Origin: a virus
Lineage: Duplodnaviria > Caudoviricetes
Length of the DNA: 42,059 nt
Direction: 5' to 3' (one strand)
IMG/VR virus record: IMGVR_UViG_3300030376_000797
Coordinates: 1-42,059 of that record
Shown: positions 1 through 42,059 of the stretch, piece after piece
Layout of the letters: each line of letters begins with the position of its first letter
Position numbering within the stretch: position 1 is the first letter of the stretch
Position numbers and translations under genes: made by a program
Notes under the pieces: generated by a model
The model's input: only the letters and a program-made list of their open reading frames with translations
Databases searched by the model: none
What the model was told of the DNA's origin: nothing

Positions 1-397
1 GTTGAGTAGGGAAGTCCTCTTCCTTACCAGCAGATGGTACTTTGTACCTATACTCTATTACCTCAACACCTGACCCTGTCACGTGGTTGACATTTATGGC
101 GATATTATCGTCAGTATGCAACGGGTAATCTGTATCCTTCAGGAACTTTAGGTCCTTGTAGGTTTCAGATAACTTCTTTACTGTGTTAGCAGTCAAGAGC
201 TCTGGTAGTTGCCCGGCAACTTCAGCATTAGTCACCCTTTGGTGAATAATAATTGAATTCTCATAGACAGAGTCTATGGGATTAAGGATGGGGCTCCCAT
301 CCTGACCCTTAATCACTTCTTGTGTTTCAGGGTTTCGCATCCAGTTTCTGGCGTTATAGACAGAATGTGTCTTTAGACCTTGATTCGATGTTGACAT
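1..397 (-). CDS. Hypothetical protein, probable first early gene (3' end truncated by window edge; not in ORF track)
   Basis: ATG at 397 preceded by a GGAG SD. Manually translated frame MSTSNQGLKTHSVYNARNWMRNPETQ...EEDFPTQ is open for 132 codons to the window edge. Confidence 0.8.
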   Translation of the reverse strand, partial: MSTSNQGLKTHSVYNARNWMRNPETQEVIKGQDGSPILNPIDSVYENSIIIHQRVTNAEVAGQLPELLTANTVKKLSETYKDLKFLKDTDYPLHTDDNIAINVNHVTGSGVEVIEYRYKVPSAGKEEDFPTQ

Positions 398-418
398 ATT
401 AATCTCCGATTCTTATTT

Positions 419-630
419 CAACCTAATATTTCATATATTAGATTGTTGAGCTAGTGCTCAAAACAAACAGGGGACGGCAGACCGAGGTGGGTACGCAGTA
501 CACCGTCAGGTGTTGGTTTGAAGCCCGGGGGAGGAGACAAGTTAAGTTGAGGGACGATACTGAACGAAGTCTACCCCCCATAGGGCGTAAAAACAACCCA
601 CCCGGTCAACGAACAAACGACGTACTCCCA
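419..630. promoter_or_regulatory. Divergence region between early (-) and late (+) genes, GC-rich with several hairpins
   Basis: Hairpins at 419-445, 446-461 and 473-507 (with nested 491-501). Visibly GC-richer than the rest of the window. Confidence 0.45.
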
Positions 631-684
631 TTCTACAGCAATTTTTCAAATAGTTTTTTATTGTTTTTGTATATAATTTTTCGT

Positions 685-918
685 ATGAATTTTATAATAA
701 TTTTAATCATTTCAGGTATTTCAGTAAGCTTTATAGCAGATGAACCTACAATCTCTGAAGGGGACTATTCATTATATGATACTATATACGACCAAGACAG
801 TACAAATCATCAATACATAGACATACGTAACGGCGATAACTGGTGTTGGAGACACAATATATGGGAGAATGTTAGGATAGTAAACCCTAGTAGAGTACGT
901 AGAAAAGAAGAAGAATAG
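685..918 (+). CDS. Small exported/membrane-anchored hypothetical protein (77 aa)
   Basis: ATG at 685 gives a hydrophobic N-terminus MNFIIILIISGISVSFIA. The ORF-track extension from 454 crosses the GC-rich noncoding-looking region and is probably spurious. Confidence 0.55.
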   Translation: MNFIIILIISGISVSFIADEPTISEGDYSLYDTIYDQDSTNHQYIDIRNGDNWCWRHNIWENVRIVNPSRVRRKEEE

Positions 919-984
919 CAAATTCTCCTATCTTGTTCATATCGTTCAGTTTAAACGAAACCACTTAAAGTAAATCATAACTAT

Positions 985-1021
985 TGTTATTAGATGTAAA
1001 CGGTTTTACATTTTAATAATA
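985..1021. repeat. AT-rich imperfect inverted repeat in intergenic region
   Basis: TTATTA-G-ATGTAAA-CGGT-TTTACAT-TT-TAATAA. TTGTTATTAG is also repeated directly 39 bp apart. Confidence 0.55.
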
Positions 1022-1067
1022 TTTGTTATTAGTTCTTAACGATTTAAACAAGGGGTGGTTGTCGTAA

Positions 1068-1718
1068 GTGGTAGATATACATCAGTATATAAAGAGTGAT
1101 GATAAGCTCGACTATGAGTTATTATGGAAAAACTGTGCTAACATCACGGGATTCCAAGCTGAACGTAAAAGAGGAGTGTTATACTATGAAGTCACAGAAG
1201 CATACAAGGCTTATAAAGCGTCTTCTAAACATACTAAGGATGGTGTTTCATCTACAGATGTTAAAGATGAGGTACTACATAACCCTATTACTCAAGTTCC
1301 TCGGTCTTCTAAAGTAACAGAAGACTTTGTTATTTCGTATATAAACAAAGAAGCCAAGTCTAATTTTATAAAGACCGATGAATACTGTACCTATGATGCT
1401 GATGAAGAGCGTTATATAGCAGAAATCAAGGTTCGTAACAAACATTATGATACTTGTTTAATAGAATGGGATAAGTATATGGCTAATAAAGGTCACGCAG
1501 ACATAGATGGTAAAGAGTTTCTTTACATAGTTGCTACAAATTCACATATATATGTATTTAACATCAATACAATCCAGAAAAGTAGGTCTAAAATACGTTG
1601 GAAAGACCAAGAATTACCAAGAAATAGCCATTTTGGTGGATATAATGATAAAAAGACTAAAAAAGTGGGTTATATTCCAATAGGAAGAGCAAGTGTTTGT
1701 TATAACTATAAATCATAA
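1068..1718 (+). CDS. PD-(D/E)XK-family nuclease-like protein
   Basis: YCTYDADEERYIAEIKVR fits the D...ExK.R catalytic pattern, followed by LIEWDKY. Confidence 0.65.
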   Translation: MVDIHQYIKSDDKLDYELLWKNCANITGFQAERKRGVLYYEVTEAYKAYKASSKHTKDGVSSTDVKDEVLHNPITQVPRSSKVTEDFVISYINKEAKSNFIKTDEYCTYDADEERYIAEIKVRNKHYDTCLIEWDKYMANKGHADIDGKEFLYIVATNSHIYVFNINTIQKSRSKIRWKDQELPRNSHFGGYNDKKTKKVGYIPIGRASVCYNYKS

Positions 1719-2475
1719 AGACATAGGACCTACAGAATACCCTGTATATACTAAAGATGAAGCTGATTCAAAGGATATTACTTATTTACATTGGCAACAG
1801 GCTAATGCAAAGCAATGGGCACTCACCGATGACAATTATGTTGCAAAGGTTATTAGTAAGAAATCTTATCAGGACAAAGAAAAAAGAATGTCCTATTATT
1901 ATAGGATGCCTTTTGGTTATATTATGTGGAATCCTAAGTATCCTGATAAAAAGTTTTGTTGTGGGGGTAGGGTAGCTAATAATACATTTACTGGTGAAAA
2001 GTGGCTAGATGTAAAAACTAAGTCTGAGGACTATAAGTCTTTAGCAATGTGGGCGGCTTTAACTGAAAATAGGGATGTTGCTATTGACCAAGTGTTCGGT
2101 CCTGTAAATGCAAGTAAAAGACGTAAGTTAAAACGTCATATGAGAACGGAGGTTTTTAAAAAAATGAAGAGAGATGAAGCTCAAAAACTATTAACTGACA
2201 ATATGTTGGATGCAGACTACTTTATTGACTTAATGAAGAAGGGAGTAGATATTGCATTAAAGAAAGAAGATGTCAGTGGTATTCGTGGATTTGTAAACGA
2301 TGGTATGGAAATACACGGAATGAAGGATAAAGAAACAGTAACAGTTACTGATAAGCTAGAGGCAACACAAACTAGGAAACTGATTGATAATATCAATGCA
2401 GAAGAAGATAAGTTAATTGCATCTAGAACAACTAAAATGCCTATTAAGGAGGTAAAGAATGGAGATGATAAGTAA
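1693..2475 (+). CDS. Probable terminase small subunit / DNA-packaging associated protein
   Basis: Lies upstream of TerL and has a helical C-terminal half typical of TerS. No diagnostic motif. Confidence 0.4.
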   Translation: MFVITINHKDIGPTEYPVYTKDEADSKDITYLHWQQANAKQWALTDDNYVAKVISKKSYQDKEKRMSYYYRMPFGYIMWNPKYPDKKFCCGGRVANNTFTGEKWLDVKTKSEDYKSLAMWAALTENRDVAIDQVFGPVNASKRRKLKRHMRTEVFKKMKRDEAQKLLTDNMLDADYFIDLMKKGVDIALKKEDVSGIRGFVNDGMEIHGMKDKETVTVTDKLEATQTRKLIDNINAEEDKLIASRTTKMPIKEVKNGDDK

Positions 2476-2605
2476 TTATTATCACACGTTAGTAGAGTTA
2501 GAGCACTTTCCGGGTTGGGAATTATATATATTTCTTAACTTGTTATTATGGATTAGTGCTATATTTAGATTAAACAGAATAGAGAGGAAGGTCACAAATG
2601 ATTGA
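2459..2605 (+). CDS. Small membrane protein (48 aa, not in ORF track)
   Basis: Strong AAGGAGGT SD. Sequence MEMISNYYHTLVELEHFPGWELYIFLNLLLWISAIFRLNRIERKVTND has one TM segment. Confidence 0.6.
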   Translation: MEMISNYYHTLVELEHFPGWELYIFLNLLLWISAIFRLNRIERKVTND

Positions 2606-2723
2606 ATTATTATTATTTATCGCAGGAGTATTAGTATTAGTAAATAGTAGACTATGGTCAAATGGTTATTGGCAAAAATATGGTAAGTACGGACAATGGA
2701 TATCAGGGAAACTGTCCAAGTAG
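2598..2723 (+). CDS. Small membrane peptide (41 aa, not in ORF track)
   Basis: Sequence MIELLLFIAGVLVLVNSRLWSNGYWQKYGKYGQWISGKLSK. Overlaps the upstream stop; purine-rich SD-like GAGGAAGG. Confidence 0.5.
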   Translation: MIELLLFIAGVLVLVNSRLWSNGYWQKYGKYGQWISGKLSK

Positions 2724-4213
2724 ACGATTACGAAGCCAAATATGCACAGCAACAAGCTCTAAAGAAACTTAGAAACAATGTTGGGTTATTTGGTAGAACA
2801 ATGTTTCCTACTGCTATTCAAAAAGCAGTGCCACCATTTCACCACGAGATATACAAAAATCTGGCAGATGAGGCGAAGAAGCGTGTACTAATTGCCGCTC
2901 CTCGGGGAACGGCGAAAAGTACAGTGACCTCCTTAATTCTACCCCTTCATAGAATCGCTTTTAAGCCCTCTGCCAGTGACCTTTTTATTGTTATAATATC
3001 AGAGTCGCAATCTCAGAGTATAAACTTTCTATCAAGGATAAAATATCATTTAATTAACTCACAGAACTTTAAGGAGATGTTTGGAGACTATGGACCCGAA
3101 ACTGCAAAACGTTGGACGAACAATGATATACTTCTTGCAAATGGTGCACGGATTATTGCTGTGGGAACTGGACAGCGTGTACGGGGGTTTATCGAGGGAG
3201 ACACTCGTCCTAATCTCATCATTGTTGATGACTATGAGTCTGAGCTTAACGCCGCTACTGCTGAAGCTAGAGCAAAAAATAGAAAATGGATAACTGAAGC
3301 TGTTATACCTTCTCTATCAGATGATGGTAGAATAGTTATGATTGGCACTGTTATATCTGAAGATTGTTTTTTATATTGGGCTAAAGAATCACCTGTTTGG
3401 AAAGTTCTTTGGTATTCTATATATGATGACGATGGACATAGTATATGGGAAGAAAGATTTCCCGAAGAACGAATACAATCAATAAAACAAGAATTTGAAT
3501 CAGTTGGTAACCTAAACGGGTTTTACCAAGAGTATATGAATGAGGCACAGAGTCCAGACAATGCACCCTTCAAACCGCAATACATTAAATTACATCATTT
3601 CGTTTTTTCCCACAATAACGGAGAAAGCATCCTTATCGGCAAGTCGGGTGGCAAGGATATTAAGAAACCGGTTAACGTCTATTGTGGCATCGACCCTGCT
3701 AGTAGTTTATCTAAGCGTTCTGACTTTTTTGTTATTGCTACTGTTGCACTTGACGCTGATGGTAATATTTATATATTGGATATACTCAGAGACAAAATCG
3801 ACCCTGCATACCAACCTGAAGAAATTATTAAAGTATTTAAAAAATATCACCCAAAAAGAATGACTATTGAGACTGTGGGCTACCAAGAGGCACTGAGGAC
3901 TAACGTAAGAAAGATGATGCTTGAACAGAACCTATATATACCGGGACTGGAAAAAGGCATAAAACCAAGACAAAGAAAATCCGAAAGATTGTTGTCCTTG
4001 GTTGCCCCACTCGCTAAAGGTGAATTTTATTTTAGACCAGAAGATTTACACGCACAGCAAGAGTTTCTATCTTACCCAAGAGGTAAGCACGATGATATAC
4101 TAGATGCTATATACTATGCACTTGATAAAGCAAAGCCTTCAAGGCAGAAAGAATACATTAATCCAGAAGATAGAAAAAGTAGAAGTAAAGTACTTGACTG
4201 GATGACATTATAA
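2696..4213 (+). CDS. terL: Terminase large subunit
   Basis: Walker A APRGTAKST, Walker B LIIVDDYE, coupling motif IGT, nuclease motifs GIDPA and HDDILDA. Confidence 0.96.
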   Translation: MDIRETVQVDDYEAKYAQQQALKKLRNNVGLFGRTMFPTAIQKAVPPFHHEIYKNLADEAKKRVLIAAPRGTAKSTVTSLILPLHRIAFKPSASDLFIVIISESQSQSINFLSRIKYHLINSQNFKEMFGDYGPETAKRWTNNDILLANGARIIAVGTGQRVRGFIEGDTRPNLIIVDDYESELNAATAEARAKNRKWITEAVIPSLSDDGRIVMIGTVISEDCFLYWAKESPVWKVLWYSIYDDDGHSIWEERFPEERIQSIKQEFESVGNLNGFYQEYMNEAQSPDNAPFKPQYIKLHHFVFSHNNGESILIGKSGGKDIKKPVNVYCGIDPASSLSKRSDFFVIATVALDADGNIYILDILRDKIDPAYQPEEIIKVFKKYHPKRMTIETVGYQEALRTNVRKMMLEQNLYIPGLEKGIKPRQRKSERLLSLVAPLAKGEFYFRPEDLHAQQEFLSYPRGKHDDILDAIYYALDKAKPSRQKEYINPEDRKSRSKVLDWMTL

Positions 4214-4223
4214 TTTGTAAGTT
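4194..4223 (+). promoter_or_regulatory. Possible sigma70-type promoter for the head operon
   Basis: TTGACT (4194-4199), N18, TAAGTT (4218-4223), ending 8 nt before the portal ATG, which has no SD. Confidence 0.35.
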
Positions 4224-4231
4224 CATACGGG

Positions 4232-6424
4232 ATGGCTTACAGCGATAAAGATTCAAAGAAATCTAGCGAAGAACTTGTAAACGAAACTCACGACCTTTTT
4301 AAGACTTATTCAAGTAAAAGGGAAGTATGGGCTAGTCAAGCACAAGAGGACGCAGAATTTAGACTAGGAAGACAATGGTCTTCAGAGCAACAACGTATTT
4401 TACTCGAAAGGGGTCAGGCACCTCTAGTAGTTAATCGTATTCATCCAGCAGTTGAAGCCGCAAAGGCACTACTCACTTCAGGCAAACCACAATTCAGAGT
4501 ATCACCGAGAGAAGATTCCGACAATAAAGTAGCACAAGTCTTCAATGGTTTACTAGAATATATGTGGTACGTATCTGACGGGACTCAAGCACTCCGCAAT
4601 GTGATAGACGACTATTATACAATGGGTATGGGAGCTATGTGCGTCTATATTGACCCCTTGAAAGATTATGGTAGAGGAGAAGTTTGTGTTCACGATGTAG
4701 ACCCTCTTGATGTTTATATTGACCCTAACTCTCGTCACAGAATGGGTGATGATGCAGAAAATATTATTATAAGTAGATTGTTTACAAAAGAACAAGCTAC
4801 TAGTATGTACCCTGTATATGAAGAAGCAATTAAAAACGCTACATCAGACTTATATACAGATAGACCAGTTACAGATAGAGTAGATGATAAAGGAATATCA
4901 TTTCCAGAAGATAGTAATACTCAAACTCACGTTGGTTTCGGACATAACAACGAATATATAAGAGGTTATGAAAGATATGAGAAAGTATGGGTTAAGCGTT
5001 ATCATATAAAGAATAACATTAACAAAACCGAAGAAGTGTTTGATAATGAAGGATATGCAGAGTATTTAGAAAGAAATGCTGTACGTATAAATGGTCAAAT
5101 TGTACTTGATGAGAATAAAGCGGCTAAGATTGTTGAACAACTTACTATGCAGTTTGAACAACAAACTAAACAAGCTGAGATGGAAGGCGTAGATGGACCT
5201 GAAATTCCTAAGGTAGAATCAATCTCATATGCTGAATTAGTACAACAAAAATTAATAGAGAGCGTGTCTGTTCCTGTTCAACGCATAAAGATGTGCGTTA
5301 TAATGGGTGACAAGTATTTATATTCAAGAATCTTGCCAGTTGAGCATTATCCCATCGTTCTATTTATGAACATTCATAACAGAACACCCTACCCAGTAAG
5401 CGATGTTCGTATGGTTAAAGATTTACAAGAGTATATTAATAAAACACGCTCTCTTATCATTGCTCACGCAACAACAAGTACAAATACAAAGATTTTAATA
5501 CCTAGTGGTTCTGTAGATATGCAGGACTTTGAACAAAGATGGGCTCAGCCGGGAGTAGCTATAGAAGTAGATATGGACCAAGGAGCACCTCAACCAATAC
5601 AACCTACTCCATTACCCGGAACTCTTTATCAGAATGAACAAGTTGCAAAAACAGATATAGACCACCAGCTTGGATTATATGAGTTAATGCAGGGTAATGC
5701 AGAAGCCGCTCCTCAGACATATAAAGCTACTGTTAGTTTAGATGAGTTTGGTCAAAGAAAAATTAAATCTAAATTACAAGATATAGAGGTTTCTTTAGCA
5801 AGGGTTGCTAAGGTTGCAATACCTATAATGCAACAATTATATAGAGCAGAGAAGGTTGTTAGATTAGTACAGCCTAACAATAGTATGTCAGAGATAGCTA
5901 TTAATAAAAAGATTTATGATGATAAGAGTGGAGAAGTAAGCGTTTTAAACGATATATCAAGAGGAGCTTTTGATGTAGTTGTCGTAACTGGTTCTACCTT
6001 ACCAACAAATAGATATGCACAACTTGAAATGTATATGGATGCTTACAAGAATGGAATTATTGACAAGACTGAAGTTCTTAAGAAAACAGAAGTATTTGAC
6101 AAAGAGGGTGTATTAGAAAGAACAGACCAAGTTGGACAATTACAACAATCTGTTAAATCAATGGAAGAAAAGATTAAAGAATTAAAAGGCGACCTACAGA
6201 CAAGAGAGCGTGAAAACTATCACTTGAAACAGGCGGCTGAATTAGAAAAATTCAAAGGCAAACTCGACAATATCTCAACCCAGAATAAAGCATCTGGAAA
6301 GATACTAGAGAAGCGTATGGATGACGTTCTTGGACAGGCAAAAGCTGGTGTTCGTGAAATGAACAAGCAAAGCCAAACACAACAATCCACACCCGATTCC
6401 AAGAAATCGGCTGGAGCAAAGTAA
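4232..6424 (+). CDS. Portal protein (P22-like)
   Basis: Follows TerL; 730 aa. N-terminal F..G.QW...RGQAPLVVNRIHP pattern and a C-terminal coiled-coil barrel typical of podovirus portals. Confidence 0.92.
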   Translation: MAYSDKDSKKSSEELVNETHDLFKTYSSKREVWASQAQEDAEFRLGRQWSSEQQRILLERGQAPLVVNRIHPAVEAAKALLTSGKPQFRVSPREDSDNKVAQVFNGLLEYMWYVSDGTQALRNVIDDYYTMGMGAMCVYIDPLKDYGRGEVCVHDVDPLDVYIDPNSRHRMGDDAENIIISRLFTKEQATSMYPVYEEAIKNATSDLYTDRPVTDRVDDKGISFPEDSNTQTHVGFGHNNEYIRGYERYEKVWVKRYHIKNNINKTEEVFDNEGYAEYLERNAVRINGQIVLDENKAAKIVEQLTMQFEQQTKQAEMEGVDGPEIPKVESISYAELVQQKLIESVSVPVQRIKMCVIMGDKYLYSRILPVEHYPIVLFMNIHNRTPYPVSDVRMVKDLQEYINKTRSLIIAHATTSTNTKILIPSGSVDMQDFEQRWAQPGVAIEVDMDQGAPQPIQPTPLPGTLYQNEQVAKTDIDHQLGLYELMQGNAEAAPQTYKATVSLDEFGQRKIKSKLQDIEVSLARVAKVAIPIMQQLYRAEKVVRLVQPNNSMSEIAINKKIYDDKSGEVSVLNDISRGAFDVVVVTGSTLPTNRYAQLEMYMDAYKNGIIDKTEVLKKTEVFDKEGVLERTDQVGQLQQSVKSMEEKIKELKGDLQTRERENYHLKQAAELEKFKGKLDNISTQNKASGKILEKRMDDVLGQAKAGVREMNKQSQTQQSTPDSKKSAGAK

Positions 6425-6435
6425 AGGAACTGAGT

Positions 6436-7386
6436 ATGATAGAATCGGAAGTTACCCCTGACTTAGAAGTAAAGGGCACTACTGCATCAGAACCAGTGAA
6501 TGAGGATGTAACAAATCCTCTTGAGGGTTTTTTTAGAGCTAACGGTCTTGAGGAAGAGCAACCATCGGAGGACCCATTCGCTACGAATGAAATAATCCCT
6601 GATGCACCTGCACAAACTGAAGAAAAGGTAGCACAACAAGAAGCCCAAGATAACGATGAAAAACGTTATCAATATTGGCAAAGTGAGGCTGATAAAGCTC
6701 GTAATGAAAATGCACAGATGGCACAACGCCTACAAGCATTGGAACAACAAGCCCAAGCACCTCAGCCAACAGTAGAAAACGAAGTAGAAGAAGACAGACA
6801 GTTTCCTCCTCCACCAATGAAACCCTCAAAGCCTAGAGGCTTTAATAGGGCTGAAGCGGTAGAGGATACTAGTTCTGAGTCTGCAAAGTACCTCGATGAA
6901 GTAGAAGAATGGCGAGATGAGATGGATGATTATAACAGATTACAATCTGAGTATAATCTAGCATTGGTAGAAGAGGAGAAGCAGAAAATCGTAGAAGAGA
7001 GAAACGAAATACTAAGGCAACAAGCTGAAACTCAAAACAGACAGCAACAAATGGTAGGAATACAGAATCACTTGAGGACAAATTATCAAGCTAGTGACCA
7101 AGAGATAGCACAATTCGTAGAGATTATGGATAAGCCTGAATCGGTTACTATAGATAACTTGTTTAAATTGTATAGGATGGAGTCTGGTAATCAGACTGCA
7201 CCTCAACAAGCACCTCTTACTGAAACTGCTCCAAATGAATCATTTCAGCAAATGCAGAGAGCTCAGCAAGTTCCAGCTAGTATGGGAGTTCTACCTTCAT
7301 CGGGAAACACTCAGGGTAGTACGGAAGATAATATGATGGATTCTATGATTAGCACTTACAAAAAACAGAACCCTTGGGGTTCATAA
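6436..7386 (+). CDS. Capsid scaffolding protein
   Basis: Acidic, E/Q/P-rich and coiled-coil; lies between portal and capsid genes. Confidence 0.75.
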   Translation: MIESEVTPDLEVKGTTASEPVNEDVTNPLEGFFRANGLEEEQPSEDPFATNEIIPDAPAQTEEKVAQQEAQDNDEKRYQYWQSEADKARNENAQMAQRLQALEQQAQAPQPTVENEVEEDRQFPPPPMKPSKPRGFNRAEAVEDTSSESAKYLDEVEEWRDEMDDYNRLQSEYNLALVEEEKQKIVEERNEILRQQAETQNRQQQMVGIQNHLRTNYQASDQEIAQFVEIMDKPESVTIDNLFKLYRMESGNQTAPQQAPLTETAPNESFQQMQRAQQVPASMGVLPSSGNTQGSTEDNMMDSMISTYKKQNPWGS

Positions 7387-7402
7387 AAGGAGAAACTAGA
7401 CT

Positions 7403-8719
7403 ATGGCAAATGTATTTAGTCATAAGACAGGTGTAGCTCCGGGTGGCGTATCTATTGATGATAACCGCCGGATTTATAACTTTGGCGAAAGAGTCGCTGA
7501 GTTAGCACCACAACAGTCTCCGTTCTTTGTATATTTAAGCAAAATGGCTAAAGAAGCTACTGATGACCCAGTATTCAAGTTCCTTGAACAGCGTCATCAA
7601 TGGCAACGTAGAGATTTTGAACTAAAGACTGCTATAAGTTCGCAGGTTACTAAAGGTAACGATTCTGCTGAGCTTAAGTTAGTTTGTAAATATGACAAGT
7701 TCGGAGTAGAAGCCGCAAATGCCGCACCACAATTTTTTGTGGTAAACCAAGTTCTTAGAATTGGTGGTAAAGCGTGGAAAATCAAATCAATCGAGAACGT
7801 AGGTACTGGATTGAATGTAGCTTACAATGCAAGTTCTGTAGCTACCTATTCATCAGTTAAGTTAACAGCACTAGAAGATTCTGGTACTTTAGCCGCTGGT
7901 GTAAAAGGTCAGATTATCGGTAGTGCATATGGCGAAGCAACAGTTGACCCAGACGGATGGAAAGATGAACTGTACACTAGAGAAGGATACTGTCAGATTT
8001 TTAAGACAGGTATTCAGTTGTTCTCTGGTACAGCTCTTGCTACTCGTTACAGAGGTCGTCCAGATGAATATCGTAGAGTATGGTCTGGAAAGCTAATGGA
8101 ACATAAGATGGACATTGAACACGCTATGTTGTTTGGTGTTGGTTCTGCTGATGAATCAGCATCACCTAATGGTCCTATTCGCTACTCACACGGGATTGTG
8201 CCTTATACTTTAGCTAATGGAAAGAATTACGCTTTCTCTTATGCTAATAGTACTTATGACACATTCATTGACTCAATGAAGGACTTCTTTGCTCCAGAGA
8301 CTGGAAACAGTGGAGACAAGTTAGTTCTTTGTTCTCGTACAATCTTAGCTTGGTTACAAAAACTAGGTGGAGATGGGTTCCTAAAGAATACTATGACAAC
8401 TAGCTCTTATAAGTTAGATGTACAGAACATTCAGGGAGCTTTCGGACATCAGGTAACAAAAGTAAATACTATTTTTGGTAATTTACACTTTGTTGCTGAG
8501 CCGTTGTTCAGAGGGCAAGACGATAACATTGCAATAGCTATTGATATGGCTAATGTAAAGTATCGTCCATTGGCTGGTAATGGTATCTCAAGGGATACAC
8601 ACATTATCACTAATGTGCAGGACAACAATATGGATGGAAGGAAAGACATCGTAATGACCGAAGCTGGTCTTGAGATATCTCTTCCTGAGACTCACGCTCT
8701 AATGACCTTTGGAAGTTAA
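7403..8719 (+). CDS. Major capsid protein (HK97 fold, with insertion domain)
   Basis: Position after scaffold, strong AGGAG SD, and motifs YCQIFKT, EHKMDIEHAMLFG and terminal EAGLEISLPETHA. Followed by a stable hairpin. Confidence 0.88.
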   Translation: MANVFSHKTGVAPGGVSIDDNRRIYNFGERVAELAPQQSPFFVYLSKMAKEATDDPVFKFLEQRHQWQRRDFELKTAISSQVTKGNDSAELKLVCKYDKFGVEAANAAPQFFVVNQVLRIGGKAWKIKSIENVGTGLNVAYNASSVATYSSVKLTALEDSGTLAAGVKGQIIGSAYGEATVDPDGWKDELYTREGYCQIFKTGIQLFSGTALATRYRGRPDEYRRVWSGKLMEHKMDIEHAMLFGVGSADESASPNGPIRYSHGIVPYTLANGKNYAFSYANSTYDTFIDSMKDFFAPETGNSGDKLVLCSRTILAWLQKLGGDGFLKNTMTTSSYKLDVQNIQGAFGHQVTKVNTIFGNLHFVAEPLFRGQDDNIAIAIDMANVKYRPLAGNGISRDTHIITNVQDNNMDGRKDIVMTEAGLEISLPETHALMTFGS

Positions 8720-8734
8720 GCGTAGGTAAGTTAA

Positions 8735-8760
8735 AATGGGGGGTCTTCGGACCCCCTATT
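8735..8760 (+). terminator. C(UUCG)G stem-loop after major capsid gene
   Basis: AATGGGGGGTC-TTCG-GACCCCCTATT, an 11-bp stem with one G.U pair and only a weak U tail. Confidence 0.7.
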
Positions 8761-8771
8761 AAAAGGATAAT

Positions 8772-9827
8772 ATGTCATTTACAAGTAAAGTACAAAATTA
8801 TACAAACAGCACATCTTCAGAAAATATATTAGATGCGTTAAATAGAGCTGTTAATTATACAGTATCTATTATAGCTCAAGCAAATCCGGGATTATTACCT
8901 GCTTTTTCTAATGTAAGTATTATTACTAATGATAGTACTGATGATGGTTTTGATTATTATTCAGGTTTAAAAGCAATACATTTATTAAAAGTTGAAAGAG
9001 CAGATGGCGAAGAGACTTATAGACAATGTCAGCCAGTTCCAGACTCACAGGCAAGAGATGCTTTTAATACAAATAGCATTTATTATGCATTGCCTGACAA
9101 TCCTGTTTATTGGATAAGCGATGAAAATAGTTTATTTATAGCACCGTTAGCTATTAAACAAGCCAAAAAAGGTTTTAAAATAACAACGGTCCCTGATTTT
9201 AGCGGAAGAACTATTAATGATGCACAAGAAACAATTACTCAGTTTCCAATAAACTTTAATGAATTAGTTATACTTCATTCAGCAGAATTAATATTAGTAG
9301 AAAGACTTGGAGATTTTAGAGCAAAGTTACCAACAGATTTAGATGCAGATACTACTTTGTTTGACCAAATAGCAGATGTGTCTGCTAGTATTAGTTATAC
9401 TTTTCCATCTGCTGATTTTCAAGATGCAATAGATAAATCTAAAAATTTAATAAGTGGAACTACTATGGGTGGAGATACTGAGCCAGAAAGTGCACAGTAT
9501 TGGTTAGCTGATGAAGATGAAGATATGACAGCCTCTACACTTCAAGTTGCTTCTCAAGAATTACAAAGAGCCAATTCTATTTTAGGAGAGTTTAACGCAG
9601 AACTAGGTGCTCAATCTGCTCAAAAGCAACAAGTCTTGGCTGAGTTCCAAGCTAATCTCCAAAAGAAAATGGGATTATATGATAAAATTATTCAAAAAAT
9701 TACAGTAGATTATCAATGGACACAGGGTCAATTACAACTTATTAGTGCAAAAAAACAAGAGTTTATACAAGTTAACATTGGAAGTGCTGGTATAAAAGAC
9801 GACCCTAAGGAAACTAAAGCTATATGA
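8772..9827 (+). CDS. Head-tail adaptor-like protein with long helical extension
   Basis: First gene after the capsid gene. FPINFNELVILHSA resembles the adaptor C-terminal motif; Q-rich coiled-coil tail. Confidence 0.5.
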   Translation: MSFTSKVQNYTNSTSSENILDALNRAVNYTVSIIAQANPGLLPAFSNVSIITNDSTDDGFDYYSGLKAIHLLKVERADGEETYRQCQPVPDSQARDAFNTNSIYYALPDNPVYWISDENSLFIAPLAIKQAKKGFKITTVPDFSGRTINDAQETITQFPINFNELVILHSAELILVERLGDFRAKLPTDLDADTTLFDQIADVSASISYTFPSADFQDAIDKSKNLISGTTMGGDTEPESAQYWLADEDEDMTASTLQVASQELQRANSILGEFNAELGAQSAQKQQVLAEFQANLQKKMGLYDKIIQKITVDYQWTQGQLQLISAKKQEFIQVNIGSAGIKDDPKETKAI

Positions 9828-10087
9828 AGTTAAAAGAAATGATAGAAAGAGTCCAACAACATCATCCAAGTATGGGGCAAGTTGAAATAATAAGATATTT
9901 AAATGATGCCGCTAATGATATGGGTTTCAGAACAGAGATTATAGAGTCTATGGATACATTTAGCACAGAAGAAGGTAAAAGAGTATATCCACTTAAAAAG
10001 CATATTATTAAAATAAAAGGTGTTGATTACGATAATAAGACTATTAAAAAATTAATAGGTAAGCCTGTTGAGAGGGACCTTACATAA
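9824..10087 (+). CDS. Adaptor/tail tubular protein, N-terminal-half-like
   Basis: MKLKEMIERV...EIIRYLNDA...EGKRVYPL resembles the N-terminus of podovirus adaptor/ring proteins. Confidence 0.5.
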   Translation: MKLKEMIERVQQHHPSMGQVEIIRYLNDAANDMGFRTEIIESMDTFSTEEGKRVYPLKKHIIKIKGVDYDNKTIKKLIGKPVERDLT

Positions 10088-10578
10088 TGGAAAGACAAAA
10101 TTTAAATATTAGTCAATACTTATGGTGGACAGAAAGAGACTCCGTATTAATAGCTTATTATGATTCAAGTACGGGGAAGTTTAATTCTCCAACTGAAGTT
10201 AAACAAATTAATTTACTATATATACAAAGACCTGATAAATTTTTAGTACCCGGTGAATCTCCAGAAAGAGATGGATTTACAACAGCAAATACAAGTGCAA
10301 CTACAGGAGCTTATTTAGGAACAGAATTAGCTGGTACTGATACAACTCCAACTATGCAAGAATCTCAATACTTAGACCAAGAGTCTGAAATACCAGAGCA
10401 ATTTCACGAATCCTTGGTAAATCGTGTAATAGCAAATGGCTATGAAAGAAAGGTTGAGACTTTAGCACTTTCAAATCACTATATGACTAAATATGAAGTC
10501 GGAATTAAGAAAGCTAAAGCTTATGCTTTTAGAGGAAGAGATGGTTCTAGGCAAACAATACAACCAATGGATTTTTAA
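10087..10578 (+). CDS. Adaptor/tail tubular protein, C-terminal-half-like
   Basis: LYIQRP...SEIPEQFHESLV resembles the C-terminal motifs of adaptor/ring proteins. TAATG coupling to the upstream gene. Confidence 0.5.
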   Translation: MERQNLNISQYLWWTERDSVLIAYYDSSTGKFNSPTEVKQINLLYIQRPDKFLVPGESPERDGFTTANTSATTGAYLGTELAGTDTTPTMQESQYLDQESEIPEQFHESLVNRVIANGYERKVETLALSNHYMTKYEVGIKKAKAYAFRGRDGSRQTIQPMDF

Positions 10579-10791
10579 ATGAGTGTTAAATTTAATGATT
10601 TAAATATAGCGTTTGATACTATAGCATTTTCTTTTAGTAATATCCTACTTGGTCTATTTGTAAAAGGTACTCCTACAGTTAGAGTTATAAAAGCAAGTCC
10701 TACTATATCTACAAGAGTTGCTAAACCAACTCCACCAGTTTTTAATAGAGTTACAGAGGCAACACCACCAGTTTACACGAGGGTAATATAA
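10579..10791 (+). CDS. Hypothetical protein (virion module)
   Basis: Tightly packed between neighbouring genes; short repeated motif PTVRV/PTISTRV/PPVFNRV/PPVYTRV. Confidence 0.6.
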   Translation: MSVKFNDLNIAFDTIAFSFSNILLGLFVKGTPTVRVIKASPTISTRVAKPTPPVFNRVTEATPPVYTRVI

Positions 10792-11132
10792 TGGCAGGAA
10801 GTTTATCAAGTCCTAATTTAGTAAAAGATGTATATACTAAGTTAGTATGGTACAATACATCAGATGGAAAGTTTTATAGAGATAATGGTTCTACTGATGT
10901 AGAAGTATTACCTGACTTAATATCTGGAAATATTTTAAAACATCAAACAAGTAGTTCTGTATCGTCAGGAGACTTGTTTCAAATCTTAAATAACAGCACA
11001 CAAGTGTTTTCTGTAGACTATCAGGGAGCAGTGCATTTGAAACCAAGAACATCGGCACCAGCAGACAACTCCGAAGGAACTATCTACTATGACAGTTCTC
11101 AAGGGTCCTTATTGGTATCAGTCGAAGTATAG
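10791..11132 (+). CDS. Small tail/fibre-associated protein
   Basis: APADNSEGTIYYDSSQG resembles the P....G.iyyd motif common in phage fibre proteins. Confidence 0.5.
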   Translation: MAGSLSSPNLVKDVYTKLVWYNTSDGKFYRDNGSTDVEVLPDLISGNILKHQTSSSVSSGDLFQILNNSTQVFSVDYQGAVHLKPRTSAPADNSEGTIYYDSSQGSLLVSVEV

Positions 11133-11144
11133 GAGAAACACACT

Positions 11145-12560
11145 ATGGCTAAAGCGTGGAAAAAAATCCAGCGGTCTGATGAGGACTTTACTGGTAAAGT
11201 TACAGGTACAATAGATGGCACATCTGTAGCGGATATTAAATCAGGAGCGTCAGCAGGAACTGCATCGAAAGTAGTAACAGATGCGGCGTTCGATGGAAGT
11301 AACATTTTAAAGGTAGCTAATGCCGCCGCTGGGTTAAAAAACTCAGGGGTTAGTATTAATGCAGATGGTACATTAAGTGGAGCTGGTTCCGGTCAGGTTA
11401 CACCAGCAGGAGTTGGAGCAGTAGATACTGATTTAAGTAACGCTCCAGACGCTATTAAAAATAGTGAGACTACTAAAAGTGATGTAGGTCTTGCAAATGT
11501 AGTAAACGAAAGTCCATCTACATTAAAGACTACTATGTCTCTTAATAATGTAGAAAACAAAAGTCAAGCAACAATACTAAGTGGAAACTTAACAGGTACT
11601 ATTGGCGGAACAGCTAATGCTACTGTTGTAAGTGGTGCCGCAGATGGTGCAACGGTAAAACCAGCTTTTGACACAAGTGGTTCAGACCCGATAATTAAAG
11701 TAGCTAACGCTCCAGCAACCTTAAAGAACGCCTCTATTAGCATAAGCTCTTCTGGTGCATTAAGTGGTGCTGGTGGAGGTACAGTAAGTGCTTCAGGTTT
11801 AGGAGCAGTTAAAACTGACCTAACAAACGCTCCAGATGCTATTAAGAATAGTGAAACAACAGCTAATGATGTTGGACTAGGAAATGTACCTAATAAAACT
11901 GAAGCTCAGTTATTAGCAGGTAATATAACAGGTACCATTGGTGGTACTGCTGTGGCAACAATTAAAACTGGAGCCGCCGCAGGTGCAACTGCTAACCAAG
12001 ACTCTACAAGCACAATTTTAGGTGGAACTTTAACAGGTAATGTTTCAGGAACAGTAGGTGGAACTGCCGTAGCTACTATTAAAAGTGGAGCGGCATTAGG
12101 AGCATCTTCAAATCAGGATTCTACCTCGGCTATTAGGGCTGGTACAACAGCGGCTAACGTAGGGTTAGGAGCTGTAGTTAACCAAGCAATAACAGTAGCA
12201 TCTGGTAAAATTAAATTTGATGGAACTGCTCAAACACTAGATGCTGATAAAGTTGGTGGTAAAACAGTGGCAGAAGCTGAAGCCGCCGCCGCATCTACAG
12301 CAGAAAGCAATATTCTTGATGGTGCACCAGCAGGGTTACAAACATTAAATGACTTAGCCGCCGCTTTAGGTGATGATGCAAGTTTTGCTACAACTACTAC
12401 TAATGCAATAGCAACTAAAGGTCCAGCACCTCTTACGCTAACAGCAGAAGATGTAGACGGAGACTCAACCTTTTCGAGTTCGGCAAATAATCCATCAAAC
12501 CTAGTAGTAGGTCAAGTAGGAATATTTGGCGGTAATCAATATGTAATTGTAGACATTTAG
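11145..12560 (+). CDS. Tail fibre protein 1 with internal repeats
   Basis: A/G/T/S-rich, with DVGLxNV repeats and the classic fibre motif GAPAGLQTLNDLAAALGDDASFATT. Confidence 0.8.
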   Translation: MAKAWKKIQRSDEDFTGKVTGTIDGTSVADIKSGASAGTASKVVTDAAFDGSNILKVANAAAGLKNSGVSINADGTLSGAGSGQVTPAGVGAVDTDLSNAPDAIKNSETTKSDVGLANVVNESPSTLKTTMSLNNVENKSQATILSGNLTGTIGGTANATVVSGAADGATVKPAFDTSGSDPIIKVANAPATLKNASISISSSGALSGAGGGTVSASGLGAVKTDLTNAPDAIKNSETTANDVGLGNVPNKTEAQLLAGNITGTIGGTAVATIKTGAAAGATANQDSTSTILGGTLTGNVSGTVGGTAVATIKSGAALGASSNQDSTSAIRAGTTAANVGLGAVVNQAITVASGKIKFDGTAQTLDADKVGGKTVAEAEAAAASTAESNILDGAPAGLQTLNDLAAALGDDASFATTTTNAIATKGPAPLTLTAEDVDGDSTFSSSANNPSNLVVGQVGIFGGNQYVIVDI

Positions 12561-12569
12561 GAGTAAAAA

Positions 12570-13118
12570 ATGGCAAAGAAAGCGATAAAAGCTTTTGCAT
12601 TAAAAGACCTAAAATGTTCTTTACCCGACAGTGGTCAGTTTCCTGAAAAGGAGACTGGCACTTCAGGTAAGGAGTATATAGGCTTACCACTTTATGAATA
12701 CGAACCCCTAAAAAAATCTTTACAAGATAAAGGTTATAAACCTGAAGAATATGATTATATTGTAGCCACATCAGATGGTAAAGTTTTATGGGGTGGTAGA
12801 AGAGTATGGTTAATGCAAAAAGATATGGGACTAGACCAAGACCAAATGATTGATTGTGAGATATGGGAAAAACAAGAATGGTTAGATGAATTAAAAAAAT
12901 CAATGTTAGCTAATGTTAACCCTAGTCTATTTGTAACAAAAGATAAAGATGGTAAGAAAGTTATGCCAACTGCTAAATTAACTATGGGACCAGACCATAA
13001 AGGATATCAAAACTTAAGAAAACTTCATAAGAATATGAAGATGCCTTATAACCTTGATAATTTCGTATTGTCAAATGGTTTAACATTAAAAAAACAAAGA
13101 GAGTTAAACGATAAATGA
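12570..13118 (+). CDS. ParB/Srx-like domain protein
   Basis: LKKSLQDKGY...IVATSDGKVLWGGRRVWLM matches the ParB-N pattern S...G....I.V......GxxR. Confidence 0.5.
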   Translation: MAKKAIKAFALKDLKCSLPDSGQFPEKETGTSGKEYIGLPLYEYEPLKKSLQDKGYKPEEYDYIVATSDGKVLWGGRRVWLMQKDMGLDQDQMIDCEIWEKQEWLDELKKSMLANVNPSLFVTKDKDGKKVMPTAKLTMGPDHKGYQNLRKLHKNMKMPYNLDNFVLSNGLTLKKQRELNDK

Positions 13119-13366
13119 GTTTCTGGGATGATGCAAAATCAAAATTAAAACCGGCGAAAGCCAACGAAGAAGTAGTAGACTTACAACAAAAACTATCAAA
13201 GTTAGAACTTTCTGACATAGGTTATATTTATGATATGATGTTGAATGGAAACTATAGGGGTAGAGAAATAGAACAAGCAACAACAACTTTTCTAAAAGTT
13301 AAGTTTATTAAAGCTATGCTAGAACAAGGAGATAGTAATGGACAAGAAGAAGTTAAAAATAGTTAA
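13115..13366 (+). CDS. Hypothetical protein (possible fibre chaperone)
   Basis: Helical 83-aa ORF coupled to its neighbours between fibre genes. Confidence 0.55.
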   Translation: MSFWDDAKSKLKPAKANEEVVDLQQKLSKLELSDIGYIYDMMLNGNYRGREIEQATTTFLKVKFIKAMLEQGDSNGQEEVKNS

Positions 13367-13535
13367 ATGCACCACGCAAGAACTTGAAGGTATCTGCACA
13401 TTAATATCAGGTATTGAAGTTAAAGTAGGCGAAGGAGCTTGGGTGTATGAGATGCACAAAAAATTTATGAAAGCATTTGAAGAGGCGGCTATAGCTGACC
13501 CTGATTATGAATTACAAGAAGTAGACAATGGCTAA
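13338..13535 (+). CDS. Hypothetical protein (possible fibre chaperone)
   Basis: AAGGAG SD; 65 aa; overlaps the start of fibre 2. Confidence 0.55.
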   Translation: MDKKKLKIVKCTTQELEGICTLISGIEVKVGEGAWVYEMHKKFMKAFEEAAIADPDYELQEVDNG

Positions 13536-15306
13536 ACAATGGAAACAAGTACAAAGAGCTGACTCTGATTTTTCTGGTAATGTAACCGGAACCTTTGGTA
13601 GTAAAGGATTATCTGATTTCTACAGAACAGATAATAAACCCACTAAGTCAGATGTTGGTCTTGGTAATTTAGACAATACTAAGTTTTCTGCTGGTAAATT
13701 TATTGGCGTAATAGCTAAATCAGACGGAACATCGGTATTCGACCCTAGCACAGGAGACTTTACTGGTAAGATAGATGGGGAAACTGCCGCTAATATTAAG
13801 ACTAAAGCTACAGCAGGTAACGAAGCTAAAGACGCTGTAGACGGAAATAAAACTATTACAATGGTAGGTGGCTCACTAAGCATTGGTACTCAATCAGGTG
13901 GTGTATATCCTTTTAGTGTAGATACTTCTGGTAATTTAAAAATTAAGGATGATGAGTTTCAAGCATTAGCAGATGGTACTGTTAACTGTAAGGGTAACTT
14001 TACTATTAATCAAGATACTAATGGTGATTCTAAAATTGTATTAGCAGGTGATACTAGTGGTACTGCTGAAGTAGAAGTAAATGGTGCTAATCCTACATTC
14101 GACCTTGGTGGAGCTAGTCCACTTGGTACTTCTACTTTGTTCTTAAAAAGAAAATTAACAAGTAATCAAGCTAGGATACAATTTCAAACAGGAACTGGTC
14201 CCGGTGCTATGACTAACCAATTAAACATTGGAGTGTCTAACAATACAATAAATGGTAGAAAAGACCAGTTTGCAATAAACTATGGACCTATATGGAGTAG
14301 TGGAACTGCACCTGAAAGAGGTTTGACATTTGACTATGATGGCAAAATGGGTGTGTATGCTAATACTAAAACAGTTAGTGGTTTTACTTTTGGTAGCGAT
14401 GGTACTAATAAGCACGTATACATTAAAGACGGAAGCTTAGGTATAAACACTGCACCTAGTGATAGTTATAAATTAGATGTAGACAATGGTGTTACAAGAC
14501 TTAATCGTGGTAACTCATCTGGCAATATTGCTGAATTTAGGGGTCAAAACGCCCCTAAAATGACAGTTAAAACTACAGGTGTAGATATTGTTGGAGCTGT
14601 TGACGTTGTTGGCGGACTAGAAACATCTGGTAATGTATTTGTTGGTAACCATCTTACGATAGACGGTGGTGATTTAAGTTGTTATAATGATGCAACTGTA
14701 GCAGGTTCTTTAGATGCCGCATCGTTTAGTGGTAATGGTGCTGGATTAACTAATGTTGTGCCAAAGGCAAGTTCTATTAATAGTACTCACCTTACTACAT
14801 ATGCAATAAATTCTTCTGCTTTCTTAGGTTCAAATGTAGTAACCAACAGTAAACTTGCAGATAATTCAGTAACAAAACATAAAGCACACCTTGGTTGGCA
14901 TACACAAACAAAAATATTTATACCACCAAGTGAATTTGTAGTTAATGACGATAATGCTTATGGTAACCTAGCCCTTATTGATAACGGTGGACAAGCTAGG
15001 GTAATGTATTCAGCTCACGAAGCTTATGCAAATGTTCCAATACCTGCTGGGTATAAAGTAACTCATTGGAGAGTAAACGGAACTGCTAGTGTTACAGTAT
15101 CTCTATCATATTCTACAATAGCGACTAGTACAACTACAAGCTGTCAAGCCCCAGCACAACAATTTACAAACAATACGAATGTTTCTAATCCATCTTCAGG
15201 TGTTACCGCAGATGAAACAAATGGTAGATATTTAGTTATAGGATGGTTTCCTGCTGATACAGCAAAATATCTTTATGGAGCAGTATTAACAATAGCGAAA
15301 ATATAA
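13528..15306 (+). CDS. Tail fibre protein 2 / receptor-binding protein
   Basis: N-terminus paralogous to fibre 1, [12 protein letters not shown] repeat, [10 protein letters not shown] fibre motif, [12 protein letters not shown] repeat and a globular C-terminus. Confidence 0.8.
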
Positions 15307-16775
15307 TGGCAAAAGAAAGATTAACAAACGCAAACTTAATTAATTTAACAACAAAGCCTACTACTTATAAAACTAAGACTAAGATGGCTCATATGTATAA
15401 GGCAGACGATAGTCAACTGTCTGCTGATGAAGACCCTATTTCAAATAACATAATTGATGTTATAGAAGAATTAAGAGGGGACTTAAACAAGCTACACGAT
15501 GATGTACATCATATGTATAAAATGATATTTAATGCTTTTGGTTCAGAAGAATCAGAAAAGTGGGCGGCTCAAGGAGCTACAGGAGCAACAGGGGCTCAAG
15601 GACCAAAGGGAAGTACAGGTTCTCAAGGTCCAGCAGGACCAGCAGGAGCCGCTGGAGCTAAAGGTGCAACTGGGAGTCAAGGTGTTGCTGGTCCCACAGG
15701 TCCTACCGGAGCTACAGGTTCTACAGGTCCTACGGGTCCAACTGGAAGTACAGGTCCTGAAGGATTAGTCTGGAAAGGGCAATGGTCTAGTAGTACTAGT
15801 TATAAAATTGACGATGCTGTATATAACAAAGGTAATTCTTGGATAGCAGTATCTAATAGTAGTAATTCACAACCAACTGACAGTAATAGTAAGTGGGCAG
15901 TATTAAGTGCTAAAGGTGATACTGGCGATACAGGAGCGACTGGCTCTACTGGGGCAACAGGTCCCCAAGGCGTTGCTGGACCAACTGGTCCACAAGGAGT
16001 TAAGGGCGATACTGGTTCTGCCGGTGCTAAAGGTGACCCGGGAACTGATGGTTCTAATGGAGCAAAGGGTGATACTGGTGCTAAGGGTAATCCCGGTACA
16101 AATGGTAGCGATGGAGCTACCGGTGCTCAGGGACCAGCAGGTCCTAAAGGAGATAAGGGTACAACTGGTAGTGCTGGTGCTAACGGAGTAAAAGGAGATA
16201 AGGGCGATACAGGCGATACTGGACCTCAAGGTCCGGCTGGTAGTACAGGTGCTAAAGGTAATGCTGGAACAAATGGAACAGATGGTGCTAAAGGAGATAC
16301 CGGCTCTACAGGTCCACAAGGACCGAAAGGTGACACAGGTGATACTGGTCCCGCTGGAAGTAATGGAACTAATGGTTCAGCAGGTGCTAAAGGCGACAAA
16401 GGTGATACTGGAAGTACTGGTCCTCAAGGAGCAACAGGTCCGCAGGGTCCAAAAGGAGATACAGGAAATACAGGACCGGCTGGAAGCAACGGAACTAACG
16501 GAACGAACGGAAGTGACGGTGCTAAGGGAGATAAAGGTGACCAAGGATTTCAAGGAGCTTTAGGACCTAAAGGCGATAAAGGTGACACGGGTAGTGCAGG
16601 AGCAACTGGTGCTACTGGACCACAAGGAGCTACAGGGGCTACAGGAGCCGCAGGTGCGAATGGTTCAGATGCTAGTGTTTCAGGATATGACGGAACAGTA
16701 ACTGTTGTTGTAAATAGTAAAGGTCAAACACGAAACTTAACATTTAAAGCTGGTTTATTAAAACAAGTCAAATAG
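15306..16775 (+). CDS. Collagen-like fibre protein with embedded carbohydrate-binding-like module
   Basis: Two long Gly-X-Y runs separated by [26 protein letters not shown]...PTDSNSKW. Confidence 0.88.
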
Positions 16776-16784
16776 GGGTTAGTT

Positions 16785-16961
16785 ATGTTAAAAACAGAAT
16801 TAGAAAAGTACAAAGAAGATACAGATAAGGCTTGTCAATTAGTAATAGACTTGTTATATCCGGGTAAAAGTTTTGGAGATATACGAGTAGAAGATTATAA
16901 TAAAATAATAACTCTAATGAGAGGAGTATTAGGTATACCCGAACCAAAGGAAGATGAGTAA
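16785..16961 (+). CDS. Hypothetical protein (58 aa, not in ORF track)
   Basis: Sequence MLKTELEKYKEDTDKACQLVIDLLYPGKSFG...EPKEDE. AGGGG SD; fills the gap and overlaps the next start. Confidence 0.65.
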   Translation: MLKTELEKYKEDTDKACQLVIDLLYPGKSFGDIRVEDYNKIITLMRGVLGIPEPKEDE

Positions 16962-17247
16962 AGATAACCTTGCGAGGTCGTACAAAGTTAACAAGATTGA
17001 TGATAACTTTAGCGTACATCTCAACATTAAGTGGCTCATTCAGTTGCTTATGCTTACAGGGACACTTGTTTATACGTACGTTAATATTACAACACAACTT
17101 GGAAATATTACAAGAGAGTTGGAGGAAGTTAATCTTAGAGTTAGTAAATTAGAAAGTAAACACGAAGCGGAAATGGATGAAATTCATAAGTGGTATAAAC
17201 AATCACTTGAGCTTAATCCACTTAAATGGGGTAAGAAGAGGAAATAA
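16954..17247 (+). CDS. Single-TM coiled-coil protein (lysis module)
   Basis: TM segment WLIQLLMLTGTLVYTYV followed by a heptad coiled coil. Confidence 0.6.
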   Translation: MSKDNLARSYKVNKIDDNFSVHLNIKWLIQLLMLTGTLVYTYVNITTQLGNITRELEEVNLRVSKLESKHEAEMDEIHKWYKQSLELNPLKWGKKRK

Positions 17248-17258
17248 AACAAACACTT

Positions 17259-17576
17259 ATGGACTTTTTAGCGGTATATTCAGAAGCAGGAATGATAGGC
17301 GTAGTCGGAGCTATGTTTGTTTATATGGTTTATAGTATGAACAGAAGAGCAACTGAACAAGCTGAAGCATTAGAAACTTTAAAGATAGAGAATAGAGGGC
17401 AAAGTGAAACTCTTGAGAATATGGAAGGTATGATTATTAAACTTATAGCTAGATGGAATAAATCTGACGATAAGCTTGATAGAAAATTTGATGCTATTAC
17501 AAAAGAGATAAACGATGCGGACAATCAATTATCAGAAATAAAGGGCTCTCTATCGAGAGTAAATGGACATAAATGA
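17259..17576 (+). CDS. Holin-like membrane protein (TM + coiled coil)
   Basis: N-terminal TM AGMIGVVGAMFVYMVY plus coiled coil; near the endolysin gene. Confidence 0.55.
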   Translation: MDFLAVYSEAGMIGVVGAMFVYMVYSMNRRATEQAEALETLKIENRGQSETLENMEGMIIKLIARWNKSDDKLDRKFDAITKEINDADNQLSEIKGSLSRVNGHK

Positions 17577-17725
17577 TGGACAGTTTAAGAGTAACGGGGA
17601 TAACAACAAGTATGGGATTTATATATTGGACAGATGTGTTATCAGGTATATTGATGTGCATTATGTTTGCAGTACAAATTTATTATTTATATTTAAAAAC
17701 AAAGAGAATAAAGGAGAGTAAGTAA
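17573..17725 (+). CDS. Small holin-like membrane protein (50 aa, not in ORF track)
   Basis: Sequence MMDSLRVTGITTSMGFIYWTDVLSGILMCIMFAVQIYYLYLKTKRIKESK. ATGA and TAATG overlaps at both ends; basic C-terminal tail. Confidence 0.65.
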   Translation: MMDSLRVTGITTSMGFIYWTDVLSGILMCIMFAVQIYYLYLKTKRIKESK

Positions 17726-17949
17726 TGGATATTAAAGGAATGATGTTAGAGTTAGCTGAGAAACAAGCTGATGCTATGAAAGATAAAATGATGGATGAAT
17801 TAGGAAGTGAAGATATGGCTTCTAAAATTGCAACTGCCATTAATAAGAAGATTGATATACCCTTTGTATCAGAAGACAAAGAGCAGATTTTTTTTGAAAA
17901 ATGTGTTGATGTAGTTACTGATATTATTGAGGGAATGTTTAAGAAGTAA
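17725..17949 (+). CDS. Hypothetical protein
   Basis: AAGGAG SD; 74 aa; INKKIDIPFVSEDKEQ motif. Confidence 0.7.
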   Translation: MDIKGMMLELAEKQADAMKDKMMDELGSEDMASKIATAINKKIDIPFVSEDKEQIFFEKCVDVVTDIIEGMFKK

Positions 17950-17951
17950 TA

Positions 17952-18083
17952 ATGGGTAGAAAGATTAGTTGGAAATGGGGAAATGATACTTACTCTGGTA
18001 CTGTTATTAGAGAAACAAAAAACTACATATACGCTAGAACCCATAATGGTAAAGTAAAAAGAATATCAAAGAAGAGGAAGTAA
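17952..18083 (+). CDS. Small basic beta-rich (SH3/Tudor-like) protein (43 aa, not in ORF track)
   Basis: Sequence MGRKISWKWGNDTYSGTVIRETKNYIYARTHNGKVKRISKKRK. TAATG coupling to the next gene. Confidence 0.6.
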   Translation: MGRKISWKWGNDTYSGTVIRETKNYIYARTHNGKVKRISKKRK

Positions 18084-18343
18084 TGTCAGAAGCGTGGACT
18101 AGAAAAGAAGGCAAATCAGAAAGTGGTGGTTTAAATGCTAAAGGTAGGGCAAGTTATAGTAAAGGTACACTAAAAGCACCTGTAACTAAAAAGAACCCTA
18201 AAGGAAAAGCTAAGGCAAGAAGAGCTAGTTTTTGTGCTAGGATGTGTGGTATGAAAAAAAGATTAACAAGTGCTAAAACAGCTAGAGACCCTAATTCTAG
18301 AATAAACAAAGCTTTGCGTAAGTGGAGATGTAAATGCAAATAA
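18083..18343 (+). CDS. Conserved basic phage protein (DUF6321-like, recalled from memory)
   Basis: Motifs AWTRKEGK..SGGLNAKGRASY, RRASFCARM and SRINKALRKWRC. Confidence 0.7.
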   Translation: MSEAWTRKEGKSESGGLNAKGRASYSKGTLKAPVTKKNPKGKAKARRASFCARMCGMKKRLTSAKTARDPNSRINKALRKWRCKCK

Positions 18344-18819
18344 CAGAGTTTGATGATTGCATAAAGATAGTATTAAAACACGAAGGTGGATATGTAGACG
18401 ACCCAGTTGACCCGGGTGGTGAAACTAAATACGGGATAAGTAAAAAAGCTTATCCTTTTCTTAATATTAAAGACCTTACAGAAAAAGACGCATCTGATAT
18501 TTACTTTAAAGACTATTGGTTAAAAGCAAAGGTTTCTAAAGTACCTGAAGAATTGCGTATGATTTATTTTGATATGGTTGTTAATATGGGTAAGTCAAGA
18601 GCTGTAAAGATACTACAAGAATCTATTAGTGCTAAAGGCGTAAAAACAGAGGTAGACGGAGGGATTGGACCAAAGACGATAAGTAATGCCCTTAAGTCTG
18701 GTTTAGAGCCAGAAAGACTACGTAGCTATAGAGTAAAGTACTATGCAGACTTGGTAAATAGAAAACCGAAATTAGGTAAATATTGGTATGGCTGGTACAG
18801 AAGAGCAATCTCGACATAA
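18334..18819 (+). CDS. Endolysin, glycoside hydrolase family 108
   Basis: HEGGYVDDPVDPGGETKYGIS, FDMVVNMG and VDGGIGPKT motifs. Confidence 0.93.
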   Translation: MQITEFDDCIKIVLKHEGGYVDDPVDPGGETKYGISKKAYPFLNIKDLTEKDASDIYFKDYWLKAKVSKVPEELRMIYFDMVVNMGKSRAVKILQESISAKGVKTEVDGGIGPKTISNALKSGLEPERLRSYRVKYYADLVNRKPKLGKYWYGWYRRAIST

Positions 18820-19084
18820 CGAGATTTTTGAGAAATTAGAATTTAGAGGGACTAAAAGATTTAAAGAAGCTCCTAAAGAATGTAACTGTTGTGGTTGCAC
18901 AGATATTGTAGGGATAGAGTTAATAGGAGCTAAAAAAGGTGTTTTGTATTGGGAGTGTTCTCGCTGTCAAGAAAAATACTTAAGATACACAAAGGTTACA
19001 ACAATAAAGTACTTAAAAATAGCATCCGAACTATGGATTGACTTAGGAGGTCTAGAAAACATATGCGAAGAACTACCAAATTAG
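18788..19084 (+). CDS. Zinc-ribbon protein
   Basis: CNCC...WECSRC cysteine pairs. Confidence 0.65.
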   Translation: MAGTEEQSRHNEIFEKLEFRGTKRFKEAPKECNCCGCTDIVGIELIGAKKGVLYWECSRCQEKYLRYTKVTTIKYLKIASELWIDLGGLENICEELPN

Positions 19085-19863
19085 ATGAAAAAGTTGTTAA
19101 ACGAGGAATTGTTACACCAGATAAACACTTCCCTCTCCACGACCAACCAGCAATTAATGTTGTTTGTGAGGCGATTAAAAGAGTTAAACCAGATTTCTAT
19201 GTTGACTTGGGAGACACAGGAGAGTGGGGTTCAGTCAGCCATTTCCAGTGGAAGAAAAAGAAACGCCCCCCTTTGGAGTATCAATTACCAAGGGTTTACG
19301 AAGACATTAAAAACGTTAATAAAGGAATGGACCAGATTGATGAAGCACTTGATTATGCTGGGTGCAAAGAAAGATATTTTGTTGAAGGGAATCACGAGCA
19401 ATGGCTAAACTCCTTCTCAGAAGAGAATCCGTATCTTCAAGGTCTTTCCGTAAAAGAAGCTTTACTCTTAGAACAAAGAGGGTACGAGTATTATCCAAAC
19501 GGGAAATACTTAAAGATAGGTCATCTACACTTTTATCACGGCAATCATTACGCAGGAGTAGCTCACGCAAGAAATCATCTTATAAGGCTGGGGTGTAATG
19601 TTATGTATGGACATCATCACGATTTACAAATGGCTAGTGTTACACACGTTGATGGACCTAAATCAGCTTGGAGTATTGGATGTTTAAAGGATATGTCAGA
19701 TGAAGCTAATGGATGGCTTGGTAATAGAAAAACTAATTGGCAACACGCTTTTGCAGTGGTTGATTACTATACAGACGATAGATTTACAGTTCACGTTGTT
19801 AATATATTGGATGGTGTCACATCACTCTGGGGCAAAACTATAGACGGAAACGAGTATGCCTAA
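19063..19863 (+). CDS. Calcineurin-like metallophosphoesterase
   Basis: DxH (PDKH), GD (LGDT), GNHE, HG and GHxH (GHHH) motifs in canonical order. Confidence 0.92.
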   Translation: MRRTTKLDEKVVKRGIVTPDKHFPLHDQPAINVVCEAIKRVKPDFYVDLGDTGEWGSVSHFQWKKKKRPPLEYQLPRVYEDIKNVNKGMDQIDEALDYAGCKERYFVEGNHEQWLNSFSEENPYLQGLSVKEALLLEQRGYEYYPNGKYLKIGHLHFYHGNHYAGVAHARNHLIRLGCNVMYGHHHDLQMASVTHVDGPKSAWSIGCLKDMSDEANGWLGNRKTNWQHAFAVVDYYTDDRFTVHVVNILDGVTSLWGKTIDGNEYA

Positions 19864-20137
19864 AAGGATATTTGAAATAAATACTTTTCAAGCAGGTATA
19901 ATATCAGACCCTCAAGATGAACTAGATATACCGCCTAGTGCAGCTTCTACAAGTTTAAATATTGACCCTTTGCATAATGGTGATTTAAAAGGTATTCCGG
20001 AAGTTCAAGTATTAAAAGATACTGGATTTGAAAATCCATTTTCTTCTATTTCTTATACAAGAGGAAATTCTTATACTGCACTAGAAAGCTCAGTAACACA
20101 GTTTACAAATGAACCGCCACAGAATCAGGAAAATTAA
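19856..20137 (+). CDS. Tail nozzle/stabilisation protein N-terminal-like segment
   Basis: MPKRIFEINTFQAGII...SLNIDP...GDLKG resembles the N-termini of podovirus nozzle proteins. In frame with the next gene. Confidence 0.5.
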   Translation: MPKRIFEINTFQAGIISDPQDELDIPPSAASTSLNIDPLHNGDLKGIPEVQVLKDTGFENPFSSISYTRGNSYTALESSVTQFTNEPPQNQEN

Positions 20138-20140
20138 CAA

Positions 20141-23100
20141 ATGCCAGTAAGTCCTTGGAATAAAAAATACTTTGAAGTTTACGGTACATTTAGTGGCTCT
20201 ACTGCTACTACTTTTGAAGTAAAAGTTACTGGCAATAATGGTTCAGAAGCTTGGAAGTATAGAAGTAGAGATACTGATGGTGGAGAATATAGTGCTTATA
20301 GCTCTACTACAACTATAGCTGTTGATACTGGTTATCAACTAGGTTCAACTGGAGTCTATGTTAAATTTACAAGAGCAAGTGCTACATCATACACATCAGG
20401 AGACGCTTGGGTTTTTAGTACTAATGTTGATGTTAAGCTTGATGATAGCATAGAGCAATTTGACCATATACAAACTATAGATATAGAAGACAATAGAAAT
20501 CTTTTAGCTATTAGTTCTACTACTGGTAGAGTTGCTACTATAGAAGATATTGATACTACTGAGCCTAAAGCTGTAGACACAGAACTAAGTATTGGTGCTA
20601 TAACTCCCGGACATATATTAGATTTTGAAAAAAAGAATAAAGAATTATATATTGCTAAAGGAAGAGAATCAAATCCTCAATTTTTAGGATATAGTAAGAA
20701 TAACGGATTTGAAGGTGTTGGTGATACAGAACTTAGGTCTAACCCTGCTATAGATGTTTTAGAGGGTGCTAACAACCCAAATACAGACGCATACGATATG
20801 TCTGTAGTATTAAGAGCTGGTGGTGGTGCTAATACAGCAGATGCAAAAATAGCTGTTGGTATAAATAATGTTTCTATGTCAGGAACAATTAAAAATGGAA
20901 TTACAATACAAAATTTAATAGATGATAAACTTTATGAATATGGAAGTTTAACAACTCCTATTGCAATTAAAAGATGGTATGGCAAAATGCACGGAAGCTA
21001 TTGCGATGGGTTTAGTGTATTAAGAAAGCCTGAGTTAGGTGAAGACTATGCTGGTACTATTGATTTATGGAGTTTAAATACTGCATTAGGTGGAACTATT
21101 GGACAACAGGCTAATATGTATTGCACTATTCATTTAAAAAGACCTGATAACAGTGATAAGATATTAGAGTTTGGTGATTTTTACATAGTACCTGAAACAT
21201 CTGAATTTGCTAAGTGGTATATTGTAGTAGCTAAAAATAGAAGTAGATGTAGGAACTTTAATGTTAATGATGGAGAAGGTTGGTTGTATAGAACATCTAG
21301 TATATCTACTGCTAATTTAACAGATGGGAAAATAATAGGTGCTGATGACTATGAAGATATTACTCCAAGCTTGTTTGATGTAGATGGGTCTCCTAGTGTT
21401 AAAAATGGTAATGAAATGTACTGGATGCAAAAAGTTACGCCTAGTGGTAATGTAGGACCTATAACAGCACCCGGAGGAACTTCATATACAGCAGATATGC
21501 CTGACTTTGTTATGATACACGCAAGTCACTATTCTGGTGGAAATATGACTCCTAAGATTACAGAGACTACTGAATATAGATGTTTATCTTTTGCAGGGTT
21601 TAACTCTAGTACTGGTAGCTATGGAAAGTCTCCTATATTATCTTTTACTGGGAAAATAGGACCAAGCTTAGATAAGAGAGCTAATAAGAACTGGTATCAA
21701 GCTAATTCTTGTTTAACAAGTGTTGCACAAAAACAAATAATTACTGGGGTTTCAGTAAATTGGAATGACCCAACTGCACATAGTATGCCTCAATGGACTA
21801 CAGATGCGTTTGGACCTTTTATGTCAAACAATGCTGGTAACACTAATCAAATTAATTATAGACCTGTAAACTGGTGTACTTGGATGATTGAAATAGACGA
21901 TGATAATACAGGAAGGGGTAAGTATAAATCTTTTCCCCATATGTTAGATTGGAATGAACAAGGTACTCTTGCAAAGAAATATAGAACGTTTAAAGGTAGT
22001 CAAACATTTAGTATCCCTAATTGGGTAACTTCTATTGAAAATGAATCTGGTGAAGGAGAACAACAAAAACAAGTAGGGACTGTTGTAAATAAAGGTATTA
22101 TTAAATTAGGATTAGTACCTTCAAAATCTCCCAACTTTGGTTACTCGGGTAGTATATTCTTTTCTACTATAGGTACTAAAAGACATAGACACTTGTTAAG
22201 TTATGTTAGACCGGGTAATAGAGCTGTTTATACATTTAGATTTGGTTTAGAAAGTAATACTCCACAATCATTATCAGATGTAAATAATCCAATGCTGTTT
22301 CCAAATTCTTGGGACACTAGTAATGGCAATGTAATTGAACCAGATTATCAATCTGTTAATGCTTATGCTTTATGGAATGAAGATGATACAGCTAGTGCTT
22401 TTCCTATAAGTTATTATGATACTGCCGCTAAATCTCTTTTACATAAAAGATATAGAAGTATTCCAGTATTGGGTTCCGGTGGAGATGATAAGCACGGATA
22501 CAGACCTGCTGAACACGGGAATATAACTCAAGATGTTACTGGAGGAACTACTCAATGGTATCCTCAAGCTACAGATAAGTTTCATATATTTGGAGTTAAG
22601 TATGGAGACAATGAACAGAAAGCTAGATACAGAGCATTGTTTACAGGGACAGCAGGATTTACAAATGAATACACTTCAAGTGTTTCTGAGTTTGCAATAG
22701 CTACTCCTACTGAAAGTGGTACAGCTAATAGTTGGGCAGGACCTACTATTACAAAAGCTTTTTACAAAGCGTCTTTAATATACGATGGTTATCAAGAAAC
22801 TCCATTGTTAAGTACTCCTAATTCATTCTTTAAAAGTGGTGGTATTGACCAATCTATAGATGTTGAAATAAAAATTAAAGATTCTTACCCTGTATCAGAA
22901 AGAGTAACTGGAGTAGCTTTGTATAGAGCAAGTTCTGTTACTACTGCTGAAGGAACTGACCCAGACTCTTTATATAGATTTATATCTGAAATACCATTGT
23001 TTCAATTTAACCATAGTGAAGTTAACGGACATCAAAGTTTTACTGTGAGAGATACTGGAGATGCTGAAGGTACATATGAATCTATTAATGGTCTTAGTGA

Positions 23101-24097
23101 AAATATATATGACTTAGGTGTTAATTATTCAGTAAATGCTCAACAAAATGGTTATCACTTTATAGGTAATTGTAAACATTCTCAGATAGCTGATGCAGAA
23201 AATTATCTTTTTAGGTCACAACCGGGTAAGTTTGCAATATTTGATTGGACTAAAGATTTTATTGAACTACCATTTATACCTACAGCTTTAATTGGATTTA
23301 TGGGTAAAGTATATGCATTTAGCAATAATCAATGTGCTATAGTTAATCCAGAGAACTTGTTTGTTGAAGATGTTATTGATGGGATTGGATGTATAAATAG
23401 TAAGTCTACCCTTGTAACTGATGCAGGTTTAATGTGGTGTGATTATAGGAATATATACTTAGCTTCTCCTAAGATAAGACCTATTGGTAATACTATACTA
23501 AGTACAGAAACTGATGGCTGGTTAAATTTAAGCCTAACAGAAAAAGAAGGCGTTAGAATGGGATATGATTCTAAGCGAAAAGCATTTTTATTATTTTATA
23601 CTAGAGGCACAACTCATAGATGTTGGGCTTTTAGTACTCAAAAAGGACGATGGGACCTATTTGAAACACCTAACAAGGTGATGGATACAGCCCTCACAAA
23701 AGATGGTTCTACTATATTATTACTTGCTGATAATAAGTTAGCTAAATTTCTTTCACATACGAGCATCCGAAAAGACTGGGAATGGAGCTCTAAAAGAATT
23801 TCTATGGGTGATACTATGGTAGATAAGAAAGTTAGAAACATCAAAATTGAGGGCGATTCCAAATCATTAACATCTTTGTATTATAAAATAGATGGTGACA
23901 CAGCTTGGAAAAGCGGTGTTGATGTATCTGATAAGTTTACTGGAAATCAAAACAGAGCTATTACATTACAAACAGCAGATAAGAGTAAGAAACTTCATTG
24001 GATAAAATTAAAAATACAGGGTGATAATACTTCAGTAGGTTCTGATGCTAAAGTATTTGCTACTTCTGTTATATATAAAGCAAAGAGACCTAAATAA
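20141..24097 (+). CDS. Large tail nozzle/hub protein (beta-rich)
   Basis: 1318 aa. C-terminal propeller-like region with IGCINSKSTLV...IRPIG...WEWSSK typical of tail tubular B/gp10-type proteins; precedes the ejection genes. Confidence 0.7.
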   Translation: MPVSPWNKKYFEVYGTFSGSTATTFEVKVTGNNGSEAWKYRSRDTDGGEYSAYSSTTTIAVDTGYQLGSTGVYVKFTRASATSYTSGDAWVFSTNVDVKLDDSIEQFDHIQTIDIEDNRNLLAISSTTGRVATIEDIDTTEPKAVDTELSIGAITPGHILDFEKKNKELYIAKGRESNPQFLGYSKNNGFEGVGDTELRSNPAIDVLEGANNPNTDAYDMSVVLRAGGGANTADAKIAVGINNVSMSGTIKNGITIQNLIDDKLYEYGSLTTPIAIKRWYGKMHGSYCDGFSVLRKPELGEDYAGTIDLWSLNTALGGTIGQQANMYCTIHLKRPDNSDKILEFGDFYIVPETSEFAKWYIVVAKNRSRCRNFNVNDGEGWLYRTSSISTANLTDGKIIGADDYEDITPSLFDVDGSPSVKNGNEMYWMQKVTPSGNVGPITAPGGTSYTADMPDFVMIHASHYSGGNMTPKITETTEYRCLSFAGFNSSTGSYGKSPILSFTGKIGPSLDKRANKNWYQANSCLTSVAQKQIITGVSVNWNDPTAHSMPQWTTDAFGPFMSNNAGNTNQINYRPVNWCTWMIEIDDDNTGRGKYKSFPHMLDWNEQGTLAKKYRTFKGSQTFSIPNWVTSIENESGEGEQQKQVGTVVNKGIIKLGLVPSKSPNFGYSGSIFFSTIGTKRHRHLLSYVRPGNRAVYTFRFGLESNTPQSLSDVNNPMLFPNSWDTSNGNVIEPDYQSVNAYALWNEDDTASAFPISYYDTAAKSLLHKRYRSIPVLGSGGDDKHGYRPAEHGNITQDVTGGTTQWYPQATDKFHIFGVKYGDNEQKARYRALFTGTAGFTNEYTSSVSEFAIATPTESGTANSWAGPTITKAFYKASLIYDGYQETPLLSTPNSFFKSGGIDQSIDVEIKIKDSYPVSERVTGVALYRASSVTTAEGTDPDSLYRFISEIPLFQFNHSEVNGHQSFTVRDTGDAEGTYESINGLSENIYDLGVNYSVNAQQNGYHFIGNCKHSQIADAENYLFRSQPGKFAIFDWTKDFIELPFIPTALIGFMGKVYAFSNNQCAIVNPENLFVEDVIDGIGCINSKSTLVTDAGLMWCDYRNIYLASPKIRPIGNTILSTETDGWLNLSLTEKEGVRMGYDSKRKAFLLFYTRGTTHRCWAFSTQKGRWDLFETPNKVMDTALTKDGSTILLLADNKLAKFLSHTSIRKDWEWSSKRISMGDTMVDKKVRNIKIEGDSKSLTSLYYKIDGDTAWKSGVDVSDKFTGNQNRAITLQTADKSKKLHWIKLKIQGDNTSVGSDAKVFATSVIYKAKRPK

Positions 24098-24372
24098 TGG
24101 GAAAAATTAGAAGAAAGAATCCTAACATAAAGAGAACTGCTAACAGTGGTATAAATCATTATTCTAGTGATGCAACTAGTACAAGGGATTCAAATTATCA
24201 AATAGATAAAACAGTAGAAAAAACAACAACAAGTAAAGAAGAAAAAGATGGAGCTGTAGGTACTATGAGAATTGTAGTAGATGGAGAAAAACCTTTTTTA
24301 GAAATAAAATCTAAAGAAGGATGGGTAAGAAGCGATAATTCAAGTGCCTCTGGGTTTTCATTTAAAAAATAA
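24097..24372 (+). CDS. Small virion-associated hypothetical protein
   Basis: TAATG coupling; 91 aa. Confidence 0.6.
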   Translation: MGKIRRKNPNIKRTANSGINHYSSDATSTRDSNYQIDKTVEKTTTSKEEKDGAVGTMRIVVDGEKPFLEIKSKEGWVRSDNSSASGFSFKK

Positions 24373-24392
24373 GTATATTAAAAGGTGATATT

Positions 24393-25592
24393 ATGGGAAA
24401 TTGGTTATCAGATTGGATAGATACAAGAAGCGGAGCTAATCTAAAAATAGATGCTGACGCTCAACAGGGTCGTTTTAATACAGCGATGAAACCTGTTACA
24501 GAGGGTATGGCTGAGATGAAGGGCATTGTTAAACAACAAATGGACCCTAACTCAAGTCTAAATCAAAACGCTTTAGCAACTTCAAAAGAACAATCAGCAG
24601 ATGATATTGCTGAAGCCAATAGATTAGCAGGTCGTAATGTTGCAATGGGTGGAGGCAATGCTACAGCCGCATCCTTTCTTAGTCAAGATGCTATAAATAA
24701 TATGACTGGTAAAGTTTATTCTGACTTTCAAAACAATATGAATAATAGAACTGAAGCTGGTTTAGAAAGTTTAAGTGGTATATATTCTAATTTAGGTTCT
24801 ATAGCACAGGCTGGATTCAATATGAATGAGTCAGCTTTAGCTAGTAATAAAATGATAGACCGAAACGCAACTATAGCTAAGGGTAATATGCTTGGTGGAG
24901 CGTTAAAGATTGGTGGTGGTTTATTAAGTGGTAACCCAATGATGGCTCTTAGTGGTGCAGGTAGTATGTTGCAAGAAGGTGGACCAGTAGGATATAATAC
25001 AGGTGGTCAAGTAGAAGACCCAGAAAACCCTAAGCCAGTAGGTAATGGTACTTCAGATGAAGACTCAATGTTAGACTTAGCAATGCAACAAAGAAAAGAT
25101 GATGCAAATTTTATGTACTGGAAAAATGCTCGTGGTTATGAAGAGGCAAGAAGCGGAGAAAAGTTTAAAGGATTTGCTAAAGGAATGGTAGGTGGAAACC
25201 TTGCTGGTACTTTATTAAGCACAGTTATCCCGGGAGCTCGGATTCCTGCTACAATAGCCGGTGGGTTATACGGAAGATATAAAGGTGGAAAAAACTTTGA
25301 AGAAGAACACGAAGAAGATTTTAGTGCAGAAGATAGAGCTAGGGTAAAAGAAATAAGACAGAGAAGAAAAGAGGGTTATCAAAAAGGTGGTCAATATAGC
25401 CCACTACCCGGTGATATAGTAGATGCTAAACTAGAACCCGGTGAATATGTATTAAATAGGAATGCAGTTAATACTATAGGTAAAGAAAATCTTGATGAGA
25501 TTAATGAAGAAATATCTCCTAGATTTCCTAAACAAAATCCTGATGATGACCGAAGTATAAAGATGCGAATGGGAGGATACCTATATGGCTAG
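24393..25592 (+). CDS. Internal virion (ejection) protein 1
   Basis: N/Q/A/G-rich helical sequence with Gly-zipper segments and the DIVDAKLEPGEYVLNRNAV motif. Position after the nozzle gene. Confidence 0.65.
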   Translation: MGNWLSDWIDTRSGANLKIDADAQQGRFNTAMKPVTEGMAEMKGIVKQQMDPNSSLNQNALATSKEQSADDIAEANRLAGRNVAMGGGNATAASFLSQDAINNMTGKVYSDFQNNMNNRTEAGLESLSGIYSNLGSIAQAGFNMNESALASNKMIDRNATIAKGNMLGGALKIGGGLLSGNPMMALSGAGSMLQEGGPVGYNTGGQVEDPENPKPVGNGTSDEDSMLDLAMQQRKDDANFMYWKNARGYEEARSGEKFKGFAKGMVGGNLAGTLLSTVIPGARIPATIAGGLYGRYKGGKNFEEEHEEDFSAEDRARVKEIRQRRKEGYQKGGQYSPLPGDIVDAKLEPGEYVLNRNAVNTIGKENLDEINEEISPRFPKQNPDDDRSIKMRMGGYLYG

Positions 25593-27756
25593 TCCATTAG
25601 AAACTTATTTAAGAAAGACTAAACGAAACAATGCACTTATTAATGTAAGTAGGAGAGGTGACCAAGGTGGTGGCTCAGTTTATAATAAAGATGACGAACG
25701 TGCAAAAATAGAAGCAGAGTATCTTGCTAATACAAAGATACCCCAAGCACCAGAATTTAAAGTTACTAATAGTCCAGCAAGAGAAGCTCGAAGATATAGA
25801 GATGCTAATAGAGTTCAAGATGAAAAGATAGTATATGAAGCTAGTATAAGAAATCAATTTGACCAAGCTAGAGGAGTAGGTGGAGATATTGGTTTAAAAC
25901 AAATGCATCAGATAGGTATGAATAATAGAGATGGCGTTAGCATATTTGATAAAATGTATAAAGGTGAAATGACATTTAATGAACTTGCTTCTAATTTACC
26001 TTCAGGTAATACACCTAAACCACCTAGTCTTAATGAAGGTCATAGTAATCAACTAGACCAGATGATAGCTAATGGTGTTACTATGGATGATGTTAGGATG
26101 CAACCGGGTTTAAAAAATGCTGTAAGTAACGCTTCTTTAAAGCAACAAAGAGCCCTTGAGTATAATACTACCAAAGCTAACGATGCTATGGACCTAGCTG
26201 ATAGAACTCAAATGGAATCTGACGCAAGAGATAAAGCTTATAATCAAAAAAGAAGTATGGAAGAAGCCGCTTATAAAGATAAAATGATAACTGAAGGTGG
26301 TAAATCATATTATGGTCCGGGAGTTGACCAAGATAGAATGAACTTACTTGCTAAAGATTTTGTTAAATATGATGATGAAGCACCTTTACATATGGTTTCA
26401 GCTTTAATGGGCGATAAAGACGAGACCGGTGGCTTAATGGGTATGTTAAATATACGTAAAGTTTTAGCTAAAGAAGGAGCAAGTAAAGAACAATTAGCTA
26501 AATTTGATGATTGGGGTCATAGTTCAAGAATTAAAAAGATGGAAAAAGATAACCCTAATAATTTCTTAAATGCAGAACAATTAGCTGATAAAAGAAATAA
26601 AGCAAAGCTTGATGAAATGATGGCTGTTGCTCCAGTTTCTTTATCTAAGGGTAGTAAAGCAAAACCTAGAAAGAAAAGCAAGGCTAGAGAATTATTATTA
26701 ATGGCTCAAAGAGGTGGACAAAAGTTTGCTTCGGGTTTAACTACAAGTAAAGACGACTGGAGGCATAAAGTTGCTGAAGGTGGGTTTATAAGTAAGCTTG
26801 GTGCAGGTAGTAAAGCAGTTTATGATAGATACTTTGGCGATGCTATTGCTTCTTCTAGGTATGATGATATAGCTGAAGGAGATACTTCTTTAGATGGTGC
26901 ACAGATTAAACACAGAAGAGATGCATTAGGAGAAGGTAAAGCTAGTACTGGTGATGTAGCTGGTAAGTTTCTTAGACAAGCGGCTGGAGACACAGTAACA
27001 GGTGCAGGTTTAGCGGCTATGGGAATTGCAGGGGCTCCAGTTGCATTAGCTAAGGGAGCAAAAGCACTATACGACAAAGCAAATGAAGGCAAAGCTGACT
27101 ATGAAGAATTAGCTGAGGGTAAGAAAAAGGGAAGCTTATTACAAAGACTTGGTAAAGGAATGACTTTTGCCGGTAACGCTATAGATATAATGAATGCTGA
27201 TAACCCATCTCTTGAATATGCAAATACTGATATGAAATTCTATGATGGTAAAAGTGATGAAAAAATAAAATCTATAGATATGAGTGAAGCTGGAGATGTT
27301 AATAAACCTGTTGCAGAAACAGAAGAAGCTGTAGAAAACCCAGCTCTTGAAGGCTCTGCATTAAAAGAAACAAATGTTCAAGCTAAAGTAGATGCCGCTC
27401 AAAAAGATATACCTTCTCCATTGTTAACAGATGAAATGGATGCTAGAACAAGACAGCAATTAATGGTAGATGCTGGTTTAGATATTGGTTCAAGTGGAGA
27501 AAACAAAGACGGAGTAGATGGTGACTTTGGTGCTAAGTCTGAAGCCGCTTGGAAAGAGTATACAAGTATGGTGGAAGGTGGAGATTATACCACAGGTGCT
27601 GATGGAAATATGGTGTATGATTTTAGTGGTGGAACTGGTAATGCTATTGTTCCAGAAATAACTGATTACAATAGAAGAGTACCCGGCTTACCATCCATTA
27701 CAAAACAACGAGGTGGATTTATATCAAGGCTCATTAACAACAGGAGAGCATACTAA
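25585..27756 (+). CDS. Internal virion (ejection) protein 2 with peptidoglycan-binding-like motif
   Basis: Low-complexity helical sequence, hydrophobic GAGLAAMGIAGAPVAL segment, and QQLMVDAG...VDGDFGAKSEAAW. Confidence 0.65.
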   Translation: MASPLETYLRKTKRNNALINVSRRGDQGGGSVYNKDDERAKIEAEYLANTKIPQAPEFKVTNSPAREARRYRDANRVQDEKIVYEASIRNQFDQARGVGGDIGLKQMHQIGMNNRDGVSIFDKMYKGEMTFNELASNLPSGNTPKPPSLNEGHSNQLDQMIANGVTMDDVRMQPGLKNAVSNASLKQQRALEYNTTKANDAMDLADRTQMESDARDKAYNQKRSMEEAAYKDKMITEGGKSYYGPGVDQDRMNLLAKDFVKYDDEAPLHMVSALMGDKDETGGLMGMLNIRKVLAKEGASKEQLAKFDDWGHSSRIKKMEKDNPNNFLNAEQLADKRNKAKLDEMMAVAPVSLSKGSKAKPRKKSKARELLLMAQRGGQKFASGLTTSKDDWRHKVAEGGFISKLGAGSKAVYDRYFGDAIASSRYDDIAEGDTSLDGAQIKHRRDALGEGKASTGDVAGKFLRQAAGDTVTGAGLAAMGIAGAPVALAKGAKALYDKANEGKADYEELAEGKKKGSLLQRLGKGMTFAGNAIDIMNADNPSLEYANTDMKFYDGKSDEKIKSIDMSEAGDVNKPVAETEEAVENPALEGSALKETNVQAKVDAAQKDIPSPLLTDEMDARTRQQLMVDAGLDIGSSGENKDGVDGDFGAKSEAAWKEYTSMVEGGDYTTGADGNMVYDFSGGTGNAIVPEITDYNRRVPGLPSITKQRGGFISRLINNRRAY

Positions 27757-29339
27757 TGGCTGAAATTAAACAAACTAGAGTATCAGGCTATATGAATCCT
27801 ATGATGCCTGAGAAAGACGAAGGCAGAGAAGCTATACAGAAAAGACAACTTGCAATGCAAGAAGCTGTAGCAAAATATCAAATAGCTGGTATGAAAGAAA
27901 ATCAGAGAATGCAGGGTATAAATAGAAAAGCAAATGATTGGTTTGCTTCTAATTCTGATTCCTTGTTTTCTCAAACTTCTAATCCGTTAGACTCTAACTC
28001 ACTAAACTTTAGTGACCCTGAAAAAATATCAGCAATGTATAAAAAATACAGAGAAGAAGTTGGTGGCAATTATGATACATTCCAAGAATACATTAAGATG
28101 GGTCAGGCTAATGAGATAAAGAATAATAGAAGACAGCTTGATATAATGATGGATGAGTATGAAAGTCCAAAAGAAGCTAGAAGAGCTATTAATGAACAAT
28201 TACAAGGTATGAGTGAGGGAGATAGGAATAAACTATTCTCTATGCTTGATGAAGAAACTTATTCAAGGTTAAATGAAATTTACGATGTTAATCAAGGTGG
28301 TTTCTTTGATACGTTAATGGAAAATAAAGGTAAGGTAGCAACTGGAATTGCAGTTACTGGATATGGTGCGTATAGATTGTTAAAAGGTAGAGGCGGTGCA
28401 AATGTCATTGATGATATTGTTAAAGCTGGTAAAAAAGGTGTTAAGAAAGGGAAAAAAAGTTCTAAAGCAATTAAAAAAGAAGTATTGCAATTAGGTCCGG
28501 GAGCAAAACAATTAGGACCCGGAGCAAAGCAATTAAGAGGTATGACTAACGACCCTAATACTATTTACGCAGGTGGTAAAAGAGTCCCTTTGATAGGTGG
28601 TAAAGTAAGTAAAGGTCCTAAAACATCGCAAGATTTAGCTAGAGAAGCTATGGAAAAACAGGGTAAAGGTGTACCAAGAGAAGCAAAAATTAAGTTTGAT
28701 AGTAAAAAAATACAAGATGCTGAGTTTGAAGATATAAAAGTTAAATCTAGGCAAGTTATTCCTGACAATAAAATATCTGCTGAAATGAAAATGGTTGGCG
28801 AAAAAATGAGGTCAGGTCAAATTACAAAACTTGAAGCCAAATCTTACAAAGAAGCTATAGAAAGTTTACAAAGACAAGGAACTCCACTTACTAAAGGTGC
28901 TTTAGTTGAGACTTTGAAATCTAGACCGGGAGGAGTTAGATTCTTAGAGAAGATAGCCAATAAAGAGATAGGATGGAAAGGCACTATAGGAGCTGGATTA
29001 GCAGGTGCTTACATAGGTGGTGGTATAATGTCAAAAGGTGCTGAAGCTTTAGGCTTTGGTGAAAAAGGACAGAAAGTTGGTGAGATAGTTGGTAATACAG
29101 GTGGAGCAGTTGGAACTCCGGGAGCCATTAGAGGCTTACAACAGATAGTAAAACAACAAGGTCCTAAGGCTATATACGACAAACTCCTAAAGAAAAAGGG
29201 AGCTAAGTGGGTAGCTAGAAAAGTTGCTACTGGTGCATTAAAAGGATTATTAGGCGGTAGTGGAATTGGAACTGCTTTAGGTGTAGGCTTACTTGCACTA
29301 GACGCAATGGAAATTTATAATATTTTAAAAGAAGATTAA
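27756..29339 (+). CDS. Internal virion (ejection) protein 3, probable membrane-inserting
   Basis: Several Gly-zipper hydrophobic helices (GTIGAGLAGAYIGGG, GLLGGSGIGTALGVGLLAL). Confidence 0.65.
   Translation: MAEIKQTRVSGYMNPMMPEKDEGREAIQKRQLAMQEAVAKYQIAGMKENQRMQGINRKANDWFASNSDSLFSQTSNPLDSNSLNFSDPEKISAMYKKYREEVGGNYDTFQEYIKMGQANEIKNNRRQLDIMMDEYESPKEARRAINEQLQGMSEGDRNKLFSMLDEETYSRLNEIYDVNQGGFFDTLMENKGKVATGIAVTGYGAYRLLKGRGGANVIDDIVKAGKKGVKKGKKSSKAIKKEVLQLGPGAKQLGPGAKQLRGMTNDPNTIYAGGKRVPLIGGKVSKGPKTSQDLAREAMEKQGKGVPREAKIKFDSKKIQDAEFEDIKVKSRQVIPDNKISAEMKMVGEKMRSGQITKLEAKSYKEAIESLQRQGTPLTKGALVETLKSRPGGVRFLEKIANKEIGWKGTIGAGLAGAYIGGGIMSKGAEALGFGEKGQKVGEIVGNTGGAVGTPGAIRGLQQIVKQQGPKAIYDKLLKKKGAKWVARKVATGALKGLLGGSGIGTALGVGLLALDAMEIYNILKED
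28488..28540 (+). repeat. 21-bp tandem repeat (about 2.5 copies) encoding QLGPGAK
   Basis: CAATTAGGTCCGGGAGCAAAA CAATTAGGACCCGGAGCAAAG CAATTAAGAGG. Confidence 0.8.
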
Positions 29340-29342
29340 AAT

Positions 29343-32300
29343 ATGGCACAAGAAGGTTTGTTTGAACCTAAAGCCACGAAGGAACAAACTAGGGCATCAG
29401 TAACAAAATATAGGTTACGCCCTGAGCTTTGGGATGGCAATGAAAAAGAGATAGAAAATCTCAAAAGACACGCAGAACATCATAGGATACCCTTTTCTCG
29501 TAGCGACCAGCATCAAGATAGTTTTCTTTCAGGGGTATTAAAGAACTATGGTAGAGGTGTTATGGAAGGCTATACAGCTAACATAGCACAATTTGATGAC
29601 CAACCAGATACTATAAGTGAAAAAGTAGCTAGACAGCTTGGTTCTCTATCAGGATTCCTTGGTAAATTACCGGGAGGTAAGTTTAGTAAAACTATAAGAG
29701 CTATTAACGCTGTAACAGCAGGAAGGTCGTTACCTTTAGCTGGAGCAAACGCTGTTACCAAGTTTGTTAGTAAAACAGGTAAACCTATTATACGGGATAT
29801 GCCTAATGTTAGAAAATTATTCCAAGAAGAAAATTTAGCTGGTGACGTATTAAAAGGAGCATTTCATCTAGGAACTGCTAGTGCTATATCTGATTGGAGA
29901 GGTGTAGTAGATGAAGGTATGCCTAGACTTATAGACGCATTTAAACAAGGTGGTATTTGGGGTGGTGGTTTTAGAGCTATAGGTAATATGAAAGGCTTTG
30001 GTAAAAGATTACAGCCTCATCAAGTAGACTCAGCAACTATGATGCCTATAATGAGTAAACTAGAGCCCGGTCAAAAGTTTGATGCTATATTAAAAGCTGG
30101 TACTATGGGTGCAATACAGGGTGGGTATGCAACTAGTCTAGACCTACCATTAGAAGAACAAGTATATGAATATGTAATGGGTGCTTACTTTGGTTTTAAC
30201 GAGACTCCACTTCAATTAAGAATATCAAAGAAAGCTATTGCTGAAACTATATCTAAGAAATATGAAGACCCCACTGGATTACCTGACCCAGAGATGCATC
30301 CGAAATGGGATACTTGGACTAATGAAGCACAAAAATATATAAAAAGAGATTTTAAAGAATTTTTTGGTGAAAAAGAAGATGTAAGAAGAGCTACTTATAA
30401 CTTATATAAAAGAAGTTTAGCTAATGGTGAAGTAAACGAAAGAGATATTATTGAAGAAATGGAATCAATGGTAGCTAAAAATCTTGAAGGAACTGAGTTT
30501 GCACCAGATGGTAAAGTAATTAAACCTATTAGTAAAGGTGATTTAAAAAGAGTACAAGATATTATAAAAGACAATCCTAATAAGGAAGAGTATCAAGACC
30601 TTGATATGCACATTAATGAAATATCTAAGTTACCCGGAAAAATATCTGGTCAAGGTGGATTTGTTGATAGATATGTAATGCCTAATATAGAAGGTGGTAA
30701 CACAGCAGATAGATTAGTTGAGTCTATAAAAATTAATAAGCAATGGGATAGTTTACATCAAGTAGTTAATGGCGTTAGTATGCCTAGAAAAGGTGCTGTA
30801 GACGCTATGTACGACTACTTAAAGAAAGAATATAAGCGTACTGATTTATCTCAACCTGAAATGGATTGGTGGAGAAACTGGGCTGAGCAAACTAGAAAAA
30901 AGAAACTTGTATTACAAACATACTTTGCTGATGGTAAAGTTGCTTATGTTGACAAAGGTGTTAACATACTTGGTAATAAAAAAGAATTAGTATTTGAACC
31001 ACCTTTAATGGAACAAGTATATCAACAGTTAGGTGGTGAAGGTAATTTTTATGCTATATCTGACCATTTCGTTAGGAAAGGTAAAGAGTATAAGCTTAAT
31101 GATGTAAATAGATTACAAGCAGATTTAATGAGAGAGAAAGGCGGCAAAAAAAAGAAAGCTGAAAACATCATTAAACAAATAAAAACTAAAATGTTAATGG
31201 AGATGGATAAGGAAGGTTACCATTACGTTGGTGGTCGTGGCGATAAAAAAGCTATGTACTTTGTTAAAAAGAATCCACAAGTAAGAGGTAGTGTTCAAGA
31301 GAATATGCTACAAATAAAGAAAGCTTTTGTAGATGCTGGTATGGATGCTGAAAGATTTGACAATCTTAGAAATTATAGTAAAAGACAATTTTGGGCTAAG
31401 AATAGAATGTTGCGTCAAGATTACTTTGATGAAGCTTTTATAAGCAATATACATTACGATGTATACAATAATTTTGGAGCCAATGTAAAAGACTTTAACA
31501 AAGCCTTGGTTCAAATGTTAAGTAAACCCGGTTATGTTAGCGATTCTAAAGCTTACAATAAGAGAGCACAGATTTGGTTTAATACTGGAATGACTACTAA
31601 TGATAGAGTTGCTAGAGAATACTTAAAGAAATATGCAAAGAGATATAAAGAAAACATAGATGTCTTAGATTTCTTTGGGAGCGATGGAAACTTAAGGGCT
31701 AGAGGTCAGTTTTGGAATGATGATGTAAAAAATTCAAAGAGTAAAAAAGTTCTTCGTAAAAATTCTGAAAGACCTGAATCTTTTGATGGCGGTATACCTG
31801 CACTTCCAGAATTTATATACGCTTTAAACAAGGCTAATGGTATAACTAATGAGGGTGCAGTTAATAAATCTTTTATTGTAGCTCCTAATGGTAGACACGG
31901 AGCATTGCTAGGAAAGTATATGTTCTTTGAAGCTACTCCTGATATGGCGGCTTCAATGAGAAAAGATGGCATACATTTTATTGCACCTAAGTCTGCTATA
32001 AAACAATTTGGCACACGAAGATATGGTGATGTTGTTGAAGCTGGAATTAAAGATAATTATAATAAACAAGATTTTGAAAACGAAGTAAATGCTATGGGGT
32101 TAAAACATAAGAGACATCCGTCTGACCCTGATAGGATAGGTGAAGTTTTTATACCAGCAGATTTGCAAAGACAGGGCTATGGCACAAGGTTCTTAAAAGC
32201 TTTTGAAAGATACAGAGCAAATGAAGGAGCTACTCAAGTAAAGATTAACGCTATTGGTGGTCGTAAAGACTTAGGTAGTTTTGATTTAGACAATGTAAAC

Positions 32301-35300
32301 TTTTGGAAGAAACAAGGTTTTAAAGTAGATACAAAAGAGCTTGAGAAAATGAAGAAAGCTGGTATAGATATACAAAAAATAAAGACTAGCTTTAATCCAA
32401 AAGCAATAGGTAAAACTGTTGGCGTAGTTCCAATGGTAAAAAGTATTAAGTCTAGGGACCAAAATCGTATGCGTTTTGGAGGACCTACATATGATGTTAG
32501 ACTAGATAATATTAGAACAGTACTATCTGAGGTTACAGGCAATAGAGATATGGATGGTGCCAAGTTTGCTAAACAGTTATGGTCTACTATAACGCATTTT
32601 GGAGTCAATCCTACTAACCCTAAGCTTGTTAAGATAATGTCTGATGAGCTAATTAGAAACTCTGTTGAAGGTGATGAGAATTTAAACGCTCAATGGGATG
32701 AGCATATTAAAGCACCAAATAAAGTTTCTGAAGCTAAGGTGTTGGATAACATAGATGAAATTTCATTAAATAGATTAATGAATGCAGTTGTTGATAAAGA
32801 TAATGAAGGATTTGCAAGTAAGATTTACGATAGTATTTTAAAGAAATCAAATGAAATTGAAGCACAAAAAGCAGAAGACTCAGAGACTAATAGAGATGAT
32901 TATTTTAGTGCGGCTGGTGAGATAAGTGAGTTTGATACCATAGTAGATAGGATGGGTGAATTGTATCCAGATGGTAATCTTGGTTTCTATATGCATAAAA
33001 TGGCTAAAAACTATAGACAACAAGCTGTTAAGAATTATATAGTAGATAGAATTAGTAGACCTAAATTAAAAAATGGAATGAAATCAAGAATGAGACCTTG
33101 GGACCATTCTATGTGGAGCCATAAAAAGTTTAACATCTTTGACGACCCAGATGGAAAGGGACAAGAAGTATTTTTCTTAGATGATGGGGCTAAACAAAAA
33201 AAGATATATGACCCGTTTTTTGATAAAGGATATGAGACGCTAGGTAACATATGGAAACAAAGAAAACTAGGCGATAAGGGTATATATAAGGACAATTTAG
33301 ACTATATAGATGACATACTAGAAGCTGTTAATATGAGAGTACCTATGGATTCTCAAAGTGGTGCACACGTTTTAAAGTTTGCTGGATTTACTGGGACCAA
33401 AGGTCACGGAGTTTTATTACACGGAAGAGTGATGGATGCATTAGGTGGTGCAGATTTAGATGGAGACAAAGCTTTTATATTCTTTGGCGGTAAAAAAGGT
33501 ATGCATAAAGAGTGGAAAGATATTTGGAAAGGACAAAGAGACGAATTTATAGATAAGGATGGTAATGAAATGGCGGCTAAATCTGATTTAGCAAGAGCTA
33601 TGTTTGTTAAGTCTGATAAAATTGTAGAAGATTTTGGTCAAAGTAGATTTAGTAAATACGACCCATATTGGAGAGGGTTTATGTCAGAAGCGGCAGGAGA
33701 TGGTCGTGACACTTTAGGAGGTGCTGTAACTACTAGGCAATCACTTGCATCTGCTTATGACGCTATGAGATTTTCTAATACAGCAGACGTTCAAGGTAAA
33801 GTTGTGTATATAAATGGTCAGTATTTACCAAGTATACTAAGGAAGGGTTCTTATTATTATCCTGTTGACATAACAAAGAATAAAAGAATTATTTATATGA
33901 AACAGACTCCTAAACAAAGAGGAGCAGTAGAAAGATTTAAAGAATTAGCAAGAGCCGCTATCAACCTTGGTGCTGACCCTATGGATGAGTCAGGTATTGT
34001 TAGTCCTGATGTAATTAAAGACATACTTACAGACACACTATTTAAATTTGAATATGTTACTGGTAAAAAAGTTGGTAATAAAAAGAATAAAAAGTGGATA
34101 TTTGGAGATAGCTTTGGATATTATAAAGGTAAGAACAATGATAAGGCTAGAGAATTAGCAAGAGTTGATAAAGTAAAAGGTTTTCATTCTATTTATGGAA
34201 GATTAAACAACACTTTATATGGTAGGAATTTTCAAACAGGTAGAAAATATAGTTATGGAGAGATTCAATCTAGTGTTCAAGATATAGATTGGTTACCTAA
34301 TTCTGCTAAACAAAACTTAGTAGGTTATATAGCTAAAGAATATAGAAATATACCATACGAGGATAACGTATTTAGAAGATTAGATAGAAATGCTCTTGAT
34401 GATTTATACAATTCTAATAGAAGAGACTTTGCTGATAACCCTGACTTACTTGCTTTGTTTGAAAGAACAAGTATGATGACTAGAAGGGGACCATTAATTG
34501 ATAATATACTTAATCACGAAATATATGATGCAGATGCAAGGTTAGCATTAGCACATAATAAAAAGAAGTTTTGGGATTTATTTAGCCGTAAATGGCATCC
34601 TCAATTTGACGAACAAGTTAAAGGTGATAAACGATATAAAATGGGTAACGTTCCTGCTCACCTATGGTATAAGTTTGTTAAAAACAGAGAAGCTACTAGC
34701 GTAAATGATAGGTTACAATATTTAGAATATAAATTAAATCAAGCTGAAGATTACATTACTAATGATTTATCCGATATGTCTTCTATTAGACATATACTAA
34801 ATATTAAAAAACAATACAAAATAAGCGATACTCAGTTTAAAAAAGTAAACGCTATGGTTAATGAGTTAAAAATGAACTCATATTATGTTAAAAAAGCTAA
34901 TAAAGAATTAAGAGAAGATGTTAGAGAGCTTGGTCAAAAATTTAAAGGCGATTTTGATAGTGAAAGATTCTTAAAGATGATTGGATTTCGAAAGAAGTCA
35001 GGTGCTGGTATGGACCAACAAGCTGTTGATAGACAGATATTGTTTGATAAAAAACAATTAAAGTTGCAAGGATTGCAGAATCTATATGATTCCTTGTTAT
35101 TGGGTACTTTTCAAAAGACTAATTTAGATTTAATTAAAAAATACGAGAATCAAAAGAAACCTTTAACTCCTTCTGAAAGGTCTTTATTGCAAGTCTTGCG
35201 TAAACACGGGCAAAACACAGCTCTTTTAAGAATAGGGTTCCAGTCTAAATCAGTTAAAGATGGCTCTGTTAAGAAGCATTTAAACGAATATAACAAACTA

Positions 35301-38300
35301 TATAAACAAGTAGCTCAACCTAGTGCTGAAGAAATGAAGCAGATAAAAGATATTGGGGATGGTAACGAATCTCAAAGACCTCCTAGTTATAATGATGAAC
35401 TTGGAAAAATGTCTGAAGGTAAAATTATAGAAGCGTCTGATTTATCTGAAGCTGATAGGATTTATATGGATATGATTGAACCTTTTAAAGGACTTAAGAA
35501 AGGCAATGTAAAAGACAAAGAACTCTATAGAACAATGCTTAGTATAGAAAACCATATGAAACATTATCATAATATGGATACTAGAGCCTTTAACGGTTTT
35601 TTTAGGTCTTTGTTCCAAAAAAATATTAATATGGCTACTAAGTTTGACTTGCAAAACTTTGATAGAATACTTACTGATATGCGTAAAGGTAGTACTTGGG
35701 TTAGATTTACTAATTGGGTTACAGGTAAAAACAAAGAACCTCTACCTGATTTAGAAAAAAGATACTGGTCAAGATTTCCAGAAGCTAATAATAAAGAATG
35801 GTTAAAGTATCCGGGTATGATGAAGTGGGAAAAAGATATTGCCCCTTTTAAAGATAGATTTAACAATAGTATTATGGGTGAAGTAGTAAGACCTACTACT
35901 ATTATGGGTGATTTACAAAACTTTTCTGCTAAAATATCTGAGTTTTCTTTACAAACAAGTGAAGAAGAGACTAATAAACTTAGAGAAGAACTTGCTCCAT
36001 TAATACAATCACACGCAGATGGTCCAGACTTATGGAAGATTGCCATACCTCTAAGAGAAAGAGCTATGGTTTCTTTAATCTCTGAAATAGAAGGCGGCGG
36101 TTCTAAGATGAGCCATAGGCAAATGCATTATATAAGAAATTATGAAGCTGTACAGCCTATGTTACGCAAACTTAAAGATAAACAATACGTAATACCTACT
36201 AAAGATGGTGCTGTTAAAATGAGCGGTATGGACGTTATTAATAAGATAAATGAAATCATCACGAATAAAAACAAGTATATGGCTAACTTTATTAATGGTG
36301 ATGCTGACTATGTAAAACAGTTTACTAAGGTAGCTTATAACAAGCAAGGTCAGTTAACTTGGTCTGGAGTTGATTTAGTTGCTAAGAAATGGATGAGATA
36401 TAGTAAAGAGAAGTTTAGAAAAGGTGAGAAGTATGATATAAGTAAATTTGGAATTAACGGTATTATGGAAATATCTAAGCTTATTCAAATAAAATACACT
36501 ACTCCTAAAAGATTTAGAACTAAAAGATTATTAAAAGAATTATCTGGTCAACTTGGTTTAGGTATGCAAAGAACAGAATTGTGGGACCCTGAAGCTTATT
36601 TTCCTCACGTTGCTTTTGATAGGACTGAAGTTAATAAACAATTATCTAGAGGTTTAGACGCTATATTTGCTGACAAGAAAAAGACTAAAGAAAGAAAATA
36701 TAAAGAAGCTAAGAAATTAATATATCAATCTCATACTATGACTGGTGATTGGGCACCTAAATCTATTAGTGAAGAAAACTTTGATGTTATGCAAGAGACG
36801 TACTCTAAGTTATCTCAAGAAGTAGATAAGAAAAAACCAAGAGCTATACTACCTAATACTTTTAAAAAAGCATTTAGTCAAAATCAAAGAGAGTCACATC
36901 TTGGTGGTTGGTCTAGAGAGTTAGAAGCGTATGAAGCCAATATGAAAAATACTATTGATACTTTTTATAAAGAAAGTATGCTTAGTCTTTCTAGGATGCA
37001 CATACAAGAGTTTCATAGTAAGTTTTTAAAACAGAGTAAGGATAAGAAATTAGCGGCTAGATGGGGCAATTTCTTAAAGCTATTTACTCAATCATCTATG
37101 GGTTACCCTATAGACATACCAGAAGCAATTCAAAACGACCCTAAGATGAAGATAAAAGGAACTCCTTATCAATGGTTTGCTGATAATAATGCTCGTAAAA
37201 GAATAGAATCTATTAAAGAAAAGCTTGGTATAAGTCACAAATCTTTAAAGAAATATGGAATAAAACGCAGTGATGTTGAAGGTTTGCAGGGTATGACACA
37301 AAACCAATTACAATATTGGAGTGGATTAGAAGCTAAATGGCAAATGGCATCATTACTTGCTCACCCTAAGAGTGCTATCACTAACTTGTTTGGTGGTACT
37401 ATACATACTGGTATAGGTGCAGGTGTTCAGAATCTTGCAAAAGCTAGAGACATAGATTACTTAAGAACAAATATTAATCCTAATTGGAGAAGTATGAGGG
37501 ATGTTGAGAAGTGGGTAGAAAGCTTAGGTATTGTTGAAGAATTTCTAATGTATGAGGCTGGGTTAAATAAAGAGATACGTGGTAAAAGAATGGATTCTTT
37601 TCTTAAAGCGGCTATGAGTAAGCTTAGAAGAAATCCTAATCTTAGTGATACCTCACTTGCAGACTTAGCTAAGGAATACAAAGTTACTGACACTATGTGG
37701 AATAAAGCATCTTGGTTTATGCGTAGACCTGAAAGAACTCTTCGTAGAGACGCTTTTATGTCACATTATATCAAGGCTAGAGAAAATTTTAAGGGTGCAA
37801 TAAGAGATTATGACCACCCGTTTTTAATAGAGATGGGGAGAAAGGGTGTACAAGCTACTCAGTTTTTATACTCTGCTCCGTTCAGACCAATGTGGACGAA
37901 CAGTGCCTTGGGTAGGGTAATGTCACGTTTTCAGTTATGGAGTTGGAACTCTGTACGTTTTAGAAAAGACATATTAAGTGAGGTCGGGCAGATGGGATAT
38001 CAACCCGGCACTCCTGAATTTGAACGTGCTAAAAGACTAATTACAGCAGACGCTATGATTTATAGTCTATCAAGTATGTTTATGTATAGTCTTTTTGATA
38101 ACGCACTCCCAGCTCCTTGGAACTGGTTTCAAGATACAGCAGATGCTATGTTTGGTGATGAGGAAGATAGAGAAAGAGCTTTCTTTGGTCACCCAGCAGG
38201 ACCATTATCAATTATTAAACCACCTGTATTTAGATTTGATAAACCTATGTGGGATGGTTTGGTACACGGGAACTGGGATAAAATGACTGATTATTATCTC

Positions 38301-38483
38301 TACACAATGTTACCGTTTGGTAGAATCATTAAGGATGTTGTTGGTCCGGGTGGATATATAGACAATCCATTCTATGCTGTTGAAAAATTTACTGGTGTAC
38401 CTTACATCGGTTTAGGAGATTATTTACAAGATGTTAAGAAAGGAAAGAATGTAGGAAAAGGGTTGTTCTCTGATTTATATTAG
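29343..38483 (+). CDS. Giant ejected polyvalent protein: putative virion two-barrel RNA polymerase with inserted GNAT domain
   Basis: FDG (D at aa 815), K842, K858, SAIK (884-887), Q1078, RVP (1332), GADLDGD (DLDGD at aa 1371-1375, nt 33453-33467). GNAT motifs QRQGYG (942-947) and FWKKQGF. Confidence 0.8.
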   Translation: MAQEGLFEPKATKEQTRASVTKYRLRPELWDGNEKEIENLKRHAEHHRIPFSRSDQHQDSFLSGVLKNYGRGVMEGYTANIAQFDDQPDTISEKVARQLGSLSGFLGKLPGGKFSKTIRAINAVTAGRSLPLAGANAVTKFVSKTGKPIIRDMPNVRKLFQEENLAGDVLKGAFHLGTASAISDWRGVVDEGMPRLIDAFKQGGIWGGGFRAIGNMKGFGKRLQPHQVDSATMMPIMSKLEPGQKFDAILKAGTMGAIQGGYATSLDLPLEEQVYEYVMGAYFGFNETPLQLRISKKAIAETISKKYEDPTGLPDPEMHPKWDTWTNEAQKYIKRDFKEFFGEKEDVRRATYNLYKRSLANGEVNERDIIEEMESMVAKNLEGTEFAPDGKVIKPISKGDLKRVQDIIKDNPNKEEYQDLDMHINEISKLPGKISGQGGFVDRYVMPNIEGGNTADRLVESIKINKQWDSLHQVVNGVSMPRKGAVDAMYDYLKKEYKRTDLSQPEMDWWRNWAEQTRKKKLVLQTYFADGKVAYVDKGVNILGNKKELVFEPPLMEQVYQQLGGEGNFYAISDHFVRKGKEYKLNDVNRLQADLMREKGGKKKKAENIIKQIKTKMLMEMDKEGYHYVGGRGDKKAMYFVKKNPQVRGSVQENMLQIKKAFVDAGMDAERFDNLRNYSKRQFWAKNRMLRQDYFDEAFISNIHYDVYNNFGANVKDFNKALVQMLSKPGYVSDSKAYNKRAQIWFNTGMTTNDRVAREYLKKYAKRYKENIDVLDFFGSDGNLRARGQFWNDDVKNSKSKKVLRKNSERPESFDGGIPALPEFIYALNKANGITNEGAVNKSFIVAPNGRHGALLGKYMFFEATPDMAASMRKDGIHFIAPKSAIKQFGTRRYGDVVEAGIKDNYNKQDFENEVNAMGLKHKRHPSDPDRIGEVFIPADLQRQGYGTRFLKAFERYRANEGATQVKINAIGGRKDLGSFDLDNVNFWKKQGFKVDTKELEKMKKAGIDIQKIKTSFNPKAIGKTVGVVPMVKSIKSRDQNRMRFGGPTYDVRLDNIRTVLSEVTGNRDMDGAKFAKQLWSTITHFGVNPTNPKLVKIMSDELIRNSVEGDENLNAQWDEHIKAPNKVSEAKVLDNIDEISLNRLMNAVVDKDNEGFASKIYDSILKKSNEIEAQKAEDSETNRDDYFSAAGEISEFDTIVDRMGELYPDGNLGFYMHKMAKNYRQQAVKNYIVDRISRPKLKNGMKSRMRPWDHSMWSHKKFNIFDDPDGKGQEVFFLDDGAKQKKIYDPFFDKGYETLGNIWKQRKLGDKGIYKDNLDYIDDILEAVNMRVPMDSQSGAHVLKFAGFTGTKGHGVLLHGRVMDALGGADLDGDKAFIFFGGKKGMHKEWKDIWKGQRDEFIDKDGNEMAAKSDLARAMFVKSDKIVEDFGQSRFSKYDPYWRGFMSEAAGDGRDTLGGAVTTRQSLASAYDAMRFSNTADVQGKVVYINGQYLPSILRKGSYYYPVDITKNKRIIYMKQTPKQRGAVERFKELARAAINLGADPMDESGIVSPDVIKDILTDTLFKFEYVTGKKVGNKKNKKWIFGDSFGYYKGKNNDKARELARVDKVKGFHSIYGRLNNTLYGRNFQTGRKYSYGEIQSSVQDIDWLPNSAKQNLVGYIAKEYRNIPYEDNVFRRLDRNALDDLYNSNRRDFADNPDLLALFERTSMMTRRGPLIDNILNHEIYDADARLALAHNKKKFWDLFSRKWHPQFDEQVKGDKRYKMGNVPAHLWYKFVKNREATSVNDRLQYLEYKLNQAEDYITNDLSDMSSIRHILNIKKQYKISDTQFKKVNAMVNELKMNSYYVKKANKELREDVRELGQKFKGDFDSERFLKMIGFRKKSGAGMDQQAVDRQILFDKKQLKLQGLQNLYDSLLLGTFQKTNLDLIKKYENQKKPLTPSERSLLQVLRKHGQNTALLRIGFQSKSVKDGSVKKHLNEYNKLYKQVAQPSAEEMKQIKDIGDGNESQRPPSYNDELGKMSEGKIIEASDLSEADRIYMDMIEPFKGLKKGNVKDKELYRTMLSIENHMKHYHNMDTRAFNGFFRSLFQKNINMATKFDLQNFDRILTDMRKGSTWVRFTNWVTGKNKEPLPDLEKRYWSRFPEANNKEWLKYPGMMKWEKDIAPFKDRFNNSIMGEVVRPTTIMGDLQNFSAKISEFSLQTSEEETNKLREELAPLIQSHADGPDLWKIAIPLRERAMVSLISEIEGGGSKMSHRQMHYIRNYEAVQPMLRKLKDKQYVIPTKDGAVKMSGMDVINKINEIITNKNKYMANFINGDADYVKQFTKVAYNKQGQLTWSGVDLVAKKWMRYSKEKFRKGEKYDISKFGINGIMEISKLIQIKYTTPKRFRTKRLLKELSGQLGLGMQRTELWDPEAYFPHVAFDRTEVNKQLSRGLDAIFADKKKTKERKYKEAKKLIYQSHTMTGDWAPKSISEENFDVMQETYSKLSQEVDKKKPRAILPNTFKKAFSQNQRESHLGGWSRELEAYEANMKNTIDTFYKESMLSLSRMHIQEFHSKFLKQSKDKKLAARWGNFLKLFTQSSMGYPIDIPEAIQNDPKMKIKGTPYQWFADNNARKRIESIKEKLGISHKSLKKYGIKRSDVEGLQGMTQNQLQYWSGLEAKWQMASLLAHPKSAITNLFGGTIHTGIGAGVQNLAKARDIDYLRTNINPNWRSMRDVEKWVESLGIVEEFLMYEAGLNKEIRGKRMDSFLKAAMSKLRRNPNLSDTSLADLAKEYKVTDTMWNKASWFMRRPERTLRRDAFMSHYIKARENFKGAIRDYDHPFLIEMGRKGVQATQFLYSAPFRPMWTNSALGRVMSRFQLWSWNSVRFRKDILSEVGQMGYQPGTPEFERAKRLITADAMIYSLSSMFMYSLFDNALPAPWNWFQDTADAMFGDEEDRERAFFGHPAGPLSIIKPPVFRFDKPMWDGLVHGNWDKMTDYYLYTMLPFGRIIKDVVGPGGYIDNPFYAVEKFTGVPYIGLGDYLQDVKKGKNVGKGLFSDLY

Positions 38484-38525
38484 AAAGTTCGCACCCTGCT
38501 CTCTATCCTGTTTTTAAAATATAAC

Positions 38526-38562
38526 GCTTAAGGGGGACCCATCGAAAAATCCCCCATTAAGC
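38526..38562. terminator. Stem-loop between convergent late and early operons
   Basis: GCTTAA-GGGGGA-N12-TCCCCC-A-TTAAGC in the 89-bp convergent gap. Confidence 0.6.
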
Positions 38563-38572
38563 TTAGACCGGA

Positions 38573-38794
38573 CTATGGCAAATTAGTACGTGTTATCGGC
38601 AACACTACGGTCTCAAAATATTTGCATCCATCAGGATTACATTCTTTGCCTTGCATTTTAGAATCTATTCTAAGGTATATACTACCATCATTTGTGCATT
38701 TTATCATACATCCCATACACCTACCTACATCATAGTTAGCACAAAATAACTGAGCTGGTCTATTGTTTTTCATCTTTATACTCCATACCAACAT
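38573..38794 (-). CDS. Small Cys-rich protein (likely start ATG at 38773)
   Basis: CANY...CMGC...CNPDGCKYF. A GGAG SD precedes the MKNN start. Confidence 0.6.
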   Translation of the reverse strand: MLVWSIKMKNNRPAQLFCANYDVGRCMGCMIKCTNDGSIYLRIDSKMQGKECNPDGCKYFETVVLPITRTNLP

Positions 38795-38957
38795 TAATCT
38801 TGATACTTGGTTGAGATAAAGTTTGTTTACTTTTTTTAACCTTAATTTGATTAGCGTGGTAATTAGCCCATAGTTTTAACGCCGCACGTTTACGCTCCGA
38901 CATATCAGTTACTAACTTTGCATCTTGCCCTTTGTAGGGTCTTTGTTTTCTTTTCAT
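38760..38957 (-). CDS. Small basic hypothetical protein
   Basis: TAGGAG SD 5 nt before ATG; 65 aa. Confidence 0.65.
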   Translation of the reverse strand: MKRKQRPYKGQDAKLVTDMSERKRAALKLWANYHANQIKVKKSKQTLSQPSIKINVGMEYKDEKQ

Positions 38958-38976
38958 TATAACTCCTACATTTAAA

Positions 38977-39075
38977 ACAAGGTCCCCTCCTACTATCTAC
39001 TATACGTTGAGAGATAAGACACTGCCGTGTAAAGAACTTCGTTGTATAGTGTCATACTTCGGTCAGGGACCTTGC
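38977..39075 (-). ncRNA. Candidate structured RNA B (three-way junction)
   Basis: Perfect 9-bp closing stem (38978-38986/39066-39074) extended by G.U on the minus strand. Inner stems at 39018-39023/39048-39053 and 38994-38998/39012-39016. Confidence 0.55.
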
Positions 39076-39082
39076 TAAGTTT

Positions 39083-39225
39083 ATTAGGGAAAGTGGTGCC
39101 AACCAAGAATTAAACAACTTTTATCTGTCATCCAGTTTCTAACTCTTAAGGAAATCTAAGCATTATGCTATCGTTGACTTCGAGAAGAGCAACTACTCAC
39201 CTGAGTAGATTTAACTTTCCCTAAT
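39083..39225 (-). ncRNA. Candidate structured RNA A (multi-branch, possible pseudoknot)
   Basis: Perfect 12-bp closing stem (39083-39094/39214-39225), hairpin 39193-39208, and a 10-bp helix 39105-39114/39138-39147 with two minus-strand G.U pairs. Confidence 0.6.
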
Positions 39226-39227
39226 TA

Positions 39228-39665
39228 TTAATCGCAATTAGAACCGGGTATACATTTAGTAAACTCCCCAGTTCTTTGCAAATTCTGTTCGTCTTCTTTA
39301 TTCCAATTACAATTTTCTTTCATACTTTTCATCAAATCGTTGACTTTGTGTCCATATTGTATTTGATTTTCTTCAAAGGCTTGAGAACTTAATAAAGACA
39401 TACCTTTAAATATGATTGCAAGTTCATCAGGTTGTACTGTTTTCTTGTTGTTTCTCCTGTCTGCCTTTTCTTTATCATACTGTTCAAGTAATACTGCGGC
39501 TAGATAAACTACTAAATCAATCATTTCTTCTGTTGATTCTTTTAAGTTATCTCTGCCACCCTCTCCGTTTAGAGGTATATCTTGTCCATATTTCTTTTGT
39601 CCTAATTTTAGTCTATCTTTAACAAGATTTAATACTCTATCATTAGTGTTCATTTTCATTACCAT
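39228..39665 (-). CDS. All-alpha NTP pyrophosphohydrolase-like protein
   Basis: GQKKYG...LKESTEEMIDLVVYL (ExxEExxD pattern). Confidence 0.55.
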   Translation of the reverse strand: MVMKMNTNDRVLNLVKDRLKLGQKKYGQDIPLNGEGGRDNLKESTEEMIDLVVYLAAVLLEQYDKEKADRRNNKKTVQPDELAIIFKGMSLLSSQAFEENQIQYGHKVNDLMKSMKENCNWNKEDEQNLQRTGEFTKCIPGSNCD

Positions 39666-40093
39666 CTGCCTCCTTTGGCAAGTTTTCTCATTACATATTT
39701 ATTTAGTTCGTCTGGTAATCCACCTACTAATTGCATTAACAATATAAAGTCTTGCTCATCTAACGGTCCCTTTCTTGTATTACAAGTCTTACATATTAAT
39801 TGTAAGTTTTCTTTTGTGCTCGGTCCGTTTTTAGCAAGGGGTATGATATGGTCACAGGCTATATTTCTATAGTCTAATCTCTTATCACAGTAACAACATC
39901 CTTTTCCGTATATATCATAAAACATTTTTCTTATATCTGTTTTATCTATAGTGCATTTTACGTTCGCTTCTATACTCCTTCTTTTTAGAGAAGACATTAG
40001 CGTAGACATTTTTGAAGATAACTTTTTATAAGCTTTGTTCCAGAATGTCTTATGTATAGGATATAGTTTTTCTTTAAATTGTTCTTTTTTCAT
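39659..40093 (-). CDS. HNH endonuclease
   Basis: CCYC...DHIIPLAKNG...NLQLICKTCNTRKG. Confidence 0.92.
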   Translation of the reverse strand: MKKEQFKEKLYPIHKTFWNKAYKKLSSKMSTLMSSLKRRSIEANVKCTIDKTDIRKMFYDIYGKGCCYCDKRLDYRNIACDHIIPLAKNGPSTKENLQLICKTCNTRKGPLDEQDFILLMQLVGGLPDELNKYVMRKLAKGGRW

Positions 40094-40101
40094 AATGCTG
40101 T

Positions 40102-40127
40102 AGGGGGATAGGATTAACTACCCCCCT
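40102..40127 (-). promoter_or_regulatory. GC-rich stem-loop just upstream of the HNH start codon
   Basis: Minus strand AGGGGGGTAG-TTAATC-CTATCCCCCT, 10 bp with one G.U and no U tract. Confidence 0.55.
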
Positions 40128-40135
40128 TTAGTTTG

Positions 40136-40345
40136 TTACGCTAGAGTATACTCTGCGTATTTGTTACCAGTATGTGACTCAATCTTGTTGGTCTTTACTT
40201 TGTGACCATCTTTTCTTAAGTCGCATATTACAGCCGCTAACCTAAAACATCCACACGAATTTAAAGCTAACATTGGATTAACTTTAACTCCGTCTTGTAA
40301 CATTTTTAGTATCATTGACTTTTGGGATTGTTTCTGTCTTGGCAT
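40136..40345 (-). CDS. Winged helix-turn-helix protein
   Basis: SQKSMILKMLQDG...RLAAVICDLRKDGHKVKT...YAEYTL; AAGGAG SD. Confidence 0.8.
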   Translation of the reverse strand: MPRQKQSQKSMILKMLQDGVKVNPMLALNSCGCFRLAAVICDLRKDGHKVKTNKIESHTGNKYAEYTLA

Positions 40346-40539
40346 ATGTTCTCCTTTGCCTTTACAAAATGAATGTGTAAACCGAACTTCCAGATGCTAA
40401 TAGATATGTCAACATTAGTAGAATTTTGAGTCATAGTTATGAACCCTAATCGCATTATATTGCATAGAGTTACATAAAGACCCTTATTGTACTTATTACT
40501 AATGATATGTCCTCTAAAAAGACTATTTAACATACGCAT
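40312..40539 (-). CDS. Hypothetical protein
   Basis: TAATG coupling with the upstream gene; 75 aa, beta-rich. Confidence 0.55.
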   Translation of the reverse strand: MRMLNSLFRGHIISNKYNKGLYVTLCNIMRLGFITMTQNSTNVDISISIWKFGLHIHFVKAKENICQDRNNPKSQ

Positions 40540-41072
40540 TAACTTCTCCTTACTCGTTTTACTTTCTCAGCATAAAAGCCGGGAATAGTTTCACCTTGGT
40601 TAAGGACCTTTCTAGCCGCTTTCTTATCAATCTTCTCTACGTGTTCCCACGTTTTGTAGACATCAGGTATAGCATCTTTATCTACTATAGCTACTGGTCC
40701 AAGAGTTTCGTACAACTTATATCTTGCAGTATCGGATTCATATACTCCGTTTTCGTCACCAAGTTCTGATACAACCATAGGCAAGAGTGATTTATTAAAG
40801 TAGTCTTTTAAACTTTCTACTGCTTTCTTCCTCACTCTTAATCTAGTTTGTTCTTGCTTGATAGCTTCTATTTCTGCATCAATAAGATGTTCTTTTCTAG
40901 ATAGTTCAACCATAAAATAGTCTATACCATCTACTTTCTTTCTTATTTTACCTTGTATAGTCTGCATTTGACCTTCTAATATTAACTGCTCTTCGTTATC
41001 TGTTTCCATTTGCAAGTTAATATCAGTGTCTATATACTCTCCTATTAGGTCTCGTGTTGTTTTCTTTTCCAT
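40539..41072 (-). CDS. Siphovirus Gp157-like coiled-coil protein (start corrected to 41072)
   Basis: KVDGIDYF...EIEAIKQEQTRLRVRKK...IPDVYK...IDKKAARKVLNQGETIPG. The ATG at 41072 is coupled to the upstream stop. Confidence 0.8.
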   Translation of the reverse strand: MEKKTTRDLIGEYIDTDINLQMETDNEEQLILEGQMQTIQGKIRKKVDGIDYFMVELSRKEHLIDAEIEAIKQEQTRLRVRKKAVESLKDYFNKSLLPMVVSELGDENGVYESDTARYKLYETLGPVAIVDKDAIPDVYKTWEHVEKIDKKAARKVLNQGETIPGFYAEKVKRVRRS

Positions 41073-41224
41073 TACCTTCGTCCTTCTTTCTCTATATGGA
41101 CTGCTTGTTGTATGTACCATTCTATTTGCTTTTTAACAGAGCGTTTTTCTTTTTCTGCTATTGTTTGCAGAACTGCTTTTTCTTCTGCTGTTATTTCAGC
41201 TTTTACAATGTGTAGTTTCTTCAT
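41072..41224 (-). CDS. Ribbon-helix-helix DNA-binding protein (50 aa, not in ORF track)
   Basis: Sequence MKKLHIVKAEITAEEKAVLQTIAEKEKRSVKKQIEWYIQQAVHIEKEGRR. AAGGAG SD; TAATG overlaps at both ends. Confidence 0.75.
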   Translation of the reverse strand: MKKLHIVKAEITAEEKAVLQTIAEKEKRSVKKQIEWYIQQAVHIEKEGRR

Positions 41225-42059
41225 TATACTCTCCTTGGTAGTCTAAAGGATGGAGTCCAGTTTAAATCAACTGTAAAAAGGTCACCATCGCTGTTTTTAA
41301 ATAGTTCTACAGTCTTTTCTGAACTATCTTGTTTTCCATTGATACCAATTACCTTACGTGATGCGTTTTCTATTGCACCACTACCTTTACCTGCGTAAAT
41401 GTCCAGTATTTGATTTCTGCTGTATTCTCTTGACACCTGAGAGACTTGTATTATGATAATATCCATATTAACAGCTAAGTTTGATAGATAGTGAGATATA
41501 TATTTGATTTGTTCGTACTCGCCTCTTATGTGCGGCGGAGTCTCTACTAAATCTATATAATCTACTACTACTAACTTAGGTTGTAGGTCCCTAACTTGTT
41601 TTTGAATTAAGTCAGGTGATGGACTAATAGTTTGCATAACTACGTGTTCTAGTAAATGACCATACATCTTACCGACATTCTTACTGTCTTTAGATACATC
41701 TTCTTTACTCATACCACTAGCTATTTGCAAGTTTCTTCTATGCATATACCAGCCACTTAATTCTAATGATAGAAACAGTGTTGGTAACTGCCATTCCTTG
41801 TTAATAACGTTATTTTCAAAATCGTAACCTAACGCTATGTTCTGAGCTAATGTTGTTTTATTAGCACCAGTAGGACCAAAGATAGTAACTAACTCACCCG
41901 GATATACTGTACAATCCTTGTCTTCTAGACCAAACATCTTACTAAGGTCTATAGCTCTTCCAGAAAAGTCTGTTTCTAATCTTTCTTGTAACTCGCTTTG
42001 CAAACTACTACTAGTTTTTACATCAACTAAGTAGTCTTTATTTTTATAATATACACACT
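41224..42059 (-). CDS. DnaB-like (SF4) helicase domain, probably the C-terminus of a primase-helicase; 5' end truncated
   Basis: PGELVTIFGPTGANKT, SLE, VVVDYIDL, SQVSRE and GSGAIEN motifs. The frame stays open to the window edge (CVYYKNKDYL...). Confidence 0.88.
   Translation of the reverse strand, partial: CVYYKNKDYLVDVKTSSSLQSELQERLETDFSGRAIDLSKMFGLEDKDCTVYPGELVTIFGPTGANKTTLAQNIALGYDFENNVINKEWQLPTLFLSLELSGWYMHRRNLQIASGMSKEDVSKDSKNVGKMYGHLLEHVVMQTISPSPDLIQKQVRDLQPKLVVVDYIDLVETPPHIRGEYEQIKYISHYLSNLAVNMDIIIIQVSQVSREYSRNQILDIYAGKGSGAIENASRKVIGINGKQDSSEKTVELFKNSDGDLFTVDLNWTPSFRLPRRV

Follow-up and report, generated by a model that had tools for sequence, protein, structure and literature searches.

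Structure prediction gives good support to the presence of a single-chain two-barrel RNA polymerase within a 3046-aa protein of an uncultured marine phage. The protein is encoded in the window, by which we mean the whole stretch of 42,059 nucleotides that was analysed, and its sequence features suggest that it is likely delivered in the virion. A preliminary description had placed a virion-packaged polymerase of this kind at 31743..33990, corresponding to aa 801-1550 of the protein. All of the motifs it listed were located where it had put them and in the same order, i.e. SFDGG at 813 (D815), K842, K858, SAIK at 884, KQL at 1077 (Q1078), MRVP at 1331 (R1332), LGGADLDGDK at 1367, GRDTLG at 1454 and LGAD at 1542 (D1545). 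The features are as follows.

24097..29339, + strand: four cysteine-free genes upstream (91, 399, 723 and 527 aa), probably partner ejection proteins
29343-38483, + strand: giant 3046-aa open reading frame with 0 cysteines, closing the late (virion) arm
29520..30212, + strand (aa 60-290): conserved glycine-rich N-terminal region, with conserved glycines in the alignment
31200..34352, + strand (aa 620-1670): predicted single-chain two-barrel RNA polymerase core, from model and fold searches
31557..31571, + strand: invariant motif N739-K740-R741-x-Q743 ahead of the first barrel, from the alignment
31755..32027, + strand (about aa 805-895): first double-psi barrel (DPBB-B) with D815, K842, K858 and K887, boundaries approximate
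32061..32462, + strand (about aa 907-1040): GNAT acetyltransferase-fold insert, with motif A QRQGYG at 942 and motif B NFWKKQGF at 986
32490..33062, + strand: helices connecting the two barrels, including Q1078, from the model and assigned by analogy to gp66 and QDE-1
33063..33488, + strand (aa 1241-1382): second double-psi barrel (DPBB-A) with R1332-x-P1334, from model and fold match
33453..33467, + strand (aa 1371-1375): predicted catalytic Mg-binding loop DLDGD, from motif and conservation
33663..33773, + strand (aa 1441-1477): long helix with G1454-R1455 (model helix 822-858)
33924..33992, + strand (aa 1528-1550): helix and loop with D1545-P1546, from model and alignment
35772..37118, + strand (aa 2144-2592): helical region with a weak match to PhiM1 ejectosome chain 8vb2_A, from structure search
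37641..38165, + strand (aa 2767-2941): C-terminal region with a weak match to PLxRFG family NF032893, from profile search
39228..42057, - strand: terminal part of the convergent replication arm, probably the arm that serves as template, with HNH, Gp157 and DnaB-like primase-helicase

The AlphaFold model of aa 620-1700 is confident (pLDDT 87.5, pTM 0.83) and shows the features of single-chain two-barrel enzymes, namely two double-psi barrels with a connector, and R-x-P followed by DxDxD in the second barrel. It aligned end to end with QDE-1 571-1186 and gp66 644-1805, so that structure prediction with Foldseek, the route proposed in the preliminary description, yielded a two-barrel core of the type it had claimed. 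In Foldseek against the PDB, gp66 (6vr4) was the best match and the sole one below 0.001 (E 3.1e-6), with QDE-1 next; global TM-scores of the model against both are low (0.22-0.33 by query). A VIA search of 48,161 chains gave QDE-1 (Z 14.3), gp66 (13.2), RDR2 (12.5), P74 gp62 (11.4) and P23-45 gp96 (10.3), and the best 12 matches are all two-barrel RNA polymerases. The structural alignment to gp66 covers 663 residues at rmsd 4.4, that to QDE-1 529 residues at rmsd 5.8, with Z about level. DPBB-A matches the designed barrel 7dww over model residues 625-763, and the segment from R-x-P to DxDxD aligns without gaps to gp66 1314-1372. Profile libraries miss the family entirely: no RNA polymerase match was found with Pfam, PHROGs or NCBIfam profiles, in the PDB by single sequence or by profile, among GenBank phages by tblastn, or in the ESM Atlas with the polymerase core. 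Compared with gp66 at the profile level, the protein gave no significant match (probability 0.2%, E 0.24), even if the catalytic segment was picked.

The motifs are not a matter of chance, since D815, K842, K858, K887, Q1078, R1332, P1334, D1371, D1373, G1374, D1375, G1454, R1455 and D1545 are each invariant in 120/120 aligned homologues, which reach down to 27% identity. DLDGD is the only DxDxD of the 3046-aa protein. R-x-P followed by DxDxD occurs in 198/198 family proteins of at least 2000 aa, and dN/dS across the polymerase core is 0.06-0.30. In the first barrel, the conserved D815 and the lysines K842, K858 and K887 have a by-eye counterpart in QDE-1 D709/K743/K767. N739-K740-R741-x-Q743 is likely the product-strand binding helix, as a by-eye match to QDE-1 R671/Q673 and gp66 K894/R895 suggests. 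Judged from the model, the helix at aa 1441-1477 is likely the bridge helix and the helix and loop at aa 1528-1550 likely the trigger loop. This candidate trigger loop is without the lysine of gp66, QDE-1 and RDR2, and no Lys or His stands at its tip in either by-eye register with gp66. The family comprises 236 clusters at 50% identity, and 329 stretches in IMG/VR match it. No literature on this polymerase family was found; it may be within the 23-family alignment of PMC10770324. Two RNA runs yielded just short contigs, from which neither the strand nor the level of expression can be read, and these were left aside.

The preliminary description had further called the loop QDE-1-like and suggested that the enzyme may represent a lineage linking phage virion polymerases and RNAi polymerases. 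The label is wrong: the QDE-1 motif is DYDGD (PMC4861493), whereas DLDGD occurs in Arabidopsis RDR2 (10.1101/2021.08.31.458351). The argument for a link does not hold either. Glycine occupies the fourth motif position in nearly all two-barrel enzymes. Within the family 22/198 proteins have the gp66-type DxDID, and glycine and isoleucine have switched at this position at least 4 times on a FastTree tree with long branches and no outgroup. Together with the larger gp66 alignment, this means that the motif does not support the RNAi connection. That the family might nevertheless be an evolutionary intermediate, standing closer than gp66 to eukaryotic RNAi polymerases, has some points in its favour, as QDE-1 ranks first in each VIA list (Z 15.1 against 12.3 for gp66, and 14.3 against 13.2), the motif is identical to that of RDR2, and the invariant R741-x-Q743 resembles QDE-1 R671/Q673 by eye. 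Moreover, Pfam RdRP (PF05183) matched 2/15 homologues below threshold (E 0.004-0.006; 15.7-16.3 bits against a cut-off of 23.8); it gave no match for the 3046-aa protein itself. However, Foldseek puts gp66 first by three orders of magnitude, the gp66 alignment has more residues at lower rmsd, and crassvirus proteins make up much of the BFVD list. The spacing from R1332 to D1371 is 39 residues, as in gp66, against 45 in QDE-1, and the repeated switches to DxDID as well as the DYDGD of QDE-1 argue in the same direction. Sequence trees, in addition, are not applicable between two-barrel polymerase families according to Chaban et al. We therefore regard such an intermediate as quite unlikely. The separateness of the lineage from gp66 stands: there is no significant sequence match to gp66, and capsid and portal are unrelated.

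Relatives that are at least 95% complete measure 49-55 kb, roughly 53 kb. The portal is P22-like and the capsid SU10-like; against phi14:2, BLAST gave E 0.28 for the capsid and 0.12 for the portal, neither significant, and the tail gene at 20141-24097 had no significant match to phi14:2 gp71. The best GenBank-phage matches of the capsid are non-crass phages (22-28%), and those of the terminase lie at 24-28%. Crassvirus identity was rejected in view of the ~53 kb genome and the unrelated capsid and portal. A host search among 185,579 GTDB genomes revealed no relative, and the phage is without a cultured one. A convergent HNH gene follows the giant gene in 58/71 loci, the other 13 ending first, and the layout of phi14:2 is likewise convergent.

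Several observations bear on virion delivery. The protein and the four genes directly upstream lack cysteine, and so do 184/189 homologues longer than 2500 aa. Cysteine suppression marks ejection proteins of Schitoviridae (PMC11445570). Some non-ejected proteins of the window are also free of cysteine. In the C-terminal third, aa 2144-2592 matches the PhiM1 ejectosome chain (Foldseek E 0.04; VIA Z 6.5, within the range of common helical matches, 248 aligned, rmsd 6.5), which is the only long structural match of the C-terminal model among the matches listed. For this fold there was no Foldseek match below E 0.001 and no VIA match with Z of at least 8; T7 gp16, N4 gp50 and crassvirus cargo proteins are not among the matches listed. 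The PLxRFG match of aa 2767-2941 has E 6.9e-6 at 24.8 bits, far below the cut-off of 100, and the nearest named Atlas clusters of the C-terminal region are LPD39/LPD38, a weak likeness. Pfam, PHROGs and NCBIfam gave no family match for the four upstream genes. From the late-arm position, the missing cysteines, the cysteine-free neighbours and the weak ejection likeness of the C-terminus we infer, as the preliminary description did, virion packaging and early-gene transcription.

We consider it probable that the protein is at once a DNA-dependent two-barrel RNA polymerase and an ejection protein, which is packed in the head, crosses the envelope and transcribes the early genes on the opposite strand, its GNAT insert acetylating. 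It is the product of the last late-arm gene, downstream of the four cysteine-free genes, with whose products it would be packed and then ejected. The helical C-terminal third would play the part that large ejection proteins have in T7-like and N4-like phages, and the glycine-rich aa 60-290 possibly contact the membrane during ejection. The middle third is predicted to refold into an enzyme of the gp66/QDE-1 type, in which D1371/D1373/D1375 and D815 would hold two Mg ions, R1332-x-P would select ribonucleotides, and K842/K858/K887 would contact RNA and NTP. By comparison with gp66 in phi14:2, this enzyme would transcribe the convergent arm (ubiquitin-like module, Sak4, primase-helicase, Gp157, HNH); it may help to pull the DNA in, and the late genes would be left to the host polymerase. 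The weakest step is that the GNAT insert would be cargo riding on the injected chain, as would the SLOG inserts found in relatives.

An active two-barrel polymerase might instead stay out of the virion or serve mainly as a DNA-pulling motor, with the host polymerase transcribing the early genes. P23-45 indeed has a non-virion two-barrel enzyme, and a motor role has been proposed for DEV gp71 (PMC11445570). Further, intergenic stretches from the window and from three relatives showed neither a repeated motif nor a sigma-70 excess that would indicate a dedicated early-arm promoter. A non-virion enzyme, however, does not fit the absence of cysteine from 184/189 homologues and the four upstream genes, nor the fusion to a C-terminus with its weak ejection match, and a gene placed last in the late arm would be expressed too late for the same infection; a motor role is compatible with transcription. 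We regard this alternative as very unlikely. Still less credible, to the point of being extremely unlikely, is that the core makes DNA or primers rather than mRNA. PolD is a two-barrel enzyme, and no DNA polymerase gene was seen in the early arms read, so that the core could replace the seemingly missing enzyme. Yet PolD is missing from the best 50 matches of either VIA list, the genomes encode their own primase-helicase, and the R-x-P gate, which in QDE-1 binds the 2'-OH, is invariant.

A GNAT-fold domain of about 135 residues lies between the barrels, inside the range of the preliminary description, which overlooked it. It marks one clade (9/198 family proteins), and other members have SLOG-type inserts at other sites. 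The Pfam match lies just below the cut-off (E 1.1e-4, 22.6 bits against 23.6), for P0003 the score is 20.8 bits against 20.7, and the structure of the window's insert matches 1y9w (Z 8.2, 91 aligned, rmsd 2.7), many other GNATs and AcrVA5 (PDB 6IUF; Z 6.6, 87/95 residues). QRQGYG and NFWKKQGF correspond to the acetyl-CoA-binding motifs A (R/Q-x-x-G-x-G) and B (N-x-x-F-W-x-K-x-G). An assembly chimera was rejected, as contigs of two other studies span the insert. The insert is under purifying selection (dN/dS 0.08-0.20 in four pairs). Its likely role is to acetylate some target, of the host or of the phage, once the protein has arrived. It could also be a passenger without catalytic function, serving as a spacer or a binding module, with the polymerase reading unchanged: it is missing from most of the family, is short and without the usual N-terminal part, and weak searches through 12 and 259 candidates turned up no relative, whether free-standing or in another fusion. 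Against this, motifs A and B are kept across members that are ~46-61% identical in the core, and the flanks are under no stronger selection than the insert. We hold a passenger to be somewhat unlikely.

According to PMC13434306 (2026), only two virion-encapsidated phage polymerases have been structurally characterised, N4 vRNAP and gp66. The present family combines a catalytic core of the gp66 type with a body plan resembling that of N4, and the strategy of an injected two-barrel polymerase likely extends to a large group of ~53-kb ocean phages. As most members carry the standard glycine in the catalytic loop, they may be easier than gp66 to catch in an active state, and the natural switches offer a test of what the isoleucine of gp66 does. 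With the GNAT insert, it becomes apparent that an entire enzyme domain can be accommodated where the two barrels join, and the insert suggests that acetylation may begin as soon as infection does. For the proposal that RNAi polymerases originated in phages, the family also supplies a branch that had been missing. It is quite unlikely that the family is the closest prokaryote-side relative of eukaryotic RNAi polymerases, nearer than gp66, and an N4-style ejection machine built around a two-barrel enzyme with swappable effectors in its surface loops (here an acetyltransferase acting on host proteins while the first transcripts appear).

Among known systems, gp66, the Crassvirales virion polymerase of phi14:2 (PDB 6VR4; 10.1101/2020.03.07.982082), is likewise a single chain of two barrels and a connector, with equal R-x-P to DxDxD spacing, few or no cysteines, and a gene that closes the late arm and points towards the replication arm. 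It differs in sequence (~11% identity), in its DFDID loop, whose isoleucine is glycine here and recurs in 22/198 relatives, and in the trigger-loop lysine, which the candidate loop here likely lacks; our protein is fused to an ejection-like C-terminus and carries a GNAT insert, and the phi14:2 genome has 100 kb. QDE-1 and RDR2 (PDB 2J7N, 7Y7P, 7W84) share the two-barrel core (Z 12.5-15.1), the R-x-P gate and the first-barrel aspartate, and RDR2 also DLDGD, but identity is 8-10% and the context here is a phage virion. N4 gp50 and DEV gp71 of Schitoviridae (PMC11445570, PMC13434306) are giant (3000-3500 aa) cysteine-free proteins with the polymerase in the middle, whose genes adjoin smaller ejection genes, as ours adjoins cysteine-free ones. 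In N4, the catalytic domain has its relatives among the T7-type single-subunit polymerases, in contrast to the two-barrel fold here, and no sequence or fold match to N4 vRNAP was seen. P23-45 gp96, a virion polymerase fused to the tape measure and hence to a DNA-delivery protein, and gp64 (PDB 8H2M, 8F72) are two-barrel phage enzymes (Z 10.3-11.7); P23-45 is a long-tailed Thermus phage with two polymerases, unlike this phage, in which one was seen and which has a P22-like portal and an SU10-like capsid. Phage GNATs comparable with the insert are Rac (PMC7552054) and AcrVA5, the latter matching it in structure. Polyvalent proteins of phages are injected multidomain chains with swappable effector domains including RimI-like GNATs; the available part of PMC5512222 lists an N4-like polymerase and no two-barrel one, whereas here the GNAT lies within the polymerase fold.

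The predicted polymerase within the giant protein of the window is a real feature. The 3046-aa open reading frame (29343-38483, plus strand) and every motif listed in the preliminary description were located as stated there. A word-seeded search with residues 730-1660 as query yielded 157 homologous proteins, and in the full-length alignment of the best 120 of the 157, down to 27% identity, the named aspartates and lysines, Q1078, R1332-x-P, G1454-R1455 and D1545 are invariant. The same holds for N739-K740-R741-x-Q743, which was absent from that list. Exhaustive searching gave 236 clusters at 50% identity, and IMG/VR held 329 matching stretches, from which 71 loci were kept. None of the libraries searched names the polymerase core. 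At one locus, L006, the giant gene is split into an ORF of 2373 aa and another of 673 aa; it is whole in the near-identical L013, and the split is likely an assembly error.

An AlphaFold2 model of residues 620-1700, built with 62 aligned sequences, reached a pLDDT of 87.5 and a pTM of 0.83. Foldseek against the PDB ranked the virion RNA polymerase gp66 of crassvirus phi14:2 first (E 3.1e-6), followed by chains of the RNAi polymerase QDE-1 and by P74 gp62. Re-alignment with VIA gave Z 15.1 for QDE-1 (504 aligned, rmsd 5.3), 13.7 for the RNAi polymerase RDR2, 12.3 for gp66 (658 aligned, rmsd 4.5) and 11.7 for gp64. An independent wide VIA search gave 14.3 for QDE-1 (529 aligned, rmsd 5.8), 13.2 for gp66 (663, 4.4), 12.5 for RDR2, 11.4 for gp62 and 10.3 for gp96, after which came beta-prime-type subunits matching the second barrel only. 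In BFVD two unnamed proteins led the matches at 22-24% identity; below them came others likewise unnamed and numerous crassvirus proteins at about 10%. Neighbours there include A0A516LW39, A0A516LAI4 and A0A516L9L2. The family profile aligns with gp66 1314-1372 free of gaps, at a score that is not significant. From the arginine to the first aspartate there are 39 residues in both the window protein and gp66; the QDE-1 spacing reported in PMC9508822 (R962 to D1007) is 45. TM-scores across the whole model are low, which counts against the fold reading. The preliminary description had named, as outcomes that would speak against it, a model lacking a double-psi barrel pair and a DLDGD not conserved in homologues. 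Neither refutes it, because the fold searches matched gp66 and QDE-1 and the aspartates are conserved throughout the alignment. We regard the two-barrel polymerase fold as virtually certain, and the modelled protein is very probably an active RNA polymerase. A second point against is its presumed trigger loop, which reads D-P-M-D-E and, with the register set by eye, carries no lysine, whereas gp66, QDE-1 and RDR2 have one at the corresponding place.

The catalytic motif had also been called QDE-1-like and taken as a sign of a link to RNAi polymerases. This did not hold, since QDE-1 has DYDGD (PMC4861493) and DLDGD is the motif of RDR2 (10.1101/2021.08.31.458351). Moreover, glycine at the fourth position is described as the general state (10.1101/2020.03.07.982082), and among 198 family proteins this position varies: 168 have DxDGD, 22 DxDID and eight DxDAD or DxDSD. 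In a FastTree phylogeny of these proteins, built from the 375 residues surrounding the second barrel, DxDID needs at least four changes. The motif therefore cannot place the family. The structural ranking is split, the Z-score being higher for QDE-1 while the alignment is longer and tighter, and the E-value better, for gp66. Sub-threshold Pfam RdRP matches occur in two homologues. A single-subunit clade already holding phage enzymes and RNAi polymerases has been reported (10.1101/2022.12.01.518664), and the giant-protein family belongs to it. An intermediate position between phage virion RNAPs and RNAi polymerases is possible; that the family is closer to RNAi polymerases than gp66 is appears unlikely. 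No published account of the family was found in the literature, and its motifs are absent from ten supplementary files of PMC10770324, a set to which the 23-family alignments of that work do not belong.

Between the barrels, R892 and Q1078 lie 186 residues apart in the window protein; the family median is 49. A version of 182-200 residues recurs in eight homologues (P0001-P0008), and P0090, P0096 and P0107 have long inserts of other kinds at this position. The insert matched GNAT acetyltransferases in PHROGs (E 0.0076) and, slightly below the cut-off, in Pfam (E 1.1e-4); all four clade members scanned matched in Pfam too. Structural matches to model residues 288-421 (aa 907-1040) include many GNATs, at best with Z 8.2, and AcrVA5 with Z 6.6, and both acetyl-CoA motifs are kept in the aligned inserts (P0005 covered in part). 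Four pairs gave dN/dS values of 0.08, 0.18, 0.15 and 0.20, similar to the flanks, and contigs from two other studies span the insert with 0 and 1 differences. The nine carriers group in a single clade with a support of 100, lying within the family tree, so the GNAT was gained once. It is fairly likely to be enzymatically active. The phage GNAT Rac is reported to shut off host transcription (PMC7552054); the likeness is one of analogy only. Among 15 homologues picked for long inserts, cpYpsA SLOG domains scored above cut-off in three, at three different sites, and others gave weak SLOG, gp30.3, DUF4326 or DnaJ matches. The differing inserts occupy several loops:

P0069, P0075, P0104, P0070, P0118, P0035, P0090, P0096, P0107: cpYpsA and other SLOG domains, gp30.3-like, DUF4326 and unknown kinds across the family

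The record is linear, with an estimated completeness of about 80%, and its sequence is present in marine and seawater metagenomes from several studies. The plus strand carries a terminase, a P22-like portal, an SU10-like capsid protein, a collagen tail fibre, an endolysin and a spanin, the minus strand HNH, Gp157 and a DnaB-like helicase. Against 50,697 GenBank phages, the best terminase matches reach 24-28% identity, and the capsid protein matches five records only, at 22-28%. Further features of the window are:

20141-24097: conserved 1318-aa gene ahead of a cysteine-free block
38927-38940 and 39193-39208: hairpins resembling terminators, located where the two arms converge; one of them can be read from both strands

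The 1318-aa gene has no family match and is, by position only, likely a tail protein. Three terminator-like hairpins were found where 0.6 were expected.

The giant protein is cysteine-free, as are 184 of the 189 homologues longer than 2500 aa; the 189 together have 12 cysteines among 578,002 residues. Cysteine suppression is reported for the Schitoviridae ejection operon, where PMC11445570 explains it by the proteins' crossing of the periplasm. The four genes upstream of the giant gene are likewise cysteine-free; the 1318-aa gene preceding them encodes 11 cysteines. The model of residues 2080-3046 (pLDDT 71) has as its sole long structural match a PhiM1 pre-infection ejectosome chain (Foldseek E 0.04; Z 6.5, 248 aligned, rmsd 6.5), which we take to be a gp16-like protein; the remaining VIA rows aligned fewer than 80 residues. 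The C-terminus also matches PLxRFG weakly, and its neighbours in the Atlas, at a low recognition score, include LPD39/LPD38 clusters. In 58 of 71 loci the giant gene closes the late arm, facing the replication arm, and the other 13 loci end first; gp65-67 of phi14:2 likewise close the late arm, facing the early arm on the other strand. Because these four lines (cysteine, ejectosome match, PLxRFG/LPD likeness and gene position) agree, we read the product as a probable virion protein, and its ejection from the virion is quite likely.

Ten relatives, the close relative G005 among them, were read for the part of the early arm outside the window. Encoded there are a small ubiquitin-like protein, an E2-like protein, JAB, E1/ThiF, Sak4 and a primase-helicase, with E1, JAB, Sak4 and helicase in nine of nine relatives. 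The relatives show:

L081:9462-13629 (G005): conserved early operon of ubiquitin-like protein (~70 aa), E2-like protein, JAB and E1/ThiF, also in G001-G004 and G006-G010
L081:17540-18133 (G005): 2OG-Fe(II) oxygenase gene
L075:16257-17111 (G003): spore-photoproduct-lyase-like radical SAM gene
L014-L024, L076:8040-10154 and many others, late strand: extra 400-900-aa gene directly after the polymerase gene

The extra genes are absent from the window's clade, and the three scanned had no family match. The ubiquitin-like protein ends in GG in G006 and G008 and in SGA in G005, the E2-like protein has an HPH...C motif in seven of nine, and crassviruses such as crAss001 have proteins related to the E1; the operon appears to encode a complete ubiquitin-like conjugation system of the phage. 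Neither a second RNA polymerase nor any DNA polymerase was seen among the portion of early-arm ORFs scanned. Five genomes read whole (G001, G003, G004, G006, G007) have primase-helicase and Sak4 and showed no DNA polymerase gene among the ORFs scanned; their phages therefore likely use the host replicase. A search for an early-arm promoter motif in the intergenic stretches of the window and three relatives found none, and 10.1101/2020.03.07.982082 likewise reports none for gp66, which it describes as transcribing the opposite-strand early arm. The whole mechanism, an ejected two-barrel RNAP that would transcribe the early arm with the GNAT as cargo, is probable.

The giant protein is not a crassvirus gp66 orthologue, which motif, genome size (49-55 kb in relatives at least 95% complete), capsid and portal rule out, nor is it an N4-type enzyme. 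Its family shows the pattern of varied inserted domains described for phage polyvalent proteins (PMC5512222). It is built like the N4 vRNAP and, on the model, would work like gp66.

Follow-up and report, generated by a model that had tools for sequence, protein, structure and literature searches.

A GNAT-fold domain predicted within a barrel loop of a putative virion RNA polymerase from uncultured marine phages

The giant protein encoded in the window (the whole 42,059-nucleotide stretch of viral DNA analysed) is predicted to be a two-barrel RNA polymerase of the QDE-1/gp66 type in which a GNAT acetyltransferase is nested in a loop of the non-catalytic barrel, both folds forming, in the models, within one chain (Table 1). 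The lineage carrying this GNAT-inserted polymerase consists of uncultured marine phages. Because the predicted GNAT sits inside the predicted polymerase, an enzyme that modifies proteins likely enters the host along with the viral transcription machinery. We think it somewhat probable that the GNAT, lodged in a loop of a virion polymerase, is co-injected cargo that acetylates host proteins at the onset of infection.

Table 1. Features of the window that bear on the giant protein and its setting
Feature	Position (nt)	Strand	Remark
Terminase large subunit	2696-4213	+	Pfam/PHROG
P22-like portal	4232-6424	+	Pfam/PHROG
SU10-type major capsid protein	7403-8719	+	Pfam/PHROG
Three ORFs without cysteine (399, 723, 527 aa), 5' of the polymerase gene	24393..29339	+	
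ORF of the 3,046-aa giant protein	29343..38483	+	putative virion RNA polymerase, one chain with two barrels and a GNAT insert
Predicted non-catalytic barrel (DPBB-B / DPBB1), aa ~785-1059, split by the GNAT	31695..32519	+	secondary structure of the model
Inserted compact GNAT, aa 902-1039, 138 residues	32046..32459	+	limits approximate (aa ~902-1039)
Beta4 (RIGEVFI, aa 931-937) and motif A (QRQGYG, aa 942-947)	32133..32183	+	predicted acetyl-CoA pyrophosphate-binding loop
NVNFWKKQGF, aa 984-993	32292..32321	+	N, F, W, K, K, G invariant in 8/8 aligned members
Helical connector beginning K1077-Q1078, helices aa 1077-1238	32571..33056	+	model
Predicted catalytic barrel (DPBB-A)	33063..33485	+	R1332-x-P1334; D1371-L-D-G-D1375 at nt 33453-33467
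C-terminal half, aa 1601-3046	34143..38483	+	resembles uncharacterised phage proteins

The GNAT insert

The preliminary description had proposed a GNAT at residues ~900-1035, and every motif that it quoted is in frame: nucleotides 32040-32450 read as residues 900-1036 of the 3,046-residue protein, with VKINA at 966-970 and PMVKSI at 1030-1035. The insert model is a compact GNAT (pLDDT 86.5) whose elements run helix, short strand, beta4, motif A, alpha3, beta5, alpha4, beta6, variable loop and closing strand. Motif A in GNATs is the acetyl-CoA pyrophosphate-binding loop; both glycines of QRQGYG are invariant in the eight of eight aligned carriers, and a helix comes next in the model.

The profile search that had been suggested as a check matched the isolated segment to four GNAT Pfam families, the best being Acetyltransf_10 (E 8.8e-5). 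Since the scores fall under the curated cut-offs in every case (14.7 against 20.7 bits for Acetyltransf_1, 22.6 against 27 for Acetyltransf_7, 22.9 against 23.6 for Acetyltransf_10), the insert is assigned to the GNAT superfamily and to no named family. Acetyltransf_1 and Acetyltransf_7 match all eight aligned clade members at E<=0.1 (best 9e-7), PHROG matches carry the label 'acetyltransferase' only, and NCBIfam gave no match at E<=0.1. A composite GNAT pattern, composed after the sequences had been viewed, occurs in exactly the nine insert-bearing members of 121 and in none of 2000 shuffles of the protein.

All listed Foldseek and VIA matches of the insert model are acetyltransferases or other GNAT-fold proteins. 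The best Z is 8.4 (rmsd 3.0, 92 aligned), values of 7-8 being middling by the tool's own grading; Foldseek reached a best E of 1.6e-3, with none at E<=0.001. In the ESM Atlas the best score was 0.93, and ten of ten named matches came from one clan. Because protein, small-molecule and aminoglycoside acetyltransferases tie in this search, the substrate class cannot be read from the fold. Among the tied GNATs is AcrVA5 (PDB 6IUF), a minimal GNAT of which 86 of 95 residues align to the insert (Z 7.2, rmsd 3.0) at 17% identity in the structural alignment; it is a stand-alone protein rather than an embedded domain, and is missing from the insert's 18 PDB sequence matches at E<=1.

Ahead of beta4 the model has one helix and one short strand only, so that the part which binds the substrate in typical GNATs, the N-terminal half, appears to be reduced. 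In many GNATs, moreover, a catalytic Tyr occupies a position at which the insert, by alignment, has Trp. Together with the sub-threshold Pfam scores, these features would suit a catalytically idle fold that has been kept for binding or for structure, comparable to the inserts without enzymatic function in bacterial beta subunits. Lineage-specific inserts of that kind, beta-i11 and BEAN, likewise lie in a beta-type barrel region, within its C-terminal half, and are given no catalytic role in the accessible parts of their descriptions (PMC2939025, PMC11515920). We nevertheless regard an idle fold as very improbable: conservation is focused on the CoA-binding motifs rather than on the remaining insert, active GCN5 likewise has no Tyr at the position concerned (YFKKQGF, aligned with NVNFWKKQGF), and AcrVA5 is active with only 95 residues.

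The polymerase core and the insertion site

The model of core plus insert (pLDDT 87.5, pTM 0.83) has as its closest structural matches Neurospora QDE-1 (2J7N, 7Y7P; Z 17.8, rmsd 3.6, 410 aligned) and phi14:2 gp66, a crAss-like virion RNA polymerase (PDB 6VR4; Z 13.0, rmsd 4.4, 533 aligned), with RDR2 at Z 15.5 and P74 gp62 at Z 14.7; gp66 is the sole Foldseek match at E<=0.001 (3e-6). GNAT matches within this model are restricted to model residues ~203-342. Like gp66 and QDE-1, the protein is predicted to have one chain with two barrels and a helical connector; R-x-P and DxDxD motifs are shared as well and so, in the first barrel, are a conserved Asp and conserved basic residues. The link came from fold prediction alone: sequence searches detected no similarity to gp66, QDE-1 or other solved structures, and tblastn of the core found no match in 50,697 phage records. 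Nor did a viral fold library give any match at E<=0.001. The accessible parts of the gp66 and QDE-1 descriptions mention no GNAT.

By order and spacing, D815, K842, K858 and K887 would be the counterparts of QDE-1 D709, Q736, K743 and K767, and Q1078 that of Q797, in a connector that spans 793-919 in QDE-1. R1332, P1334, D1371, D1373 and D1375 are kept in 121/121 aligned sequences, as are K842, K858, K887 and Q1078; D815 is kept in 119, the other two having alignment gaps. The insertion site follows K887 and precedes the last strand of the non-catalytic barrel, and beta-i11 presumably lies in the same inter-strand segment, going by E. coli numbering. SAIK (884) and AKQL (1076), between which the segment had been placed, flank it, the segment being inside the predicted barrel region, and a stretch of 30 residues in QDE-1 (K767 to Q797; PMC9508822 numbering) is equivalent to 191 residues here. 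The description of the GNAT as lying within the polymerase core holds in that it is inside the non-catalytic barrel, but the placement is less disruptive than those words imply, because the site is a variable loop that has also received unrelated inserts.

Distribution and integrity of the insert

Homologues were aligned (120 of 133 matches listed and used), and the GNAT is present in 9 of the 121 sequences, K887 and Q1078 being 187-205 residues apart in these carriers. A listing of loci covered 80 of 190. A short loop (39-69 residues between the same two positions) occupies the site in 110, and two have unrelated inserts (141 and 161 residues); the absence of the segment from these homologues agrees with the original proposal. 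The nine carriers form one clade with support 1.0 in a tree computed without the insert. Values of dN/dS for beta4-beta6 in three pairs are 0.02, 0.06 and 0.06, whereas the core has 0.09-0.13; non-synonymous changes behind the three beta4-beta6 values number 1, 3 and 3. The insert is under purifying selection.

The clean pattern of presence and absence, and the abundance of introns and of inteins among crAss-like phages (PMC7886860), might suggest that the insert is selfish or artefactual (an intein, an intron or a misassembly) and is missing from the mature protein. That reading is largely refuted, and we give it almost no credence. The insert is in frame in all carriers, is under purifying selection and has no cysteine; it shows no Hint or homing-endonuclease match, no splice-junction residues and no flanking repeats. 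Its composition is that of the rest of the gene (GC 33.3 vs 33.8%, GC3 23.2 vs 22.6%), and the joined form was absent in four of four runs examined, in contigs, which drop rare variants. Two other metagenome contigs, one of which may be the source sample, match without gaps at 99.8% and 99.9% identity over 8.9 and 7.8 kb, and a contig of another study covers 31200-33400 unbroken with 34 substitutions and zero gaps. The insert is not an assembly artefact.

Virion packaging and ejection

The polymerase and the three adjacent ORFs contain no cysteine in 4,695 residues, against 0.67% in 15 other ORFs of the window, and the 120 homologues listed contain one in 358,579. Lack of cysteine also characterises the ejection proteins of N4/DEV (PMC11445570). 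As judged from two observations, gene position and the absence of cysteine, the giant polymerase is likely packaged in the virion, and the three upstream ORFs, which have no Pfam or PHROG match, likely encode co-ejected proteins; the co-injection proposed from the sequence thereby gains support.

Giant injected proteins that combine unrelated domains have precedents among the polyvalent proteins, which include N4-like virion RNA polymerases fused to metallopeptidase, lysozyme or ART domains; GNATs are listed there among the domains as predicted protein modifiers and assigned to two families (PMC5512222). The present protein is alike in joining a polymerase and a GNAT, as its relatives join SLOG or AlkB-type domains. 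It differs in that the polymerases of that survey, as far as its accessible text goes, are T7-type and its GNATs typically stand beside ART domains, whereas here the polymerase is two-barrelled and the GNAT is nested in a barrel. A GNAT inside a two-barrel polymerase was not found in searches of the open-access literature, a point on which the supplements and figure alignments of PMC5512222 may bear. The nearest named clusters of the C-terminal half score 0.96 (LPD39 on 28% of members) and 0.94 (LPD38 on 63%), a weak lead to polyvalent proteins at a recognition score of 1937, under the mark of 2300; no Pfam LPD match was found in the 3,046-residue protein, nor, by motif scan, HExxH. Many polyvalent proteins, though not all, have LPD domains or a zincin hub.

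The same GNAT in a second family, and other cargo

A second family of giant proteins has a GNAT of the same subfamily (hhalign 98.4%, E 9e-15); it is located upstream of DxDGD by 0.9-1.2 thousand residues and upstream of the first barrel motif by ~770. It lies there outside the core and varies in place, standing either before or after an HEYxH motif. Its DG, Lys and DxDGD columns being invariant, the second family is probably a polymerase; its profile matches that of the window's family weakly (E 8e-4, probability 25%). Most members were located via the GNAT itself, which biases its frequency in this family, and three (L086, L090 and L092, two of them cut at the 5' end) had no GNAT match. Tetrahymena GCN5 aligns gaplessly but weakly to the second family's GNAT (E 0.08). 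The same GNAT is also found in P0130, P0136 and L093, possibly partial or split proteins, without a visible DxDGD; for P0147 no locus was found. As a separate observation, the nearest relatives of the GNAT lie mostly within DxDGD-bearing giants, which is equally compatible with a polymerase-linked role.

Within the polymerase family, a cpYpsA SLOG domain occurs in 7 of the 120 homologues listed, some of its sites preceding the core and others following DxDGD, and one homologue has an AlkB-type domain; whole-protein Pfam scans covered 31 of the 120 and precomputed annotation the remainder. ASCH-like, DUF4326-like and zincin-like inserts, picked out by eye in P0049, P0087, P0040 and P0090, were unsupported by Pfam and were set aside. 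Stand-alone relatives of the insert numbered 3 among 1381 candidates, namely one polymerase-family fragment and two generic GNATs (E 5e-3 and 9.5e-3); fused longer relatives numbered 0 among 296 candidates of 241-2000 residues, a range that makes this weak evidence.

Possible roles

Three uses had been listed for the domain. Acetylation of host targets is favoured, and self-modification and acetyl-CoA sensing less so, since this GNAT subfamily also turns up away from the core, in another family of giant proteins, and since SLOG or AlkB-type domains are found at other places in relatives, which points to cargo acting on host proteins and not to a regulator of the polymerase. The giant protein would be packaged late and then ejected through the envelope with its three neighbours, and polymerase and GNAT would refold in the cytoplasm. 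Using host acetyl-CoA, and ahead of all phage gene expression, the GNAT might then acetylate host proteins of transcription or defence at lysines or N-termini, in the manner of Rac and AcrVA5. The loop may have been chosen because it tolerates inserts, the fusion ensuring delivery and timing rather than allosteric control.

Rac (LUZ19 gp28, of a phiKMV-like phage) shuts down host transcription in a manner that requires its acetyl-CoA pocket (PMC7552054). It too is a GNAT encoded near the polymerase gene of a phage with its own RNA polymerase, a likeness at superfamily level; unlike the insert, it is a separate protein made during infection, neither fused nor injected, and it triggers cleavage of the host alpha subunit. 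AcrVA5 is a broad protein acetyltransferase that disables Cas12a (10.1101/2021.11.16.468554).

The domain might instead act on a nucleic acid or small molecule, such as incoming phage DNA (protected in a Mom-like way), the nascent RNA, an aminoacyl-tRNA, or else a polyamine or defence signal, its tether to the polymerase bringing it beside its substrate. The insert is basic (pI 9.8), SLOG and AlkB-type cargo act, by family annotation, on nucleotides or nucleic acids, the fold search has small-molecule GNATs among its tied best matches, and Mom-family GNATs acylate adenine in phage DNA (PMC7824862). We consider this unlikely, as neither Mom nor tRNA-acetyltransferase families appear among the Pfam, PHROG and NCBIfam matches, the characterised enzymes suggested by sequence, all weak leads, include the protein acetyltransferases Naa30, GCN5 and RimI, and the GNAT of the second family is far from the first barrel motif and varies in place.

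Control of its own polymerase is quite unlikely in our estimate; here the GNAT would acetylate the enzyme or the proteins ejected with it, or else the barrel loop would shift on binding of acetyl-CoA, tuning transcription to the host's carbon state. The insert begins 15 residues past K887, whose putative counterpart, QDE-1 K767, touches product and NTP phosphates (PMC9508822); DxDGD occurs in four of the six long best matches outside the polymerase family, and gp66 is self-inhibited until delivery. Yet the 112 of 121 homologues without the GNAT retain the same catalytic residues, the loop varies in length and has accepted two unrelated inserts, and in the second family this GNAT is placed outside the core, before or after HEYxH; it also occurs in P0130, P0136 and L093, possibly partial or split proteins, in which no DxDGD is visible. 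It is similarly improbable that the GNAT takes part in transcription as a component of the complex, marking nascent RNA or entering DNA or gating initiation on host acetyl-CoA, a role that would explain why the same subfamily joined the virion polymerases of two distant phage families.

If the domain is active, a pre-formed acetyltransferase would be delivered ahead of phage gene expression, much as with T4 Alt or Rac, and candidate enzymes against host defence could be drawn from this natural source. The predicted structure implies that a two-barrel RNA polymerase can house an enzyme-fold domain inside a barrel. An unannotated family of >120 putative phage virion polymerases also comes to light, which picks up cargo at several loops (GNAT, SLOG, AlkB-type). 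The system lends itself to direct tests, since natural insert-plus and insert-minus homologues exist and the 138 residues are predicted to fold by themselves; the loop might also serve as a fusion site when single-chain polymerases are engineered.

Genome context and host signals

The window has an estimated completeness of 80%, and the longest contig of the polymerase family is 57.8 kb. A crAss-like phage genome is ~100 kb. Placement in the Crassvirales was considered and rejected: the core has no tblastn match in the phage records searched, none of four capsid matches is crAss-like, and the contigs are small, the family differing from the crAss-like phage of gp66 in contigs only to ~58 kb, a P22-like portal and an SU10-type capsid. 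A promoter scan of 38000-42059 gave 15 sites against 15.0 expected, and repeat searches yielded nothing convincing. One RNA run contained two 151-nt contigs 3' of the GNAT insert and zero across it, an observation given no weight as evidence of expression.

No host is assignable: the phages in culture that resemble the window in terminase, capsid and helicase (about 24-31% identity) have many different hosts. Family members in genome bins carry the conflicting labels Saccharibacteria, Bacteroidota, Rhodothermales and Rhodospirillaceae, and are probably mis-binned phage contigs.

The insert as a predicted GNAT domain

A GNAT acetyltransferase had been proposed within the polymerase core of the 3,046-aa giant protein, and the GNAT and polymerase motifs quoted in the preliminary description were all found, in frame. 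In profile searches the isolated segment (aa 902-1039) matched Acetyltransf_10 (E 8.8e-5), Acetyltransf_7, Acetyltransf_1 and GNAT_acetyltr_2, all under the cut-offs, as well as two PHROG acetyltransferase families; Acetyltransf_1 and Acetyltransf_7 also matched 8 of 8 carriers in an eight-carrier alignment, and the ESM Atlas gave GNAT clusters, mostly viral, at 0.93. An AlphaFold2 model of the segment (pLDDT 86.5) adopts a predicted GNAT fold, its structural neighbours among the matches listed being acetyltransferases or other GNAT-fold proteins (Z up to 8.4). The modeled domain is compact, with beta4 preceded by one helix and a short strand, and AcrVA5 is similarly so, 86 of 95 residues aligning to the segment model (Z 7.2).

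The insertion site

Sequence searches against solved structures and 50,697 phage records did not identify the core of the giant protein. A model of aa 701-1600, built from a 70-sequence alignment, has as its best structural matches QDE-1 (Z 17.8), RDR2 (15.5) and P74 gp62 (14.7), followed by phi14:2 gp66 (Z 13.0) and P23-45 gp96 (Z 10.0), and gp66 held the top Foldseek rank (E 3e-6). In this model, which takes in core and insert (pLDDT 87.5, pTM 0.83), GNAT matches were restricted to model residues ~203-342, so that a single chain is predicted to adopt both folds.

DPBB1 of QDE-1 comprises residues 690-792, or 680-782 by the figure legend (PMC1750930), its functional residues are D709, Q736, K743, K767 and Q797 (PMC9508822), and the connector begins at 793 (10.1101/2020.03.07.982082). 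In the giant protein D815, K842, K858, K887 and Q1078 are conserved, D815 and K842 lie 27 residues apart, as do D709 and Q736, and the modeled connector helices start at 1077. The two sets are taken to correspond in that order, given their sequence and spacing along the chain and the match of the core as a whole, which aligns ranges and not residue pairs. The insert starts 15 residues past K887 and is followed by strands at aa 1044-1046, 1050-1053 and 1057-1059; the first barrel would thus be interrupted ahead of its last strand, in keeping with the original placement of the GNAT inside the barrel region. In the alignment of many relatives the site is the tip of an apparent short hairpin.

Distribution and history

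A homologue search found 133 proteins, of which 120 were listed, giving 121 sequences with the query. Their alignment, proposed in the preliminary description, shows where the insert is present and where it is absent: the GNAT occurs in 9 of 121, all nine with a K887-to-Q1078 spacing of 187-205 aa, this spacing is 39-69 aa in 110, and homologues P0086 and P0105 have unrelated inserts at the same site. The fragment P0123 is a tenth carrier. Of 190 viral loci 80 were listed; nine of these have the GNAT, and one more locus of the clade leaves the site uncovered. The nine carriers group with support of 1.0, within a clade of 40, in a FastTree tree of 441 columns from which the insert was left out, and these sequences point to one insertion event, retained as the core diverged to 55% identity.

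The GNAT insert in the predicted barrel is real. Its junctions recur in other assemblies, its base composition is that of the rest of the gene, and an insert-free form was not seen in any of four runs; a selfish element or an artefact is extremely improbable. Many GNATs have Tyr where the insert has Trp, a replacement that, by analogy, does not imply inactivity because GCN5 has Phe there. That the GNAT fold is idle also seems highly unlikely: dN/dS, from small counts in three close pairs, is 0.09-0.19 over the insert, 0.02-0.06 within beta4-beta6 and 0.09-0.13 across the core.

Genome context and probable delivery

The window, an entire virus record of 42,059 nt, has a CheckV completeness of 80%, and its features are collected below. 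The antisense ORFs are probably shadows of plus-strand codons.

Features of the window
Feature	Position	Strand	Remark
Terminase, P22-like portal, SU10-type capsid protein		+	
Collagen-repeat fibre protein, long	15306-16775	+	virion module
Glycoside hydrolase family-108 endolysin	18334-18819	+	virion module
Metallophosphoesterase	19063-19863		virion module
Giant protein gene	29343-38483	+	3,046 aa; last on + strand
Antisense ORF	31706-32014	-	across polymerase gene
Antisense ORF	32234-32608	-	across polymerase gene
Gap between convergent modules	38483-39228		no ORF of at least 80 aa
Terminator-like hairpin	38927-38940		in gap
Terminator-like hairpin	39193-39208	both	in gap
DnaB helicase, Gp157, HNH genes		-	
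Replication module	39228-42059		

No cysteine occurs in the giant protein or in the three ORFs that precede it (4,695 aa in total), 15 other ORFs have 43 in 6,434 aa, and the 120 listed homologues have one in 358,579 residues, held by P0102; cysteine is present in 42 of 54 small GNAT matches. N4/DEV virion polymerases, like the proteins ejected alongside them, show such suppression, a suggested consequence of periplasm passage (PMC11445570). Given the absence of cysteine and the position of the gene where the virion module ends, ejection of the giant protein is likely.

At the DNA level the replication module shares 93-98% identity with that of three related loci (L004, L005, L012) whose giant proteins share only 54-58% with the one here, and 91% with that of L002, where the giant proteins share 97%. 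This discordance suggests recent recombination between phages with a common host, the break lying close to where the convergent genes end. At least half of the words of 31500-33500 were present in 14 public runs from seven studies, and one of these runs may be the source; ten are labeled marine or seawater and four only "metagenome".

A second family of giant proteins

A profile search with the insert gave 74 matches at E<=0.001 among 1.84 billion representatives. Beyond its own family, long single-GNAT matches include P0128, P0135, P0147 and P0162 (2,015-2,791 aa, with DxDGD), which are mutually homologous and resemble the window protein in the GNAT only; the GNAT profiles of the two families match (98.4%, E 9e-15). 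In this second family the GNAT lies 0.9-1.2 thousand residues upstream of DxDGD, with a HEYxH motif following it in P0135 and P0147 and preceding it in P0128. At the P0135 locus, a viral contig of 46.7 kb, the giant gene likewise points toward a DnaB module. By their sequences these proteins are probable virion two-barrel polymerases.

Second-family genes occur on contigs of up to 55 kb (L084:10001-21133, L085:8685-20893, L086, L088, L090, L092), the giant gene being followed at each locus by one of ~1,130-1,255 aa; the L084 genes had no PHROG annotation. Six giants (P0128, P0130, P0135, P0136, P0147, P0162) have exactly one cysteine each, in the last four residues, which may serve as a packaging signal or for modification of the C terminus. 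At L093:5176-7725, an ORF cut by the locus end encodes 850 aa with a related GNAT (aa 242-358) and no DxDGD. Giants P0125, P0126, P0127, P0133, P0157, P0165 and P0186 have 2-6 GNAT-like repeats each, P0157 with an additional ADP-ribosyltransferase domain.

Possible function

The preliminary description offered host proteins, the polymerase itself or acetyl-CoA sensitivity as objects of the GNAT. The best-supported reading, and a reasonably probable one, is that it is injected cargo: the polymerase-GNAT chain would enter the cell and the GNAT would acetylate host proteins. This reading draws on the seeming indifference of the GNAT subfamily to position, on the retention of the same polymerase catalytic residues by most relatives without a GNAT, and on known phage GNATs with such roles. 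Cas12a is one of many proteins acetylated by AcrVA5 (10.1101/2021.11.16.468554), and Rac requires its acetyl-CoA pocket to trigger cleavage of host RNAP alpha (PMC7552054). A polymerase-linked role fits the repeated company of GNAT and DxDGD proteins equally; self-regulation of the polymerase or acetyl-CoA sensing is quite unlikely. The middling Z-scores of the segment model fix the fold and not the substrate; a nucleic acid or small molecule as substrate is unlikely, and polyvalent-protein GNATs are predicted to act on proteins (Iyer et al., PMC5512222, PMC7824862).

Each ingredient is known singly: virion two-barrel polymerases (gp66; P23-45 gp96, 10.1101/2022.12.01.518664), beta-type barrels that carry inserts (PMC2939025, PMC11515920) and GNATs in injected proteins. 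What appears to be new is an enzyme-fold domain nested in the barrel of a two-barrel polymerase of this type, of which searches of an open-access library showed no case.

Other cargo

Among the 120 listed homologues, seven have a cpYpsA SLOG domain (four after the catalytic motif, three before the core) and one an AlkB-type (2OG-Fe(II)) domain. Cargo hot spots lie after DLDGD (P0034, P0064, P0076, P0096) and before the core (P0042, P0100, P0112, P0122, P0097), and hold cpYpsA SLOG, AlkB-type 2OG-Fe(II) and sub-threshold DUF4326 domains. Many further inserts of 90-360 aa cluster at few sites, near window-protein positions ~300-450, 650 and 1385-1408. The picture is of a delivery scaffold that takes cargo at permissive loops. 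In P0098, DLDAD replaces DLDGD, recalling the non-glycine motif of gp66.
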